DNA of 51,556 nucleotides from Candidatus Micrarchaeia archaeon (GCA_038880755.1 JAVZRC010000005.1:1-51556), one strand, 5' to 3'; positions 1 through 51,556 are shown, counted from the stretch's first letter. Numbers and translations: made by a program. The notes: generated from the sequence alone by a model not told the origin.

Positions 1-119
1 ACGAAGCCGGGTGGGATCGGAAAACCAGCACTGATCATCTCGCCAAGATTTGCGCCTTTTCCACCTGCGATTGAAAGGCTGTTTTTATTCAGCTCCTCAA
101 ACCAATAAATATGCTTCAT
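1..119 (-). CDS. ppsA: phosphoenolpyruvate synthase (pyruvate,water dikinase), N-terminal fragment running off the left edge; not in ORF track
   Basis: Manual translation from ATG at 119: MKHIYWFEELNKNSLSIAGGKGANLGEMISAGFPIPPGF; GGKGANLGE..AGFP.PPGF is the PEP synthase/PPDK N-terminal signature. Confidence 0.9.
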   Translation of the reverse strand, partial: MKHIYWFEELNKNSLSIAGGKGANLGEMISAGFPIPPGF

Positions 120-184
120 AAAAATAGTTAGAGAAGAATGTTTTTAAACAATGTGATTAAAAATTAAAAAAGAATAAAAAAGGA

Positions 185-862
185 TTAACCCAATATTTGT
201 ACCCCAGAAGGAAGCTCAAATTCAGAATCTGGAATTTCTATGAATTCTATGTTTTTGTATTCTATAATTGTTTTTCCTTCTCCGCTTGTTGTTTCAACTC
301 TTATTGGAAAACCTTTTTCCTTCCAGATCCAAGATTTGATTTGCATTCCCTCCATAGAATACTGGACTATAACACAATCTTTTCCATCTATTATCTCATT
401 CCCTAATACAACTGGATTGTATTTTTCTATGCTTTCTGTTGGAGAGACATATTGATAAGAATAATCAAAATTTGTCCTAAATGCGATTCCCTGAGCCGGC
501 ATATAGCTGTACATTACCTTTTTATCTAAATCAACAATATTGATTATTTTCTCCCCTTCTGCAGAAATCTCTGATTTCATTTTGTTTCCTTTCAGCCAAA
601 CTGTTTGAGTAACTGAAGAACCCAAACCTGTCATCAACATATCGTATTTTACGCTTTTAATAGCTGAGGTTTTTGCAAATATGTCTGAAAGAGACGATAA
701 TGGTTTAGTTGTATCTTTTGTTTGTTCTGTTTGATTTAAAGTCTTATTAACCTCTTGAAAGTTCTGTTTAGTTTCGGTTTGACCTGTGCAACCGCTCATG
801 AATATTGCTCCAAAAATAAGAACAAATATAGCTAGAGCGGCTATCTTTATATTTGGATTCAA
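185..862 (-). CDS. lipoprotein, DUF4412/LolA-like beta-rich family
   Basis: Hydrophobic signal with lipobox MSGC; Thr/Gln-rich linker; beta-strand pattern ending WIWKEKGFPIRVE...IPDSEFELP; TTG start with GAGGTGA SD. Confidence 0.65.
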   Translation of the reverse strand: MNPNIKIAALAIFVLIFGAIFMSGCTGQTETKQNFQEVNKTLNQTEQTKDTTKPLSSLSDIFAKTSAIKSVKYDMLMTGLGSSVTQTVWLKGNKMKSEISAEGEKIINIVDLDKKVMYSYMPAQGIAFRTNFDYSYQYVSPTESIEKYNPVVLGNEIIDGKDCVIVQYSMEGMQIKSWIWKEKGFPIRVETTSGEGKTIIEYKNIEFIEIPDSEFELPSGVQILG

Positions 863-911
863 AAAATCACCTCTAGTAAAATATTAAAAAAATTGAAAAT
901 AAAGAAATAGA

Positions 912-1382
912 TTAGCTGTACTTAACCACTAATTCTATTTCCTGAGCTTTTGGAAAATCAGGCGAATTTGCAGGATAATATGTTATTTTAAGCTTTTCCT
1001 TAAATGTATCCTTTCCTGATTGTGGGTTTGAAACTATATTAGATGAAGCTGCACAATTTATAACAACAGTTGCACTGCTTCCAGGTGTTATTTGCACTGG
1101 CCCGCCAACCAATCTGTTTGTATTGTCTGTAGAAGGACAGTTTGCAGATGAGATGTTATATGTAACAGCACCCATATTCATTAAGCTTATCTTGACTTGA
1201 TGGGTTGAATTGATAGTATATTTGTCTTGTTCGCATTGAAAAGGTTGTGCAACCTGGCATGTTTCAATTTGCTGTGGTCTGACTAAATAGACAAGTATTG
1301 CCATTATAGCAAGGACTATCAAAATAGCCCAACCATATGTCATAAGATATTCCATTGCAGCTTGACCTTTTTTATTGAACAT
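912..1382 (-). CDS. type IV pilin-like protein with class III signal peptide
   Basis: N-terminus KKG|QAAMEYLMTYGWAILIVL (Q+1, E+5, hydrophobic helix). Confidence 0.85.
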   Translation of the reverse strand: MFNKKGQAAMEYLMTYGWAILIVLAIMAILVYLVRPQQIETCQVAQPFQCEQDKYTINSTHQVKISLMNMGAVTYNISSANCPSTDNTNRLVGGPVQITPGSSATVVINCAASSNIVSNPQSGKDTFKEKLKITYYPANSPDFPKAQEIELVVKYS

Positions 1383-1417
1383 AATATTTCACCTTAGTAC
1401 TAGTTTGTAGAATAAAT

Positions 1418-2077
1418 TTAAAAAACCTTATAATTTTGCTTTTTTAAGGATTTGAAATAATCACAATATTTAGATATCACGCATCTTTCACATAAAGGCC
1501 TTGCCTTACAAACATTTTGTCCATGTTGAACAAATAATTCATTGATATATCTCCATTCATTTCTCGGTATTATTTTATAAAGTTCCTGTTCTGTTTTTTC
1601 AGGGTTTTTTGTTTTAACTAATCCTAATCTATTTGAAATTTTATGTACATGTGTATCAACAGCTATATATTCATCTTTTCCATATGCATATGTAAATACT
1701 ATATTAGCTGTTTTTCTACCAACTCCTGGAAGCTCGACTAAAGAATTATAGTTTGTTGGAACTTTACCATTGTATTTTTCAACTAAAATTTTGCTTATCT
1801 GTTTTATTCTCTTTGCTTTTGTATTATACATTCCAACCGATTTTATTAATTTTTTAATTTCATTTATACTTGCTTTTGCAAGCTTTTCCGGAGTATTAAA
1901 TCTTGCAAAAAGAGAATTGCTTGCAATTATTGTTCTTTCATCTCTTGTTTGATGAGACAAAACGGTTCCAATCAAAACCTTAAATGGGTCTCTACTTACA
2001 TTTGAGCCGCTAAATTCATCAGGATATTCTTTTTTCAGCAAATTTATTATTTTTAGTATTGTGCTTCTTGATTTCAT
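1418..2077 (-). CDS. nth: endonuclease III (HhH-GPD DNA glycosylase/AP lyase, 4Fe-4S)
   Basis: HhH motif LVELPGVGRKTAN, VDTHV, C-terminal CKARPLCERCVISKYC cluster motif. Confidence 0.95.
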   Translation of the reverse strand: MKSRSTILKIINLLKKEYPDEFSGSNVSRDPFKVLIGTVLSHQTRDERTIIASNSLFARFNTPEKLAKASINEIKKLIKSVGMYNTKAKRIKQISKILVEKYNGKVPTNYNSLVELPGVGRKTANIVFTYAYGKDEYIAVDTHVHKISNRLGLVKTKNPEKTEQELYKIIPRNEWRYINELFVQHGQNVCKARPLCERCVISKYCDYFKSLKKQNYKVF

Positions 2078-2128
2078 AGAAATTTATTGAATATAAAAGA
2101 ATATATAACTTTTTTTAGTATTCTATTC

Positions 2129-2890
2129 ATGGCAAAGATAAAGATTGTAGCTAATGAGCCTGCAATCCTTATAGAGAAAGGAAAAGAAAGAACCCTAGTA
2201 ATTGGAGATCTGCATATTGGAGTAGAAACACAACTAGGAACTGAAAAATTAGCAAAAAATGCAATAAATCAAATGATTGATAATATAATAGATTTAATAA
2301 AAGAGACAAAAGCCAACCACCTTATACTTGTAGGGGATATTAGACATAAGATACCTGTAGAAAAAGAATATTGGCAACAAATGACAGAAGAGGAAGAGAT
2401 TGAACACAGGATTTCAATAGAAATACCGGATATGCTTTTCAGATTAAAGCAGTATTGCGAAGTTAAAATAATACCTGGAAACCATGATGGTGCATTAAAG
2501 AGTTATTTTGAAACAGCTGATGAGATTGTCATTGATAATATAGGCATAATACATAGCCATAAATGGCCTTCTCAAGAAATGATTGAGCAAATAGATACTT
2601 TGATTGTTGCTCATTCCCATCCTGCAGTTTCATTCAAAGACCAGTTTGGATACAAAACAAAGCAAAAGGTGTGGGTTAAAGGAAGCCTTAATTCAAAAGA
2701 ATTAAAAACCCAATATCCTAATATTAATAAAGAGATTTCTGTAATTGTTCTTCCAGTTTTCAATCCTTTGATAATTGGCTCTCCAATAAACGAAAATAAT
2801 AAGTTCTTGGGGCCATTACTTAAGGATAAAATACTGAAGATGAAAGAAATCGAGGTATTCTTGCTGGATGGAACGCAGATAAGGATATGA
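2129..2890 (+). CDS. calcineurin-like metallophosphoesterase (archaeal ICC-like, COG1407-type)
   Basis: Motifs GDLHIG, GDIRH, GNHDG, HSH, AHSHP; ATG at 2129 preferred over the ORF-track start at 2087. Confidence 0.85.
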   Translation: MAKIKIVANEPAILIEKGKERTLVIGDLHIGVETQLGTEKLAKNAINQMIDNIIDLIKETKANHLILVGDIRHKIPVEKEYWQQMTEEEEIEHRISIEIPDMLFRLKQYCEVKIIPGNHDGALKSYFETADEIVIDNIGIIHSHKWPSQEMIEQIDTLIVAHSHPAVSFKDQFGYKTKQKVWVKGSLNSKELKTQYPNINKEISVIVLPVFNPLIIGSPINENNKFLGPLLKDKILKMKEIEVFLLDGTQIRI

Positions 2891-2917
2891 TTATTTCACC
2901 GCATAGGAGGTTATAAA

Positions 2918-3139
2918 ATGGGAAGAGGAAAAACAACATTAGTAAGATGCAATGCTTGTGGGCGTAGCGTCCCAAGAGGTAAAGCGGTGGTTGACTACAG
3001 ACCGATTGTTTACACTACAGATCTCAGAAGCGCTGACGATTTAAGATATATGGAAAAAAGAAAGGTATACTACTGTGTCTCTTGTGGAAAGAGCCTTGGT
3101 GTATATGAGAGAAAGAAAAAACAGCAGAGAAGATACTGA
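2918..3139 (+). CDS. rps26e: 30S ribosomal protein S26e (short form)
   Basis: GRG....VRCNACGRSVPRGKA...YYCVSC zinc-binding pattern; GGAGG SD. Confidence 0.85.
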   Translation: MGRGKTTLVRCNACGRSVPRGKAVVDYRPIVYTTDLRSADDLRYMEKRKVYYCVSCGKSLGVYERKKKQQRRY

Positions 3140-3186
3140 TTTAATATTTTTTTATTATTTTTTTCTAGCTTATTTTAAGGTTAACA

Positions 3187-3194
3187 TTTTTAAG
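3187..3194 (+). promoter_or_regulatory. putative TATA box of tRNA-Ser
   Basis: TTTTTAAG ending ~30 nt upstream of the mature tRNA 5' end. Confidence 0.4.
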
Positions 3195-3223
3195 CAGTAA
3201 TGACTAGTATAAAATAGATTAGT

Positions 3224-3373
3224 GCGGGGTTCGCATAACCTGGTAGTGCGCTGGTCTCGAATAAACTCTTAGAAAGAGTTTAATCAGAAATTTTGGATTA
3301 AATTTCTAATAAGAAAGTTTATGAGAAAACCAGTTCCCGAAAGGGTATATGGGTTCGAATCCCATACCCCGCG
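3224..3373 (+). tRNA. tRNA-Ser(CGA) with 66-nt intron at canonical position 37/38 (intron 3262-3327)
   Basis: Acceptor stem GCGGGGT/ACCCCGC plus discriminator G; anticodon stem CTGGT/ACCAG with CT-CGA-A|A; long variable arm TTCCCGAAAGGGTA; T-arm ATGGG-TTCGAAT-CCCAT; CCA not encoded. Confidence 0.92.
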
Positions 3374-3396
3374 CTCTAATTAATCTGATTCTTAAA

Positions 3397-3909
3397 TCAC
3401 ATTAAAATATCCATAAATATGTGGCTCATATAACCAATGAAGCCCCATAGTGCAATTAATGCAGCTTCACCAAACCCAAAGAATGTTGCAGATGCAAACA
3501 CAAGGAAGGAATACATCAATGAAGCAAATATTCTATGCACTGGTCCTCTATGTCTTGGTATTAATGACTCGATGAAGGATGTAATTATTGATGCAATGAA
3601 AACAGAAATTGCAAACACAGTTAGAACCATGGCTAAACCTGCATTCAACAGGGCTGAAAGATCTGGATTTATACCGAAATAAGATGAAATTGAAAGATAA
3701 ATTATGGAAAGAAGAATTATCAGAACAAGCCATCTGAAAATTCCTCTAACCTTGCTTCTCTTATGATCTATGTCTGGTATTAATGAGCCAAGTACAGTTG
3801 CTATAACTGCTGCAAACAGTACATTTTGATCCATGCCTGAATTTATAATTATACATAATATACCAAGGATTATCCCTATAATTGAATGAATCATCCAATT
3901 GCTCATCAA
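3397..3909 (-). CDS. membrane-bound metal-dependent hydrolase (YdjM/LexA-binding-like)
   Basis: H near N-terminus, GSLIPDIDH, HRGPVH and SHIFMD motifs within TM helices. Confidence 0.8.
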   Translation of the reverse strand: MMSNWMIHSIIGIILGILCIIINSGMDQNVLFAAVIATVLGSLIPDIDHKRSKVRGIFRWLVLIILLSIIYLSISSYFGINPDLSALLNAGLAMVLTVFAISVFIASIITSFIESLIPRHRGPVHRIFASLMYSFLVFASATFFGFGEAALIALWGFIGYMSHIFMDILM

Positions 3910-4000
3910 AACACCAATATTACCAACTTAATTTGTGATATAAAATATTGTAAAGATAAAAATAAAAAGATATACAAGCAATATATATTGTGGTGGGAGA

Positions 4001-4519
4001 ATGGTCAAAAAAAGAAGATTCAGCTTTTTTGATGATGATTTTGAAAGAATGTTTGAAAGAATGTTTGAGGAAATGACGAGGGGATTCGAGGACTTTGAAG
4101 AACTAGAAAAAAGAGCCAGAGAAGGAAAATCCTTTGTAAGGGGGTTCTCTATAACAATAGGACCTGATGGAAAACCGATAATACAGGAATTCGGAGATAA
4201 GCCACAAATTACTCCTAAAGGAGTAGAAGAAAAAAGAGAACCGCTTGTTGATATAATAAATGAAAAAAATGATATCAAAATAATAGCTGAATTGCCTGGT
4301 GTTAGAAAAGAGGATATTGAATTAAATGCAACTGAAAAAGGACTCGAAATAAAAGTAGATACTCCCGATAGGAAATATTACAAAAAACTTGAGCTTCCAG
4401 CAAAGATAAAGCCTGAAACAGCTGATGCTAAATATAATAATGGTGTTTTAGAAGTTATAATCAAAAAAGTTGAACCTTCAAAAGAAGAAGAAAAGAAAAA
4501 GAGAATAAACATCAAATAA
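4001..4519 (+). CDS. hsp20: archaeal small heat shock protein Hsp20
   Basis: Phe/Met-rich N-terminus, GFSITIGPDGKP, alpha-crystallin domain with AELPGV and AKYNNGVLEV, C-terminal I-x-I motif. Confidence 0.95.
   Translation: MVKKRRFSFFDDDFERMFERMFEEMTRGFEDFEELEKRAREGKSFVRGFSITIGPDGKPIIQEFGDKPQITPKGVEEKREPLVDIINEKNDIKIIAELPGVRKEDIELNATEKGLEIKVDTPDRKYYKKLELPAKIKPETADAKYNNGVLEVIIKKVEPSKEEEKKKRINIK
4040..4075 (+). repeat. in-frame 12-bp tandem repeat (TTTGAAAGAATG x2 plus one degenerate copy) encoding FERM-FERM-FEEM
   Basis: Read directly in the hsp20 5' region. Confidence 0.8.
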
Positions 4520-4580
4520 ATATAAAAAACAAACACAAACTTCTTATGTCATTGTCTAAATTGCAGGAAAAGGTGGTATT

Positions 4581-5477
4581 ATGATAAAAGGCTCTCCTGA
4601 TTTACAAGTTTGGATTTCGACAGCATTAGTATTCGGTTTGATAGCTGGTATACTTGGAGTTATAATGCTTATGACTGGAAATGAAATATCTATATTCGTA
4701 GTATTATTTTTCAGCTTAATATTATTAGGAATCCAATGGTATTTAGGTCCAATAATTGTTAAGTGGGTAAGTGGAGCAAGAGAAGTAAGTGTTAACGAAG
4801 CGCCTGAGCTCCATGCTGCTGTTGAAAGAATTGCTAAAGAATCTGGAATACCGAAGCCGAAGTTATATATTGTAAACAGCCAAGTTCCTAATGCATTTGC
4901 TTTTGGAAGAGGGAAAAATGACTCTGGAATCGCAATACACACTGGTTTATTGCAGAGATTAAATAAGCAAGAAGTTGAAGCAGTAATTGCACATGAAATA
5001 GGCCATATTAAGCACAATGATGTTGTGATAATGACTGTTGCAAGTGTTATACCTGTATTATTATACTATCTTGCAATTGCACTTATTAGCGGAAGAGATG
5101 ATAGACCAAATCCAATCGCTGTATTTGTTGGTGCAATTCTTGCAAGACTTTTAGGACAATTGGTTGTGCTTTGGCTATCAAGGCAGAGAGAATATTATGC
5201 AGATGCACACAGCGCATACATAATGAAAGATTCGATGCCTCTAGCAAGAGCATTGGTAAAAATTACATACAATATTCCGCAAGGCAACACGAATGAATCC
5301 TTAAGTACTTTATATGTAGCTGAGCATGAAATAGTTTCAAATAATGTTGCAAATGCAGTCAGCAGAAATGATCCAAATGCTTTATTAGCAGCAATAGAAA
5401 AAGAACCAGATAATCCACTTGAGATTATAAGTACACATCCAAGCCTAAAGAAGAGAATAAAAGCTTTATTTTCTTAA
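4581..5477 (+). CDS. htpX: zinc metalloprotease HtpX (M48 family)
   Basis: PNAFAFG, AHEIGH (HExxH), SRQREYYAD, STHP motifs; N-terminal TM helices. Confidence 0.95.
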   Translation: MIKGSPDLQVWISTALVFGLIAGILGVIMLMTGNEISIFVVLFFSLILLGIQWYLGPIIVKWVSGAREVSVNEAPELHAAVERIAKESGIPKPKLYIVNSQVPNAFAFGRGKNDSGIAIHTGLLQRLNKQEVEAVIAHEIGHIKHNDVVIMTVASVIPVLLYYLAIALISGRDDRPNPIAVFVGAILARLLGQLVVLWLSRQREYYADAHSAYIMKDSMPLARALVKITYNIPQGNTNESLSTLYVAEHEIVSNNVANAVSRNDPNALLAAIEKEPDNPLEIISTHPSLKKRIKALFS

Positions 5478-5511
5478 TTTATCTATTAAATTTAAATGTG
5501 TGGGGGTTTAT

Positions 5512-6030
5512 ATGTTGACTATAAAACATTATAGAAGACCTATTGCGGCTATAAGTATCACAGGTGATAGATCAAGGATCACACCTTCTGTTCTTACTAA
5601 ATTTCTCAAGCCTTTGGTTGAAAAAAACATACAAATTTATGCCATATCTACTGGAGAAAAAGAAGTGATCCTTTTTATTGATGAGGCTGAAAGTGATAAG
5701 GCAGTTATATATCTTACTGAGGAAGCCGCAGAAAGTTCATTTGAAAGTATAGCTGTAAGAAGAGGATTAGGTATGATCAGTGTTAATGGACCTGAAATGG
5801 TTACTACACCAGGTCTTTTAAACAAGCTTACCTCTCCTTTAGCAAAGCAAAGAATTAACATTGTTGCAGTAACTTCTGCATTTGATTCTGTAGTGTTCTT
5901 TTTCGATTTGAAAGACGCTGAAAAAGTATTTAAATTCTGGGAGAACTATGTACCAGAAAAAATAAGTATATTTAAAAAAGCAAAAGAAAGAGTAAGTGGA
6001 ATATTGAGAACCATCATTCCTAAGAAGTAA
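5512..6030 (+). CDS. stand-alone tandem ACT-domain protein (aspartokinase C-terminal-like)
   Basis: Two ACT-like repeats (ISITG..P.VL..FL..L...NI.I.AIST; ISVNG..M..TPGLL.KL...LA...INI..V.S); no kinase domain; ATG at 5512 follows a GGGGG SD. Confidence 0.75.
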   Translation: MLTIKHYRRPIAAISITGDRSRITPSVLTKFLKPLVEKNIQIYAISTGEKEVILFIDEAESDKAVIYLTEEAAESSFESIAVRRGLGMISVNGPEMVTTPGLLNKLTSPLAKQRINIVAVTSAFDSVVFFFDLKDAEKVFKFWENYVPEKISIFKKAKERVSGILRTIIPKK

Positions 6031-6073
6031 TATTTTTACTTTTTCTCTCTTCTTTTCTAAAAAAATAATCCAT

Positions 6074-8209
6074 CTAATTTAGTCCACATGTTATTCTTGC
6101 AGCAACTGCGTCTTTAATTACTTGTAATATAGAACCGTCAAAATCATAAGTAGGGATTTGATTGCTTCCAGAAGGGGGCTGATAAGGTTGTGGCTGGGAA
6201 GGCTCTTGTGGCTCTGTTGGCGGTGTTGGTGGAGTAGGTAAAGAAGGCTGTTCAGGAATGGTAGGGGTTTGGTATTTACAATTCTGATCATATAACATAC
6301 AATAGAATATGTCTTGGTACTCTTTACATAATGTTAAATAAAGATCACAAAATGAAGATTGCATGTATACTGCTTTAGAATTACCTGAGGAAGGTTCTAA
6401 TAAAAGGACATATGATTCGATTTTTCTTTCCATATTTGCAGAAGGCGAATATTTGTTAAATTCTTGATTATAAGCTGATTCGCCTTTTATAGTTCCATAT
6501 GCAATGAAATATGCAAGAAACGTATCATCAATATTTGATTTCTTGTTTAATGTCTTATTTTGATAATATGCCATTGTCTCTGCAAGACAACATAAATCTC
6601 TTTGTTCCTGGTTTGAATAAACTTCGCATTTACTTCCGCAGTGTTTTTCATATTGCTGAAGCTGATTTTGATAATAACCTAATTTCTGAAGTGTTGCCAT
6701 GAAAAGAGAGGAATCTATAAAATACTTTGAAGCGAGGTTAGATATAAACTTATTATTCTTCTCGCAATAAGAGCTAAAGAAAGTACCTGGCCCAGCAGAT
6801 ATCTCGTAAAACAATTTTGAATTACATGTTTCATCTCTCTTTATTCTTTGTAAAGGCAATTCACTATAATTTTTTACATCACCGAACATAAACATTGTCG
6901 TTGATGATTTATACATTGCACAAGCTGAAGGCTTATCACCTTCTCTTGAGAAAATGCTGTATGTTGCAAAATTAAATGAGGAAGATGCAGGCGTATAATA
7001 AATAGAGCAGAAGAAGCCAATTGAATTATACATTTCAGAAGAAAGTTGTGACATATCTGGTGCTATTATTCCTATAACACCCGAAGAAACTAAATCTGGA
7101 ATAGACCTTATGAGATAATCATAAAATCTAGCTATAGATTCGTTCGTCCACTCGCATGTTTTCTTTGTATTGTTTCCCTCATTACCTTGCACAATTACTA
7201 TCACAGGTTTATGGTACTTCTCAGTGATGTTTTGGGCAAATGATTTGATGGAGTTAGTTTCGTTTTGAATGGAAATTAAAGGATCACAAGTGTCAAATGA
7301 ATTGAGATCTGCAGTAAATGCGATTACATCTATACTCTCCCAATCTAACAGATAGCTCTTATAATAATCTAATGTATCCAGATCACCATAATTTATTGTA
7401 GCTGTCACAATGCAATTTTTACAACTTGTGTTTATAGAATAAAATGAACCTATTGGAGAGATTATGTTTGGATCAAATTTAGATTTATTAAACCCATATC
7501 CTGGTGATACAAATACAGGTCCTTCTCCTTCTATCTTCTTTACAAATGAACTCAAAGAGCTTTCAAGCCTTCCAAATTTATAGAATGGAATGGTGCCCGA
7601 ATTTAATATGCAATCATTCATATCAGTAAATCTTTTCTTAACACTGTCGCTCTCTATTTCTTTTGGAATAGATGACACGTCAATAAGATTAATTCCTAAA
7701 TGTCCATTACAGCTGGAAAATATTTCATCTCCAGCATAAGCACTATCTCCGATTCCTATCATTACTGGCTGTATAAACTTTGAACTTGAAGATGATGAAT
7801 CAGTTTGGGAAGATCTTGAACCTGACTGAGAAGTAGTTTCCAATCCCTTAGTAAGGCCTGTAAGGGAATTCAATCTCTTTAAGTCCTCTTCATTATCAAG
7901 ATTAAATTGTTGAAATGTACATTCTTTACCTGCAAGACTTGCAGTTTCTTTTGAAAAATATCCTTTTACTGAACTCCAAACTTTTATCCACCAAGAAGAA
8001 TATTCACACATCATTACTGTACAGTTGTTAAAAGATGGATGAATCTGTTGAATGTATTCGATTTGATCTTTTTTAATATATTGATCTATTGGTTCGATCT
8101 TTTTTATACAACCGAAAAAAAAGATGGATGTAAATGTAAGAACTAGAAATACAAGAAAAAATCTTGTGTTTTTAGAATTTAATGAATTTTTGAAGATACT
8201 TTCCACCAT
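6074..8209 (-). CDS. large secreted lipoprotein; possible degenerate GH-like TIM barrel and SLT-like region; Pro-rich linker
   Basis: Lipobox FFFGC after a hydrophobic helix; Ser-rich and Pro/Gln-rich segments; many Cys; domain guesses from motif resemblance only. Confidence 0.55.
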   Translation of the reverse strand: MVESIFKNSLNSKNTRFFLVFLVLTFTSIFFFGCIKKIEPIDQYIKKDQIEYIQQIHPSFNNCTVMMCEYSSWWIKVWSSVKGYFSKETASLAGKECTFQQFNLDNEEDLKRLNSLTGLTKGLETTSQSGSRSSQTDSSSSSSKFIQPVMIGIGDSAYAGDEIFSSCNGHLGINLIDVSSIPKEIESDSVKKRFTDMNDCILNSGTIPFYKFGRLESSLSSFVKKIEGEGPVFVSPGYGFNKSKFDPNIISPIGSFYSINTSCKNCIVTATINYGDLDTLDYYKSYLLDWESIDVIAFTADLNSFDTCDPLISIQNETNSIKSFAQNITEKYHKPVIVIVQGNEGNNTKKTCEWTNESIARFYDYLIRSIPDLVSSGVIGIIAPDMSQLSSEMYNSIGFFCSIYYTPASSSFNFATYSIFSREGDKPSACAMYKSSTTMFMFGDVKNYSELPLQRIKRDETCNSKLFYEISAGPGTFFSSYCEKNNKFISNLASKYFIDSSLFMATLQKLGYYQNQLQQYEKHCGSKCEVYSNQEQRDLCCLAETMAYYQNKTLNKKSNIDDTFLAYFIAYGTIKGESAYNQEFNKYSPSANMERKIESYVLLLEPSSGNSKAVYMQSSFCDLYLTLCKEYQDIFYCMLYDQNCKYQTPTIPEQPSLPTPPTPPTEPQEPSQPQPYQPPSGSNQIPTYDFDGSILQVIKDAVAARITCGLN

Positions 8210-8230
8210 AAGACCACTTGCTTGTTTGTT

Positions 8231-9997
8231 TCATTCATTTGCCTTTTCTTCCTCTTTTGGTTTCTCTTCTTCAGTTAACAATTCTTCAAGGCCTTCTATT
8301 GTAAATTCTGTCTCGTATTTGCCTGTCTTTATATTTTCTAAATAGGCTTTAGCACGTCTTACGATTTGATAATAAAGGAATCCGATTTGAATTGTAAGTT
8401 TATCTTTAGTTTTTTCATCATTTACCTTGACCGCAGATTTATATTGTCTAAGGAGATTTTGGAGTTTTTCAATCATATTTTCATATTCTTCTTTGGTCAT
8501 TGCAATTTGCAATATCTCCTTATTTATTCTTTTATATCTTTTTGGCTTAATTTTGTCGACTAGGCCTGTTATGAATTTGGTCTTTTCTATATAATCCATT
8601 TTTCTGATTTCACTTAAATTAATGTCTCCTTTCTTTATTAATGATTCTACGCTCGGTTGCATTTTATTGAATGCTGCGATAATCTTAGATATATACAATC
8701 TATCAAGTTCAACCTTAGCTTTAATTAACGGTTGAATCTGTTCATTAGTTATCTCACTTGGAACATCCTTAGGTACTAATACCTTGACTAATTCACCTAC
8801 CTTTTCATCTAATCCCTTCTCTAATGATTGTATATTTACTGTTTTTGTTTCTTTATCAATATGCTTTTTATCTTTTATTTCATTTAACAAAGTTCTCTCT
8901 GCCTCTACCAATGTATTTCCAAGAACTTCCGGATCTAGATTGGTTGCAGTTGTTCCTGCTGTAGCAGAGATTATCTTATTTGTTACTTCAATAGCGGATG
9001 AAAGTTCTTCTCTATACATTCTTAATCTGTCCTTAAGATCTTGGATTTCTATTCTCTTGCGGAACTTTTCATCTGTCAATTTTCCTTTTGGATATGATGG
9101 TTGTGATTTAAGTTTTTCCTCTGTCTCTTTCATTTGCTTAGCCGCCCATTCTTTTCTTTGTTGAAGCCTATTAAGAATACCCTTATCTGTAACAAACTTA
9201 ACTAAATTTATTGATGCTTTAGAGGGATTTATATATGCCTGTCTCTGAATTTCTGTCAGAATTTTCTTTTCCTCTTTAGTCTCTACATATCTGTCTAATG
9301 CAGATGTCGCAGAGATTATTTTTGTAGAAGCAGGTACAGAATAAACCATCAAAGGAAGTTGTGGCGCTTTTGACCATTTGATCTTTTGTGGCTTTGGATA
9401 TGAAGGTCCTCTTGTTTTTGGAGTTGTTATATCTAAAGAAGCTAATGGGTCTCTACCTGAAGCGTACAATGCTGCAATTAATGTTCCGATGATAAGGAAT
9501 ATAATGAGCCAACTTGCGTCCACAAGGTCCTTAAGTGGCGGAATTGGAAATAGTTTTGGAATTGAAATTGTAAATTGAGATGGGGCATAAGTTGAATTAC
9601 CTTCGAATATAAAGAGAATTGAGGGATTAGATTCGCTTATTCTTCCAATACAACTTCCTCTTCCATCCTGAGCTGTTATGAATTCACAAACATATTTTTT
9701 ATCTTCTTGGTTGGCTGGATTGATTGAATAAACCAATATTTTGGCAGAGAGTATTGGTGAATACTTAAAATTATTAATTATTGTTGATGGATCTACATTT
9801 CCAGTTTCTAACTTTTCCTTTAAGGTTGTTCTATCTTCAGGAACTGAAATAGAAACAAGGGTTGCAGAAAAATTGTAATTATTATTTGTCTGTTCTTTTG
9901 CATCTGCATATAATATATATGTTGGCATTTTTGCTTGTGCCGCAATTAGACTGATGATGAATGTGGAGAACATTAAGATTTTAAGTAGGTTGCGCAT
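8231..9997 (-). CDS. bitopic membrane protein: signal peptide, extracellular beta domain, one TM helix, long charged helical cytoplasmic region
   Basis: Signal ...LIAAQA; TM WLIIFLIIGTLIAALYA; Lys/Glu-rich coiled-coil-like C-terminal two thirds. Confidence 0.6.
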   Translation of the reverse strand: MRNLLKILMFSTFIISLIAAQAKMPTYILYADAKEQTNNNYNFSATLVSISVPEDRTTLKEKLETGNVDPSTIINNFKYSPILSAKILVYSINPANQEDKKYVCEFITAQDGRGSCIGRISESNPSILFIFEGNSTYAPSQFTISIPKLFPIPPLKDLVDASWLIIFLIIGTLIAALYASGRDPLASLDITTPKTRGPSYPKPQKIKWSKAPQLPLMVYSVPASTKIISATSALDRYVETKEEKKILTEIQRQAYINPSKASINLVKFVTDKGILNRLQQRKEWAAKQMKETEEKLKSQPSYPKGKLTDEKFRKRIEIQDLKDRLRMYREELSSAIEVTNKIISATAGTTATNLDPEVLGNTLVEAERTLLNEIKDKKHIDKETKTVNIQSLEKGLDEKVGELVKVLVPKDVPSEITNEQIQPLIKAKVELDRLYISKIIAAFNKMQPSVESLIKKGDINLSEIRKMDYIEKTKFITGLVDKIKPKRYKRINKEILQIAMTKEEYENMIEKLQNLLRQYKSAVKVNDEKTKDKLTIQIGFLYYQIVRRAKAYLENIKTGKYETEFTIEGLEELLTEEEKPKEEEKANE

Positions 9998-10083
9998 ATA
10001 ATCACTCTAAACACATATAATATAAATAATATAATTTCATTTTTATATTTATTGATTCTTATTGGTTTACTTTTGTTTCACTC

Positions 10084-11301
10084 TTATATTAGTTTAACCA
10101 AACCTTCTGCAAACTCTTGTATATCTGCATTTAATATAATTCCGAAAGATTTGATAAAAGTATACGTAATAACTAATGATAAAACTGGGAATATAAAACC
10201 GAATACGAACAATTCTCCGACCAAAGCATTAGTGCTATCGTTTATTTCCATTGCAATCGCACTTACGCCTTCGCCACTGATTTTTATTATCATTGATGTT
10301 ATTTTTATAGGTAATGATGGAATACTGGTTACAAGATCTTGTATGCAAGAAAGTTGCATTGTTCCAGATGTCTCTAAAAATGAAATCTGTGATGAACCTT
10401 GCATTCCCATTGTCAGAAACAAGCTGAATGTGATAGGATAAATAAAATACAGGCCTAAAGCTATAGAAATAAACATATTACCTATAGATCGAACAAATGG
10501 GAAGCCTCTTAATACAATTCCTATTGGAAGAAATACAGTGAGCATTGTTTGCTGGATAAATGAAAGAAGATGCAATTGGAAATACAACGAGTATATTAAA
10601 TATGATAAATTAGACATTGCTCTATTTAAGGAAGTAAGAAATACACTGAAAGATGCGACCTTTAATTGCGAAGTAAATGTATTTCCAATAAAGAAACTAC
10701 TTATAACTTTAAATATAGAACCTACTTTAGACTGTGTTTCCACATTTTCTTTTTTGTCTATTCCAGTAAACACGAAGAATGGATATGCAATACAGAAAAC
10801 ATCTTGATATCTTTTGATTGCAAGCTTATTTAGTGAGGATAGATAAAAATCTGCGACTGAAAATGGAGAATAACCTTTTTGAGAAACATAATCTATAAGT
10901 TTTTCAGTGCCTGGCAGATTTATATTTTTAGATAGCAAAAATACAAATTCGCCTGACTTTGATGCCAGTACATCCACTACTGCTATTATAAAAACCGCCA
11001 ATAAAAGAGTGGATAACGCATAAAGAAACTCATATTTTGCAAATTTTTCAAGATCAGAAGACTGAAATAATTTAGAAAACATATAAGCAAGGGCTGCGAA
11101 CAAAAAAGAGATAGAAACCGCGATTAAGGCAATTAATTGCCAGGGAAATTCGGAAGAAGACCATACTTTATTGAACTCTTGTCCTGGACCAGATGTTTGA
11201 GCAAATATAATAGACACTAATAGTAAAAGAAAGAAAGCTGCTATTCTGAAGTTTGATTCCTTTGATTCATTTGTAAATGCTTTTTTATTGTAATTTTTCA
11301 T
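10084..11301 (-). CDS. polytopic membrane protein, paralog 6 of tandem family (CedA/VirB6-like?)
   Basis: Shared motifs ALAYMFSKLFQSSDLEKFAKYE, FLPIGIVLRGFPFVRSIGNMFISIALGLYFIYP, C-terminal GIILNADIQ...LVKLI. Confidence 0.7.
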   Translation of the reverse strand: MKNYNKKAFTNESKESNFRIAAFFLLLLVSIIFAQTSGPGQEFNKVWSSSEFPWQLIALIAVSISFLFAALAYMFSKLFQSSDLEKFAKYEFLYALSTLLLAVFIIAVVDVLASKSGEFVFLLSKNINLPGTEKLIDYVSQKGYSPFSVADFYLSSLNKLAIKRYQDVFCIAYPFFVFTGIDKKENVETQSKVGSIFKVISSFFIGNTFTSQLKVASFSVFLTSLNRAMSNLSYLIYSLYFQLHLLSFIQQTMLTVFLPIGIVLRGFPFVRSIGNMFISIALGLYFIYPITFSLFLTMGMQGSSQISFLETSGTMQLSCIQDLVTSIPSLPIKITSMIIKISGEGVSAIAMEINDSTNALVGELFVFGFIFPVLSLVITYTFIKSFGIILNADIQEFAEGLVKLI

Positions 11302-11334
11302 ACCTTCACTTCCTTTTTTTATTATTTTTAAAAT

Positions 11335-12903
11335 TTATATTAACCTCCATATGCTTGCTGTCTCAATCTCCTGTCCAAGAGCTTGAGATAGATCTGATGT
11401 TGCCTTCGCTATTATAGTTAGATTTAATAACAGCAATACTATACCTACTATAAATGTTATCACTATATCCTTAAATAGATAATCAAATGCCTTATCTATA
11501 TAGGTCTTTCCTTCGTTATCTCCAAAATTAAATCTAGATAGCTCTAACTCTGTTATTATTTGCTGCACATCTTCAGGAATTATTGAACTAAATGCTGAAA
11601 CGCTAGCATAAATGGAATTTTGATCCTCTTCTGTAATTATACTTCTTCCACATACTTTATTTGGTGCTATACCTATACATCTTCTTGATATGCATTCTTC
11701 ATCAAACATACATGATTCTCCTATCTTCTTTAAGCTAGTACATGTTCTTACACCTGAAATATCTGTCTTGCAAAATGAAAGTACACAATCACTATCAAAG
11801 ATGCAGTTTTGACCAGGAAGCTTACCTAATTCACATCTTTTACTTGATGAATTTAAAATTAAACCTTTGCAGCAAGGTAATCCATCCGAAATAAATCCTT
11901 CAGAAACGCATTTTATACATCTTTTAGATGATGAATCACAAAATCCTGATTGACACTCAAAATCATTTCTACAGATCTCTCCTTCCTTTTTCATCGGATT
12001 ACATATTTTAATTCCAAGTGTAGAATTGTACTCACAGATATTAGAATAACAATCAGAATTATCCTGACATTGTAAACTGAGTGCTTTTATCGGTTCAGAT
12101 ATATAACTTCCGACTAACAAATTATTAAGTAATAATACTATTGGAATAAAGATGTATAATGCAATTCCTATGCCTAATAAACCTCCACCGAATTTTCTAA
12201 ATGGATATATCGACCTAAAAACTATTCCTATTGGAATAAAGAACTTTAAAGAAATTAAAGGCATGATTAACAAAATATTTATCATTACAAGAATAGCTAT
12301 ATATGCACTTGCAAGGGAAGAGAATATCAAAAGTGATGCATCTGAAAAATATGAGATTGGATTTATTAGCGCTCCAAATAATCCGCTCTTTGCTATTGAA
12401 CTGTCTAACTTGTATTCAAATGAAGAGATTAATGATAAGGAAGAGCCTAATGCGCCCATTTTTATAGCTGCACTTATTATATAATTCTTAACAGAAGATA
12501 AATAATTATAAGATGCAATATAAGGTGGATCATTCAAATTAAATATGGAAGAAATTATATCGCTGCACATAAATGTCTGAACTAGGAATACTAAGAAGAT
12601 TATAATGGCAAGAGTGAAAAAGAGCTGAAACATTTCTTCTTTAGCCTTATTTATAAATGAAGAATCTATTATCGATCCATAAAGATACAAGCCTGCAATA
12701 AAAACTGCACTCAACAATAATCCTATCGCTGATAAAACTCTCCAATCATCACTAGTAAGTGTAAATTCGCATGCCTCCTTATTCAAATCTTCTATTTTCT
12801 TAGCCTTTTCTATTTGCGTTGACTGGGCAAAAATAGATGTAACTAGAAATAGAAATAAAAAGATGAATATTTTTTTACTTTTTATTAAATCGATTCCTTC
12901 CAC
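11335..12903 (-). CDS. polytopic membrane protein, paralog 5, with 20-Cys extracellular repeat insert
   Basis: Shared motifs AGLYLYGSIIDSSFINKAKEE, FIPIGIVFRSIYPFRKFGGGLLGIGIALYIFIP, ALGQEIETASIWRLI; GTG start. Confidence 0.7.
   Translation of the reverse strand: MEGIDLIKSKKIFIFLFLFLVTSIFAQSTQIEKAKKIEDLNKEACEFTLTSDDWRVLSAIGLLLSAVFIAGLYLYGSIIDSSFINKAKEEMFQLFFTLAIIIFLVFLVQTFMCSDIISSIFNLNDPPYIASYNYLSSVKNYIISAAIKMGALGSSLSLISSFEYKLDSSIAKSGLFGALINPISYFSDASLLIFSSLASAYIAILVMINILLIMPLISLKFFIPIGIVFRSIYPFRKFGGGLLGIGIALYIFIPIVLLLNNLLVGSYISEPIKALSLQCQDNSDCYSNICEYNSTLGIKICNPMKKEGEICRNDFECQSGFCDSSSKRCIKCVSEGFISDGLPCCKGLILNSSSKRCELGKLPGQNCIFDSDCVLSFCKTDISGVRTCTSLKKIGESCMFDEECISRRCIGIAPNKVCGRSIITEEDQNSIYASVSAFSSIIPEDVQQIITELELSRFNFGDNEGKTYIDKAFDYLFKDIVITFIVGIVLLLLNLTIIAKATSDLSQALGQEIETASIWRLI
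11650..12069 (-). repeat. Cys-rich protein repeats: four C-x5-C-x4-C-x(7-10)-C modules around a central C..CC..C module
   Basis: CQDNSDCYSNIC, CRNDFECQSGFC, CIFDSDCVLSFC, CMFDEECISRRC; duplicated (D/N)SSSKRC. Confidence 0.85.
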
Positions 12904-12989
12904 GTAATCACACTCTATAATCGCTCATTACAATCAATTTTTATTATTAATTTGATCATTTCTAGTTAAATTTAAGATATACAAATTAC

Positions 12990-14132
12990 TCATAAATATT
13001 TAATTAAATCTCCAAACGATACATCTGAACCTAGCAAGGAACCTAATTCCCTTGCTATAACAACTGTTATAGTAAAATCTATGATCGGTATTAATGTAAA
13101 TAATATAAATGCGAATGCGGCTTCTGTAAATATTATAAATACAAAATTAAAAATATACTTGAAAGCAGAAAAACTGGCTGTGATAATGTTCTTTGAAGAT
13201 TTTTGCAAGCATTCTAAAAACTTGCCTGAAAATGTATCTCCGATTGTACATCCTTCTATACCTATTTGTTTATCCATTCTTGCACCTAAAATATCTCTCC
13301 AACTTTTATTCCCTGATAATCCTTCATTAAGTACTGCATCTACCATATTCTGGTTCAATAAGTAAGTCAATGGAAATACAATGTATAATGAAATTGCGAG
13401 AACTATCAAAAGATTTGCCACTTTTCTACTAAAGTTGAATATTCTAAAGAATAGACCGAATGGAAGAATGAAAACAAACGCGACATTCTCTACAAACTCT
13501 AAGAAATAAATTTGCATGGAATTAAGGGCATAAACAACACCAAATCCACTTATAGCTAGATCTATTATTTTTGTAATAGGATCAAAAAATGCATCCATAA
13601 CTCCACCGATGTCTATAGATACTACACTAAATACTGAAACAAACTTTGATATAAAATTGCTAATATCTGGGAGTGATGAAATACTCATACTCGTTACTAT
13701 TTTTCCTCCACCCAAAGCTGCTTTTTCTGAGATTAATCCACCCATAATAAACGTGAGATAGAACCTTACAGAATAAAGATAGCTCTTTGCATTTTCAATT
13801 GCTGGATTTGCTGCATTTGATGAAGAAAGATTGTATGCTTCAAAAACTATACTCTCTATTTTTAAAATTCCAAATATCAAAAAAACTATAAAGGAAAGTA
13901 CTATTATTTGATATAGTTCATTATTTGCCCAAGCACTAAGTTCCTTTACTCCAAATACTTTTGATAGCATGAAACCTAAAGCTACCAATGTTAGAGATAG
14001 AATTATTGCTGCTAAAACTGTTAATTCCCAAGGTACAGATCTTAGTGTTGGAATGTTTGTCTGCGGAACTTCTGCTGTTAAAATTGGAACTAAAAGAAAT
14101 AAAGCAAATACAACTGTTTTATTTAGATCCAT
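12990..14132 (-). CDS. polytopic membrane protein, paralog 4
   Basis: Shared motifs ALGFMLSKVFGVKELSAWANNELYQ, ILPFGLFFRIFNFSRKVANLLIVLAISLYIVFP, LLGSDVSFGDLIKYL. Confidence 0.7.
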   Translation of the reverse strand: MDLNKTVVFALFLLVPILTAEVPQTNIPTLRSVPWELTVLAAIILSLTLVALGFMLSKVFGVKELSAWANNELYQIIVLSFIVFLIFGILKIESIVFEAYNLSSSNAANPAIENAKSYLYSVRFYLTFIMGGLISEKAALGGGKIVTSMSISSLPDISNFISKFVSVFSVVSIDIGGVMDAFFDPITKIIDLAISGFGVVYALNSMQIYFLEFVENVAFVFILPFGLFFRIFNFSRKVANLLIVLAISLYIVFPLTYLLNQNMVDAVLNEGLSGNKSWRDILGARMDKQIGIEGCTIGDTFSGKFLECLQKSSKNIITASFSAFKYIFNFVFIIFTEAAFAFILFTLIPIIDFTITVVIARELGSLLGSDVSFGDLIKYL

Positions 14133-14155
14133 ATTCTCACTATATTACTTTTCAA

Positions 14156-15343
14156 TCAAATTAACTTGGATAATCCCGCTATATCTATATCTCCACCAAG
14201 GAATGAAGAAAATTCCTTTATGAATACCACTAGTGAATAAATTGAAATTATAAATGGAACAAACATCCACATGGACAAGAAAGCTATATTATCTAGAAAA
14301 CCATTAGGGAGAATTGAACTAAAGAACATATAAGATATAAAATCAGTGCTAACTTCCTGCCCTCCCATATTTCCTTTAATGTTTACAATCATGTTGAATA
14401 AATTTATTGAAAATTGAGCCACTTTTTTCACTGAATCAACTATACTTGTGTAGCTAGATTTGCTTGAAAGCCATTCAACCTGATTTTCTTGAATACCTGA
14501 ATCCAGACTTGGAAGATTAGTAACAAATCCGCTGTCATCAGACAAATATATTACATTAGAATTTGGATTTGGTGAAACAATTGAAAATGAAAGCAATAGC
14601 AAGAAAGGATAAACAAAGAATGAACCAATTGCTATGCTTAATAACAATCCTCCAACACCTCTCAATAGAGATATGGAGCGCATTGCAACTCCTGCAATCA
14701 AAAACATTGGAAATAATGCAACTGAACTAAATACTAGGAAAAGTTGATTTACTTTTATAAGTATAAGTAAATTCGTTCCGAATGTAATGAAGTTTTTATA
14801 AATATCTAATATAGGGGTTAATCCGGAAAATGGAGAAACTTGAAAACCTAATAATTGCATCTTGAAAGATGAAATCACACTAATCCAACCTATAGTACTG
14901 ATCTTGTTTCCTAAATAGAAACGAATAATGTCGTAATACTGACCTAATAATGAATTAGCTACTTCTATATGGCAATATCCTTGCTTGCACTCTTTTTGAA
15001 CAGATTCAAATTTTACTCCGCTTTGCGATCTTATTGACTCTGCAGTTATTTTTAATGTATTAAATGTACAGCTATCGCCACTGCATTGAAAATCTAGATT
15101 TGGCGCAATTAACGGAATTAGATTTAATGTAATATTATTAATTATAGCTAGAAATATGAATAAAGAGCCTATTATAAGAGCTGATGCAAAAACCTGATAT
15201 ATCTCATTTTGAGCCCATTTCTTAAAATTATCATTCTCTAAAGCCCTTGCTACCATATAGATTAAAGAAATGAATGTAAGAGTTATGAATAGGATTAAAA
15301 CTGCAACAGGAACCCACCATTCAAATAATATTTCAAATACCAT
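14156..15343 (-). CDS. polytopic membrane protein, paralog 3
   Basis: Shared motifs SLIYMVARALENDNFKKWAQNEIYQ, FLIAGVAMRSISLLRGVGGLLLSIAIGSFFVYP, FLGGDIDIAGLSKLI. Confidence 0.7.
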   Translation of the reverse strand: MVFEILFEWWVPVAVLILFITLTFISLIYMVARALENDNFKKWAQNEIYQVFASALIIGSLFIFLAIINNITLNLIPLIAPNLDFQCSGDSCTFNTLKITAESIRSQSGVKFESVQKECKQGYCHIEVANSLLGQYYDIIRFYLGNKISTIGWISVISSFKMQLLGFQVSPFSGLTPILDIYKNFITFGTNLLILIKVNQLFLVFSSVALFPMFLIAGVAMRSISLLRGVGGLLLSIAIGSFFVYPFLLLLSFSIVSPNPNSNVIYLSDDSGFVTNLPSLDSGIQENQVEWLSSKSSYTSIVDSVKKVAQFSINLFNMIVNIKGNMGGQEVSTDFISYMFFSSILPNGFLDNIAFLSMWMFVPFIISIYSLVVFIKEFSSFLGGDIDIAGLSKLI

Positions 15344-15366
15344 TTAATCACATCAGACTATCCATC

Positions 15367-16269
15367 CTATTTTATTTCAGAAAGAAACGTTGCGAATGAT
15401 GAAATAAATGCGATTGTTATAGTAAGATTAAGTGCTGGAAGCACAAGTGCTTGAGGGAATAATAATGAAAATTCATCAAAATACTTAAATATATTGATAA
15501 TATCAGATGACAACTTAAATGTTTCAATTGGATTAACTTGAACTGAAACTAGTTCGCCAAAGTTAGGCTCAATTATTTTATATACCGAATAATTCATAAC
15601 ATACATAAGTGGAAACACGACGTAAAGGCCGAATGCGAATGCTATCAAATAAGAACCTCCTTTCCTTAATCCTGGAATTGCTCTTAGAATCATCCCTATT
15701 GGAAGTATTAGCGTCAAAGCAAATGCTTCTGCTAACTGAATGAATACCATCTGCGCCTGCAAACTTCCTATTAGTATTTGAAATATTCCTGTAAATATGC
15801 CGAGCATCTTACTAAGCGGTTTTAATATAGCTGTTGGTTTGACTTTTACATCTGCCTGTTCTAAAAGTTTAGAAGATTTGCCAATTTTGAACTTGCTTTC
15901 AACGGAGGATATTGAATCCAAAATAAGAGAGGAAGCCCAAACTCTTTGTATGGCTGGTATTCCTTTCTTATAAATAAGTGTATTAAGATAATCATATGAT
16001 GCTGAAAATTGATCTCCGTAACCTATTACATCTTTAACTACGTATGGAGTAACCTGACATACAATTGAAGAAAGGCCAGCAACACCTATTACTATTAAAA
16101 ATGAAATGAAAAACTCTGAAAGTTCTTTCTTTGCCAATGACTCGAGCTCACTCTTTGTAAGTATTCTTCCTAAAGCATAAAGAAAAGCAATCAATGAGAT
16201 TGTAAGTGCTGACGCTGCCCCTATATACATCCATACATCAAATACAGCCTGACAAGTACTTACAACCAT
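15367..16269 (-). CDS. polytopic membrane protein, paralog 2 (minimal member)
   Basis: Shared motifs AFLYALGRILTKSELESLAKKELSE, ILPIGMILRAIPGLRKGGSYLIAFAFGLYVVFP; lacks the terminal LGG tail. Confidence 0.7.
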   Translation of the reverse strand: MVVSTCQAVFDVWMYIGAASALTISLIAFLYALGRILTKSELESLAKKELSEFFISFLIVIGVAGLSSIVCQVTPYVVKDVIGYGDQFSASYDYLNTLIYKKGIPAIQRVWASSLILDSISSVESKFKIGKSSKLLEQADVKVKPTAILKPLSKMLGIFTGIFQILIGSLQAQMVFIQLAEAFALTLILPIGMILRAIPGLRKGGSYLIAFAFGLYVVFPLMYVMNYSVYKIIEPNFGELVSVQVNPIETFKLSSDIINIFKYFDEFSLLFPQALVLPALNLTITIAFISSFATFLSEIK

Positions 16270-16283
16270 TTAATCCCTCATAT

Positions 16284-17954
16284 TCAAACCAATCTGCCTA
16301 ATTCAATTATCTTTGTTTCCCCACCTAATGTTGTTGATACAGATCTAAATGTAGAGATTGTCACAAATATAATTACTATGAAAACAAATATTGTAAATAC
16401 ATATGGAAACAGAATATTAGGAAGTACATCTGTTAAACCATAAAATGCCATTCCTGCAGCATATGGGGTAGCGAGATAATTTGTTACAGTGTAACCTGTT
16501 ATCTGACCAACTGCTCTTGCCGCGCCCTCTAATCCTCCCATACTTGCAGTTACAGCTAGATTCAAATATGAAATGTCATTAATTGGAGATTCTCCTGCAG
16601 TCCCCTTTAACTTGCACCATAAAATTGACCATAAGTTTTCTTGACATGGATCACCTAAATAAAACCTAACCTCTTCTGAAACAATTCTAACTTCCCTTTC
16701 TCTTATTTGCTTAGTAACCAATATTATTGAATGGACTTTATTGTTTGGAAATATATTCTCGTTATTTAATAAGTATTCAATGCTTCCGGATGAATTAACT
16801 TCTCCTTTCTGAATCTTTCTATAGCACTTTGAAACCTCCATTGTTTCCTCTCTACATGGCTCATCCGGACTTGGACAGAGTGAATAGGTTGTTCTTTCAG
16901 TTATTTTCCAATACATATAATCTTCTGGAGGTGGTTCTGGATTTTGGGGATTTTTTGATTCATAAATTGAACCCACTCCATTACATGAAACATCTCCCCA
17001 AATTGAGTAATTTAAAGGTGTGAAAACCTCCCAAAGAAATCTATCTGATTGATTTAAATAATATCTTCCCGCATCAGGCAAAAGTCTGAAAAACGGAATT
17101 GATACACTTTCGGGCTTATAATCTAATTGTCCTGCAGATATTGCAGCCTTTGTATCATCATACATCTTAGATGCAAATGCTAATGTCAATGGATATACTA
17201 TAAATAATGTTAACGACAATGCAATCAAGGTTGAACCTGCTTTTCTAGTAATCGGAAATGTACGAAGAAGAACCCCTGTTGGGAACAGTACTGGGAGCGC
17301 TGTATATTGTATGAAAAATAAAAGTTCTTTCTGTACAAAGAATGCTAGTAAGAAAGGCACTAATCCAGATAAAATGTTTGAAATAATATTTGAAATCATG
17401 CTGAATGGTGCCCCTAGACCTAATTCTAATTTAAGACCCGTGATTGCTTTTGCAAGATTAGCTATTCCAAAACCACCGAGACCTCCAGCTATTACACCAA
17501 CTCCGCCTGTTGTTAGTCCAGCAATCGACCCAACCATTGTTAGAAGCCAGGATAGTATCTTTGATAGATCAATCGTAAGTGTGCTTGCCCCACTATAAAC
17601 TATATTAAGCCCAAAAAGATAACTATATGCGTATGTCAAATCATCCTCAACCTTATCTAAAAAACTTTTTGCTAAAAAGAATGGATCACTGCCCGCATAC
17701 GCGATTGTTATAGATGTTATTGTCATAAGTAATGGGACTGTTAATAATAAAATTAATGCAGTAACTATAAACTCACTTAATTCTTTTCTTGCCCATCCTT
17801 TCAATTCGTTAGATTGAAATGCAGAAGAGAGCATCCAGGCCAAAGCACTTAAAGCTGCGGATAGAAGGAGTGCCATAATTGAAGTTGCAAACCAATCAGT
17901 GGTAAAAACTGTCCTTATTGATTGATCAACCATTTCCTGTAAAGTTATTACCAT
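16284..17954 (-). CDS. polytopic membrane protein, paralog 1, with Gly-zipper segment and ~200-aa extracellular insert
   Basis: Shared motifs ALAWMLSSAFQSNELKGWARKELSE, LFPTGVLLRTFPITRKAGSTLIALSLTLFIVYP, TLGGETKIIELGRLV. Confidence 0.7.
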   Translation of the reverse strand: MVITLQEMVDQSIRTVFTTDWFATSIMALLLSAALSALAWMLSSAFQSNELKGWARKELSEFIVTALILLLTVPLLMTITSITIAYAGSDPFFLAKSFLDKVEDDLTYAYSYLFGLNIVYSGASTLTIDLSKILSWLLTMVGSIAGLTTGGVGVIAGGLGGFGIANLAKAITGLKLELGLGAPFSMISNIISNILSGLVPFLLAFFVQKELLFFIQYTALPVLFPTGVLLRTFPITRKAGSTLIALSLTLFIVYPLTLAFASKMYDDTKAAISAGQLDYKPESVSIPFFRLLPDAGRYYLNQSDRFLWEVFTPLNYSIWGDVSCNGVGSIYESKNPQNPEPPPEDYMYWKITERTTYSLCPSPDEPCREETMEVSKCYRKIQKGEVNSSGSIEYLLNNENIFPNNKVHSIILVTKQIREREVRIVSEEVRFYLGDPCQENLWSILWCKLKGTAGESPINDISYLNLAVTASMGGLEGAARAVGQITGYTVTNYLATPYAAGMAFYGLTDVLPNILFPYVFTIFVFIVIIFVTISTFRSVSTTLGGETKIIELGRLV

Positions 17955-18107
17955 TATATCACATATTAAGTGCTGTTTTTGATAATTACATTTTATACAT
18001 TAGTAAAATAGAATTAAATTAATTTCTATTTATATATAAAAGTAGAAATAAACAAGATTGCAAGAAAGTATTAAAAATTAAATGGAATATTAAATTAAGG
18101 TGAACAT

Positions 18108-18548
18108 ATGGCTGAAATGTACAAAATAAAAAGAGATGTAAAAAAAGATGCGAAAAAAGAGGTTAGAAAAAGACTCGATATTCTGAAGTCAGTTCTTACA
18201 TTAATTAAAGGAAAGATCACCCCTGCTGAATACACACATGTGAAAAGATTGATGGCGGATGGAGTTGAAAGAGATGTGGTATTCGTACAAGGTTTATCAA
18301 CAGGAATAGAATTAGCTGCATTAAATGCAGATGATATAAAGATTATAATAAAAATATTCAAAAATGCAAAGAATAGAGGAAAGGATGGTAAACCTATCTT
18401 TGAAGATAAAGAAATAAAAACAATTGATGAGATATTAGAACATAGATTTCCTTTAATTGCTAGAAGGAAAATGATTGCTATAATAAAAAGAGCAGATAAT
18501 CTTCTCATTGATAGTTTAATAGGAACATTGGAAAAATTAGTTAAATAA
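18108..18548 (+). CDS. hypothetical basic helical protein
   Basis: 146-aa ORF with AAGGTGA SD and typical codon usage; no recognisable motif. Confidence 0.6.
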   Translation: MAEMYKIKRDVKKDAKKEVRKRLDILKSVLTLIKGKITPAEYTHVKRLMADGVERDVVFVQGLSTGIELAALNADDIKIIIKIFKNAKNRGKDGKPIFEDKEIKTIDEILEHRFPLIARRKMIAIIKRADNLLIDSLIGTLEKLVK

Positions 18549-18550
18549 TA

Positions 18551-19543
18551 TTATTTTATTTTTGAGAAATCAATAAATCTATTTTTTTCTGCTTCTTTAT
18601 CCCTTGACAAAAGAACAACTCTGGAATCTTTGTGCTCATCTGTTACTATATAACCTGTTTCTTTTGCTAATTTCTCTGCAAACTCTCTTATCTCTTCCAT
18701 ATATGGCATACCTGGCAAACCTATTCTTTTCCTTGAAAAACCAACTGCCATATATGCCTTTACCTCTACGTAATGAGGTTGTGCAATCTTTATCAATTCC
18801 GCATATTTTTCAGGATATTTTAAATTTAGTCCTTTTATTAAAGTCATTCTTATAACTGTTCTCGTATATGTCCCTGCCTCTTTTAACAGCATCAAAGATG
18901 TAAGATATCTATCCCATCCGTCTTTATTTTTAGGTCTCATAATCTTTTCGAAACTTTCCTTATCATATCCACCCATTGAAAGATATAACTGTGTTGGAAA
19001 ATATTTCTCATCAATCATTTTCTTGATTGCACCCGGAACGCTTCCTGCAGTTACAATAAAAGTACTCATTCCTCTTCTATGGAATTCAGAAAGAAGTTCT
19101 TTTAATTTTGGATATGAGATAGGTTCACCAAGTACGCTTAATGCAACATGTTTAGGATTTTGTGCTTCTTTCCAAAGGTCTTTATTTACATTATAGTGTC
19201 CTCCAATTCCAGAAAGCAATTTGCGTTGTGCCTCAATCATCTGATCTATTATTTCTTTAGGCTCATCCCACTGATCTATTTTATCTGAAAATATTGAATC
19301 CGTATCTGCTTCAACTTCACCTGGTTGGGCTCTCCAGCAGAATATGCATTGATTAAAACAGAAAGGAGTGGTTGTACATTGCAAACATTGATTGCTTCTT
19401 ATCCCATAAAACTTATTCTTATAGCACCATTGATCTTTTGTCATTGAAGACTGGGTGTAATGACATATCTTTACGAGTGAATGCCTTCCTGCAAACCTGT
19501 ATTTCTGCTTTCTGAGTAGCGACTTTAGTCTGTCTGAAATCAT
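18551..19543 (-). CDS. taw1: 4-demethylwyosine synthase Tyw1/Taw1 (radical SAM)
   Basis: GRHSLVKICHY, CYKNKFYGIRSNQCLQC, CFNQCIFCWR (CxxxCxxC), HVALS..GEP, YVEVKAYMAVGFSRKR. Confidence 0.93.
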   Translation of the reverse strand: MISDRLKSLLRKQKYRFAGRHSLVKICHYTQSSMTKDQWCYKNKFYGIRSNQCLQCTTTPFCFNQCIFCWRAQPGEVEADTDSIFSDKIDQWDEPKEIIDQMIEAQRKLLSGIGGHYNVNKDLWKEAQNPKHVALSVLGEPISYPKLKELLSEFHRRGMSTFIVTAGSVPGAIKKMIDEKYFPTQLYLSMGGYDKESFEKIMRPKNKDGWDRYLTSLMLLKEAGTYTRTVIRMTLIKGLNLKYPEKYAELIKIAQPHYVEVKAYMAVGFSRKRIGLPGMPYMEEIREFAEKLAKETGYIVTDEHKDSRVVLLSRDKEAEKNRFIDFSKIK

Positions 19544-19617
19544 ATAATCACTAGAATAAGCGAGAATAATAAGATTACTATATTCAAATTTAAATAATTA
19601 TCTACAGAAAAAGATGT

Positions 19618-20022
19618 ATGCATGAAATTGTAGTCAAATCTGAAAGAAAAAATGAAATAATAAATATAACTAAAGAAGTAGAAGAAATTGTAAGAAAAGA
19701 ATCAAAAGAAAAGAAGATAGATGAAGGGATTTGTCTTGTCTATGTTCCGCATGCAACTGCAGCATTAACTATAAATGAAAATTGGGATCCTTCTGTATGT
19801 GATGATTTTATTGATTGTTTATCTAAAATAATACCTGAAGGAAAATGGAAACATGATAAAATAGATGGAAATGGGGCTTCACATATAAAATCTGCAATTA
19901 TAGGCCCTAGTGTTACTATACCTTTTAAAAATGGTAAACTTCTTTTAGGAACATGGCAAGGTATAATGCTATGTGAATTTGATGGACCTAGGGAAAGAAA
20001 GGTTATAGTGTTCTGTAAATAA
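19618..20022 (+). CDS. yjbQ: YjbQ/UPF0047 family protein
   Basis: PHATAALTINE, DGNGASHIKS, LGTWQGIMLCEFDGPRER motifs. Confidence 0.92.
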   Translation: MHEIVVKSERKNEIINITKEVEEIVRKESKEKKIDEGICLVYVPHATAALTINENWDPSVCDDFIDCLSKIIPEGKWKHDKIDGNGASHIKSAIIGPSVTIPFKNGKLLLGTWQGIMLCEFDGPRERKVIVFCK

Positions 20023-20031
20023 GTTATAGAA

Positions 20032-20505
20032 TTATGATTTTATTCTCTCTTTAAGTATTTTGTAGGCCTTTTTAAGTAGGTTCTTGTTTGTATCATGAGT
20101 AAGAAGCTTTAATGCTTCATTATAGCTTACCCATCTATATTCATCGTGTTCAAGAACAGCGTTTCCTTTTATAGATACTGGGCCATTGTATTCAACCAAA
20201 AAAGATTGGAATTCCATTCTCGTATATTTGTATTTTTTAACATAATCTTTTGGTGTCTTAAATTTAAGCTTGAATGGCAATGGAATTAATGTTCCTAACT
20301 TCTTCGGATCTGCATGAATCTCTTCTCTTAATTCTCTCATTAGATTATGCATAGGTCTTTCTCTTCCAATTCTTCCCCCTTTCAGCATTTCCCAACCGTT
20401 CCATCTTTTAATTCTATGAAGGAGCAAAAATTCTGGCTCGTTGCCTTTCAGTCTGAAAACTATAGCACTTATTCCTTTTCTCACTTTTTCTTTACTCTTA
20501 GCCAT
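20032..20505 (-). CDS. NUDIX hydrolase
   Basis: Nudix box G-x5-E-x7-RELREE; EHDEYRWVS motif. Confidence 0.88.
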   Translation of the reverse strand: MAKSKEKVRKGISAIVFRLKGNEPEFLLLHRIKRWNGWEMLKGGRIGRERPMHNLMRELREEIHADPKKLGTLIPLPFKLKFKTPKDYVKKYKYTRMEFQSFLVEYNGPVSIKGNAVLEHDEYRWVSYNEALKLLTHDTNKNLLKKAYKILKERIKS

Positions 20506-20556
20506 AAATAAAATATTAAAAGAATCTTATTTAAACCTAACTTGATATAATTACTT

Positions 20557-21702
20557 ATGCCAATAACTATTTTCCTTGAAGATGGAAAGTTTAAAGTGAA
20601 AAATCCTGAAGACTATGAAGCATTAAGAAGATCTTACTACGGCGAAAAAGGCAAAGGAGAAATAGTTATAACTCCAGAGGAGGCAATGTATCTAATGGAA
20701 GTTAGAAATGCTGTTTGCATAGAAAATGGAAAGGAAATCACCTTCTCGCAGATAGCAGATAGATTCAATAAGGAAAAGATGTTTGCAGAATACATGACAT
20801 TTCGCGATTGGAGAGAAAGAGGATTGATAATTAAAAAATATAGGAAAGAAGGCAAATATGAGAAGAATCCGACTGTGAAATATCCAAGCAAGGAAACAAA
20901 ATTCCCAAAAATTCAAGCTGAAGCAATATTCTTCAAAGACGATAAAATGGCAATATTAGAAAATGAAGAGATTGGAAAGGAGCTTTATAATAATTATTGG
21001 ATAGGACAATATGGTTCATACAAGGCTGAAGGAAGAGGAAAGTTCCTAAAGTTAGATAAGTTTGAGACATATTTTCTTGTTAAGAATTGTGGGCTGAAAC
21101 TGATTAATTTAACTGAAAAGGAATTGGAAAAAATATTGAAGGAAGAAAACGATTTCGAATCAATGTATAATGTTTATGAAGACTGGAGAATGAATGGATT
21201 TGTAGTGAAGACTGGCTTCAAGTTCGGAACCCATTTCAGAATATATTTCCCTGGTGCATTGCCAGGAAAAGGAAAAGATTGGACTCATTCAAAGCATGTT
21301 CTCCATGTATTTCCAAGAGAAAAAAGAATGATAATTGCTGAATGGGCAAGAGCAATAAGGGTTGCACATGGGGTAAGAAAAACTTTCATACTTGCAATAC
21401 CTGGAAAGAAAACAAAATTAGAAAAAGGAATGATAAGCTTCTTATTATATCATAGAAAAAACAACAATATTGAAACACCTGAAAGGGACAGCCCCTCCTT
21501 TGCGCTTGTATCGCTTAGCGAGGATGAGATGATCGGAGGGAATGAACTCGCATCTGCAATAGAAGAAGCAAAGGAGATTGGATTGGATGTCATGCTTGGA
21601 ATAGTGGATAGGGAGACCTCTGTCACATATTACAGAGTTAAAAGAATAAACTTGCCTAAAAGCAAGTATGAATACTATGAAATAGAATGGGCACAGCCGT
21701 AA
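20557..21702 (+). CDS. endA: tRNA-intron endonuclease, three-unit epsilon2-like architecture
   Basis: KTGFKFGTHFRIY, HSKH and VAHGVRK catalytic Y/H/K motifs; N-terminal partial unit (TPEEAMYL; FRDWRERG); GSYKAEGR loop. Confidence 0.9.
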   Translation: MPITIFLEDGKFKVKNPEDYEALRRSYYGEKGKGEIVITPEEAMYLMEVRNAVCIENGKEITFSQIADRFNKEKMFAEYMTFRDWRERGLIIKKYRKEGKYEKNPTVKYPSKETKFPKIQAEAIFFKDDKMAILENEEIGKELYNNYWIGQYGSYKAEGRGKFLKLDKFETYFLVKNCGLKLINLTEKELEKILKEENDFESMYNVYEDWRMNGFVVKTGFKFGTHFRIYFPGALPGKGKDWTHSKHVLHVFPREKRMIIAEWARAIRVAHGVRKTFILAIPGKKTKLEKGMISFLLYHRKNNNIETPERDSPSFALVSLSEDEMIGGNELASAIEEAKEIGLDVMLGIVDRETSVTYYRVKRINLPKSKYEYYEIEWAQP

Positions 21703-21739
21703 CAGCTGTAAATAATTAATAGATAAACTAAGTGATAAG

Positions 21740-23047
21740 ATGAACATTGGAGAAGGAATAAGAAAAGCACTTGCAAAGATAACTGGAAAAGCGATAATAG
21801 ATGAAAGTGCTGTTAAATCAATGATAAAAGAGATACAAAGAGCGCTTATACTTTCAGATGTGAATATAGAGCTAGTGTACAAGCTTTCAAAGCAGATAGA
21901 AAATCGTTCTCTTCATGAAAAACCTCCTGCTGGAAGAAGTATGAGCGAACACATCCATGCAATTGTGTATGAAGAACTCACTAAGATTATGGGGGAGGGA
22001 AGAAAGCTCGAGCTAAAACCTCAAAAGATAATGATGTGTGGTTTGTTCGGGTCGGGAAAGACGACGCAGATAGGGAAGGTTGCTTATTATCTGAAGCAAA
22101 GAGGAATGAGCGTTGGTGTTATTGCAGCTGACATGATGAGGCCTGCAGCATATGAACAGCTTGAACAGCTTTCAAAGCAGGTAGGCTGCAACTTTTATGG
22201 AAGAAAAGGGGAAGGCGTCAAAGCTAAGGATGTTGTCAAAGAAGGTATTGAAAAGCTAAAGAATGACGTTATAATCATAGATACATCTGGAAGAGATGCG
22301 CTTGATGATGAACTAATAGCTGAATTAAGAGAGATAAATGAAGTCGCAAAGCCTGATGAGAGAATACTTGTAATATCGGCTGACATAGGACAGGTTGCAA
22401 AGAAGCAGGCTGAAGAATTCAATAATGCAGTTGGACTAACTGGAGTTATAATAACAAAAATGGATGGAAGCGGTAAAGGTGGTGGAGCGCTTACAGCATG
22501 TGCAACTGCAGGCGTGAAAGTTATATTCATAGGAGTAGGAGAAAAGATAGGAGACATAGAGGAATTCAACCCATCTAAATTTGTTGGAAGGCTTTTAGGA
22601 GTACCTGACTTTGAGGCTTTGATTGAAAAAGTTAAAGCTGCAGTACCCGAGGGAATGGAAGAGATGCCTGAAGAATTCACTATTGAAACTTTCTACAAAC
22701 AATTAAAGGCTGCAAGAAATATGGGTCCCTTAAAAGGACTATTTGAGACAATGGGAATGGTTAATGTACCTAAAGAAGTTCTTGACCAAGGGGAACAAAA
22801 AATGGACCAATATGAATCAATTATAGATTCGATGACTAAGGCTGAAAGAAAGAATCCAGATCTGGTTAGAAAAAGTCCTTCAAGAATAGAAAGAATTTCC
22901 AAAGGTTCGGGTGTACCTGCTTCTGTTGTAAAGGAATTTATAACCCAATTTGGCAAGATGAAAAAGATGTATGAACAGTTACAGAAGAATAAAGGTATGC
23001 AAAGAAATCTACAAAGACTATTCAAGGGAAAAGGATTCGGTTTCTAA
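21740..23047 (+). CDS. srp54: signal recognition particle protein SRP54
   Basis: NG-domain GTPase motifs GLFGSGKTT, DTSGR, TKMDGSGKGGGAL; Met-rich M domain with IIDSMT..ER..P...SRIERI.KGSG. Confidence 0.96.
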   Translation: MNIGEGIRKALAKITGKAIIDESAVKSMIKEIQRALILSDVNIELVYKLSKQIENRSLHEKPPAGRSMSEHIHAIVYEELTKIMGEGRKLELKPQKIMMCGLFGSGKTTQIGKVAYYLKQRGMSVGVIAADMMRPAAYEQLEQLSKQVGCNFYGRKGEGVKAKDVVKEGIEKLKNDVIIIDTSGRDALDDELIAELREINEVAKPDERILVISADIGQVAKKQAEEFNNAVGLTGVIITKMDGSGKGGGALTACATAGVKVIFIGVGEKIGDIEEFNPSKFVGRLLGVPDFEALIEKVKAAVPEGMEEMPEEFTIETFYKQLKAARNMGPLKGLFETMGMVNVPKEVLDQGEQKMDQYESIIDSMTKAERKNPDLVRKSPSRIERISKGSGVPASVVKEFITQFGKMKKMYEQLQKNKGMQRNLQRLFKGKGFGF

Positions 23048-23051
23048 TTAA

Positions 23052-25700
23052 TTAAGATACCTTCAATTGTTTTTGAATTTCCTTACTCTTCAAGGATTTG
23101 GCTAATTCAATGTATAGGAATCCGACTAAAGACATCGACACTATTGCAGCTAATTCCAATATAGTAAGTGGTTTTGTATCAAATAAAATCTGCATTGGTT
23201 CAAAATATAAAATTGACATTTGAAGAATAAGTGCTATAGCGGCAGCAAGTAATAAATATCTGTTCTTAAGAATTTCTTTTCCTACTGGTTTTTCTAGAGA
23301 CCTGCATGCAAAAGACTGAAATATCTCGAATAGCACAACCAATGTGAATACCACAGTCTGTGCTTTTATCAGGTCATTTGATGATTCTAGAACATAAATA
23401 AATGATGCAAGTGAAAAGAATGTCAGTATTATAGGATAGTGAATCAGATATATTTCCAAACCACTAGTTATATCTTCTTTTGGCGACCTTGGTTTTCTAT
23501 TCATAACCTCTTTAGAGATCGGATCAACAGAAAGCGCTAATGCTGGCAGACCATCTGTTACCAGATTTATCCATAATATCTGTATTGCAACCAAAGGTAG
23601 AGGGAGGCCTATAAGTATTGCTAGAAATATTATGAAAACTTCAGCTATATTCCCTGAAAGTAGAAATGCAATCGTCTTTCTTATATTTTCGTAAATTCCT
23701 CTTCCTTGTTCCACAGCATTAACTATTGTTGCAAAGTTGTCATCTGAAATTACAAGATCTGCAACCTCTCTAGTTACATCGGTTCCAGTCTGTCCCATTG
23801 CTACTCCAACATCCGCAGCCTTCAAAGCTGGAGCATCGTTTATTCCATCTCCAGTCATTGCTACTATTTCTCCATTTTCTTTGAGTATTTTCGTTATCCT
23901 AACCTTATGCTCTGGGGATGCCCTTGCAAATATTTTTATGTCAGGCATCATTTTCTTCAATTCTGCATCGCTTATCTTATCCAACTCTGCACCAGTGATT
24001 GCAAGACCATTATCCATAATGCCTAATTCTTTTCCTATCGCAATTGCAGTCTCTTTATGATCGCCTGTTATCATTATCACATCTATTCCTGCTTTCTTAC
24101 AGGTTGCGATTGCATGCTTAACTTCTGGCCTTGGTGGGTCTATCATAGCTTGAATGCCAAGGAAAACGAGCTTGTCTTCTACTATTTTGTTGGAAGATGT
24201 AATCTTCATTGCAAATGCTAAAACTCTGAAGCTTGATGATGCATATTCTTTTTCCTTATTTAATATCATCTTCTTATGCTGATTTGTCAACTTTACTATT
24301 TTTCCTTCTTTCATTACGTATGTGCATCTTTCAAGCACCTTTTCAGTTGCACCTTTTGTCCATATCACATTCTTTGATTTGTCATACTTATAGAGTACGG
24401 ACATCATTTTTCTTTCTGAGTCGAATTGAATCTCATCTAGCCTGTTTTTTTCTGATCTATCATCTTCTAATCCTGCTTTGTATGCAGATAAAAGTAATGC
24501 GATTTCAGTTGGATCACCCACTGGCTCGCCATTTATGAATGCATTATTGCAATAAAGACCTGATTTTAGAGTTAGTTTTAATTCTTCTGGAACTTTGTCT
24601 ATCTCTTTTCCTTTGAGCAAAATCTTTCCTTCTTTTTTGTATCCCTCACCTGTAACATTATACTCTTTACCAATATTCCATATTCTCTTTACTGTCATTT
24701 CATTTACAGTTAAAGTACCTGTCTTATCCGTACATATAACTGTAACACTTCCCAATCCCTCAACTGCAGTTAGTTTTCTTACTATTGCCTTATGTTTGGC
24801 CATTGTAGCTACCCCTAGAGACAATGCTATCGTTATAGATGCAAGTAATCCCTCAGGAACTGCTGCAACAGCCAGAGAAATGGCGGTTATTGCGATTGTT
24901 ATAAATTCAATTCCATTTATTAAACCTAAAATAAAAACTGTGAAACAAATAAAAAGAAAAACCTTACCTATAAACTTTCCAAATTCATCAAGTTTTCTTT
25001 GTAATGGAGTGATTTCCTCTCCTTGCTGTATAGAAAGTGCTATCTTCCCAAACTCAGTATTCATACCTGTTGAAACCACAACTGCTTCACATCTTCCATA
25101 TACTACAGATGTACCCATGAACAACATATTTGATTGATTTTGAATTGGTTGCGGAGATTTCATTTGTTCTGAAGATTTTGAAACTGGAATGGACTCTCCA
25201 GTAAGCACTGATTCATCTACTTTAAGGTTTATTTGGCTTAGGATTCTACAATCTGCAGGCACTTTATCTCCTGTATCCAAAATCACAATATCTCCAGGGA
25301 CAAGCTCCCTTGAAGATATATTCTTTACCTCTTTATCTCTTAATACTTTAACAACAGGCACTGTAAGTTTTTTTAAGGCTGTTATCGCTTCCTCTGCTTT
25401 CTTTATTTGAATAAACCCTAAAAATGCATTAAGAAAGATTATTATCAATATCAGCGTTCCATCTATATATTCTCCAAATGCAAAAGAGAGTATCACTGCT
25501 ACTATAAGAATTATAATAAGGAAGCTTTTGAATTGATCTATAAAAATTTCAATGTCTGTTTTTTTCCTTTTTTCTTGTATTTCATTATATCCATATTTTG
25601 AGAGTCTTGCCTTTGCTTCAGAAGAAGTTAGTCCTTCTTTAGATGTATTCAAAATATCTAGTGTTTGATTAACTGAAAGTAGATGAAATGCTTCAGGCAT
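23052..25700 (-). CDS. P-type cation-transporting ATPase (type II, Ca2+/PacL-like)
   Basis: TGES, VPEGL, DKTGTLT, KGA, MITGD, TGDGINDAPAL, NLVTDGLPAL motifs. Confidence 0.96.
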   Translation of the reverse strand: MPEAFHLLSVNQTLDILNTSKEGLTSSEAKARLSKYGYNEIQEKRKKTDIEIFIDQFKSFLIIILIVAVILSFAFGEYIDGTLILIIIFLNAFLGFIQIKKAEEAITALKKLTVPVVKVLRDKEVKNISSRELVPGDIVILDTGDKVPADCRILSQINLKVDESVLTGESIPVSKSSEQMKSPQPIQNQSNMLFMGTSVVYGRCEAVVVSTGMNTEFGKIALSIQQGEEITPLQRKLDEFGKFIGKVFLFICFTVFILGLINGIEFITIAITAISLAVAAVPEGLLASITIALSLGVATMAKHKAIVRKLTAVEGLGSVTVICTDKTGTLTVNEMTVKRIWNIGKEYNVTGEGYKKEGKILLKGKEIDKVPEELKLTLKSGLYCNNAFINGEPVGDPTEIALLLSAYKAGLEDDRSEKNRLDEIQFDSERKMMSVLYKYDKSKNVIWTKGATEKVLERCTYVMKEGKIVKLTNQHKKMILNKEKEYASSSFRVLAFAMKITSSNKIVEDKLVFLGIQAMIDPPRPEVKHAIATCKKAGIDVIMITGDHKETAIAIGKELGIMDNGLAITGAELDKISDAELKKMMPDIKIFARASPEHKVRITKILKENGEIVAMTGDGINDAPALKAADVGVAMGQTGTDVTREVADLVISDDNFATIVNAVEQGRGIYENIRKTIAFLLSGNIAEVFIIFLAILIGLPLPLVAIQILWINLVTDGLPALALSVDPISKEVMNRKPRSPKEDITSGLEIYLIHYPIILTFFSLASFIYVLESSNDLIKAQTVVFTLVVLFEIFQSFACRSLEKPVGKEILKNRYLLLAAAIALILQMSILYFEPMQILFDTKPLTILELAAIVSMSLVGFLYIELAKSLKSKEIQKQLKVS

Positions 25701-25825
25701 AAAAATATTTATTTAGCAATCTATAAAAAAGGATACTTTTTAAGATAAAAATCGAGTAAAAAAGATTTAAAAACATAGTGCAAGATAAAAAAATCTTTAT
25801 AAATGTAATTAGACATATTTTATAG

Positions 25826-26329
25826 ATGAGCGACACTATTACTCAACAAATACAGGAACTTGAAGCAGAAAAAAAAGCGAAGCTTGAAAACGTTAAAAAG
25901 CTTAGCGAGGAGATCAGAACTCTAGCTAACGAAATAGAAAAAATCAGAAAAACAAGTGGTTTGGGTTCTGCGGATGAAGAAAAAAGAATAATAAAGCAGA
26001 TAAACCAGCTAGACTTTAAGATCTCAACAGCTAAAAACCTGCCGCTAAAAGTGGAGAAGGAATTGGCTAAGAAGATACACAGACTAGAGGAACGCCTGAA
26101 AAAGATAAGAGAACTCAAACAGAAAATGGGAGTTCTGAAAGAGATGGAAGGAAAGATCTCTCAACTAAAGAATGAAAGAGACAAAATTAAAAAAGAAATA
26201 GACAGCATAAATGAAGAAATAGACGCACTTAAAGAAGAAAAAAGGATGGCATCAAGAAAGAGAATAAGAGAAGCGGCCATTGAACAATTCTCTTTAGGAG
26301 ATATTGCAGCTATAAAAAGAAAGAAATAA
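25826..26329 (+). CDS. archaeal coiled-coil protein (COG1340-like)
   Basis: Continuous heptads; LDFKIST...LPLKVEKELAKKIHRLE segment. Confidence 0.6.
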   Translation: MSDTITQQIQELEAEKKAKLENVKKLSEEIRTLANEIEKIRKTSGLGSADEEKRIIKQINQLDFKISTAKNLPLKVEKELAKKIHRLEERLKKIRELKQKMGVLKEMEGKISQLKNERDKIKKEIDSINEEIDALKEEKRMASRKRIREAAIEQFSLGDIAAIKRKK

Positions 26330-26377
26330 CAGCTCAGTTCTTAATTTTCTTCTTGCTTTCTTAATTTAGGTAGTGAT

Positions 26378-28747
26378 ATGAGTAAAATAAGAGCGATCCT
26401 TATTGATGTTGATGTTGTAACTAAAAATAACAGAAGCATAATAAGATTAATTTTAAAAAGAAAAAAAATGTTTAGACTCTACGATAAAGATTTCTATCCT
26501 TATTTTTACATAGAAACTGAACAAGAGATTAAAAAAGGAATTTATAATGGAATAGAAATAGTAGATGTTAAAGAGGTAAAAAAGCGAATAGGGAGAGAGG
26601 AAAGAACTTTAAAAAAAATAACTTGTAATGATCCTAAAGAAATACCGATTCTTGCCAAAATGTTTAGTGAAATAGGAAAAGTTTATGAAAAAGATATCAA
26701 ATTTAATAAGAGATACTTAATTGATAAAGATCTAAAACCTATGAATACAGTAGAAATAGAATACGAAGGTAAATATATAAAAAGTATAAAAGATGTTGGA
26801 AATATAATTGATGTTAATTCATTGAAGAGTCTAACTTTTGATATAGAAGTATATAACCCACATGGAATACCTAGAGAAGACGAAGATCCGACAATAATTA
26901 TAAGCTATGCCAATGACGAAATGGCTGGAGCAATCACTTGGAAAAATGGAAAAACTGAAAACGTTTTGACTGTGAAAGATGAAAAGGAGATGATTGAAAA
27001 ATTCTGTGATCTAATTGAAGAGAAAGATACTGATGTTCTTGCAGGATACAATTCCTCTGTTTTTGACATCCCTTATCTTCAAGCTAGAGCTAAAGAACTT
27101 GGTATAAAATTGAGGCTAGGCAGAGGAAGAAGTGAACCTAAGATAAAAAGAATTGGAATGACAACACACACCAAACTTGAAGGCAGAGTACATTCTGATG
27201 TTTATTATCTAGTAAGAATTCTTGCTGCTGCTCAGGCTATCAAGCTTGAGCGACATACTCTTGAAGAGGTTTACAAAGAGCTAGTTGGCGGAGAAGATTG
27301 GAAAGTTGACATGTTTTCTATATATAAAATGTGGGATGATGAAAATAAAAGAACAGAATTATTAGAATATGCTATAAAAGATGCGAAGGCAGCGCATGAG
27401 ATTTTCAAGAAACTTTATCCCTTAGAAGTGGAGTTGGCTAGACTTACTAAGATAACCCTTCCTAACATAAGCGGTTCTACAACAGGACAGATGGTAGAAT
27501 CCTTGCTTATGGATGAAAGTTATAAACGAGGATATCTTATACCTCAAAAGCCTAGCTGGGCTCAAGATTTTTCAAAGCCAATACAAGGGGCTTATGTAAA
27601 GCTTCCGTCTCCAGGAATATACGAAAAGATTGCTGTGTTTGATTTCAGAAGCCTGTATCCTTCTATAATAACCTCTCACAACATTGATCCCTATACTATT
27701 AACTGCGGCCATGAAGAATGTAAGAACGGAAGAAATAAAGCTCCAAATGGATTTTACTTCTGCGAAAAGGAAAAGGGTTTGGTCCCTTCTGCCATACTTC
27801 ACCTTTTAGAGCTTAGAAAGAAAATAAAGAAAGAACTTAAGGAAGCACAAAAATCTGGAAATGAAAAGGAGGTCAGCACACTCAATGCTAGAGTGGCTGC
27901 CTTAAAAATCGTATTGAATACTGTGTATGGAATGCTTAATTATCCAAAATCAAGATGGTATTCAAGAGAATGTGCAGAATCAATAACTGCATTTGGAAGA
28001 AATTACATTCAAGAAGTGGGAAGAAGAGCTGAAGAAAAAGGATTTAAGGTTCTTTACAGCGACACAGACAGCATATTTCTTCTTCTTGAAAATAAGACAG
28101 AAGAAGATGCTATCAATTTTATGGAAGAAATAAACAAGACGCTCCCTGAAACCATGGAGTTAGAATTAGAAAATATCTATAAAAGAGGGGTTTTTGTATC
28201 TAAGAAGCAAGAGAAAGAAACAGGGGCGAAAAAGAAATATGCGTTGGTTACAGAAGATGGCAAAATCAAGATAAGAGGATTTGAGCTTGTAAGGAGAGAT
28301 TGGTCTAAGATAGCAAGAGAAGCACAGAAAAAAGTTTTAGAGGCAATATTGATAGATGGCAGCAAGGAAAAGGCACTTTCCATAGTGAAAGAAGTTATTG
28401 AAAAACTAAACAAAGGTAATGTGTCAAAAGATGATTTGATTATTTATACACAACTTAGAAAAGAAGAATATGAAGTTCTTTCTCCAGAAATTTCAGCTGT
28501 TGAAAAGGCAAGAAAGAGAGGAATTGAAATAAGACCTGGATCTATTGTAGGGTATATAATAACTAAAAAAGGAAATAGTATCTCTGAAAAGGCAGAAATA
28601 GCTGAATTTGCTAATGATTATGATGCTGAATACTATATCCATAATCAAGTGCTTCCTGCTGTAATGAAAATAATTGGTGAGTTGGGTTACAGTGAGGAAG
28701 ATATAATATTTGAAGGGAAACAATCTTCTCTTTCAGATTGGATGTAA
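26378..28747 (+). CDS. polB: family B DNA polymerase with 3'-5' exonuclease, no intein
   Basis: Exo motifs FDIE, YNSSVFD, YAIKD; polymerase motifs DFRSLYPS, K...NTVYG, YSDTDS; RGFELVRRDW. Confidence 0.97.
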   Translation: MSKIRAILIDVDVVTKNNRSIIRLILKRKKMFRLYDKDFYPYFYIETEQEIKKGIYNGIEIVDVKEVKKRIGREERTLKKITCNDPKEIPILAKMFSEIGKVYEKDIKFNKRYLIDKDLKPMNTVEIEYEGKYIKSIKDVGNIIDVNSLKSLTFDIEVYNPHGIPREDEDPTIIISYANDEMAGAITWKNGKTENVLTVKDEKEMIEKFCDLIEEKDTDVLAGYNSSVFDIPYLQARAKELGIKLRLGRGRSEPKIKRIGMTTHTKLEGRVHSDVYYLVRILAAAQAIKLERHTLEEVYKELVGGEDWKVDMFSIYKMWDDENKRTELLEYAIKDAKAAHEIFKKLYPLEVELARLTKITLPNISGSTTGQMVESLLMDESYKRGYLIPQKPSWAQDFSKPIQGAYVKLPSPGIYEKIAVFDFRSLYPSIITSHNIDPYTINCGHEECKNGRNKAPNGFYFCEKEKGLVPSAILHLLELRKKIKKELKEAQKSGNEKEVSTLNARVAALKIVLNTVYGMLNYPKSRWYSRECAESITAFGRNYIQEVGRRAEEKGFKVLYSDTDSIFLLLENKTEEDAINFMEEINKTLPETMELELENIYKRGVFVSKKQEKETGAKKKYALVTEDGKIKIRGFELVRRDWSKIAREAQKKVLEAILIDGSKEKALSIVKEVIEKLNKGNVSKDDLIIYTQLRKEEYEVLSPEISAVEKARKRGIEIRPGSIVGYIITKKGNSISEKAEIAEFANDYDAEYYIHNQVLPAVMKIIGELGYSEEDIIFEGKQSSLSDWM

Positions 28748-28763
28748 TTCAAAAGGTGAATAA

Positions 28764-29669
28764 ATGGATGAATTCTATGAAGATTATAGCGAGGAAGATA
28801 AGATAAAAAATACTATCGAGGCTGGAAAGATTGCAGGAAAAATAAGGGATTCTATTAAAATAAAAGAAGGAGATTCAATACTAAAACTATGTGATTCGCT
28901 TGAAAAGAAAATGGAGGAGATGGGTGGAGGATATGCTTTTCCAGTAAACATCTCGATAAACGAAATAACAGCACATGATACTGCATCTGTAAATGATGAT
29001 AGGGTATTTGCAAAGGATGATTTAGTAAAGATAGATATCGGGGTTCACAAAGATGGTTTCATTGCAGATGGCTCAATTACAATAGACTTAAGTGGAGAAC
29101 ATGGAAAGATGATTGATGCAACAAAAGAAGCATTAGAAAACGCAGTATCAAAAATAAAGGCCGGAATATCAACATTAGAAATAGGAAAAGAAATTGAAAA
29201 CACTTTGAAGAAAAATGGATTCAAACCTATAGATAATTTGACTGGTCATGGCCTTGATAGATATGTAATTCATTGTGATCCGATAATACCTAATTTTGAA
29301 ACAAAGAAAGGATCCATATTGAATGAAGGGGACATCATCGCAATAGAGCCTTTCGTAACCTATGGCAACGCGGCAGGGCATGTAAGTGAAATGGATAGGT
29401 GTGAAATATTCAGCGCGCACAGTTTTGAGGCTACTAGAAATCGAGAAGCTAGAAAAATGATGGAAAGGATTGTTATGGAGAGAAAAACAATGCCATTTGC
29501 TGAAAGACATTATGCAAAAACGCAGGCTGAAAAAATCGCATTGATGGAGCTTATTAGAAATGGTTCTTTAATGGCCTATCCTGTTCTAAGGGAAGTGAGC
29601 AAAAGCAAGGTTGCACAGTTTGAGCATACAGTTGTGGTGGGAAAGGATTCTGCAGAGATTGTATTCTAA
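28764..29669 (+). CDS. map: methionine aminopeptidase type II
   Basis: AFPVNIS.NE.TAH, KIDIGVH.DG.IAD, NLTGH, AIEPF, AQFEHTV motifs. Confidence 0.96.
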   Translation: MDEFYEDYSEEDKIKNTIEAGKIAGKIRDSIKIKEGDSILKLCDSLEKKMEEMGGGYAFPVNISINEITAHDTASVNDDRVFAKDDLVKIDIGVHKDGFIADGSITIDLSGEHGKMIDATKEALENAVSKIKAGISTLEIGKEIENTLKKNGFKPIDNLTGHGLDRYVIHCDPIIPNFETKKGSILNEGDIIAIEPFVTYGNAAGHVSEMDRCEIFSAHSFEATRNREARKMMERIVMERKTMPFAERHYAKTQAEKIALMELIRNGSLMAYPVLREVSKSKVAQFEHTVVVGKDSAEIVF

Positions 29670-29757
29670 CTTCTTAAATTATCCCAAGTCAAAATCATCT
29701 AGATCAACTCTAAGCAAACATCAAAGATTTTAAAAAACCAACCAGCAATATATAGGT

Positions 29758-30480
29758 ATGACAAAGATTGTAGAAGTTGCTCCGATAAAGCTAAAAAATC
29801 CAATATTGATAGAAGGGTTCCCAGGAGTTGGGATGATTGGAACCATCGCAGCGATGCATTTGGTTAAGGAATGGAATATGGAATTAGTTGGATACATTGA
29901 TTCTGAGGCGTTTCCACCATTATGTACTGTTCATAACGAAGAACCTTTGCCTGCTGCAAGGATATATCAATCTAAAAAATATAATCTACTCGTCTTGTTT
30001 TCAGAGTTTGTCATACCAATCTCTGCAGTAAGCTCTGTTGCGAATGAAATTGTCTTGTGGGGAGAGGATAAAAAACTCAGTGCGATTATATCACTAGGTG
30101 GCGTTGGAATAGATGCTTCAAAGGATGACGTATTTGGGATTGCATCTACAGAAGGCCTGAAAAATGATCTAAAAGATGCAGGGGTGACTATAGTAAAAGA
30201 AGGTGTAACAACTGGTGTAACTGGTTTAATATTGGCAAATGCATATGTGAGAAAATTCCCTGCTGCTGCAATCCTTACATCCAGCAGAGGTATGAATATC
30301 AACTTAATAGGGGCAGCTAAGGTTCTTGACAAGCTAAGTGAATTACTACATATAAAAATAGATACAGAAAAACTAAAGAAAGAAGGAGAAGAAATAGAAG
30401 AAAAACTAAAGAAACTAATGAAAGAAAGCAAGGAAGCCAAGAAAACATACGAACAGATACAATCTCCTATGTATAGATAG
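29758..30480 (+). CDS. PAC2-family proteasome assembly chaperone
   Basis: IEGFPGVGMIGTIAA, IISLGG, G..TGVTG, IDTEKLKKEGEEIE motifs. Confidence 0.9.
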   Translation: MTKIVEVAPIKLKNPILIEGFPGVGMIGTIAAMHLVKEWNMELVGYIDSEAFPPLCTVHNEEPLPAARIYQSKKYNLLVLFSEFVIPISAVSSVANEIVLWGEDKKLSAIISLGGVGIDASKDDVFGIASTEGLKNDLKDAGVTIVKEGVTTGVTGLILANAYVRKFPAAAILTSSRGMNINLIGAAKVLDKLSELLHIKIDTEKLKKEGEEIEEKLKKLMKESKEAKKTYEQIQSPMYR

Positions 30481-30549
30481 AATTTATTTTCCTGATTGAT
30501 ATAGAGATACATAGAGATTGGGCCTAAACATAATAAGTATTACAAACAT

Positions 30550-30636
30550 GCAGGGGTGCCCGAGCTTGGTCTAAAGGGTAGGGCTTAGGACCCTATGCGC
30601 GTAGGCGCTTCGTGGGTTCAAATCCCACCCCCTGCA
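30550..30636 (+). tRNA. tRNA-Leu(TAG)
   Basis: Acceptor GCAGGGG/CCCCTGC plus A; anticodon arm TAGGG-CTTAGGA-CCCTA; long variable arm; GTGGG-TTCAAAT-CCCAC; no CCA. Confidence 0.95.
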
Positions 30637-30648
30637 TCTTTATTTTTA

Positions 30649-31785
30649 TTATCTATTTATTTTGTTCTCAATTCTTTGCAAGGCAATCTTCATCGCTGCA
30701 TCTCTAGGCTTTATCCCTTCTTTTCTGGATAAAACCAATACTTTCTTTACATTGGATGTTATTTTTTTCTCTACTAATTTGAACATTTCGTCTGGTGTTT
30801 TTCCTTTGTATTCTGCATAGGAAGAGATTACGCCTCCTGCATTTGCAACAAAATCTGGAATAATGAGTATTCCCTTTTTATGCAGGATCTCTTCGTATTC
30901 TGGTTTAGTAGGGATATTAGAGCCTTCAACGATTATTTTGGCGCGTATCTTATCTACATTGTCTTTGTTTATTACATCAGGCACTGCTGCAGTAATTAAT
31001 ATATCTACATCTAATTCAAAAAGATCTGAAGTTTTAAGTATTTCGCCTGATTTATAATTAATAACACTTCCTGTCTCTTTCTTTACTTTTTCCAGCTCCT
31101 GAAAATTTATTCCTTCTGGATTATAAAGGGTGCCTTTACTATCGCTTATGGCAACAAGCTTTGCTCCTTTTTCTATCATGTGTTTTGCTGCAAAATATCC
31201 AACATTTCCAAATCCCTCAACTGCGAAGGATGTTTCTTTCACATTCATTTTCTTGAAATTTATTCCTACTAGTGCAGCCTGACAAACTCCAAAGCCAGTT
31301 GAGCCATACTCATGCGGAATCCCGCATTTCTTGCCGTCCTTGCCTATGCACATTCCTTTCGGCTTCCCTGTTGCTGCTTTCCAAGAACCGTTTGCCTCCA
31401 CAAACCATCTCATCTCTTCCTCTCCAGTATTCATGTCTGGTCCTGCAACATACTCTCTTGGACATATAGACTTGATTGCCTTTGAAAAGGCAACTATGTA
31501 CTCCTTCTTTCTTTTTGGATCTTTAATTACATCCGCGGGTGCTAATATGCCGGCCTTTGCTCCTCCGAAAGGAAGTCCTGCTAAGGAATTTTTCAATGTC
31601 ATGGCTCTTGCAAGCCTGGCAACCTCTTCGATTGTAATTGTTGGAGTCATTCTGATTCCTCCCTTTCCAATACCTAATACTGTATTATCTATTACAACCC
31701 AACCTTTCATTCCTGTTTTTTTATCTGAAACAATAAGTATTTTTTCTGGACCTAAATTGTCGAATTCTATATTTCCAAGATTCAT
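30649..31785 (-). CDS. gdhA: Glu/Leu/Phe/Val dehydrogenase (glutamate dehydrogenase)
   Basis: GKGGIRM, MTLKN, PFGGAKAG, GPDMNT, TGKP, GFGNVG, EGSN, PDFVANAGGV motifs. Confidence 0.92.
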   Translation of the reverse strand: MNLGNIEFDNLGPEKILIVSDKKTGMKGWVVIDNTVLGIGKGGIRMTPTITIEEVARLARAMTLKNSLAGLPFGGAKAGILAPADVIKDPKRKKEYIVAFSKAIKSICPREYVAGPDMNTGEEEMRWFVEANGSWKAATGKPKGMCIGKDGKKCGIPHEYGSTGFGVCQAALVGINFKKMNVKETSFAVEGFGNVGYFAAKHMIEKGAKLVAISDSKGTLYNPEGINFQELEKVKKETGSVINYKSGEILKTSDLFELDVDILITAAVPDVINKDNVDKIRAKIIVEGSNIPTKPEYEEILHKKGILIIPDFVANAGGVISSYAEYKGKTPDEMFKLVEKKITSNVKKVLVLSRKEGIKPRDAAMKIALQRIENKINR

Positions 31786-32397
31786 TTATTCACCTTTGAC
31801 AATTGAATTCTGTTTTCTACAAAATGTTAAATAAGCAGTATGTATGATTCCTGTATTCTGCGGTCTTGTACCTTTTTCTCTTGAAATTATCTCTCTTACT
31901 ATTACCTCTATTGTAAATGTAGTGAAATTGTTTTTTGTAGCTGTAGATACGAATTTAGAAACTTGTTCTGCGTGAGGAAGATATGCGACTATGTATCCAT
32001 CCTCACTTAGCTTAAAATTCGAATTGAAAATATTTTCAGGATTAGGTAGGTCTAAATTAATTACATTTATTTCTTCCTCTATTTTCGAGATTTCTTCAAA
32101 TACAGAGCCGAATTTATGTACGATATTAGTAAGACCTGAACGTTTTATGTTTTTTTCTGAAAATTCATAGAACTCTCTTTTATTTTCATAAGAGTAAACT
32201 TTTTTAGCTATAGAAGCAAAGAATACAGTGGCGAATCCGCTTCCAGTGCCTGCATCAACAACTATGCTTTCTTTGTTCATTCCTGTAAATGCAACTATTG
32301 CACCTAAATCTTTTGGAAGTATTATTTGTGGTCCTCTTTTTAATTTTTGGAGTTGTGGTGGAAACCTAAAATCATATTCTTTCTTGCGTCTTGCCAT
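31786..32397 (-). CDS. trmI: tRNA (adenine-N1)-methyltransferase TrmI/Gcd14 family, compact form
   Basis: KRGPQIILPKD, VDAGTGSG, LDLPNP, RP....IIHTAYLTF motifs. Confidence 0.88.
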   Translation of the reverse strand: MARRKKEYDFRFPPQLQKLKRGPQIILPKDLGAIVAFTGMNKESIVVDAGTGSGFATVFFASIAKKVYSYENKREFYEFSEKNIKRSGLTNIVHKFGSVFEEISKIEEEINVINLDLPNPENIFNSNFKLSEDGYIVAYLPHAEQVSKFVSTATKNNFTTFTIEVIVREIISREKGTRPQNTGIIHTAYLTFCRKQNSIVKGE

Positions 32398-32457
32398 AAA
32401 ATAAATATAATGATAATATTTTAATCCCTTTACTGCTATAATAATATTAAACTTCTT

Positions 32458-32529
32458 GCCTCAGTAGCTCAGGGGTAGAGCGCTACCTTGGTAAGGTAGA
32501 GGTCGCGAGTTCGATTCTCGCCTGAGGCT
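32458..32529 (+). tRNA. tRNA-Thr(GGT)
   Basis: GCCTCAG/CTGAGGC acceptor plus T; GCTC/GAGC D-stem; CTACC-TTGGTAA-GGTAG; GCGAG-TTCGATT-CTCGC. Confidence 0.96.
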
Positions 32530-32543
32530 CTACTGATTTTAAC

Positions 32544-34238
32544 TTAAAAAGTAATAAATTCTCTTCCAAAATTAAAAAGAAATATAACCAAAGGAAGTAA
32601 AATAATAAAGTAGCCGATAAAAGTCCTCAGTCTTCCTTCCTGCATAGCTATAAATATTGAAGATAATAGTACATAGATGATAATATAAATTTGAGCTGCG
32701 TTGGTTGCAACTGTTAATATCTCATTTCTATTTTGTAAAGTTGTAACATCGCTATTTAATGGTTGAATGTTTGATATTAAATTTAGAATTACAGCTAGAA
32801 TAATAGGAACGAATATACAACCACCAATAAGAATAGTATATTTCTGAAGTGCTAAAGAAGATGCTTGTTCTTTTTTAAGCATGTTTAATTCAAATATATC
32901 TTCTGCAGTTTCTTTTATTCCTTTGTGAACATCTCTTCCTGTTTTGTAACATTGTATAAGAAGTGAAATTACTCTGTCTAATAAAAGTGAACTGTTCCTA
33001 TCTTTCATATTAAGAAGCGCGTGGTTTACACTAATTCCGACTTTTATCTGCCTTGATGCTTTTCTAAATTCATCAGATAAAGATCTGTATCCTGCATTGG
33101 CTATGTTTTCTATTATTCTTTCCATTGGAATCCCTAGCTCAAGTGTAGCAGCATACATTAATGCATCTGGAAGATGTTGTTCTATCTCATTTGCTCTTAT
33201 CTCAATCAGCCATAATAGGATGAAATATACCAATAACGGAAGAAGAAGGAAAAGTAATGAATAGTAGTTTATTTCAAAGTAAAATATAATGGTTAGCGAA
33301 AATGAAATCAAAAATAAGTAAGTTATAAACGTTCTAAATTTTAGATTTATTTTCATATTTTTAAGTTGTTCGTCTAGCATTATTTCTTCTTTTTTAGATA
33401 GAAATTTTTCTGATAGATTTGAAAGAATTGTGGGTGTTGTAGATTTTATATATACTATTAATAAGATATTTATAAGTGGGAATAAAACAACAAATGTGAA
33501 CCATATATCGCTTGGTGAAGTTTCCATATCTAAATATGTACTTGCTACTACAATGTATGCTAAAAACATTGTTGGTGCTATAGACGAAATTGCTATAAAC
33601 ATAAGACTTAGAAAACTAAGTTTTGCAGAGAATTCTTTAAATTTAAATCTTTGTGCATGAATTAATTCATCTGCGCTATGTTTTAATTCAGTTCCATCCA
33701 TGCCTTCTAAATAAACATGTATTAACTGGACCATTAATTTCTTAACTATCTGAGAATCTACTCGCTCGGTTACTTGTCTAAGTGCGTCTGGTATTGAAGT
33801 ACCGCTGTCTATCATATTAATTACTTTTTTGAATTCAGCTGAACATTTATAATTCGAGTTTGCTATATTTTCAAGAGCAGTTTCAAATGGTACCTTCATG
33901 TTTAATTGTATACCAATTGACCTTATTGCAATCGGTAGATCTGATTCTATTTCTGACGCTCTTCGCTTTGCTATATAATATGGAAGCTTCTTAAGAATAA
34001 GAAAATATGCGATAGATAACATAAAGAAAATAAGTCCTAAACTGAGGTAATCAAATGCAGTACTGAGAGTAGATATAAAATATGTAGAAATAAAACTTAA
34101 AATGATTGAAAATAAAAAAGAATAAGTCAAATATTTGGAAGACGAAATCTCGATATCGGCACGATATAAACTTAATACTATTTCTTTTTCCAGTGATTTG
34201 AAATATTCTTTAATCATATTTTGAAATCTGTTTTTCAA
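32544..34238 (-). CDS. type II secretion/type IV pilus platform protein (TadC/ArlJ-like, two T2SSF domains)
   Basis: Two repeats of R..EIE.(D/H)LP.A...; G.S...AL; multiple TM helices; directly downstream of a pilus ATPase. Confidence 0.88.
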   Translation of the reverse strand: MKNRFQNMIKEYFKSLEKEIVLSLYRADIEISSSKYLTYSFLFSIILSFISTYFISTLSTAFDYLSLGLIFFMLSIAYFLILKKLPYYIAKRRASEIESDLPIAIRSIGIQLNMKVPFETALENIANSNYKCSAEFKKVINMIDSGTSIPDALRQVTERVDSQIVKKLMVQLIHVYLEGMDGTELKHSADELIHAQRFKFKEFSAKLSFLSLMFIAISSIAPTMFLAYIVVASTYLDMETSPSDIWFTFVVLFPLINILLIVYIKSTTPTILSNLSEKFLSKKEEIMLDEQLKNMKINLKFRTFITYLFLISFSLTIIFYFEINYYSLLFLLLPLLVYFILLWLIEIRANEIEQHLPDALMYAATLELGIPMERIIENIANAGYRSLSDEFRKASRQIKVGISVNHALLNMKDRNSSLLLDRVISLLIQCYKTGRDVHKGIKETAEDIFELNMLKKEQASSLALQKYTILIGGCIFVPIILAVILNLISNIQPLNSDVTTLQNRNEILTVATNAAQIYIIIYVLLSSIFIAMQEGRLRTFIGYFIILLPLVIFLFNFGREFITF

Positions 34239-34278
34239 ATATTCACCTTAAACTATTAGCACAGTAAAATAATAGATG

Positions 34279-35667
34279 CTAAAGTTGATTGGTTGTGTCT
34301 GGACTTAATGATAATTTGACATTTGAGAAAAATTTCTCTTGAACTTTGAATACAAAATCATGAAAAGAGTGTGTTTGAAAAGAGGACAAGAATTCTTTCC
34401 TGAAATTCAGCTCCTCGTTTAACTCCTTTTTACTCATGCCAAAGCTCGAGGCAATATCTTCATATTTCGAAGATTTAGATGGATCACCCACCATGTCACC
34501 TGTTTTTCTATCAATTTGAAATATTTTATTTATTTCTCCTTCTGAATTCATTTCTACTAATTCTATTCCTTTTCTCTCTTCCCAATATTTTCTTGTGTTT
34601 GGATCATATCTCATCAATCTTCTTTGAATTACAATAAAATCTATAGATGTCACATCATATTTTGAAATTCCTAAAGTCAACATTCGCTTAATCAATTCTT
34701 CAGAAGACTGAGCATGAAATGTTGCATAGCTACCTCTCGCTTGACCACTAAGTATAGTTTCTATAAATGCTTCGGTTTCTTCCTTAGTTCTTATTTCACC
34801 TACTATTACTCTATCTGGCCTCATTCTTAAACTATCCTCGACAAGACTTTTCATATTTATTTTCAATTCTGGATTAGAAAGTAGATTAATTTTGTGTGGG
34901 TGTGGTATGTTTATCTCTGGTGTCTCCTCTATTATCAATATCCTATCCGAAAGTGGAACGAATGAGAACATTGCATTTAAGGTGGTTGTTTTTCCACTAG
35001 AAGTGTTTCCTGCTATCATTATATTAAAATCAGATTGGAATACTAAAGAAAGAAATGCTATCGCATCTAGGGAATAAATTTTTTTCTGAAATAATTCTAC
35101 TGGAGTTATTGGATTTGATCTAAATTTTCTTATAGTCATTTCTAAATTAGATATTGGTGGGATAGACGCATGTAATCTTGAACCATCTGGAAGAACTGCG
35201 TTAATCTTAGGATTTTGATAGGTAATTCTCCTACCTACTTGTCTTGCTATTTTATTAATAACTGAAATCGCAGTTTCTTGATTTCTGAATTTTAAATTTG
35301 TTTCAAGCCACCCTTTCTCAGTATGGTAAACATAAACAGGCTTATCCACACCTATAACTGCTATTTCTTCAATATTAGTATCTTGAAGGAATTCTTCTAT
35401 TCCATTAAAACCATAAATATTGTACATTAAATAATTGACAAAATATTTCTCTTGATCTGGATCTAGAGATATGTGGTGGTACTTACAATAATCGATAAGA
35501 AGTTCCGCTATTTCTTTCCTTATGTTTTTTGAAGAAATGTCTTTGTTTTTAGATTCTTCTTTAAATAATTTAGTTATATCGACTATTATCTCCTCCTCTT
35601 CTTTAGATATAGGAGGAATAGAAAGTGAATAATCTTTCTTTTCTTTAACTATCTCCCAACCCAACAT
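34279..35667 (-). CDS. CpaF/TadA/VirB11-family secretion ATPase
   Basis: LPDGSRLHA, TIRKF, Walker A GNTSSGKTT, IEETPEI, LRMRPDRVIVGEIR, TFHA. Confidence 0.94.
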   Translation of the reverse strand: MLGWEIVKEKKDYSLSIPPISKEEEEIIVDITKLFKEESKNKDISSKNIRKEIAELLIDYCKYHHISLDPDQEKYFVNYLMYNIYGFNGIEEFLQDTNIEEIAVIGVDKPVYVYHTEKGWLETNLKFRNQETAISVINKIARQVGRRITYQNPKINAVLPDGSRLHASIPPISNLEMTIRKFRSNPITPVELFQKKIYSLDAIAFLSLVFQSDFNIMIAGNTSSGKTTTLNAMFSFVPLSDRILIIEETPEINIPHPHKINLLSNPELKINMKSLVEDSLRMRPDRVIVGEIRTKEETEAFIETILSGQARGSYATFHAQSSEELIKRMLTLGISKYDVTSIDFIVIQRRLMRYDPNTRKYWEERKGIELVEMNSEGEINKIFQIDRKTGDMVGDPSKSSKYEDIASSFGMSKKELNEELNFRKEFLSSFQTHSFHDFVFKVQEKFFSNVKLSLSPDTTNQL

Positions 35668-35700
35668 AAACTCATCTATATATATCTAGATAGCTAAAAC

Positions 35701-36399
35701 TTATCTTCCAAACCTTCTTTCTCTTTTTTTAATTTCCTTGATTGCACTATAAAAATCTTTCTTTGTTATGTCTGGCCATAATTTATTGCAAAAATATAAT
35801 TCTGAATATACTGACTGCCAAGGCATAAAACCGCTTAATCTAATTTCTCCACCAGATCTAAATATGATGTCGGGATCTCCTAACTGTGGCGCATAAAGAT
35901 AATTTGAAAATGTATTTTCATTGACTTCATTAAGTTTGCCTTTTTTTGCATCTTTTATCATTTTATTTGCTGCATCAATAAGCTCTTTTCTTCCACCATA
36001 ATTACAAAATATTCCAAGTTTGTATTTCTTGTTATTCGAAGTTAGTTTATGTATCTTATTAATTTTATCTATTATTTCTTTAGGAAATGATGAAAAATCT
36101 CCAACAAAGATTATACTTATTTCCTTCCTTGCCTTTTCAAAATCTTTTGATAAAAGTAACTCGTCTAACATTTTATTGAAAAGATCAAAAAGGGCATCTA
36201 CTTCTTCCTTTGACCTTTTCATATTTTCTGTTGAAAGTATCCAAATCGATAGCGTAGTTACATCCAAATCTTTACACCATTCAATTAATTTTTTGAGTTT
36301 TTGTATTCCTGCCCAATGTCCTTCTTTTATAGATTTTCCTTTCTTTTTAGCCCATCTCCTATTTCCATCTGGAATTATTGCCAAGTGAATACCACTCAA
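35701..36399 (-). CDS. uppS: cis-prenyltransferase (polyprenyl diphosphate synthase)
   Basis: HLAIIPDGNRRWA, LSTENMKRS, NYGGRKE, DIIFRSGGEIRLSGF, RERRFG. Confidence 0.96.
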   Translation of the reverse strand: MSGIHLAIIPDGNRRWAKKKGKSIKEGHWAGIQKLKKLIEWCKDLDVTTLSIWILSTENMKRSKEEVDALFDLFNKMLDELLLSKDFEKARKEISIIFVGDFSSFPKEIIDKINKIHKLTSNNKKYKLGIFCNYGGRKELIDAANKMIKDAKKGKLNEVNENTFSNYLYAPQLGDPDIIFRSGGEIRLSGFMPWQSVYSELYFCNKLWPDITKKDFYSAIKEIKKRERRFGR

Positions 36400-36418
36400 T
36401 TTTTCACCTTTTTAATTA

Positions 36419-37942
36419 TTATTCGATCTTATTTAGATAAGGTATTGATCTTAAAATTTTTTGTGGAACTAAAGCATTGAAAATTTTAGTAATAAAAGCT
36501 AAAACTTTAAAGCCAAGTATATTAGCAGCTATTAAATACATGCTTATCCCAAATAAGATAAATAAAAATAAGTTAATAAAAGAAGTGCCTGGGTCGAAAA
36601 ATAATCTTAATAATAATATAGCTCCTGCCATTATTAAAGATGATAGTAATGGGATTTTTATTGGAAATATGAATCTAACTTTTAGAATTTTCTCACTCCA
36701 TTTAACCATAACTACTAAACCTAACGCCCTTGACACCACTGAGGCAGTTGCAGCACCTATAATACCAATGGCTGGAATTAAAATTAAGTTTAGGATTATA
36801 TTTATAATTGATGCCAAGACTGCACACATTCCGATCTGTTTCGTTAGTTTTTTTGCACCTAAATATGAGTTTATCATTCCTGTAATAACACCGTCAAAAA
36901 TAAAATAAGATAATATCATCAAAGGAAATGCTGCATCTATATATTGAAGACCGAAAAATACATTTACTATTGAATCTGAAAGTAAAGCCAGACCAAAAAC
37001 TGCAGGTAAAGATATGAAAAGTAAGTATTTGATTGTTGTATTTAAATTTCCAAAAGAATCTTTTCCTTCTGATTCAGCTGAAGTGAAATATGAAAAACTA
37101 ACCTTACTTATTCCACTAAGTAGTGAAGAACTAGAAGAGGCGATAGAAACAGCGATTCGATATATACCTACCGAAGTCGTACCTAGGAAGAATCCTATCA
37201 TTATCGAATCCGTCCACATTGTAAACGTCGCTGCTATCGAAGTTATTCCATAAAAGAACCCAAATGAAAACATATCCTGTAATGAATCCTCACTCTTACC
37301 TGAGAATGAAATTACATTTCTCAAAATATATGACTGAATAAAAGTTGCTATCGCAACAGATATTATATATCCAGTTATTGCTCCATCTATACCAAATCCT
37401 AAGATCACAAGTCCCGCAGATAATATTAATCTTAATAACTGATTAATTGTAGAAATAATTGATTCCTCTCTAAACTTTTTAATCCCATCAAGAATTCCTG
37501 AAAGAACGATGAAAAGATTATAAAATATAAAATAAATAGAACCAGCTAGAAAATATTTAGCTCCGCTTTTAATATTAAATAAAGATGCTAAATTTTCAGA
37601 AAATATGAACATTAAAAAAGCGATTAAAAATATGATTGCTAACTTCCATCTTAAAGGCGATGCTAATTTATATTTTAATTCTTTTTTATTTTTATCATAT
37701 TTTGATGAAAGATAAACTATATAGTAATTTAAACCTATTTCTGATATAGAAGAAAGAAAAGAAACAACTGCTATTATTGTAGATAATATACCCCAATTTT
37801 CTTTATCTAAAAGTCTTGCAAGAATTACAGTTGATATTAGACCTAAAAATAATATAAAAAAAATTCCTGAATATGCCCAGAATGAAGACTTTATCATTTC
37901 ATTTGTAGATTTTCTTTTATCTGTTTCTGTTTTAAAAGCCAT
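36419..37942 (-). CDS. oligosaccharide flippase (Wzx/RfbX, MOP superfamily)
   Basis: About 14 TM helices; ARLL...WG, VGIYRIA, N.ILNLILIP.IGIIGAA.A patterns. Confidence 0.85.
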   Translation of the reverse strand: MAFKTETDKRKSTNEMIKSSFWAYSGIFFILFLGLISTVILARLLDKENWGILSTIIAVVSFLSSISEIGLNYYIVYLSSKYDKNKKELKYKLASPLRWKLAIIFLIAFLMFIFSENLASLFNIKSGAKYFLAGSIYFIFYNLFIVLSGILDGIKKFREESIISTINQLLRLILSAGLVILGFGIDGAITGYIISVAIATFIQSYILRNVISFSGKSEDSLQDMFSFGFFYGITSIAATFTMWTDSIMIGFFLGTTSVGIYRIAVSIASSSSSLLSGISKVSFSYFTSAESEGKDSFGNLNTTIKYLLFISLPAVFGLALLSDSIVNVFFGLQYIDAAFPLMILSYFIFDGVITGMINSYLGAKKLTKQIGMCAVLASIINIILNLILIPAIGIIGAATASVVSRALGLVVMVKWSEKILKVRFIFPIKIPLLSSLIMAGAILLLRLFFDPGTSFINLFLFILFGISMYLIAANILGFKVLAFITKIFNALVPQKILRSIPYLNKIE

Positions 37943-37984
37943 AAATAAATTTAGATAGAAAGTAATAAAAGTATAATTTATAAA

Positions 37985-38629
37985 TTAAAATTTAAGGAAA
38001 ACGAAAGCTAAAATTCCAGAGACAACAGTACATATAAAATTCGATGTACTTTTAGTTCCTAATCCTTTTTCTTCAAATACTCCTGCTATCGAATCAGCTA
38101 AACTTCCAAGAAAACCAAAGAATCCTATTAATAATATATTCAAAGGATTGAAGGAGTATACAAAGTACGCTACAACACCTATTATTAAAGCACCCACAAA
38201 AGATAGATATGTTCCTAAAATTGAAATTGCTCCAGAAGTACCTTGCCTTACAGGTTTGAATGTAGCTAATGATACTGGATTAGGGGAAAGTACACCTAAT
38301 TCAGAAGCAAATTTATCTGCCATGGCACCTGCAAAAGCAGAAACATAAGATAATATCCATATAGGATCGTTAGTTATATAATAAAATCCACATGAAATAA
38401 GGGGAAATAGGGAATTTGAAAGTACATTCTGCCAACTCCTCTCATGTTCATATACACCTTTCTCTTTTTTTTCTTCATACATGTATTTTGTTATCCCAAC
38501 TCCAATTATCAAAAAAGTTAACGCAATTATAAGGTTCTGAATTGCAAAAGGACCTGAAAGAATATAAACTAAAAAAGCTGCTATTAATACTGAAAATATT
38601 CCTATTGCGTCAAGTAAAAGTAACCTCAT
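37985..38629 (-). CDS. DUF92/TMEM19 family membrane protein
   Basis: RSWQNVLSN, ADKFASELG, V..GTSGAIS.LG, DS..G motifs. Confidence 0.88.
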   Translation of the reverse strand: MRLLLLDAIGIFSVLIAAFLVYILSGPFAIQNLIIALTFLIIGVGITKYMYEEKKEKGVYEHERSWQNVLSNSLFPLISCGFYYITNDPIWILSYVSAFAGAMADKFASELGVLSPNPVSLATFKPVRQGTSGAISILGTYLSFVGALIIGVVAYFVYSFNPLNILLIGFFGFLGSLADSIAGVFEEKGLGTKSTSNFICTVVSGILAFVFLKF

Positions 38630-38654
38630 AAAACCACTATGTATAAGTAATCAA

Positions 38655-39668
38655 TTATTTATTTCCTATTCCATTCACTGAAATAATTCCTCTCTCTACT
38701 TTAAACTGTTTTCCAGTAAAAAGAGGTATTATGTTCATACATGATTGCATGTGATCTGTTAATTTATTAACTTTTATTTCAGATTCGCCAGATGCTAAAG
38801 CCATATATATTAAAAGTTGATCTCCCATCCAATCATCTACACATCCTTTTGATTTTATTAATTTATTTAGGCTTTTTGCACAACTTAAAGCGAGTTTTTC
38901 AGCTTTTAAACCTCTTTCACCTAAAACATCATGACCTAATATTGTATTTTCATATTCTGCCCAAAGAGTTATGGAATTGCCTGTCGAAGGTGATGTTTTA
39001 TTTCTCTTATTTAGAATGATGCCTGGAAAGACCTCTCTTATACTTTTTTCTTCTCTATCCATAATTTCTTCAGGAAGGTTTGATTGAGATATAATTCCGT
39101 TTATTGATTTTAGATTTATTTTTTCAGTTAATGATATTGGATTAATATTAGATGGTTTTACGAAGAGAACTACTTTTCCTCCTCCTTTTGGATACCACCC
39201 AAATTCTTCTACAAGTATTTCCGCGTTAACGTTCATTTTTCTAATTAGAGGTAAAAATACATTTTCGAAATAATCAATTGAGGGAGAATGGGAAACATGT
39301 GTTCCGCCTTTGAAAGTTATTTTAGAAGGCCTATCTGCATATAACATTACTGGAAGAATCGATTGCATAAGAAGTGAGATAGACCCAGCTGTTCCTATAT
39401 CAAATTCATAATATCCACCTATTATTTTATTAGGTTTAAAAAACAGTTCTGTAGAACCTAATATATTCCCCTGTACCTCTGCTTTTGTAATCAATGAAAG
39501 TGAATTTACAGATGTTAGATGTTGAGGTTGCAAGCCTGGTTTTGGTCTTTTTACTCTTATATTTTTTATACTAAATGGAATACCAGTAATACAAGAAAGA
39601 GCCAATGCGACTCTTAATATCTGACCTCCCCCTTCCCCTATAGAGCCATCTATTACAATTGGATCCAT
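38655..39668 (-). CDS. rtcA: RNA 3'-terminal phosphate cyclase
   Basis: IDGSIGEGGGQILR, IR.KRPKPGL.PQH, GTAGS, GGTHV..SP, GWYPKGGG, DQLL, catalytic His in LTDH; ATG at 39668 follows an AGGTGG SD (ORF track starts at GTG 39677). Confidence 0.95.
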   Translation of the reverse strand: MDPIVIDGSIGEGGGQILRVALALSCITGIPFSIKNIRVKRPKPGLQPQHLTSVNSLSLITKAEVQGNILGSTELFFKPNKIIGGYYEFDIGTAGSISLLMQSILPVMLYADRPSKITFKGGTHVSHSPSIDYFENVFLPLIRKMNVNAEILVEEFGWYPKGGGKVVLFVKPSNINPISLTEKINLKSINGIISQSNLPEEIMDREEKSIREVFPGIILNKRNKTSPSTGNSITLWAEYENTILGHDVLGERGLKAEKLALSCAKSLNKLIKSKGCVDDWMGDQLLIYMALASGESEIKVNKLTDHMQSCMNIIPLFTGKQFKVERGIISVNGIGNK

Positions 39669-39692
39669 AAATTCCACCTATTGTGAAAAGAA

Positions 39693-39762
39693 AGAGGCCA
39701 GTGCGTTCGCACTGGCGAGGCGACCAATTTGAGGCAGATGTACAAAATTCGATGTACCCTCT
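39693..39762. ncRNA. candidate structured RNA or cis-element upstream of rtcA
   Basis: ~54% GC island in AT-rich intergenic DNA; perfect 8-bp hairpin GCCAGTGC/GCACTGGC, 5-bp hairpin GTACA/TGTAC, closing AGAGG/CCTCT. Confidence 0.4.
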
Positions 39763-39959
39763 ATTAGTATAATATCTAAAAAATTTATAAATCTTACTAG
39801 ATTAATCGATTTAATATAAATATTTTTTCTTTTAGCCGTACTTCTTATACTTCCACTAAAAATTAAAATTAAGAATATAAATAGACGAACCCTTTCTTCA
39901 AGTAATCTTTCTATTTGAAATGTTTTAATAGTTTTAGAAGAAATTTAATTGGGGATCTA

Positions 39960-41126
39960 ATGGACTTTAACTTTTTAACACACCTATCTAAAAAGAAAGG
40001 TTGTGGTGGAAAACGAATCGAAGAACCTGAAGGATTCATAGTTGAGGAAATTTTTAATGGAAAAAACGTAAGAGAACTGAATCTTAAAGAAGAAAAAGAA
40101 ACAGAATATATTACATTTGTATTAAAAAAGAAAAACTATACTACTTATGAAGCATTAAAAATCCTATCAGAACGGCTTCAAATAGAAATAGATAGATTTA
40201 GTGTTGCTGGACAAAAGGATAAGAACGCTATAACATATCAATTAGTTTCTTGCTGGAAAGGTAAAGATATTACACCTCAAAAACTTCTTAGTGTAATTAA
40301 AAGTGAAGAAAATATAGAAATAATCAAAGTATGGAATACGGATTATAAGATTAAGGTGGGTGAATTAACTGGAAATAGCTTTACTGTAAGAATTAAAGAT
40401 GTTGAAAATATTGATAATATTAATGAAATAATGGAGGATAATAAAGATAAAATACCTAATTACTTTGGACCACAGAGATTTGGAACTAGATCTACAAATG
40501 TTAAAGTCGCAAGATATTTACTACTAAAAAACTATGAAGCTGCAATTAAAAACCTACTTCAAATACCTGAAAATGAAAATATTAATGATATTGATAACAT
40601 GAATAATTTTGGATTATATGAGAAAAAAATTGTTAGATTTCTTAAAGATAAGACTGACCCTAAGGATTTTATGAGTGCTTTAAAAATTATTCCTAATTCT
40701 ATTTTAAGATTAATACTTGAATCATACCAATCATATTTATTTAATTTAGAATTAAGTTATAGAATAAAAAACTCTTTGCTTGAACCTATGGAAAATGATA
40801 AAACTTGTGGGTTTAATAAGTATGGATTTATAGATGTAAACATGCCTGGAAATGAAGTTGTTTGTACTCAATTAGTTGGATATGATAGTAAACCAAATAA
40901 TATAATAAAAGACATATTATGGGAAGAAGGTATAGAAATTGGCGATTTTAAACTTCGTGAACTTTCTAATGTTAGCTTAAAAGGTTCTTGGCGTCCATTA
41001 CTTGTTAATGTAAAGGATTTAAATATTAAGAAAGATAAAGATGAATACGAATTAAAATTTAAATTAACGAAAGGAGCATACGCAACTAGTGCTTTAAGAG
41101 AATTTATGGATATAAAAAGAATATAA
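39960..41126 (+). CDS. truD: tRNA pseudouridine(13) synthase TruD
   Basis: F.VEE, AGQKDKNAITYQ (catalytic Asp), GNSF, PNYFGPQRFG, F.L.KGAYAT..LRE; ATG at 39960 preferred. Confidence 0.93.
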   Translation: MDFNFLTHLSKKKGCGGKRIEEPEGFIVEEIFNGKNVRELNLKEEKETEYITFVLKKKNYTTYEALKILSERLQIEIDRFSVAGQKDKNAITYQLVSCWKGKDITPQKLLSVIKSEENIEIIKVWNTDYKIKVGELTGNSFTVRIKDVENIDNINEIMEDNKDKIPNYFGPQRFGTRSTNVKVARYLLLKNYEAAIKNLLQIPENENINDIDNMNNFGLYEKKIVRFLKDKTDPKDFMSALKIIPNSILRLILESYQSYLFNLELSYRIKNSLLEPMENDKTCGFNKYGFIDVNMPGNEVVCTQLVGYDSKPNNIIKDILWEEGIEIGDFKLRELSNVSLKGSWRPLLVNVKDLNIKKDKDEYELKFKLTKGAYATSALREFMDIKRI

Positions 41127-41136
41127 GAGGATTAAA

Positions 41137-42318
41137 ATGAATCTTCAATTTAATAGAGTAATAGAATATATTATGATGTTTTTAGTTCTTTTTTTTACTA
41201 CAACAATGCTATTAATATATCTAAAAAATAGAAAAAAAGTTAGAGAGAGTGCAAAAAGAACTAAATATGAACCTACTGTAAGCTTTATCATTCCTGCATA
41301 TAATGAAGAAGAAACTATACTAGATACTATAAAATCTGTTTTGGAATCAGACTATCCACAAGATAAAATTGAGATTATTGTTGTAAATGATGGATCTACT
41401 GATAGAACTGCTGAAGTTGTAAAAACTATTAAAGATAAAAGAGTTAAATTGATAAATAAGAAAAACAGTGGAAAAGCAGATTCTTTGAACAAAGGAATAG
41501 AAAAAGCTAAAGGAGAGATTATAGTAACTTTAGACGCTGATTCATACATTGAAAAAGATAGTCTAAGAAAAATGATTTCTTACTTTAAAGATGATGTAGC
41601 AGCCGTTACTTCAGCTGTAAAAGTGAAGGAAAGAGAAAATATGACTTTCCTTGAGAAGCTACAAAGATTGGAATATTTATTTACTATATTTAATAGAAGA
41701 TTATTTGCTATGATTAATGGAGTTTATGTAACACCTGGTCCGTTTAGTGCTTTCAGAAGAGAAATATTTGATATTGTTGGTGGATTTGACCCTAATAACA
41801 TAATGGAAGATCAAGAAATCGCACTAAGGATACAGGCTGCAAATTATAAAATAGAGAGTTGTATGGATGCTGTTGTTTATACTGATGTTCCTAAAGACTT
41901 TTCTTCATTCATGAAACAAAGAGAAAGATGGCATCGTGGTGGGTTTAGGAACGTGCTTAAGTATGCATATACTATAAATCCTAAATATGGTGACTTTGGA
42001 GTATTTGTAATGCTTTATAGTATACTTTCTATAATTTTATTAATTGTTGTTTCTTTGGCTGTAGCTACTGCTGTTTCAAAAGGTAATTTTTTAGTTTTTG
42101 ACAAACTTCTTCTTACGATAGAACCTATCCATATATTATCAGCAATAGTCCTTATTATCACGTTAGCATGGACGGTAATTGCATTAAAAGAGATGAAAGA
42201 AAATAGAATCAAAAAAAGGTATTTGATAATTTATACTATATTATATTGCTATCTAATAACATTATTTATGTTTATTGCTATATTTAAAGAACTAAAGGGA
42301 GAAAAACAAAGATGGTAA
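41137..42318 (+). CDS. processive GT2 glycosyltransferase (PgaC/cellulose/hyaluronan synthase-like)
   Basis: IPAYNEE, DGSTD, GKADSLN, DADS, ED and QRERW (QxxRW) motifs; N- and C-terminal TM helices. Confidence 0.88.
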   Translation: MNLQFNRVIEYIMMFLVLFFTTTMLLIYLKNRKKVRESAKRTKYEPTVSFIIPAYNEEETILDTIKSVLESDYPQDKIEIIVVNDGSTDRTAEVVKTIKDKRVKLINKKNSGKADSLNKGIEKAKGEIIVTLDADSYIEKDSLRKMISYFKDDVAAVTSAVKVKERENMTFLEKLQRLEYLFTIFNRRLFAMINGVYVTPGPFSAFRREIFDIVGGFDPNNIMEDQEIALRIQAANYKIESCMDAVVYTDVPKDFSSFMKQRERWHRGGFRNVLKYAYTINPKYGDFGVFVMLYSILSIILLIVVSLAVATAVSKGNFLVFDKLLLTIEPIHILSAIVLIITLAWTVIALKEMKENRIKKRYLIIYTILYCYLITLFMFIAIFKELKGEKQRW

Positions 42319-42337
42319 AGGAAGATTTGGTGATTTT

Positions 42338-42982
42338 ATGACACTAAAGAAATTAGAAAGAAAGATTAGCTGGGACATATACTTGACTGCTTTTGTTATA
42401 TCTTTAGTAATATTTAGTATAGGTGTATGGTTTGGATTACAAATAGAAAAAACTGTTTATGAACAAATGATTGAAAAAATCACAAATTTAAATAACCACA
42501 TTATCGCAGTTGGGAATCTATTGCTTCTTGAAAATGATGAAAGTTATTGTGAGTATATCAAAAGTGAGATTGTTAAATTTGACGAAGAAACGTATGAACT
42601 TGGAAAACAGATAGAATTTATGGAAGACAGAAGAGGTATAGATGAAGAAGTTAAAATAAATTATATGGAACTTGAATTTAGAGATTATTTATTAGCTAAA
42701 AAAGTAAACCAAATCTGTGGTGAAAAGCAAAATTTGATTTTATACTTTGTAAATAGTGAAACATGCAAAAATTGTAAAGAACAGGGAGAGATTATAACAT
42801 CTGCAAGAACTAAAACAAATACTAAAGTATATACTTTTGATCTTTCGATAAACACAAGTTTAGTAAATGCATTGAAAAAGAGATATGAAATAAAAGATGT
42901 TTCATTACCAATAATTATTATAAATGATGAGATTAATTTTGGTTTTATGAACGAAGAGGAGATAATTTCTAAATTGAATTAG
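42338..42982 (+). CDS. membrane-anchored protein with C-terminal thioredoxin-like CxxC domain
   Basis: N-terminal TM, helical stalk, LYF....CKNC, ..LP.IIIN. Confidence 0.6.
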   Translation: MTLKKLERKISWDIYLTAFVISLVIFSIGVWFGLQIEKTVYEQMIEKITNLNNHIIAVGNLLLLENDESYCEYIKSEIVKFDEETYELGKQIEFMEDRRGIDEEVKINYMELEFRDYLLAKKVNQICGEKQNLILYFVNSETCKNCKEQGEIITSARTKTNTKVYTFDLSINTSLVNALKKRYEIKDVSLPIIIINDEINFGFMNEEEIISKLN

Positions 42983-42998
42983 TTAACAAAAAGGGTTT

Positions 42999-43316
42999 AT
43001 GATGAAAGAAAGAGTATTAGTAAATATTATGGAACGAAATAAGCAAATTGTAATAGCTATATGTGACGAGTCAGTATTAGGGAAGAAATACAAAGAAGGT
43101 GAATTATGCCTTGATTTAATTAAGTATAAAAAATTTTATGATGGTAAAGTTGTAGAAGATATAAAAGAATTAAAAGAAAAAATCAAATCCGCTTCATCTA
43201 TAAATATAGTAGGAAAGGAATCGATAAGATTAATACAAAAGCTTGGATTTGACATAAAAAACTGTAAATACATAGGAAAAGAAAAGATACCGCACTTACA
43301 AATATATAGATTATGA
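42999..43316 (+). CDS. DUF424 family protein
   Basis: IAICD..VLGK...G...L....FY.G; A..INIVG motifs. Confidence 0.85.
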   Translation: MMKERVLVNIMERNKQIVIAICDESVLGKKYKEGELCLDLIKYKKFYDGKVVEDIKELKEKIKSASSINIVGKESIRLIQKLGFDIKNCKYIGKEKIPHLQIYRL

Positions 43317-43321
43317 ATTTT

Positions 43322-44485
43322 TTACTTTGTTGCTGAAATTATTCTAATAACATCCCCATTATTTAGAATATGATCTTTCCCTATTCTTATTTTTCTCTTT
43401 GCGTCTATTGCGTATATGAAATTTTTTGCAAGGTCTGTATGTATCTTTGCTGCAAATTGAATTGTAGTTGTTCCTTTCTTTACTAATATAGCATCTGGCA
43501 GAATATTTCCAAAATTATCTGAAAATTTATTTTCATCGCTTACAGGATAAACAACTATTAAACCTAAAAAATCAAAAACTGCCTTATTTATTACTTCTTG
43601 AACTTTTGTTCCCCCATTTAATTCTATAACTTTTTTTATTTTTTCGAGTGCTTGTCTTTGTTGCTCATTAGCGTTTATTATTTCAAAATGGTTTTCGCCG
43701 GGGGTATATTTAATGATATTATTTTTGGCAGCTTTCCTTAAAGCTAGCTCTCCATCTGCATAAGTCGGAATTATTAATTTATCTGGAAACTTTTCTTTTA
43801 ATTTTAGATAATTTTCTCTTGCCCCAGGAATGTCTATTTTGTTTGCTGCAATTATAACTGGCATTGCTTCTTTTTTTATTTCTCTGGAAAATTCAAGTAT
43901 TTGATTATCACTCCAGTTTATTCTTTCTAAAGGAAGATTCAATCTTTTTGCTGTTTTTTCTATTTCATCCATTGATATTTTTAATCCCGTTAGTATTTCT
44001 TGAATCGCTTTTATATCCCTACCTTTGATCTTACTCCATCCTCTTTTTATGATACTATCTATCCAATAAATTAATTCTTCTTCAAGAAATATAACTTCTT
44101 CATTAGGATCATAATTCTCAGTTGGATTACCCTCTGCATCTGTCTTTCCACTTACATCTACCACTTGAATAAGAACGTCTGCTGATCTGATATCATCTAA
44201 AAAACGATTCCCAAGTCCTTTTCCTTCATGCGCACCAGGGACTAATCCAGCGATGTCTAATAGATTTATTGGAACAAATCTTTTTCCATTATAGCATTTC
44301 CCATTTTTAGGATTACATACTATCCCTAATTCTTTGCATGGACAGTCGACTTCAACATAAGTAATTCCTTTATTAGGATCGATTGTTGTAAAAGGACGTG
44401 GACTTATTGGAACGTCTACTGTTGTTGCTGCAGAGAAGAAAGTTGATTTCCCACTTGATGGTTTACCTGTTATTCCAATTAACAT
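43322..44485 (-). CDS. ychF: archaeal YchF-related Obg-family GTPase/ATPase with TGS domain
   Basis: GKPSSGKST, PFTTIDPN, DIAGLVPGAHEGKGLGNRFLDD, ANKID, C-terminal TGS. Confidence 0.92.
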   Translation of the reverse strand: MLIGITGKPSSGKSTFFSAATTVDVPISPRPFTTIDPNKGITYVEVDCPCKELGIVCNPKNGKCYNGKRFVPINLLDIAGLVPGAHEGKGLGNRFLDDIRSADVLIQVVDVSGKTDAEGNPTENYDPNEEVIFLEEELIYWIDSIIKRGWSKIKGRDIKAIQEILTGLKISMDEIEKTAKRLNLPLERINWSDNQILEFSREIKKEAMPVIIAANKIDIPGARENYLKLKEKFPDKLIIPTYADGELALRKAAKNNIIKYTPGENHFEIINANEQQRQALEKIKKVIELNGGTKVQEVINKAVFDFLGLIVVYPVSDENKFSDNFGNILPDAILVKKGTTTIQFAAKIHTDLAKNFIYAIDAKRKIRIGKDHILNNGDVIRIISATK

Positions 44486-44615
44486 TTTATCTCCTTTGTG
44501 AATTTATTTGCATTGTTAAAAAGAAATAAAAACATATCTCATATATATTAGTGTGTTTATTAGTGTGATGTTTACCTAATAAATATGTAACTAAATATAT
44601 AAAAACGGTGGTATA

Positions 44616-45143
44616 ATGGATCTTAGCTTTTCTATAATAGTTTTTCTTCTCCAAATTTTTATAGGTATATTGTTTGCTATATTATCAGTATATCTTGGTC
44701 TTAGATTTTATGACAAAATGACTAAAGGAATAGATGAAATAAAAGAACTGAAAAAAGGAAATGTTGCAGTTGCGATCATTCTTGCTTCTCTTATACTATC
44801 AATAGGTAACATTGTGCAGCAAGGGGTGGCTCAATTCGATAACGTTCTTCTTCGTGGAGTTTCTATTCCTTTATTCATAATTTCTTTTATAATGGCAATT
44901 ATACAATTAGGTATTGTTGTTTTAATTGCGATATTGGCGATTTATGTTGCGATAAGAGTTTTAGATTCAATGACTGTAGGTATAGATGAATTAGGTGAAA
45001 TAAAGAAAGGTAATATTGCAGTTGCTATAATAGTTGCTGCTGTTATATATCTTGTATCACTTGTTGTTTCTGGTGCAATAGCAGATATAAACAACCTTTC
45101 AATATTTAAACCAGAAATAGTAGCTAGTATGCTTGGATTGTAA
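44616..45143 (+). CDS. DUF350-like membrane protein, internally duplicated
   Basis: Two repeats (K/S)MT.GIDE..E.KKGN.AVAI. Confidence 0.8.
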   Translation: MDLSFSIIVFLLQIFIGILFAILSVYLGLRFYDKMTKGIDEIKELKKGNVAVAIILASLILSIGNIVQQGVAQFDNVLLRGVSIPLFIISFIMAIIQLGIVVLIAILAIYVAIRVLDSMTVGIDELGEIKKGNIAVAIIVAAVIYLVSLVVSGAIADINNLSIFKPEIVASMLGL

Positions 45144-45152
45144 TATTTATTT

Positions 45153-45584
45153 TTATTGATTTACTAAAGTTATTTTTCCATTTTTTGATTCTATTTTTAT
45201 AAATCCTTTTTTAATAGTTATCTCACTAGTTATATCTATAGTACATTTAGAAAAAAATGACTTGTTTTCTAAATTTGAAGATAAGATTAATTCATTTTTA
45301 TTTGCAGATATTTTAACTTCTTCAGGAAAATAAAGATATAAAATGCGTTCATTGCCGTCACCGAGAATACATAATGAATTTATTGAGTTTTCTAAATCAT
45401 TTGAATATTTAGATAATAAAATTTTATTGATTTCAATCTGGAATTTATTGTTGATTTTTATGAAATTCATAAGAAATAGAGAAAGAATAGAGAGAAAAAT
45501 AGCAAAAATTAATAAGAATTCTATAGAAAGTTGACCTCTTTTATTTCTATCAAGGGAGTTTAAATCCCCTACTGCGTCCATCAT
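45153..45584 (-). CDS. class III signal peptide pilin-like protein
   Basis: KRG|QLSIEFLLIFAIFL. Confidence 0.8.
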   Translation of the reverse strand: MMDAVGDLNSLDRNKRGQLSIEFLLIFAIFLSILSLFLMNFIKINNKFQIEINKILLSKYSNDLENSINSLCILGDGNERILYLYFPEEVKISANKNELILSSNLENKSFFSKCTIDITSEITIKKGFIKIESKNGKITLVNQ

Positions 45585-45585
45585 T

Positions 45586-45840
45586 CTACCATTGATATAG
45601 ATGAGAGATCTCAGATGTTAGCGTAGGTGGAGAAGGTTTGCTTGTAGAAATATTTGTAGTTTGTTCTATCTGCCCATATATTTTATCTGAAGTGTTCTGA
45701 ATTGAGCTGGATGCCTTCTCTGCTGATTCTCGCATCTTTGATGCAACTAAAAAAACTACACCTAGCAGTATTGCTAGAATTATAATCAACTCTATAGAAA
45801 GTTGACCTTTTATATTGTTTCTAGATTTAGATCTTATCAT
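45586..45840 (-). CDS. small class III signal peptide pilin
   Basis: IKG|QLSIELIIILAILLGV; Ser/Thr-rich tail. Confidence 0.82.
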   Translation of the reverse strand: MIRSKSRNNIKGQLSIELIIILAILLGVVFLVASKMRESAEKASSSIQNTSDKIYGQIEQTTNISTSKPSPPTLTSEISHLYQW

Positions 45841-45905
45841 ATTTGATATAATAAAAATATTATTTTTAAATCTTTACTTAGGGGTATTGAAAAAGCTTAA
45901 TGGAT

Positions 45906-47807
45906 TTATTTCAATCTAATTGAATCCAAATCCATAGGAGCTCTTGCTTCTATTCCTATTGATCTTGAAATTGAGTTGGCGAATTCCTCACATTTCTTAG
46001 GTTCCCCATGATCGATTATTACTAAAGATGGCTTTGGCTTCATGGCTTTTATATAATTCATAAGTTGTCTTCTATCACTATGTCCGCTGAACCCTTCTGC
46101 TGTTTCGACTCTTAATTTAACTTGAATAGTTTCTAGCCTACCGTCTTCCCCTACAACAGCTACTTCTTTTTCTCCTTTCTGTATCTTTCTTCCTAATGAA
46201 TAATTAGTGTTAAAACCAACAAATATTATAGCGTTTTTAGGATCTCCTGCAAGTGCTTTAAAGTATTCAACAGAAGGTCCACCTGTCATCATTCCAGATG
46301 GTGCAAGAATTACGCAAGGTTCTCCTTCTATTATTTCTTGTCTATTTCCTTTTACTACTTCAAAAATTGGTGATTCAAATGGGCTCTTTCCACTTAAAAT
46401 CATTCTTTGTAAACTGTCCTTTAAATATTCTGGATAAACAGTATGAATTGCTGATGCTTCAAGAATCATTCCATCTATATATACTTTAAAGTTTGCCTTA
46501 TCTGGATTTCTTCTTGCAAATTCTTCAAATACAAGCATTATATCTTGAGATCTTCCTACTGAGAAAACAGGTATTAATACCTTTCCTCCTTTTGCTAAAG
46601 TTTCTGTAGTGATTTTTATTACTTTTTCCTCTGCTTGGGGTCTTGGATGATGGAAATCGTCTTTTCCTCCATAAGTGCTTTCTAAAATTAATGTTTCGAC
46701 TCTGGGAAATGTATTAACTGCTGGATTTAGAAGTTTTGTATGGCTGAATTTTATATCTCCACTATAAACTAAATTATGTAACCCATCACTTATATGTAAA
46801 TGTACTATCGAACTTCCTAAAATATGGCCGGAATTGTGTAGTGTAAGTTTTATTTCAGGACTAATATCAGTCACTTCTCCAAAATCTCTTGTTATACAAT
46901 GTAAAAGTGCTTTTCTTACGTCTTTTTCTTCATAAAGAGGAGTAAGACCTTGTTTTTTCATTACTTTAATGTAATCGAATGTTAATAAAGCCATTAGATC
47001 TCTGCTTGGGGGAGTACAATAAATTGGACCATCGTAACCCATTGCAAAGAAATAAGGAATAAAGCCACAATGATCTAAATGACTGTGGGACAAAATGATT
47101 GCATTTATTTCATCAAATGGAATGTTTAATGTAGATACATAAGGATAGAAATCCTTTGCTGTATCTGTTGCTTCGAATTTCAAACCAGCATCTAAAACTA
47201 TTTTATCATTTGATGTCTCTAAAAAGATGCACGATCTTCCAACCTCTTTGAAACCACCTAATGCAGTTATTTTAATCCATGATGTTTTTTCTGTATTTGA
47301 AAATATTCTTTTTCCTGTTTTTAAAAGGAATTTCTTTCTTACTTCAGCTTCCTTAAGCATTGTTGATCTTATACTTTTAACTATTTCTGAAGGGAGTGTT
47401 GGTGTTCTCAAAACTTTTGGTGCCCACCCAGTTGATTTTATTATTTCTTTTAATGTGGATCCACCTTTACCTATAACAAGGCCTGGTTTGTATGCTTCTA
47501 TCCATACTTCATGAAACTCTGGTGAGAATCTTATTTCATTCACTCCAGCTTCTGGTTGTATTAATTTCGTGATTGTTTCTTTCGCCTCTTCTGGCTTCAT
47601 TAAGAGATTTGATGCTGCCCTTATAATTACTTTTTTCTTTAGAGCGTTCGCTATGTCTTTAACTGGATTGTCGAAGGCGTAAAATTTCTCTATATTATCT
47701 ATATAGAGAATTATATCTGGGCCTTCTGCCTCTATTTTTGATATTGAACAACCAGTTGGAATAAACTGTTCTATCTTTTTTGATATTTCAGAAAGTAAGC
47801 TCTGCAT
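45906..47807 (-). CDS. fttA: beta-CASP ribonuclease aCPSF1 (FttA) with N-terminal KH domains
   Basis: GLVIGKGG KH motif, GGFKEVGRSC, SHSHLDH, GHILGS, ESTYG, GFSGHSD, HGE. Confidence 0.95.
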   Translation of the reverse strand: MQSLLSEISKKIEQFIPTGCSISKIEAEGPDIILYIDNIEKFYAFDNPVKDIANALKKKVIIRAASNLLMKPEEAKETITKLIQPEAGVNEIRFSPEFHEVWIEAYKPGLVIGKGGSTLKEIIKSTGWAPKVLRTPTLPSEIVKSIRSTMLKEAEVRKKFLLKTGKRIFSNTEKTSWIKITALGGFKEVGRSCIFLETSNDKIVLDAGLKFEATDTAKDFYPYVSTLNIPFDEINAIILSHSHLDHCGFIPYFFAMGYDGPIYCTPPSRDLMALLTFDYIKVMKKQGLTPLYEEKDVRKALLHCITRDFGEVTDISPEIKLTLHNSGHILGSSIVHLHISDGLHNLVYSGDIKFSHTKLLNPAVNTFPRVETLILESTYGGKDDFHHPRPQAEEKVIKITTETLAKGGKVLIPVFSVGRSQDIMLVFEEFARRNPDKANFKVYIDGMILEASAIHTVYPEYLKDSLQRMILSGKSPFESPIFEVVKGNRQEIIEGEPCVILAPSGMMTGGPSVEYFKALAGDPKNAIIFVGFNTNYSLGRKIQKGEKEVAVVGEDGRLETIQVKLRVETAEGFSGHSDRRQLMNYIKAMKPKPSLVIIDHGEPKKCEEFANSISRSIGIEARAPMDLDSIRLK

Positions 47808-47847
47808 TTTTCACACTTTAGAAAAGTTAAATGATAGAATAAAATAA

Positions 47848-48501
47848 TTAATATTTTTTCTTCTTTTCTTTTGATTTTTCTAATATTCTTTCAACCTCTT
47901 CTGGTTTATATTTTCTTATTCCATCTTTTGTTATTGCCACAATATCTATTCCACCACCTGACGCTGTGTCTCTTTTCTTTGCTGCGTTTATTGCCCTTGC
48001 TACGATCGGTATTGCTTCGTTTATTGTTGTTTTTTCATAGATATCATCTAAAACTGCTTGTGCTGAAAACCAGCCGCTACCACCATAAGCTGTATGATCC
48101 TTAACAGGAGTTACAGAACCGGACGGATCTAAAGTATATAGCTTTGGAGTTCCATCCTTTTCTACCCCACCTATTATTATAGCTACATAAAAAGGCATGA
48201 ATTTATACTGATATAATAAATTCTGTAAAAATGATACTGCTGCATCAACAGATATAGGCCTTCCTTCTCTTATTCGGAAGAGTCTAAACTCAACTGATAA
48301 AATTCTATCTAATGCCTCAAGATCCCCCGCTAATCCTGCTGCAGCAAATGCAATATGTTTTTCAGGTGTCCTTACTTTTTCTATATCTTCAGATATTACT
48401 ACCATCCCACCTGCAGTAACTCTTTTTTCTGCCGCTATAATTATACCATCGGTACACACTACACCTACTGTGGTTGTACCTGTTTTAATATTAGTGTCCA
48501 A
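47848..48501 (-). CDS. psmB: proteasome subunit beta
   Basis: Propeptide cleavage KTG|TTTVG, AAEKR, GSG, RDTASGG. Confidence 0.95.
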   Translation of the reverse strand: MDTNIKTGTTTVGVVCTDGIIIAAEKRVTAGGMVVISEDIEKVRTPEKHIAFAAAGLAGDLEALDRILSVEFRLFRIREGRPISVDAAVSFLQNLLYQYKFMPFYVAIIIGGVEKDGTPKLYTLDPSGSVTPVKDHTAYGGSGWFSAQAVLDDIYEKTTINEAIPIVARAINAAKKRDTASGGGIDIVAITKDGIRKYKPEEVERILEKSKEKKKKY

Positions 48502-48635
48502 TTAATCACCAAAAGATAGTTTAAAATCGAAAAATATAGTTTTTAGTCGCCTAATTAAATTAGCTTTATTATAATATAAACAGTAGTATATATAAATTTA
48601 ACGTTAAGAAAGATTTAGTACAAAAACGGGATAAG

Positions 48636-48959
48636 ATGAAGAGAATAATAGTAAATAAATATAAAATATTAAGCAAGGATAATGAAAAACTAAAAGGACT
48701 TATGTTCTTAGATTCTGTAAAGGAAAGGATGGTTTTTAATTTTGATTCCGATGTTGATTATTCATTTCACTCGTTTTTTTGTCCTAAATTTGATATCATT
48801 TTCTTAGATAAAAATTGGATTGTTAAAAAATATTTTGAAATAAAATCTTGGAAGGTTATAAAGCCTGGAATAAAATACAGATATGTTATAGAAGCTGAAT
48901 CTGGTTTTATAAGGAAAAATAAAATAAAAATAGGAGATAAAATAATCTTAGATAATTAA
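48636..48959 (+). CDS. DUF192 family protein
   Basis: KGLMF, DIIFLD, YVIE, IKIGDKI motifs. Confidence 0.8.
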   Translation: MKRIIVNKYKILSKDNEKLKGLMFLDSVKERMVFNFDSDVDYSFHSFFCPKFDIIFLDKNWIVKKYFEIKSWKVIKPGIKYRYVIEAESGFIRKNKIKIGDKIILDN

Positions 48960-50167
48960 CGTTTGCCTTCTTTACCTGCCGTTATTCTTAAAGTGCCACC
49001 TATCTCCTTTATTGTAATATCTACATTTTTTGAATTTTCAAATAATGTGCGAATTTGATCTAATGAATAATTTCTTATAGCAGCTATGTTTGCTTGTATT
49101 GCTTCTTCGGAATAGTCTTTTGTTATGTTCTCTTCGAATTGCTTTCTAAATGCTTCTATATTTATTTCATAATAAGCAAGTCTTATTGGATGGTCTTCTT
49201 CTGGTTTTCTCCCACTTTCTAATTTTTGATATAATGATTTCGATAGTTGTTTTTGTTTTATGAATTGATTTACTCTCCTAAACTCTGCTTCTAATTCAGA
49301 AAGTAAATTATATATTGAATCATTTTCCGAAACGAACAAAAATGAAGAATTACCCAAATATGATAAGAATATTTTTTCACTGAAATCATTTATTTTATCT
49401 TGTGCCATCTGTGAAATTAATCTAATGAGTTTCATCTTTCCTTTTTCACCATGAAGTTCTTCATATTGATCTAATCCTTCTATTTCTAATTTTATAAATT
49501 TACTATTCTCCTCTTTTAAATACATGCTAATGTTTTTGATTAAACGTTCTACATCTGGTAAATCAACTAAAGGATCAAAAAGTTCACCGCTTTTATTTAG
49601 AAATATATTGACTAGAGCACGAAGTTCCATAGGGTCGAATGGTTTTTTGATATAGTAATCTGCACCGTACTGAATCCCAAAAAATCTATTTACAGTCGCA
49701 TCTGCAGCTGAAACTATTACGATTATTGTGTTCTTTGTCTCTGGATTTGATTTTACTTTCTTACAGATTTCTAATCCATCTACACCTGGCAACATTAAAT
49801 CTAATATAAGAAGATCTGGTTTGAATATATTAATTTCTTTCAATCCTTCGATGCCGTCATAAGCTGATTTTATTTCATATTTTTCTCCTTCTAAAGTAAG
49901 GCGTATTAGGTTGTTTATATCTTTATCATCTTCTATAATTAATATTTTTTTAGGTTTTTGAGTTTCAAGAACGTACCAGAAATCGAATTGACCGATGTTT
50001 CTGGCTTCGAGTTTTTCTTTAGCTTTTAATCTTACTAAAGCCCCTTTAACCTCTTCTGGCGTAACGTTTGAGAACTCTTTTATAATTTCGTTAGTTTCCA
50101 TAGCTTTATCTCTAGCTTTAAGAAAAGTAAGAATATCCTGTTCGAGTCTTAAATCATCTATTTCCAT
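48956..50167 (-). CDS. response regulator: N-terminal winged-HTH, receiver domain, degenerate GGDEF-like domain
   Basis: REC with ILIIEDD, PDLLILDLMLPGVDG, IVSA, ADYYIKKPF; then DPLVDLPD...EIEGLDQYEELHG...YLGNSSF. Confidence 0.8.
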   Translation of the reverse strand: MEIDDLRLEQDILTFLKARDKAMETNEIIKEFSNVTPEEVKGALVRLKAKEKLEARNIGQFDFWYVLETQKPKKILIIEDDKDINNLIRLTLEGEKYEIKSAYDGIEGLKEINIFKPDLLILDLMLPGVDGLEICKKVKSNPETKNTIIVIVSAADATVNRFFGIQYGADYYIKKPFDPMELRALVNIFLNKSGELFDPLVDLPDVERLIKNISMYLKEENSKFIKLEIEGLDQYEELHGEKGKMKLIRLISQMAQDKINDFSEKIFLSYLGNSSFLFVSENDSIYNLLSELEAEFRRVNQFIKQKQLSKSLYQKLESGRKPEEDHPIRLAYYEINIEAFRKQFEENITKDYSEEAIQANIAAIRNYSLDQIRTLFENSKNVDITIKEIGGTLRITAGKEGKR

Positions 50168-50223
50168 AATATCTAATATACTTTAGTATAAAAGAATTAA
50201 AAACTTATTATTGAAATTATATT

Positions 50224-51556
50224 ATGGCAGATGAAACTAATCACAAGGAAATACAAACAAAAATAATAGAAATAACAGACACCAATATTGAAGAGAACAA
50301 TATGATAAATCAATCAACTCAATTGAATAGTAAAAAAACAAGTAAAAATTTACATCTTGTTAATGATTCTCTTTATTTACTTTTTAAAAACTTAGATTCT
50401 CCTGCCGTTATAGTTGACGAAAAGAAAAATATTATCTCAATAAATGATAAATTTACTGAAGTAACAGATATTCAACTTGATGAAATTAGTGGTAAAAAAC
50501 TAAACTCTATGATTAAAAACAATTTTTTAATTTCTAAAAATAGGAAAATTGAAATAGAAACTAAAGAATTAAATTTAGGTCTTACAACAGTTGTGATTAT
50601 TAAAGAAATATCTAAAGAAAAAGAGTTGGAAAAAATAAGAAAGAGGTTAAATATATTAGAAAATATTGATGAGATTGTGATTGAGATTAAAAAAAATGGA
50701 AAAATAGTTTCTTTTAATCCACAAACAACAACATTAATTCCTAATATAGCTAAAGATTCTAATATTAAAGATTTTATTAAGATAAATAAATTCAATAGTA
50801 AAATTAATGAAATATCATATAAAAAAAATACTGCTGAAAGTGAAGGTATTATATTAGGTGAAAACCCAATACCTGTTTTTGTGAAGATATTTCAATTAGA
50901 TTCAAATTTTATAATTATTCTAAAAAATAAAAGCGAACAGGTTAAATTGAATGAAGAGATACGTGTTGTTAGAGAGCAGTATGAACAATTAGTAAATAAT
51001 ACTACAGATATAATTTGTATAATTGATAAAAATGGAAAATTCAAATTTGTGAATAGACAATTCGAAAAACAATTAGGTTATAAAGAACCTTATCCTTCTA
51101 TATTTGAAATAATTCATCCTGAAGATATGCCTGAATTTGTTAGAACACTTACCGAAGCAGAAAAACAAAGAAAAGGTTTCCAAGATAAAGAATTTAGAAT
51201 TTATAATAATAAAAAGAAAATGTTTTATTTTTCAGTTAGTGCTTTACCTTTAATACATGAAAACTCATCTACTGAATATAGTATGACTTTTAGGAATATT
51301 ACAGAGAAAAAGAAAAATGAAGATGAAACTATTAGAGAAAGGGAAAAATTAAAAGAAGACTATAAACGACTTTCTGAAATCAATAGAATGAAAACAGAAT
51401 TCGTAAGTATGGTTTCACATGATCTAAAAACACCTCTTACTAACATACAAGGTTATGCTTCTTTATTGAGAAATAAAGTATTAGGGCCGAATACCCAAAA
51501 ACAACAAGAAGCTGCTGAAATAATTGATAAAGAGGCTAAAAGGTTAGCTAAATTAA
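50224..51556 (+). CDS. multi-PAS sensor histidine kinase, truncated by the right edge; not in ORF track
   Basis: Open frame from ATG 50224 to the window end by manual translation; PAS motifs (IDKNGKFKFVNRQF, IIHPED); H-box EFVSMVSHDLKTPLTNIQGY with His at 51418-51420. Confidence 0.92.
   Translation, partial: MADETNHKEIQTKIIEITDTNIEENNMINQSTQLNSKKTSKNLHLVNDSLYLLFKNLDSPAVIVDEKKNIISINDKFTEVTDIQLDEISGKKLNSMIKNNFLISKNRKIEIETKELNLGLTTVVIIKEISKEKELEKIRKRLNILENIDEIVIEIKKNGKIVSFNPQTTTLIPNIAKDSNIKDFIKINKFNSKINEISYKKNTAESEGIILGENPIPVFVKIFQLDSNFIIILKNKSEQVKLNEEIRVVREQYEQLVNNTTDIICIIDKNGKFKFVNRQFEKQLGYKEPYPSIFEIIHPEDMPEFVRTLTEAEKQRKGFQDKEFRIYNNKKKMFYFSVSALPLIHENSSTEYSMTFRNITEKKKNEDETIREREKLKEDYKRLSEINRMKTEFVSMVSHDLKTPLTNIQGYASLLRNKVLGPNTQKQQEAAEIIDKEAKRLAKL

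Follow-up and report, generated by a model that had tools for sequence, protein, structure and literature searches.

Here, we describe a compact gene cluster in a Candidatus Micrarchaeia archaeon, located at positions 6074-17954 of a 51,556-nucleotide stretch of DNA that we call the window. An ORF listing of the window gives eight co-directional genes on the minus strand, G1 to G8 (Table 1), whose intergenic gaps, computed from the ORF coordinates, are 14, 23, 23, 86, 33, 86 and 21 nt from G1 to G8; a preliminary description of this DNA had reported eight co-oriented genes with identical values. Sequence reading reveals two TATA-like boxes upstream of G1, tttatatataaata (~18040-18027) and gtataaaatg (~17999-17990), in an AT-rich stretch that may be an archaeal promoter, and a T-run a few bases past the G8 stop codon that could act as a terminator. 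None of the eight genes has a match in Pfam, NCBIfam, PHROGs, PADLOC or the PDB sequences; the preliminary description had named a match to an unrelated known family as evidence against its interpretation, and these searches returned none.

Table 1. Genes and candidate transcription signals of the cluster, with the basis for each call.
Feature	Position	Strand	Product or detail	Basis
G1, position-1 paralog	16284-17954	-	556 aa	ORF listing, BLASTP, MAFFT
G2, position-2 paralog	15367-16269	-	300 aa	ORF listing, BLASTP, MAFFT
G3, position-3 paralog	14156-15343	-	395 aa	ORF listing, BLASTP, MAFFT
G4, position-4 paralog	12990-14132	-	380 aa	ORF listing, BLASTP, MAFFT
G5, position-5 paralog	11335-12903	-	522 aa, GTG start	ORF listing, BLASTP, MAFFT
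G6, position-6 paralog	10084-11301	-	405 aa	ORF listing, BLASTP, MAFFT
G7, bitopic coiled-coil protein	8231-9997	-	588 aa	ORF listing, hydropathy
G8, lipobox protein	6074-8209	-	711 aa	ORF listing, sequence comparison, AF2
Candidate archaeal promoter 5' of G1	17955-18045	-	AT-rich	Sequence reading
Candidate archaeal terminator	6059-6068	-	T-run ttattttttt	Sequence reading

G1 to G6 are true paralogs. As the preliminary description had proposed, they form a diverged set, all six being connected by BLASTP at similarities far above chance (G1-G4, E 3e-16; G1-G6, 4e-15; G2-G4, 1e-12; G4-G6, 3e-12). A MAFFT alignment of the six also agrees with the three common motifs claimed earlier: motif (i) has invariant W21, A55 and E58, motif (ii) has invariant G227, R231, R237 and P255, and motif (iii), a terminal TM segment followed by LG(G/S/Q)(D/E)...L..L(I/V) that had been ascribed to most members, is found in five of the six. 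The sole paralog without motif (iii) is G2, the family's minimal core. Hydropathy gives each paralog a core of five TM segments, with predicted R/K-rich short loops at TM1-2 and TM3-4, a large loop between TM2 and TM3, and cleavable signal-peptide-like N-termini predicted in G4, G5 and G6. A predicted topology with the N-terminus outside, the C-terminus inside and the two large outside loops first suggested fits both the hydropathy and the R/K-rich TM3-TM4 loop. The outside loops diverge strongly among the paralogs: outside loop 2 is ~240 aa long in G1, and in G5 it contains a Cys-rich, repeat-like insert of ~190 aa whose weak similarity to Dickkopf_N (E 0.033) lies under the Pfam cut-off.

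These proteins belong to an unannotated family, for which an exhaustive profile search returned 3008 cluster representatives at E<=1e-3, with 2200 at the stricter E<=1e-10. When the species genomes of GTDB were scanned with a DNA motif, matches lay almost entirely within the Micrarchaeota lineage, with 115 of 118 stretches labelled Micrarchaeota-lineage or plain 'archaeon', and the proposed DPANN host is confirmed as a Micrarchaeota archaeon. The other three stretches are labelled 'Patescibacteria', Streptomyces and Rhodospirillales; the first is probably a mis-binned contig carrying a genuine family member, and the Streptomyces stretch was rejected as a chance match to the DNA motif.

Related loci bear out the expectation that the cluster would be conserved: six-paralog arrays recur, and every complete cluster examined has exactly six tandem paralogs (n=7: the window, L001, L123, L128, L002, L088 and L200), number and gene order being constant among clusters with only 20-30% identity. 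G1 orthologs (44-49% identity) stand first in syntenic clusters, and the position-2 members legible in other loci are, like G2, short-cored and tail-less. The C-tail of G1 is LGGETKIIELGRLV; the G3 tail, LGGDIDIAGLSKLI, fits a position-3 signature, GGD[IV][DE]IAGL, common to G3, L002, L045 and L200; and the G6 tail, LNADIQEFAEGLVKLI, is two residues longer than those of other positions and bears a position-6 signature (a longer ADI.E..GL..LI tail) common to G6, L002, L009, L041 and L200. The retention of position-specific C-tails between distant clusters, in complete arrays of six, points to non-redundant subunits. G1 to G6 appear to be six ancient paralogs of a Micrarchaeota-wide five-TM family. 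In L002, the array is followed by a giant protein of 3739 aa, of which part was read.

The structural model of the minimal core offers a clue to what these proteins may be. The AF2 model of G2 (pLDDT 88, pTM 0.82) has six long helices, and its best four Foldseek matches in the PDB are all R388 TrwI/VirB6 (best match E 0.03, prob 0.99, TM 0.34, ~317 aligned columns); in BFVD, its best match is annotated as a phage TrbL (E 0.05, prob 0.99, TM 0.37). These values are borderline, with no match at E<=0.001, and TTYH and designed helical bundles rank close behind in the PDB list; long-helix membrane proteins are prone to spurious structural matches. The order of helices in the G2 model, two hydrophobic, two amphipathic and three hydrophobic, is collinear with that published for VirB6, which has seven long helices of which alpha1, alpha2 and alpha5-7 are hydrophobic (PMC9259494). 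Sequence-profile tests were negative: hhalign comparison of the family with a TrwI profile built from 23 sequences gave a probability of 0.2% (E 0.29) in what is a weak test given the narrowness of the VirB6 profile (>=50% identity), Pfam TrbL (PF04610) matched none of 82 family members, which had no Pfam match of any kind at E<=0.01, and G1 to G6 had no match to PF04610 at E<=1. For the VirB6-like part of the earlier suggestion, VirB6/TrbL comes first in two structure libraries with borderline scores, and hhalign and Pfam TrbL give no match.

The preliminary description had also noted that the locus holds no ATPase and placed any motor elsewhere. In agreement, no VirB4-class (HerA/FtsK superfamily) ATPase was found among nearly all of the window's ORFs of at least 110 aa, and none flanks the cluster in L001, L003, L123, L128 or L002. 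Such a motor does exist in relatives, directly downstream of the paralogs: L200 encodes, in one operon, six paralogs, two 2-TM proteins and an ATPase, L009 has the same arrangement after at least 3-4 paralogs, and L030 has one paralog, a 2-TM protein and the ATPase. The ATPases carry DUF87/HerA, AAA_10 and P-loop_TraG domains, and their longest PDB alignment is to the VirB4-like protein 4ag5 (E 5e-7); by these sequence matches, the enzyme is of the HerA/VirB4/TraG class. The ATPases are orthologous among the loci, as are their 2-TM partners. Three ATPase-linked loci were found in all; among 80 metagenomic loci with a member of the ATPase family, 79 do not contain the strict motif of the paralog family. 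A VirB2-like pilin was not recognised in the window, whose cluster leaves no room for one because its gaps are at most 86 nt, or in L200 past the ATPase; a 65-aa two-TM hairpin ORF lies downstream in L030.

The last two genes had been described as two large envelope proteins, which holds for the mostly extracellular G8 but not for G7, a bitopic protein with a signal peptide, an ectodomain of ~130 aa, one TM segment and a predicted cytoplasmic coiled coil of ~400 aa that is rich in K and E. G7 has a conserved G(R/Q)(D/N)PLA.LD after its TM segment, lacks a Walker A motif and has no family or PDB match; an ortholog is present in L001 (E 8e-64), and the region around the TM segment is conserved in an L002 protein of 1020 aa whose gene is transcribed divergently (E 2e-7). 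G8 has a lipobox-like FFGC-IKK, many invariant cysteines and no sequence-family match. Its beta/alpha region (~170-385) is predicted to form a TIM barrel, after which come a helical domain rich in Cys (~480-590), a linker rich in Pro and a C-terminal helix that is conserved. The AF2 model of G8 has a low mean pLDDT of 57, rising to 65-90 over residues 210-380, and Foldseek returns GH1, GH2, GH5, GH26 and GH53 glycosidases (E 1.2e-4 to 3e-3) alongside generic TIM barrels. In glycoside hydrolases of clan GH-A, the (beta/alpha)8 barrel has one catalytic glutamate behind strand 4 and another behind strand 7; in G8 the nearly invariant E344 follows a strand, and no second catalytic residue could be assigned. 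The modelled barrel may be glycosidase-like.

The VirB6-like core's conserved cytoplasmic face, together with the ATPase and 2-TM partners in relatives' operons, therefore leads us to a T4SS/Ced-like reading. The six-paralog cluster is probably a candidate for an undescribed secretion- or uptake-type cell-contact apparatus, and we give roughly an even chance to the proposal that the locus encodes a putative translocation or contact apparatus of T4SS/Ced-like type, strongly diverged, fixed in the chromosome and built with six VirB6-like subunits. Since the six-gene order is constant and individual positions have their own features, G1 to G6 would form a hetero-oligomer. The cytoplasmic face of the five-TM core, comprising an invariant E at the start of TM2, an R-x5-R loop between TM3 and TM4 and C-terminal LGG(D/E)...L..LI tails, would dock a cytoplasmic partner, with the C-tails perhaps making the contact; in relatives, this partner would be the one or two 2-TM proteins and the HerA/VirB4/TraG-class ATPase of the same operon. 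In the lineage of the window, the operon lacks this ATPase module and carries G7 and G8 instead: G7 might provide a scaffold through its cytoplasmic coiled coil, and G8, as a surface lipoprotein, might remodel the envelope or its glycans in a role analogous to that of VirB1. The cargo, in whichever direction it moves, could be DNA, protein or other host material. The original idea of a transfer or contact apparatus is partly supported: in its favour are the paralogy, the conservation in related loci, the constant number of six, the fold match and ATPase linkage in relatives, while the profile tests and the search for a pilin do not speak for it.

We consider it unlikely that the cluster instead encodes a lineage-specific complex for biogenesis or maintenance of the cell's own envelope, unrelated to T4SSs, in which likeness to VirB6 would be that of a generic helical bundle. 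Possible roles for such a complex include S-layer anchoring or assembly, cell-surface glycan handling and division-site organisation, and work on a cultured Micrarchaeon states outright that how its S-layer is anchored is not known (PMC8975820). The ATPase and 2-TM partners in the operons of L009, L030 and L200 count against a passive anchor, which would need no ATPase, and VirB6/TrbL ranks first in two independent structure libraries; the outside loops, which are variable and Cys-rich or Ig/HYR-like, would suit ligand binding rather than a uniform anchor. Yet an envelope complex would accord with the negative VirB6 profile tests, with the resemblance of G8 to a surface glycosidase-type barrel, and with the chromosomal, phylum-wide setting of the cluster, whose neighbours are housekeeping genes in conserved synteny (LeuRS, HSP20, ACT, YdjM and wyosine genes).

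Quite improbable, in our view, is a model in which duplication served diversity and each of the six paralogs, by itself or as a homo-oligomer, is an adhesin, receptor or transporter with its own specificity. Gene number is normally variable in adhesin arrays that diversify, whereas these six genes keep a fixed order despite their divergence between clusters, the short tail-less core of position 2 and the tails of positions 3 and 6 are conserved, and the family's conserved residues sit on the predicted cytoplasmic face and not in the putative ligand-binding loops. This model does draw on the different inserts in the loops (the Cys-rich module of G5, the long loop of G1 and, at the N-terminus of one L045 paralog, an Ig/HYR-like extension) and on global identities, which do not pair up orthologs for positions 3-6 between distant clusters. 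Canonical Ced/Ted-type DNA import, with G1 to G6 as CedA/TedA homologs and a VirB2-like pilus, is very improbable: Ced and Ted are known archaeal T4SS derivatives with a VirB6-like channel, VirB4-like ATPase and VirB2-like pilin (PMC9905601), and the family has a VirB6-like fold match and, in relatives, a VirB4/HerA-class ATPase in cis, but each of those systems has one CedA/TedA against six paralogs here, the window has no ATPase, no pilin candidate was seen in the window or L200, and nothing points to DNA as cargo.

How DPANN archaea fasten onto their hosts and obtain material from them has yet to be established, and this locus supplies a concrete candidate that is phylum-wide and open to testing. 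To our knowledge, Micrarchaeota have no described machinery dedicated to transfer. The family of ~3,000 sequence clusters, with its defined set of six core proteins, is unannotated and plainly lends itself to a new protein-family model; accessory proteins differ by lineage, with some lineages adding the VirB4/HerA-class motor in the operon. A more specific and tentative possibility is a new class of T4SS-derived machine in Micrarchaeota, in which a hetero-hexamer of six ancient VirB6-like paralogs with different surface ectodomains would be driven by a VirB4/HerA-type ATPase tethered through novel 2-TM adaptors, serving as a chromosomally fixed host-contact translocon that takes up or exchanges macromolecules the symbiont cannot make. 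If confirmed, the T4SS/Ced/Ted lineage would extend to DPANN, with a hetero-oligomeric solution in place of the bacterial homo-pentamer, and cryo-ET, proteomics and antibody localisation would gain specific protein targets in Ca. Micrarchaeum harzensis/Scheffleriplasma and Mancarchaeum/Cuniculiplasma.

Comparison with known systems shows how far each resembles the proposed apparatus. The model of A. tumefaciens VirB6 has the N-terminus outside, about five TM segments, a large central extracytoplasmic loop and the C-terminus inside, a topology shared by the predicted topology of G1 to G6. VirB6/TrbL is also the best structural match of the G2 model over its full length in both the PDB and BFVD, core size is ~300 aa in both families, both include 'extended' versions with large hydrophilic inserts (for VirB6, PMC12857230), and a VirB4-class ATPase is in the operon of the cluster's relatives. 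In contrast to VirB6, the present family shows no detected sequence or profile similarity, comprises six distinct ordered paralogs where R388 has one VirB6 gene and a homo-pentamer, is chromosomal and phylum-wide rather than plasmid- or ICE-borne, and has no recognised VirB2, VirB5, VirB8 or VirB10 homologs with its cluster. Host-dependent organisms with reduced genomes provide a further parallel, as the multi-VirB6 T4SSs of obligate intracellular Rickettsiales include tandem VirB6-type paralogs that have diverged and are often extended; Bao et al. (2009, cited in PMC12857230) reportedly described four VirB6 paralogs in Ehrlichia chaffeensis. Those paralogs are recognisable VirB6 members in an otherwise canonical VirB/D4 system, whereas the present family cannot be recognised from its sequence and the other canonical parts are missing.

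Ced in Sulfolobales and Ted in Thermoproteales import DNA with a VirB6-like polytopic protein and a VirB4/HerA-like ATPase; BLAST does not pick up their components, which have diverged too far (PMC9905601). Compared by component description, they resemble the proposed apparatus as archaeal, chromosomal, domesticated T4SS derivatives with VirB6-like and VirB4/HerA-like parts, and differ in that each has just one CedA/TedA along with a VirB2-like pilin (CedA1/TedC), against six paralogs with no pilin found, and in that the window cluster is without an ATPase. Finally, the T4SS of Patescibacteria (CPR) and the giant nanohaloarchaeal 'SPEARE' proteins, with their VirB4/TraG-like ATPase domain, have been proposed or shown to be necessary for a host-dependent lifestyle (PMC12102498; PMC10266531). 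While these belong to other lineages and have other architectures, neither with a six-paralog VirB6-like array, they place T4SS-derived parts in ultra-small episymbionts, as the proposed apparatus would, and in L002 a giant protein follows the six-paralog array.

The window cluster consists of eight co-oriented genes, six encoding paralogous polytopic membrane proteins (G1-G6 in gene order; the six-pack) and two encoding further proteins (G7 and G8), and their ORF coordinates confirm the intergenic gaps given in a preliminary description of the locus (14, 23, 23, 86, 33, 86 and 21 nt). The kinship of the six lies far above chance, with pairwise BLASTP E-values as low as 3e-16, and alignment bears out the common motifs at low identity proposed in that description: an invariant W, A and E near TM1 and TM2 in all six, a short TM3-TM4 loop with G-x3-R-x5-R, a common P in TM4, and a C-terminal LG(G/S/Q)(D/E)...L..LI tail in five of the six. 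By hydropathy, each core has five TM segments, and these, together with signal-peptide-like N-termini in G4-G6 and basic short loops, are consistent with the predicted N-out/C-in topology with two large, divergent outside loops, also as first described. This topology would place the invariant residues at or close to the cytoplasmic face and the divergent parts on the exposed side. The loops include one of ~240 aa in G1, and G5 carries a Cys-rich insert.

The expectation that the cluster would be conserved in relatives also holds: every cluster seen complete contains exactly six tandem members, with the following sizes.

Paralog sizes (aa) in gene order in clusters seen complete; L numbers denote related loci from other genomes
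Cluster	1	2	3	4	5	6
Window	556	300	395	380	522	405
L001	551	292	390	383	542	396
L123	547	290	397	387	502	364
L128	430	303	453	443	364	369
L002	457	311	371	474	358	380
L088	399	292	428	387	366	322
L200	344	341	462	324	345	348

Global identity comparison leaves the orthology of positions 3-6 unresolved between clusters, and positional assignment rests in its place on C-terminal tail signatures, which are kept across clusters at only 20-30% identity. Position 2 has a short core of ~300 aa and no tail in any copy whose C-terminus was read; position 3 closes with GGD[IV][DE]IAGL, and the position-6 tail, (G/N)ADI.E..GL..LI, is longer by two residues. As number and order do not vary and the conservation is specific to position, we infer that the six paralogs are distinct subunits of one complex. 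In Ca. Fermentimicrarchaeum limneticum (CP058998.1), a position-2-like tail-less paralog has a ~560-aa N-terminal extracellular extension of repeated Ig/HYR-like segments, suggesting that the core is fused to a part with an adhesin function.

The preliminary description noted that the locus lacks an ATPase and supposed that any motor would be encoded elsewhere. We find no HerA/VirB4-class ATPase in the 51.5-kb window, nor beside the clusters of L001, L003, L123, L128 and L002; in relatives, such a motor is indeed encoded, in the same operon as the paralogs. We scanned all the loci collected for a Walker-A pattern and checked matches with Pfam. In L030, a family member is followed by a 238-aa two-TM protein (with overlapping stop and start codons) and then a 447-aa ATPase with DUF87/HerA, AAA_10, P-loop_TraG and TrwB_AAD_bind domains; in L009, a tandem run of paralogs, at least three to four, precedes two two-TM proteins and a similar ATPase of 514 aa. 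The two loci are orthologous in both components (ATPases, E 3e-23; two-TM proteins, E 1e-8), and the longest PDB alignment of the ATPase is to the VirB4-like protein 4ag5 (E 5e-7), with HerA chains also matched. Re-scanning 80 metagenomic loci fetched with the ATPase for the family motif yielded L200, where six paralogs, two two-TM proteins and the ATPase lie on one strand. Thus, at least three related genomes encode a VirB4/HerA/TraG-class motor in one operon with the paralogs, and L200 does so with the full six. In T4SS, Ced and Ted, VirB6-type proteins have a motor of this class as their signature partner (PMC9905601). As most GTDB loci are fixed 8-kb blocks, this count is not an estimate of frequency. 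Other Walker-A matches near family loci were housekeeping or chance (among them SRP54, Cdc48-type AAA, SMC, RNA ligase, adenylate-kinase-like, LeuRS).

Further genes of note lie in these and other loci. In L200, the ATPase gene is followed by one for a 263-aa coiled-coil protein that matches EAP30/Vps36 (ESCRT-II winged-helix) weakly, at E 7e-5, short of the Pfam cut-off. In L041, a full-length position-6-type member is followed 17 nt on by a T2SSE-family (PilB/VirB11-like) ATPase that is not HerA-like. The region 3' of the L030 ATPase operon encodes a 65-aa two-TM hairpin, a hydrophobic product of 103 aa and another Walker-A protein, 748 aa long; close by is a gene for a 156-aa protein whose signal peptide is of the archaeal class-III (type IV pilin) type. 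These may be pilin-like components.

G7 and G8 had been described as two large envelope proteins. This fits G8, with its lipobox-like Cys and numerous invariant cysteines, but not G7, which is bitopic: a signal peptide and small ectodomain precede a TM that carries a conserved G(R/Q)(D/N)PLA.LD, and a coiled coil of ~400 aa without a P-loop follows. G7 is kept in L001 (E 8e-64) and in part in L002 (E 2e-7); it shows no similarity to the two-TM partners of the ATPase, nor does the G7-like L002 protein resemble a 782-aa protein of L200. A MotA/ExbB-type 5:2 motor was rejected: the structural searches gave no match of that kind, and the Asp that follows the G7 TM is not kept, L002 having N in place of D. 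The G8 model, poor overall (pLDDT 57), contains a putative beta/alpha barrel at pLDDT 65-90. This region matches clan GH-A glycosidases (E 1e-4) and generic TIM barrels best and has a nearly invariant E344 after a strand. None of the ten detectable G8 homologs comes from a demonstrably non-Micrarchaeota source; one (533 aa, partial, 56% identity) lies on a 1.6-kb contig labelled Fervidobacterium sp. in NCBI that looks like a mis-binned Micrarchaeota fragment. Both genes lie upstream of the six-pack in L123, and neither occurs near that of L128, where a downstream 785-aa protein is neither G7- nor G8-like. G7 and G8 are lineage-specific accessories, and the six-pack is the invariant core. In L002, a distant, higher-GC relative, the six-pack and a 248-aa protein are directly followed by a 3739-aa giant protein; the giant SPEARE proteins of nanohaloarchaea carry a VirB4/TraG-like ATPase domain (PMC10266531).

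Features of the window and of related loci
Locus	Feature	Positions	Strand
Window	eight-gene cluster	17954 to 6074	-
Window	G7	8231-9997	-
Window	G8	6074-8209	-
Window	86-nt gap before G5	12904-12989	-
Window	86-nt gap before G7	9998-10083	-
Window	Rfam tRNA match	3224-3373	+
Window	tRNA-intron endonuclease gene	20557-21702	
Window	T2SSE/T2SSF pair	32544-35667	-
L045	paralog with extracellular extension	3178-5886	
L002	giant protein (runs off locus)	11865-15261	
L200	coiled-coil protein after ATPase	11432-12223	
L041	position-6-type member and T2SSE-family ATPase	49-2332	
L030	region 3' of ATPase operon or nearby	701-1171	+
L030	region 3' of ATPase operon or nearby	3355-3847	-

The window is an archaeal chromosome segment of ~32% GC that encodes a tRNA-intron endonuclease, wyosine radical-SAM enzyme, SRP54, PolB, TruD, RNA cyclase, proteasome subunit and FttA, and the genomes nearest to it are MAGs that carry the labels Candidatus Micrarchaeota or Micrarchaeia. 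An AT-rich stretch with TATA-like boxes 5' of G1 and a T-run 3' of the G8 stop codon are candidate archaeal promoter and terminator, respectively. Both 86-nt gaps carry a similar tagagtg(t)gatta motif just 5' of the start codon; it could be a Shine-Dalgarno-like or regulatory element common to the two, or mark internal promoters. The Rfam tRNA match (150 nt, 41 bits, without an ARAGORN call) is probably an intron-containing tRNA, in keeping with the endonuclease gene. At a distance of 15 kb from the cluster, genes for a T2SSE-family ATPase (462 aa, E 8e-39) and for a platform protein of the T2SSF family (564 aa) adjoin those for undecaprenyl-PP synthase and a polysaccharide flippase, and probably make up a separate archaeal type IV pilus module.

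A significant match to an unrelated known family, which would have spoken against the preliminary reading, did not appear: for each of the eight proteins, no meaningful match came from Pfam, NCBIfam, PHROGs or PADLOC, PDB sequence searches with the family profile, G7 and G8 were empty, and none of 82 aligned family members matches any Pfam model. Sub-threshold matches of G5 to Dickkopf_N (E 0.033) and of the G7 coiled coil to GajB (E 4e-4) are noise from composition or coiled coils. Searched exhaustively with the family profile, 1.84 billion representatives yielded 3008 paralog-family proteins at E<=1e-3 (2200 at E<=1e-10), and we found no description of the family or cluster in the literature searched. 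A degenerate DNA pattern, built by hand for the shared motif hP.G..hR.hP..R..G..L..hah.L(Y/F)hh(Y/F)P, matched at least 118 stretches in GTDB species genomes (~4 chance matches expected); among the matches listed, 115 bear labels of Micrarchaeota lineage (Micrarchaeia, Anstonellales, 'ainarchaeum', Burarchaeum, Fermentimicrarchaeum) or just 'archaeon', and the rest are one each from 'Patescibacteria', Streptomyces and Rhodospirillales. The 'Patescibacteria' contig (3.4 kb) encodes a genuine family member and is probably a mis-binned Micrarchaeota fragment; the Streptomyces match is chance.

On balance, the evidence best supports reading the cluster as a strongly diverged, chromosomally fixed T4SS/Ced-like apparatus with a membrane core of six VirB6-like paralogs. 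We propose that the ATPase module or G7 probably docks onto their tails and conserved cytoplasmic face, with the variable ectodomains facing outside. Given the host-dependent lifestyle of Micrarchaeota, a role in host contact or uptake would be an attractive possibility. One rival reading of the cluster is an envelope complex directed at the cell itself, and another is a canonical Ced-type DNA importer. A third is independent adhesins or transporters; a diversifying adhesin array would not be expected to keep its number, order and position-specific conservation.

The proposed resemblance to VirB6 would be one of fold. The AlphaFold2 model of G2 (82-sequence alignment; pLDDT 88, pTM 0.82) has six long helices, and its first four Foldseek matches in the PDB are R388 TrwI/VirB6 chains (best E 0.03, prob 0.99, TM 0.34, ~317 aligned columns), ahead of TTYH channels and designed bundles; in BFVD, a phage-encoded TrbL ranks first (E 0.05, prob 0.99, TM 0.37). 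However, no match reaches E<=0.001, and hhalign of the family profile against that of TrwI/VirB6 is negative, so that sequence does not place the family in VirB6. VirB6 has seven long helices, of which alpha1, alpha2 and alpha5-7 are hydrophobic, and the order of hydrophobic and amphipathic helices in the G2 model agrees with this description (PMC9259494). On all these results, a fold-level resemblance is plausible though unproven. Together with the VirB4-class linkage, these VirB6-like fold matches are the grounds on which we regard the family and its cluster as putatively T4SS-derived.

Follow-up and report, generated by a model that had tools for sequence, protein, structure and literature searches.

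The window analyzed here, a stretch of 51,556 nucleotides from a Candidatus Micrarchaeia archaeon (GCA_038880755.1, JAVZRC010000005.1), carries near its end a response regulator gene and, divergent from it, the 5' part of a histidine kinase gene (Table 1). According to the ORF listing of the window, the regulator occupies 48956..50167 on the minus strand and encodes 403 aa from an ATG start. The locus also includes genes for a DUF192 protein, a proteasome beta subunit and FttA/aCPSF1, and the G+C content of the window is 27-37% throughout.

Table 1. Coordinates of the regulator domains and of the neighboring features, in positions of the window.
Feature	Coordinates	Strand or orientation	Basis
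FttA/aCPSF1	45906-47807		Pfam, archaeal
Proteasome beta subunit	47848-48501		Pfam, archaeal
DUF192 protein	48636-48959	convergent to the regulator, overlaps its stop by 4 nt	Pfam
Family-specific C-terminal tail, residues 308-403	48959..49246	-	family conservation; outside the hhalign match
Degenerate GGDEF (palm) core, residues 197-307	49247..49579	-	hhalign, profiles, Foldseek
REC domain, residues 73-191, phospho-acceptor D123	49595..49951	-	Pfam PF00072
Winged helix (wHTH), residues 1-68	49964..50167	-	AF2 topology and family profile
Divergent promoter region between regulator and histidine kinase, 56 bp	50168..50223	.	sequence read
PAS-PAS-HisKA histidine kinase, 5' part; gene exceeds window/contig end	50224..51555	+	Pfam PAS and HisKA

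The kinase matches the Pfam PAS (3.6e-20) and HisKA (1.2e-15) families. Its HATPase end was located on another contig of the assembly, C16, where it starts with LAKLINDLL and overlaps the last residues encoded in the window, KRLAKL; the length of the kinase joined from both pieces matches that of the 640-aa kinases of same-genus genomes. A homologous kinase stands beside the regulator in 22 of 24 informative loci, comprising 16 of 18 loci scored for a kinase within 5 kb and all six of a second set, made up of the window and five loci found by exact look-up. Two layouts recur among these loci, the divergent adjacent pair seen in the window and an arrangement in which a gene X separates kinase and regulator (HK-X-RR). 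Gene X was considered as a third component and rejected, as it is Ser/Thr-rich, shows 27% identity between two genomes and is unrelated to the corresponding Gugararchaeum gene.

Four related genomes share a TTTAAT(T) box located about 22 nt before the ATG of the kinase, as would fit an archaeal TATA box with near-leaderless mRNAs. A search of the 56-bp divergent promoter for a conserved operator-like repeat found none, and the palindrome TATACT-TT-AGTATA present there was dismissed as an operator because genomes of the same genus differ in it.

Pfam and NCBIfam scans of the regulator alone recovered only the receiver, the parts on either side having no Pfam match even at E<=1. Their assignment as winged helix and GGDEF-like domain rests on family-level profiles, in which the matches are significant. 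We built a family alignment of 62 sequences (A1) and cut from it a C-terminal profile covering residues 193-403 (A2) and an N-terminal profile covering the first 72 residues (A3), because the full-length profile returned mainly REC matches against the PDB. An AF2 model computed with the family alignment reached a mean pLDDT of 81.5 and a pTM of 0.75. Together these profiles and the model confirm a protein of three parts: a winged helix, a phospho-receiver that is intact and a GGDEF relic that is catalytically dead. An earlier sequence-only reading of the window had delimited the same ORF, and every motif it quoted is present, namely ILTFLK (residues 12-17), LILDL with D123, S153 and KKPF (K175) in the N-terminal half and DPLVDLPD (198-205), EIEGLDQYEELHG (228-240) and YLGNSSF (270-276) in the C-terminal half.

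The receiver matches PF00072 over residues 75-186, scoring 88.5 bits where the cut-off is 30.2 (E=4e-25), and the residues E79, D80, D123, S153, Y172 and K175 are invariant in all 62 homologues. By every sequence criterion it is a functional phospho-acceptor, in line with the earlier reading, which called the domain intact. In NCBIfam and the PDB the protein is matched best by receivers of the OmpR/PhoB type (PhoB, YycF, MtrA), over the receiver part only; equivalog cut-offs for the OmpR/PhoB family are far from reached and the C-terminal Trans_reg_C winged-helix output domain is absent. Whereas OmpR/PhoB regulators carry their winged helix at the C-terminus, that of the present protein precedes the receiver and belongs to another family, in agreement with the proposal that the HTH lies N-terminal to REC, unlike in OmpR or NarL.

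In the AF2 model the N-terminal domain consists of three helices (residues 3-19, 25-31 and 37-49) followed by a two-strand wing (53-58 and 61-67), with pLDDT values of 85-96. Searched against the PDB, the A3 profile matched winged-helix domains only, including CodY (8e-6), TFE (3.9e-5), Zalpha, HlyU/SmtB of the ArsR family, MecI/BlaI, MarR and Lrp, and single family members match Pfam MarR_2 (4.9e-7), Penicillinase_R (3.7e-6), TrmB, HTH_20 and HTH_5. Profile and predicted topology thus support the assignment of this domain as a winged helix, as claimed earlier. It is conceivable, though we consider it fairly unlikely, that this winged helix does not bind DNA and that the regulator acts by contacting other proteins, such as the basal transcription machinery or another partner. 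Archaeal response regulators have been argued to work mostly in that manner (Galperin, Makarova, Wolf & Koonin, J Bacteriol 2018, PMC5847659), and the matches to the TFE and Zalpha winged helices, as well as the lack of a detected operator in the divergent promoter, would fit such a role. However, most profile and Pfam matches are to DNA-binding repressors (CodY, ArsR/SmtB, MecI/BlaI, MarR, TrmB, Lrp), the conserved residues R56 and G59 sit in the wing strands and their connecting loop, and FilR1 and LtrR, archaeal wHTH/HTH-REC proteins, have been described as transcription regulators (PMC5847659).

Homology of residues 197-307 to GGDEF domains is established by profile comparison. Alignment of A2 with 102 GGDEF domains, 98 of which bear a GGDDF motif, gave an hhalign probability of 99.3% (E=1e-20) over the 111 columns corresponding to these residues, and GGDEF chains headed the A2 search of the PDB (6eib, 0.0016; DosC, 0.0021). 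Against 1.84 billion representative proteins, A2 recovered its own family as 12 clusters at E<1e-30 and, beyond it, a tail of 1,225 proteins with a best E of 5e-15. All ten proteins sampled from this tail score above the Pfam GGDEF threshold (24.5-68.8 bits), several being REC-GGDEF or REC-GGDEF-EAL proteins, and Pfam-verified GGDEF proteins were matched by A2 at E values of 5e-15 to 1e-8. In the reverse direction, PF00990 is matched at E<=0.01 by 20 of the 62 family members (best 2.9e-5); four members of a ten-member sample match it with 13.6-20.2 bits against a gathering score of 23.8, spanning positions ~3-93 of the 161 in the model. Among relatives with intact catalytic residues, the nearest are REC-GGDDF proteins labeled Chloroflexota, Armatimonadota, just 'bacterium' and, in one case, 'archaeon', and so are mostly bacterial.

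Structural comparison points to the same fold, and the AF2 secondary structure agrees with the beta-alpha-alpha-beta-beta-alpha-beta order of a palm domain. The best Foldseek matches of the full regulator model are WspR, PleD and DgcR, with E about 3e-13 over ~300 columns. A model of the C-terminal part alone (pLDDT 73) likewise found GGDEF domains at the top (DosC, TM 0.55-0.58), and GGDEF cores from DosC, SadC, DgcB, T. maritima, 3mtk and FimX superimpose at 2.3-3.5 Å over 92-110 columns, followed by other palm folds such as Cas10, Thg1 and class III cyclases. The core comprises the wide turn FDPLVDLPD, beta1 (LEIEGL), alpha1/2 (RLISQMAQD), a beta2-beta3 hairpin in which GNSSF replaces GGDEF, and alpha3. 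A GGDEF/palm fold following the receiver had been anticipated by the sequence-only reading, and the register it gave, with DPLVDLPD for DxLTGLPN, EIEGL for DIDxF and YLGNSSF for RxGGDEF, is the one obtained by HMMER and hhalign.

Transfer of PleD numbering through this register, with counts taken over the 62 family sequences, places the losses at the active site. The Mg2+ ligand D327 is replaced by R or K in 45 of 62 sequences (E228 in the window protein); the guanine-binding residue N335 has become A in 33 and E, Q or S in most others (E236), and D344, also guanine-binding, is I, M or V in 39 and R or K in 15 (M245). The window protein has E-I-E at the DxD position and GNSSF where GGEEF is expected, a motif that varies across the family (N/G, G/E/S/N, D/G/S, D/E/S). 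The RxxD I-site, expected five residues upstream of GGDEF, is absent family-wide, position -9 being S, G, E or K and position -6 V, I, G or A. The catalytic, guanine-binding and I-site residues have thus all been lost, and on the evidence of these residues the domain is clearly no cyclase, the alignment bearing out the earlier claim of a missing catalytic site. In contrast to the window protein, most of the family still has D[DE]F together with an acidic residue corresponding to D329, and the closest relatives of the family are intact GGDDF-type domains, from which one might argue for some remaining or modified activity as a nucleotidyl cyclase or transferase. We regard such activity as very improbable given that the first metal-binding Asp is R or K in 45 of 62 members, that the base-binding residues and the GG pair are gone and that the window protein reads GNSSF. 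Moreover, the residues lost are not the same from one subclade to the next, a sign that the active site has been free of constraint for a long time.

Other parts of the domain are strongly conserved. The wide turn FDPLxDLP is invariant or nearly so across the family, as are F302 on alpha3 and a polar stripe formed by R249, S252, Q253, Q256 and D257 on alpha2 and Q305 on alpha3. Since the R..S(Q) pattern of the alpha2 helix also occurs in the active DosC (ILRKVSQ) and in GGDDF-type relatives, part of this stripe is probably structural. Beyond residue ~307, where hhalign homology to GGDEF ends, follows the C-terminal extension that the earlier reading could not assign. This tail is conserved within the family (Y367, D383; consensus YTYxELRxxxGSxxLDITITRDxxGVRLSxGK) and is modeled as the end of the long alpha3, a strand at 329-335, low-confidence helices and a terminal beta-hairpin at 382-399, with pLDDT values of 69-78 at 321-340 and 46-57 at 341-403, including stretches below 50 at 347-372. 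HMMER alignments of true GGDEF proteins end by profile position ~175 of 208. The strand at 329-335 may complete the palm domain. A MAFFT alignment with GGDDF-type proteins presents the whole tail as the GGDEF C-terminus, an interpretation we rejected because hhalign homology stops at ~307. A literature search for the 'GGDDF' subclass found nothing specific.

Micrarchaeota are tiny, host-associated symbiotic archaea with very few regulators. The source assembly (685 kb, 17 contigs, 83% complete), which its best protein matches place in this phylum, encodes about three kinases and, besides the regulator, two further ORFs with a REC domain, both short (129 and 166 aa). No canonical GGDEF domain was found in this 83% complete assembly at E<=1, so that the organism would have no endogenous source of c-di-GMP to sense. 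Across the phylum the C-terminal profile was found in 137 of 301 genomes, and in 88 of the 176 of high quality, while at least 11 of the families sampled lack it. The gene is almost always single-copy and full-length, with a frame of ~400 aa, also in single-contig genomes, and the winged-helix and GGDEF-like profiles fall in one ORF at 20 of 20 loci from eight families. Full-length relatives at 36-40% identity include Micrarchaeaceae and acid-mine-drainage members; the window protein represents a divergent low-GC subclade, 35-40% identical to the Micrarchaeaceae-type majority.

This distribution bears on a doubt raised by the 2018 census of archaeal response regulators, according to which archaea generally lack regulators with GGDEF outputs (PMC5847659). 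The census noted a 'WspR-like, inactivated GGDEF' for Ca. Micrarchaeum and asked whether such bacterial-type regulators in unfinished archaeal genomes were contamination (PMC5847659). That the present gene is bacterial DNA in an archaeal bin is scarcely credible, even with its nearest intact GGDEF relatives being mostly bacterial. Its single-copy presence in 137 of 301 genomes of the phylum, single-contig genomes included, and its conserved synteny with the archaeal proteasome beta subunit, FttA and the kinase refute contamination, and its base composition agrees with that of the window.

For the dead cyclase domain the sequence-only reading had offered two roles, nucleotide sensor or interaction module. 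We favor the second, as a dimerization or partner-binding module; the sensor is less likely because the whole family lacks the RxxD motif and the two residues that bind guanine, and no canonical GGDEF was found in the genome. In a wider version, the dead domain and its tail would act as a receptor that binds a nucleotide or some other small molecule, perhaps one supplied by the host, and the protein would integrate phosphorylation with a second signal in the manner of PopA or PelD. Degenerate GGDEF domains are established c-di-GMP receptors in bacteria, Micrarchaeota live in association with hosts, and the strictly conserved R249/S252/Q253/Q256/D257/Q305 stripe and conserved tail would be candidates for its site. 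We nevertheless hold this to be quite unlikely, in view of the missing RxxD, the lost equivalents of N335 and D344, the genome without a canonical GGDEF and the occurrence of R..S(Q) in active cyclases, by which the stripe is probably in part structural. Improbable to the same degree is that stripe and tail constitute a new ligand- or partner-sensing module.

We slightly favor, overall, a model in which the regulator is a phosphorylation-switched transcription factor that carries its dead GGDEF domain as a dimerization or partner module. The soluble PAS histidine kinase encoded divergently next door would phosphorylate D123, and phosphorylation would alter the oligomeric or conformational state of the protein, as it does with other OmpR/PhoB-like receivers. 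The altered state would in turn regulate how the N-terminal winged helix engages DNA. The C-terminal domain presumably descends from a bacterial-type REC-GGDEF regulator resembling WspR, its catalytically dead remnant and tail having been kept, we infer, as a structural module for dimerization or partner binding.

Some observations count against this model. No DNA target was found, and winged helices can also bind proteins or RNA, those of TFE and Zalpha being among the top profile matches. The polar stripe and the conserved tail, for their part, might belong to a site for a ligand or partner and not to a mere scaffold. Retention of D[DE]F and of an acidic residue at D329 by most of the family, the window protein excepted, also speaks against the model.

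The protein is the conserved, lineage-typical output-bearing two-component regulator of Micrarchaeota, and the response it governs is probably a central one that may be connected with the host. It also documents a REC-GGDEF module of bacterial type that lost catalysis and was then fixed by vertical descent in an archaeal lineage, and it bears on the debate over c-di-GMP machinery in Archaea in that the domain concerned here is not a cyclase. The contamination doubt of 2018 is settled and the conserved residues are now defined; no new kind of system has emerged. What novelty remains lies in the conserved tail and the polar stripe: should they prove to be a sensing module, the main output regulator would join kinase input to a second signal such as a host metabolite or nucleotide.

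The architecture itself is not new, having been catalogued for Micrarchaeota in 2018, and the window protein is a divergent member of that uncharacterized kind. UNLARM2_0239 of ARMAN-2 (EET90385) appears in Table S3 of the census as 'wHTH-REC-GGDEF' and Mia14_0100 in Table S2 as 'wHTH-REC-bGlyc', both with a PAS/GAF kinase one or two genes away, and BK997_02000 of ARMAN-1 is also among its Micrarchaeota regulators (PMC5847659). The window protein resembles these named records, by their description, in its phylum, its three-part architecture and the PAS kinase nearby, and its family includes the acid-mine-drainage protein EQD35327.1 (37% identity, 99% coverage). It departs from most of the Micrarchaeota family in carrying GNSSF rather than N[GS]DDF, and it differs too by its E-I-E where DxD is expected. 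The census gave no distribution, synteny or residue analysis (PMC5847659). Our literature search found no functional study of Micrarchaeota wHTH-REC-GGDEF regulators, and the phylum goes unmentioned in a 2026 paper whose subject is active GGDEF proteins of archaea.

Among archaeal regulators, FilR1 (wHTH-DUF1724-REC) and LtrR (HTH-REC) also place the DNA-binding domain before the receiver, the reverse of the OmpR/NarL order, but their middle or C-terminal content is different and they have no GGDEF-like domain. The bacterial proteins WspR (PA3702), PleD and DgcR share with the window protein the order of REC and GGDEF and the fold, and the wide turn, beta1, alpha2, beta2-beta3 hairpin and alpha3 of their GGDEF domains align with it in register. 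They differ in having no N-terminal winged helix and in leaving the last ~95 residues of the window protein unmatched. Their GG[DE]EF motif, Mg2+- and guanine-binding residues and I-site are intact and they make c-di-GMP, whereas all of these features are lost in the window protein.

A functional parallel may be drawn with PopA, PelD and the GGDEF domain of FimX. PopA and PelD have kept the RxxD of the I-site and bind c-di-GMP there, a motif that the window protein's family lacks. The FimX domain (3hva) superimposes on the C-terminal model at 3.5 Å over 110 columns by Foldseek. All three are dead GGDEF folds employed in non-enzymatic roles, as would be the case for the regulator described here.

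The gene for the cognate kinase is divided by a contig break. The final residues of its part in the window (...KRLAKL) overlap the opening residues of contig C16 of the same assembly (LAKLINDLL...). That contig encodes the HATPase domain, and the next gene on it is a Toprim/topoisomerase gene, an order also found in the related locus L008. Once joined, the kinase would be ~640 aa in length, with no obvious transmembrane segment. No gene lies between kinase and response regulator in the window; in other Micrarchaeota families the two are separated by a gene of 316-463 aa without a Pfam match (L009, L010 and L011). The two Micrarchaeaceae-type intervening genes are Ser/Thr-rich with 27% identity to each other, and the Gugararchaeum gene is unrelated to them.

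In the divergent promoter region, four genomes have a TTTAAT(T) box ~22 nt 5' of the kinase ATG; on the regulator side, a TTTTATAC box lies ~19 nt 5' of the ATG. These positions suggest back-to-back archaeal promoters giving near-leaderless mRNAs. At its other end, the regulator stop codon is overlapped by 4 nt by a DUF192 (COG1430) gene, which is missing from the corresponding position in L008. The window's own small genome encodes two more short REC ORFs (frames of 129 and 166 aa) and two more HisKA kinases, one of which (1031 aa) directly adjoins a stand-alone REC on contig C3.

Locations of the regulator's neighbors and related features (C, contigs of the window's assembly, G000; L, loci; G179, related genome)
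Feature	Location	Strand	Remark
DUF192 (COG1430) gene	window 48636-48959	+	convergent with regulator
Cognate kinase	window 50224-51555 and C16 (L007 3-596)	+ in window	divided by contig break
Regulator/kinase promoter region	window 50168-50223		compared with upstream regions of L013, L016, L008
Kinase-regulator intervening gene	L010 3912-4883	-	other Micrarchaeota family
Kinase-regulator intervening gene	L011 3940-4890	-	other Micrarchaeota family
Kinase-regulator intervening gene	L009 3551-4942	+	other Micrarchaeota family
Further REC ORFs/HisKA kinases	G000 C3:50477-51473, C9:25785-26039, C2:55402-55569
Regulator C-terminal region	G179:C3:419687-420304		profile match

The C-terminal profile matched four short consecutive frames (54-224 aa) in G179; the regulator gene there may be a pseudogene disrupted by frameshifts, or the assembly may be at fault. 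A more distant protein, P0136 (318 aa, on a 1.5-kb Logan contig), has the same wHTH-REC-degenerate GGDEF order with HVEENKF at the GGDEF motif position and no tail, and may be truncated or of another lineage.

Five profile matches (P0133, P0135 and P0137-P0139) and ~100 others constitute a distinct, mainly bacterial GGDEF subclass (Chloroflexota, Armatimonadota) with the motifs NPLTxLPGN, DxDNFKxYNDxYGFxxGD and GH[IV]GGDDF and frequent fusion to REC, on which our literature search found no published work. Of the 161 positions in the Pfam GGDEF model, their matches span only approximately 5-105; weak matches to the Cas10 palm2 model also occur in some members. Among archaeal proteins, Galperin et al. 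(2018; PMC5847659) listed the C-terminal domain of Mia14_0100 as 'bGlyc' (Table S2) and that of its ARMAN homologues as GGDEF; these are probably one domain, inconsistently annotated.
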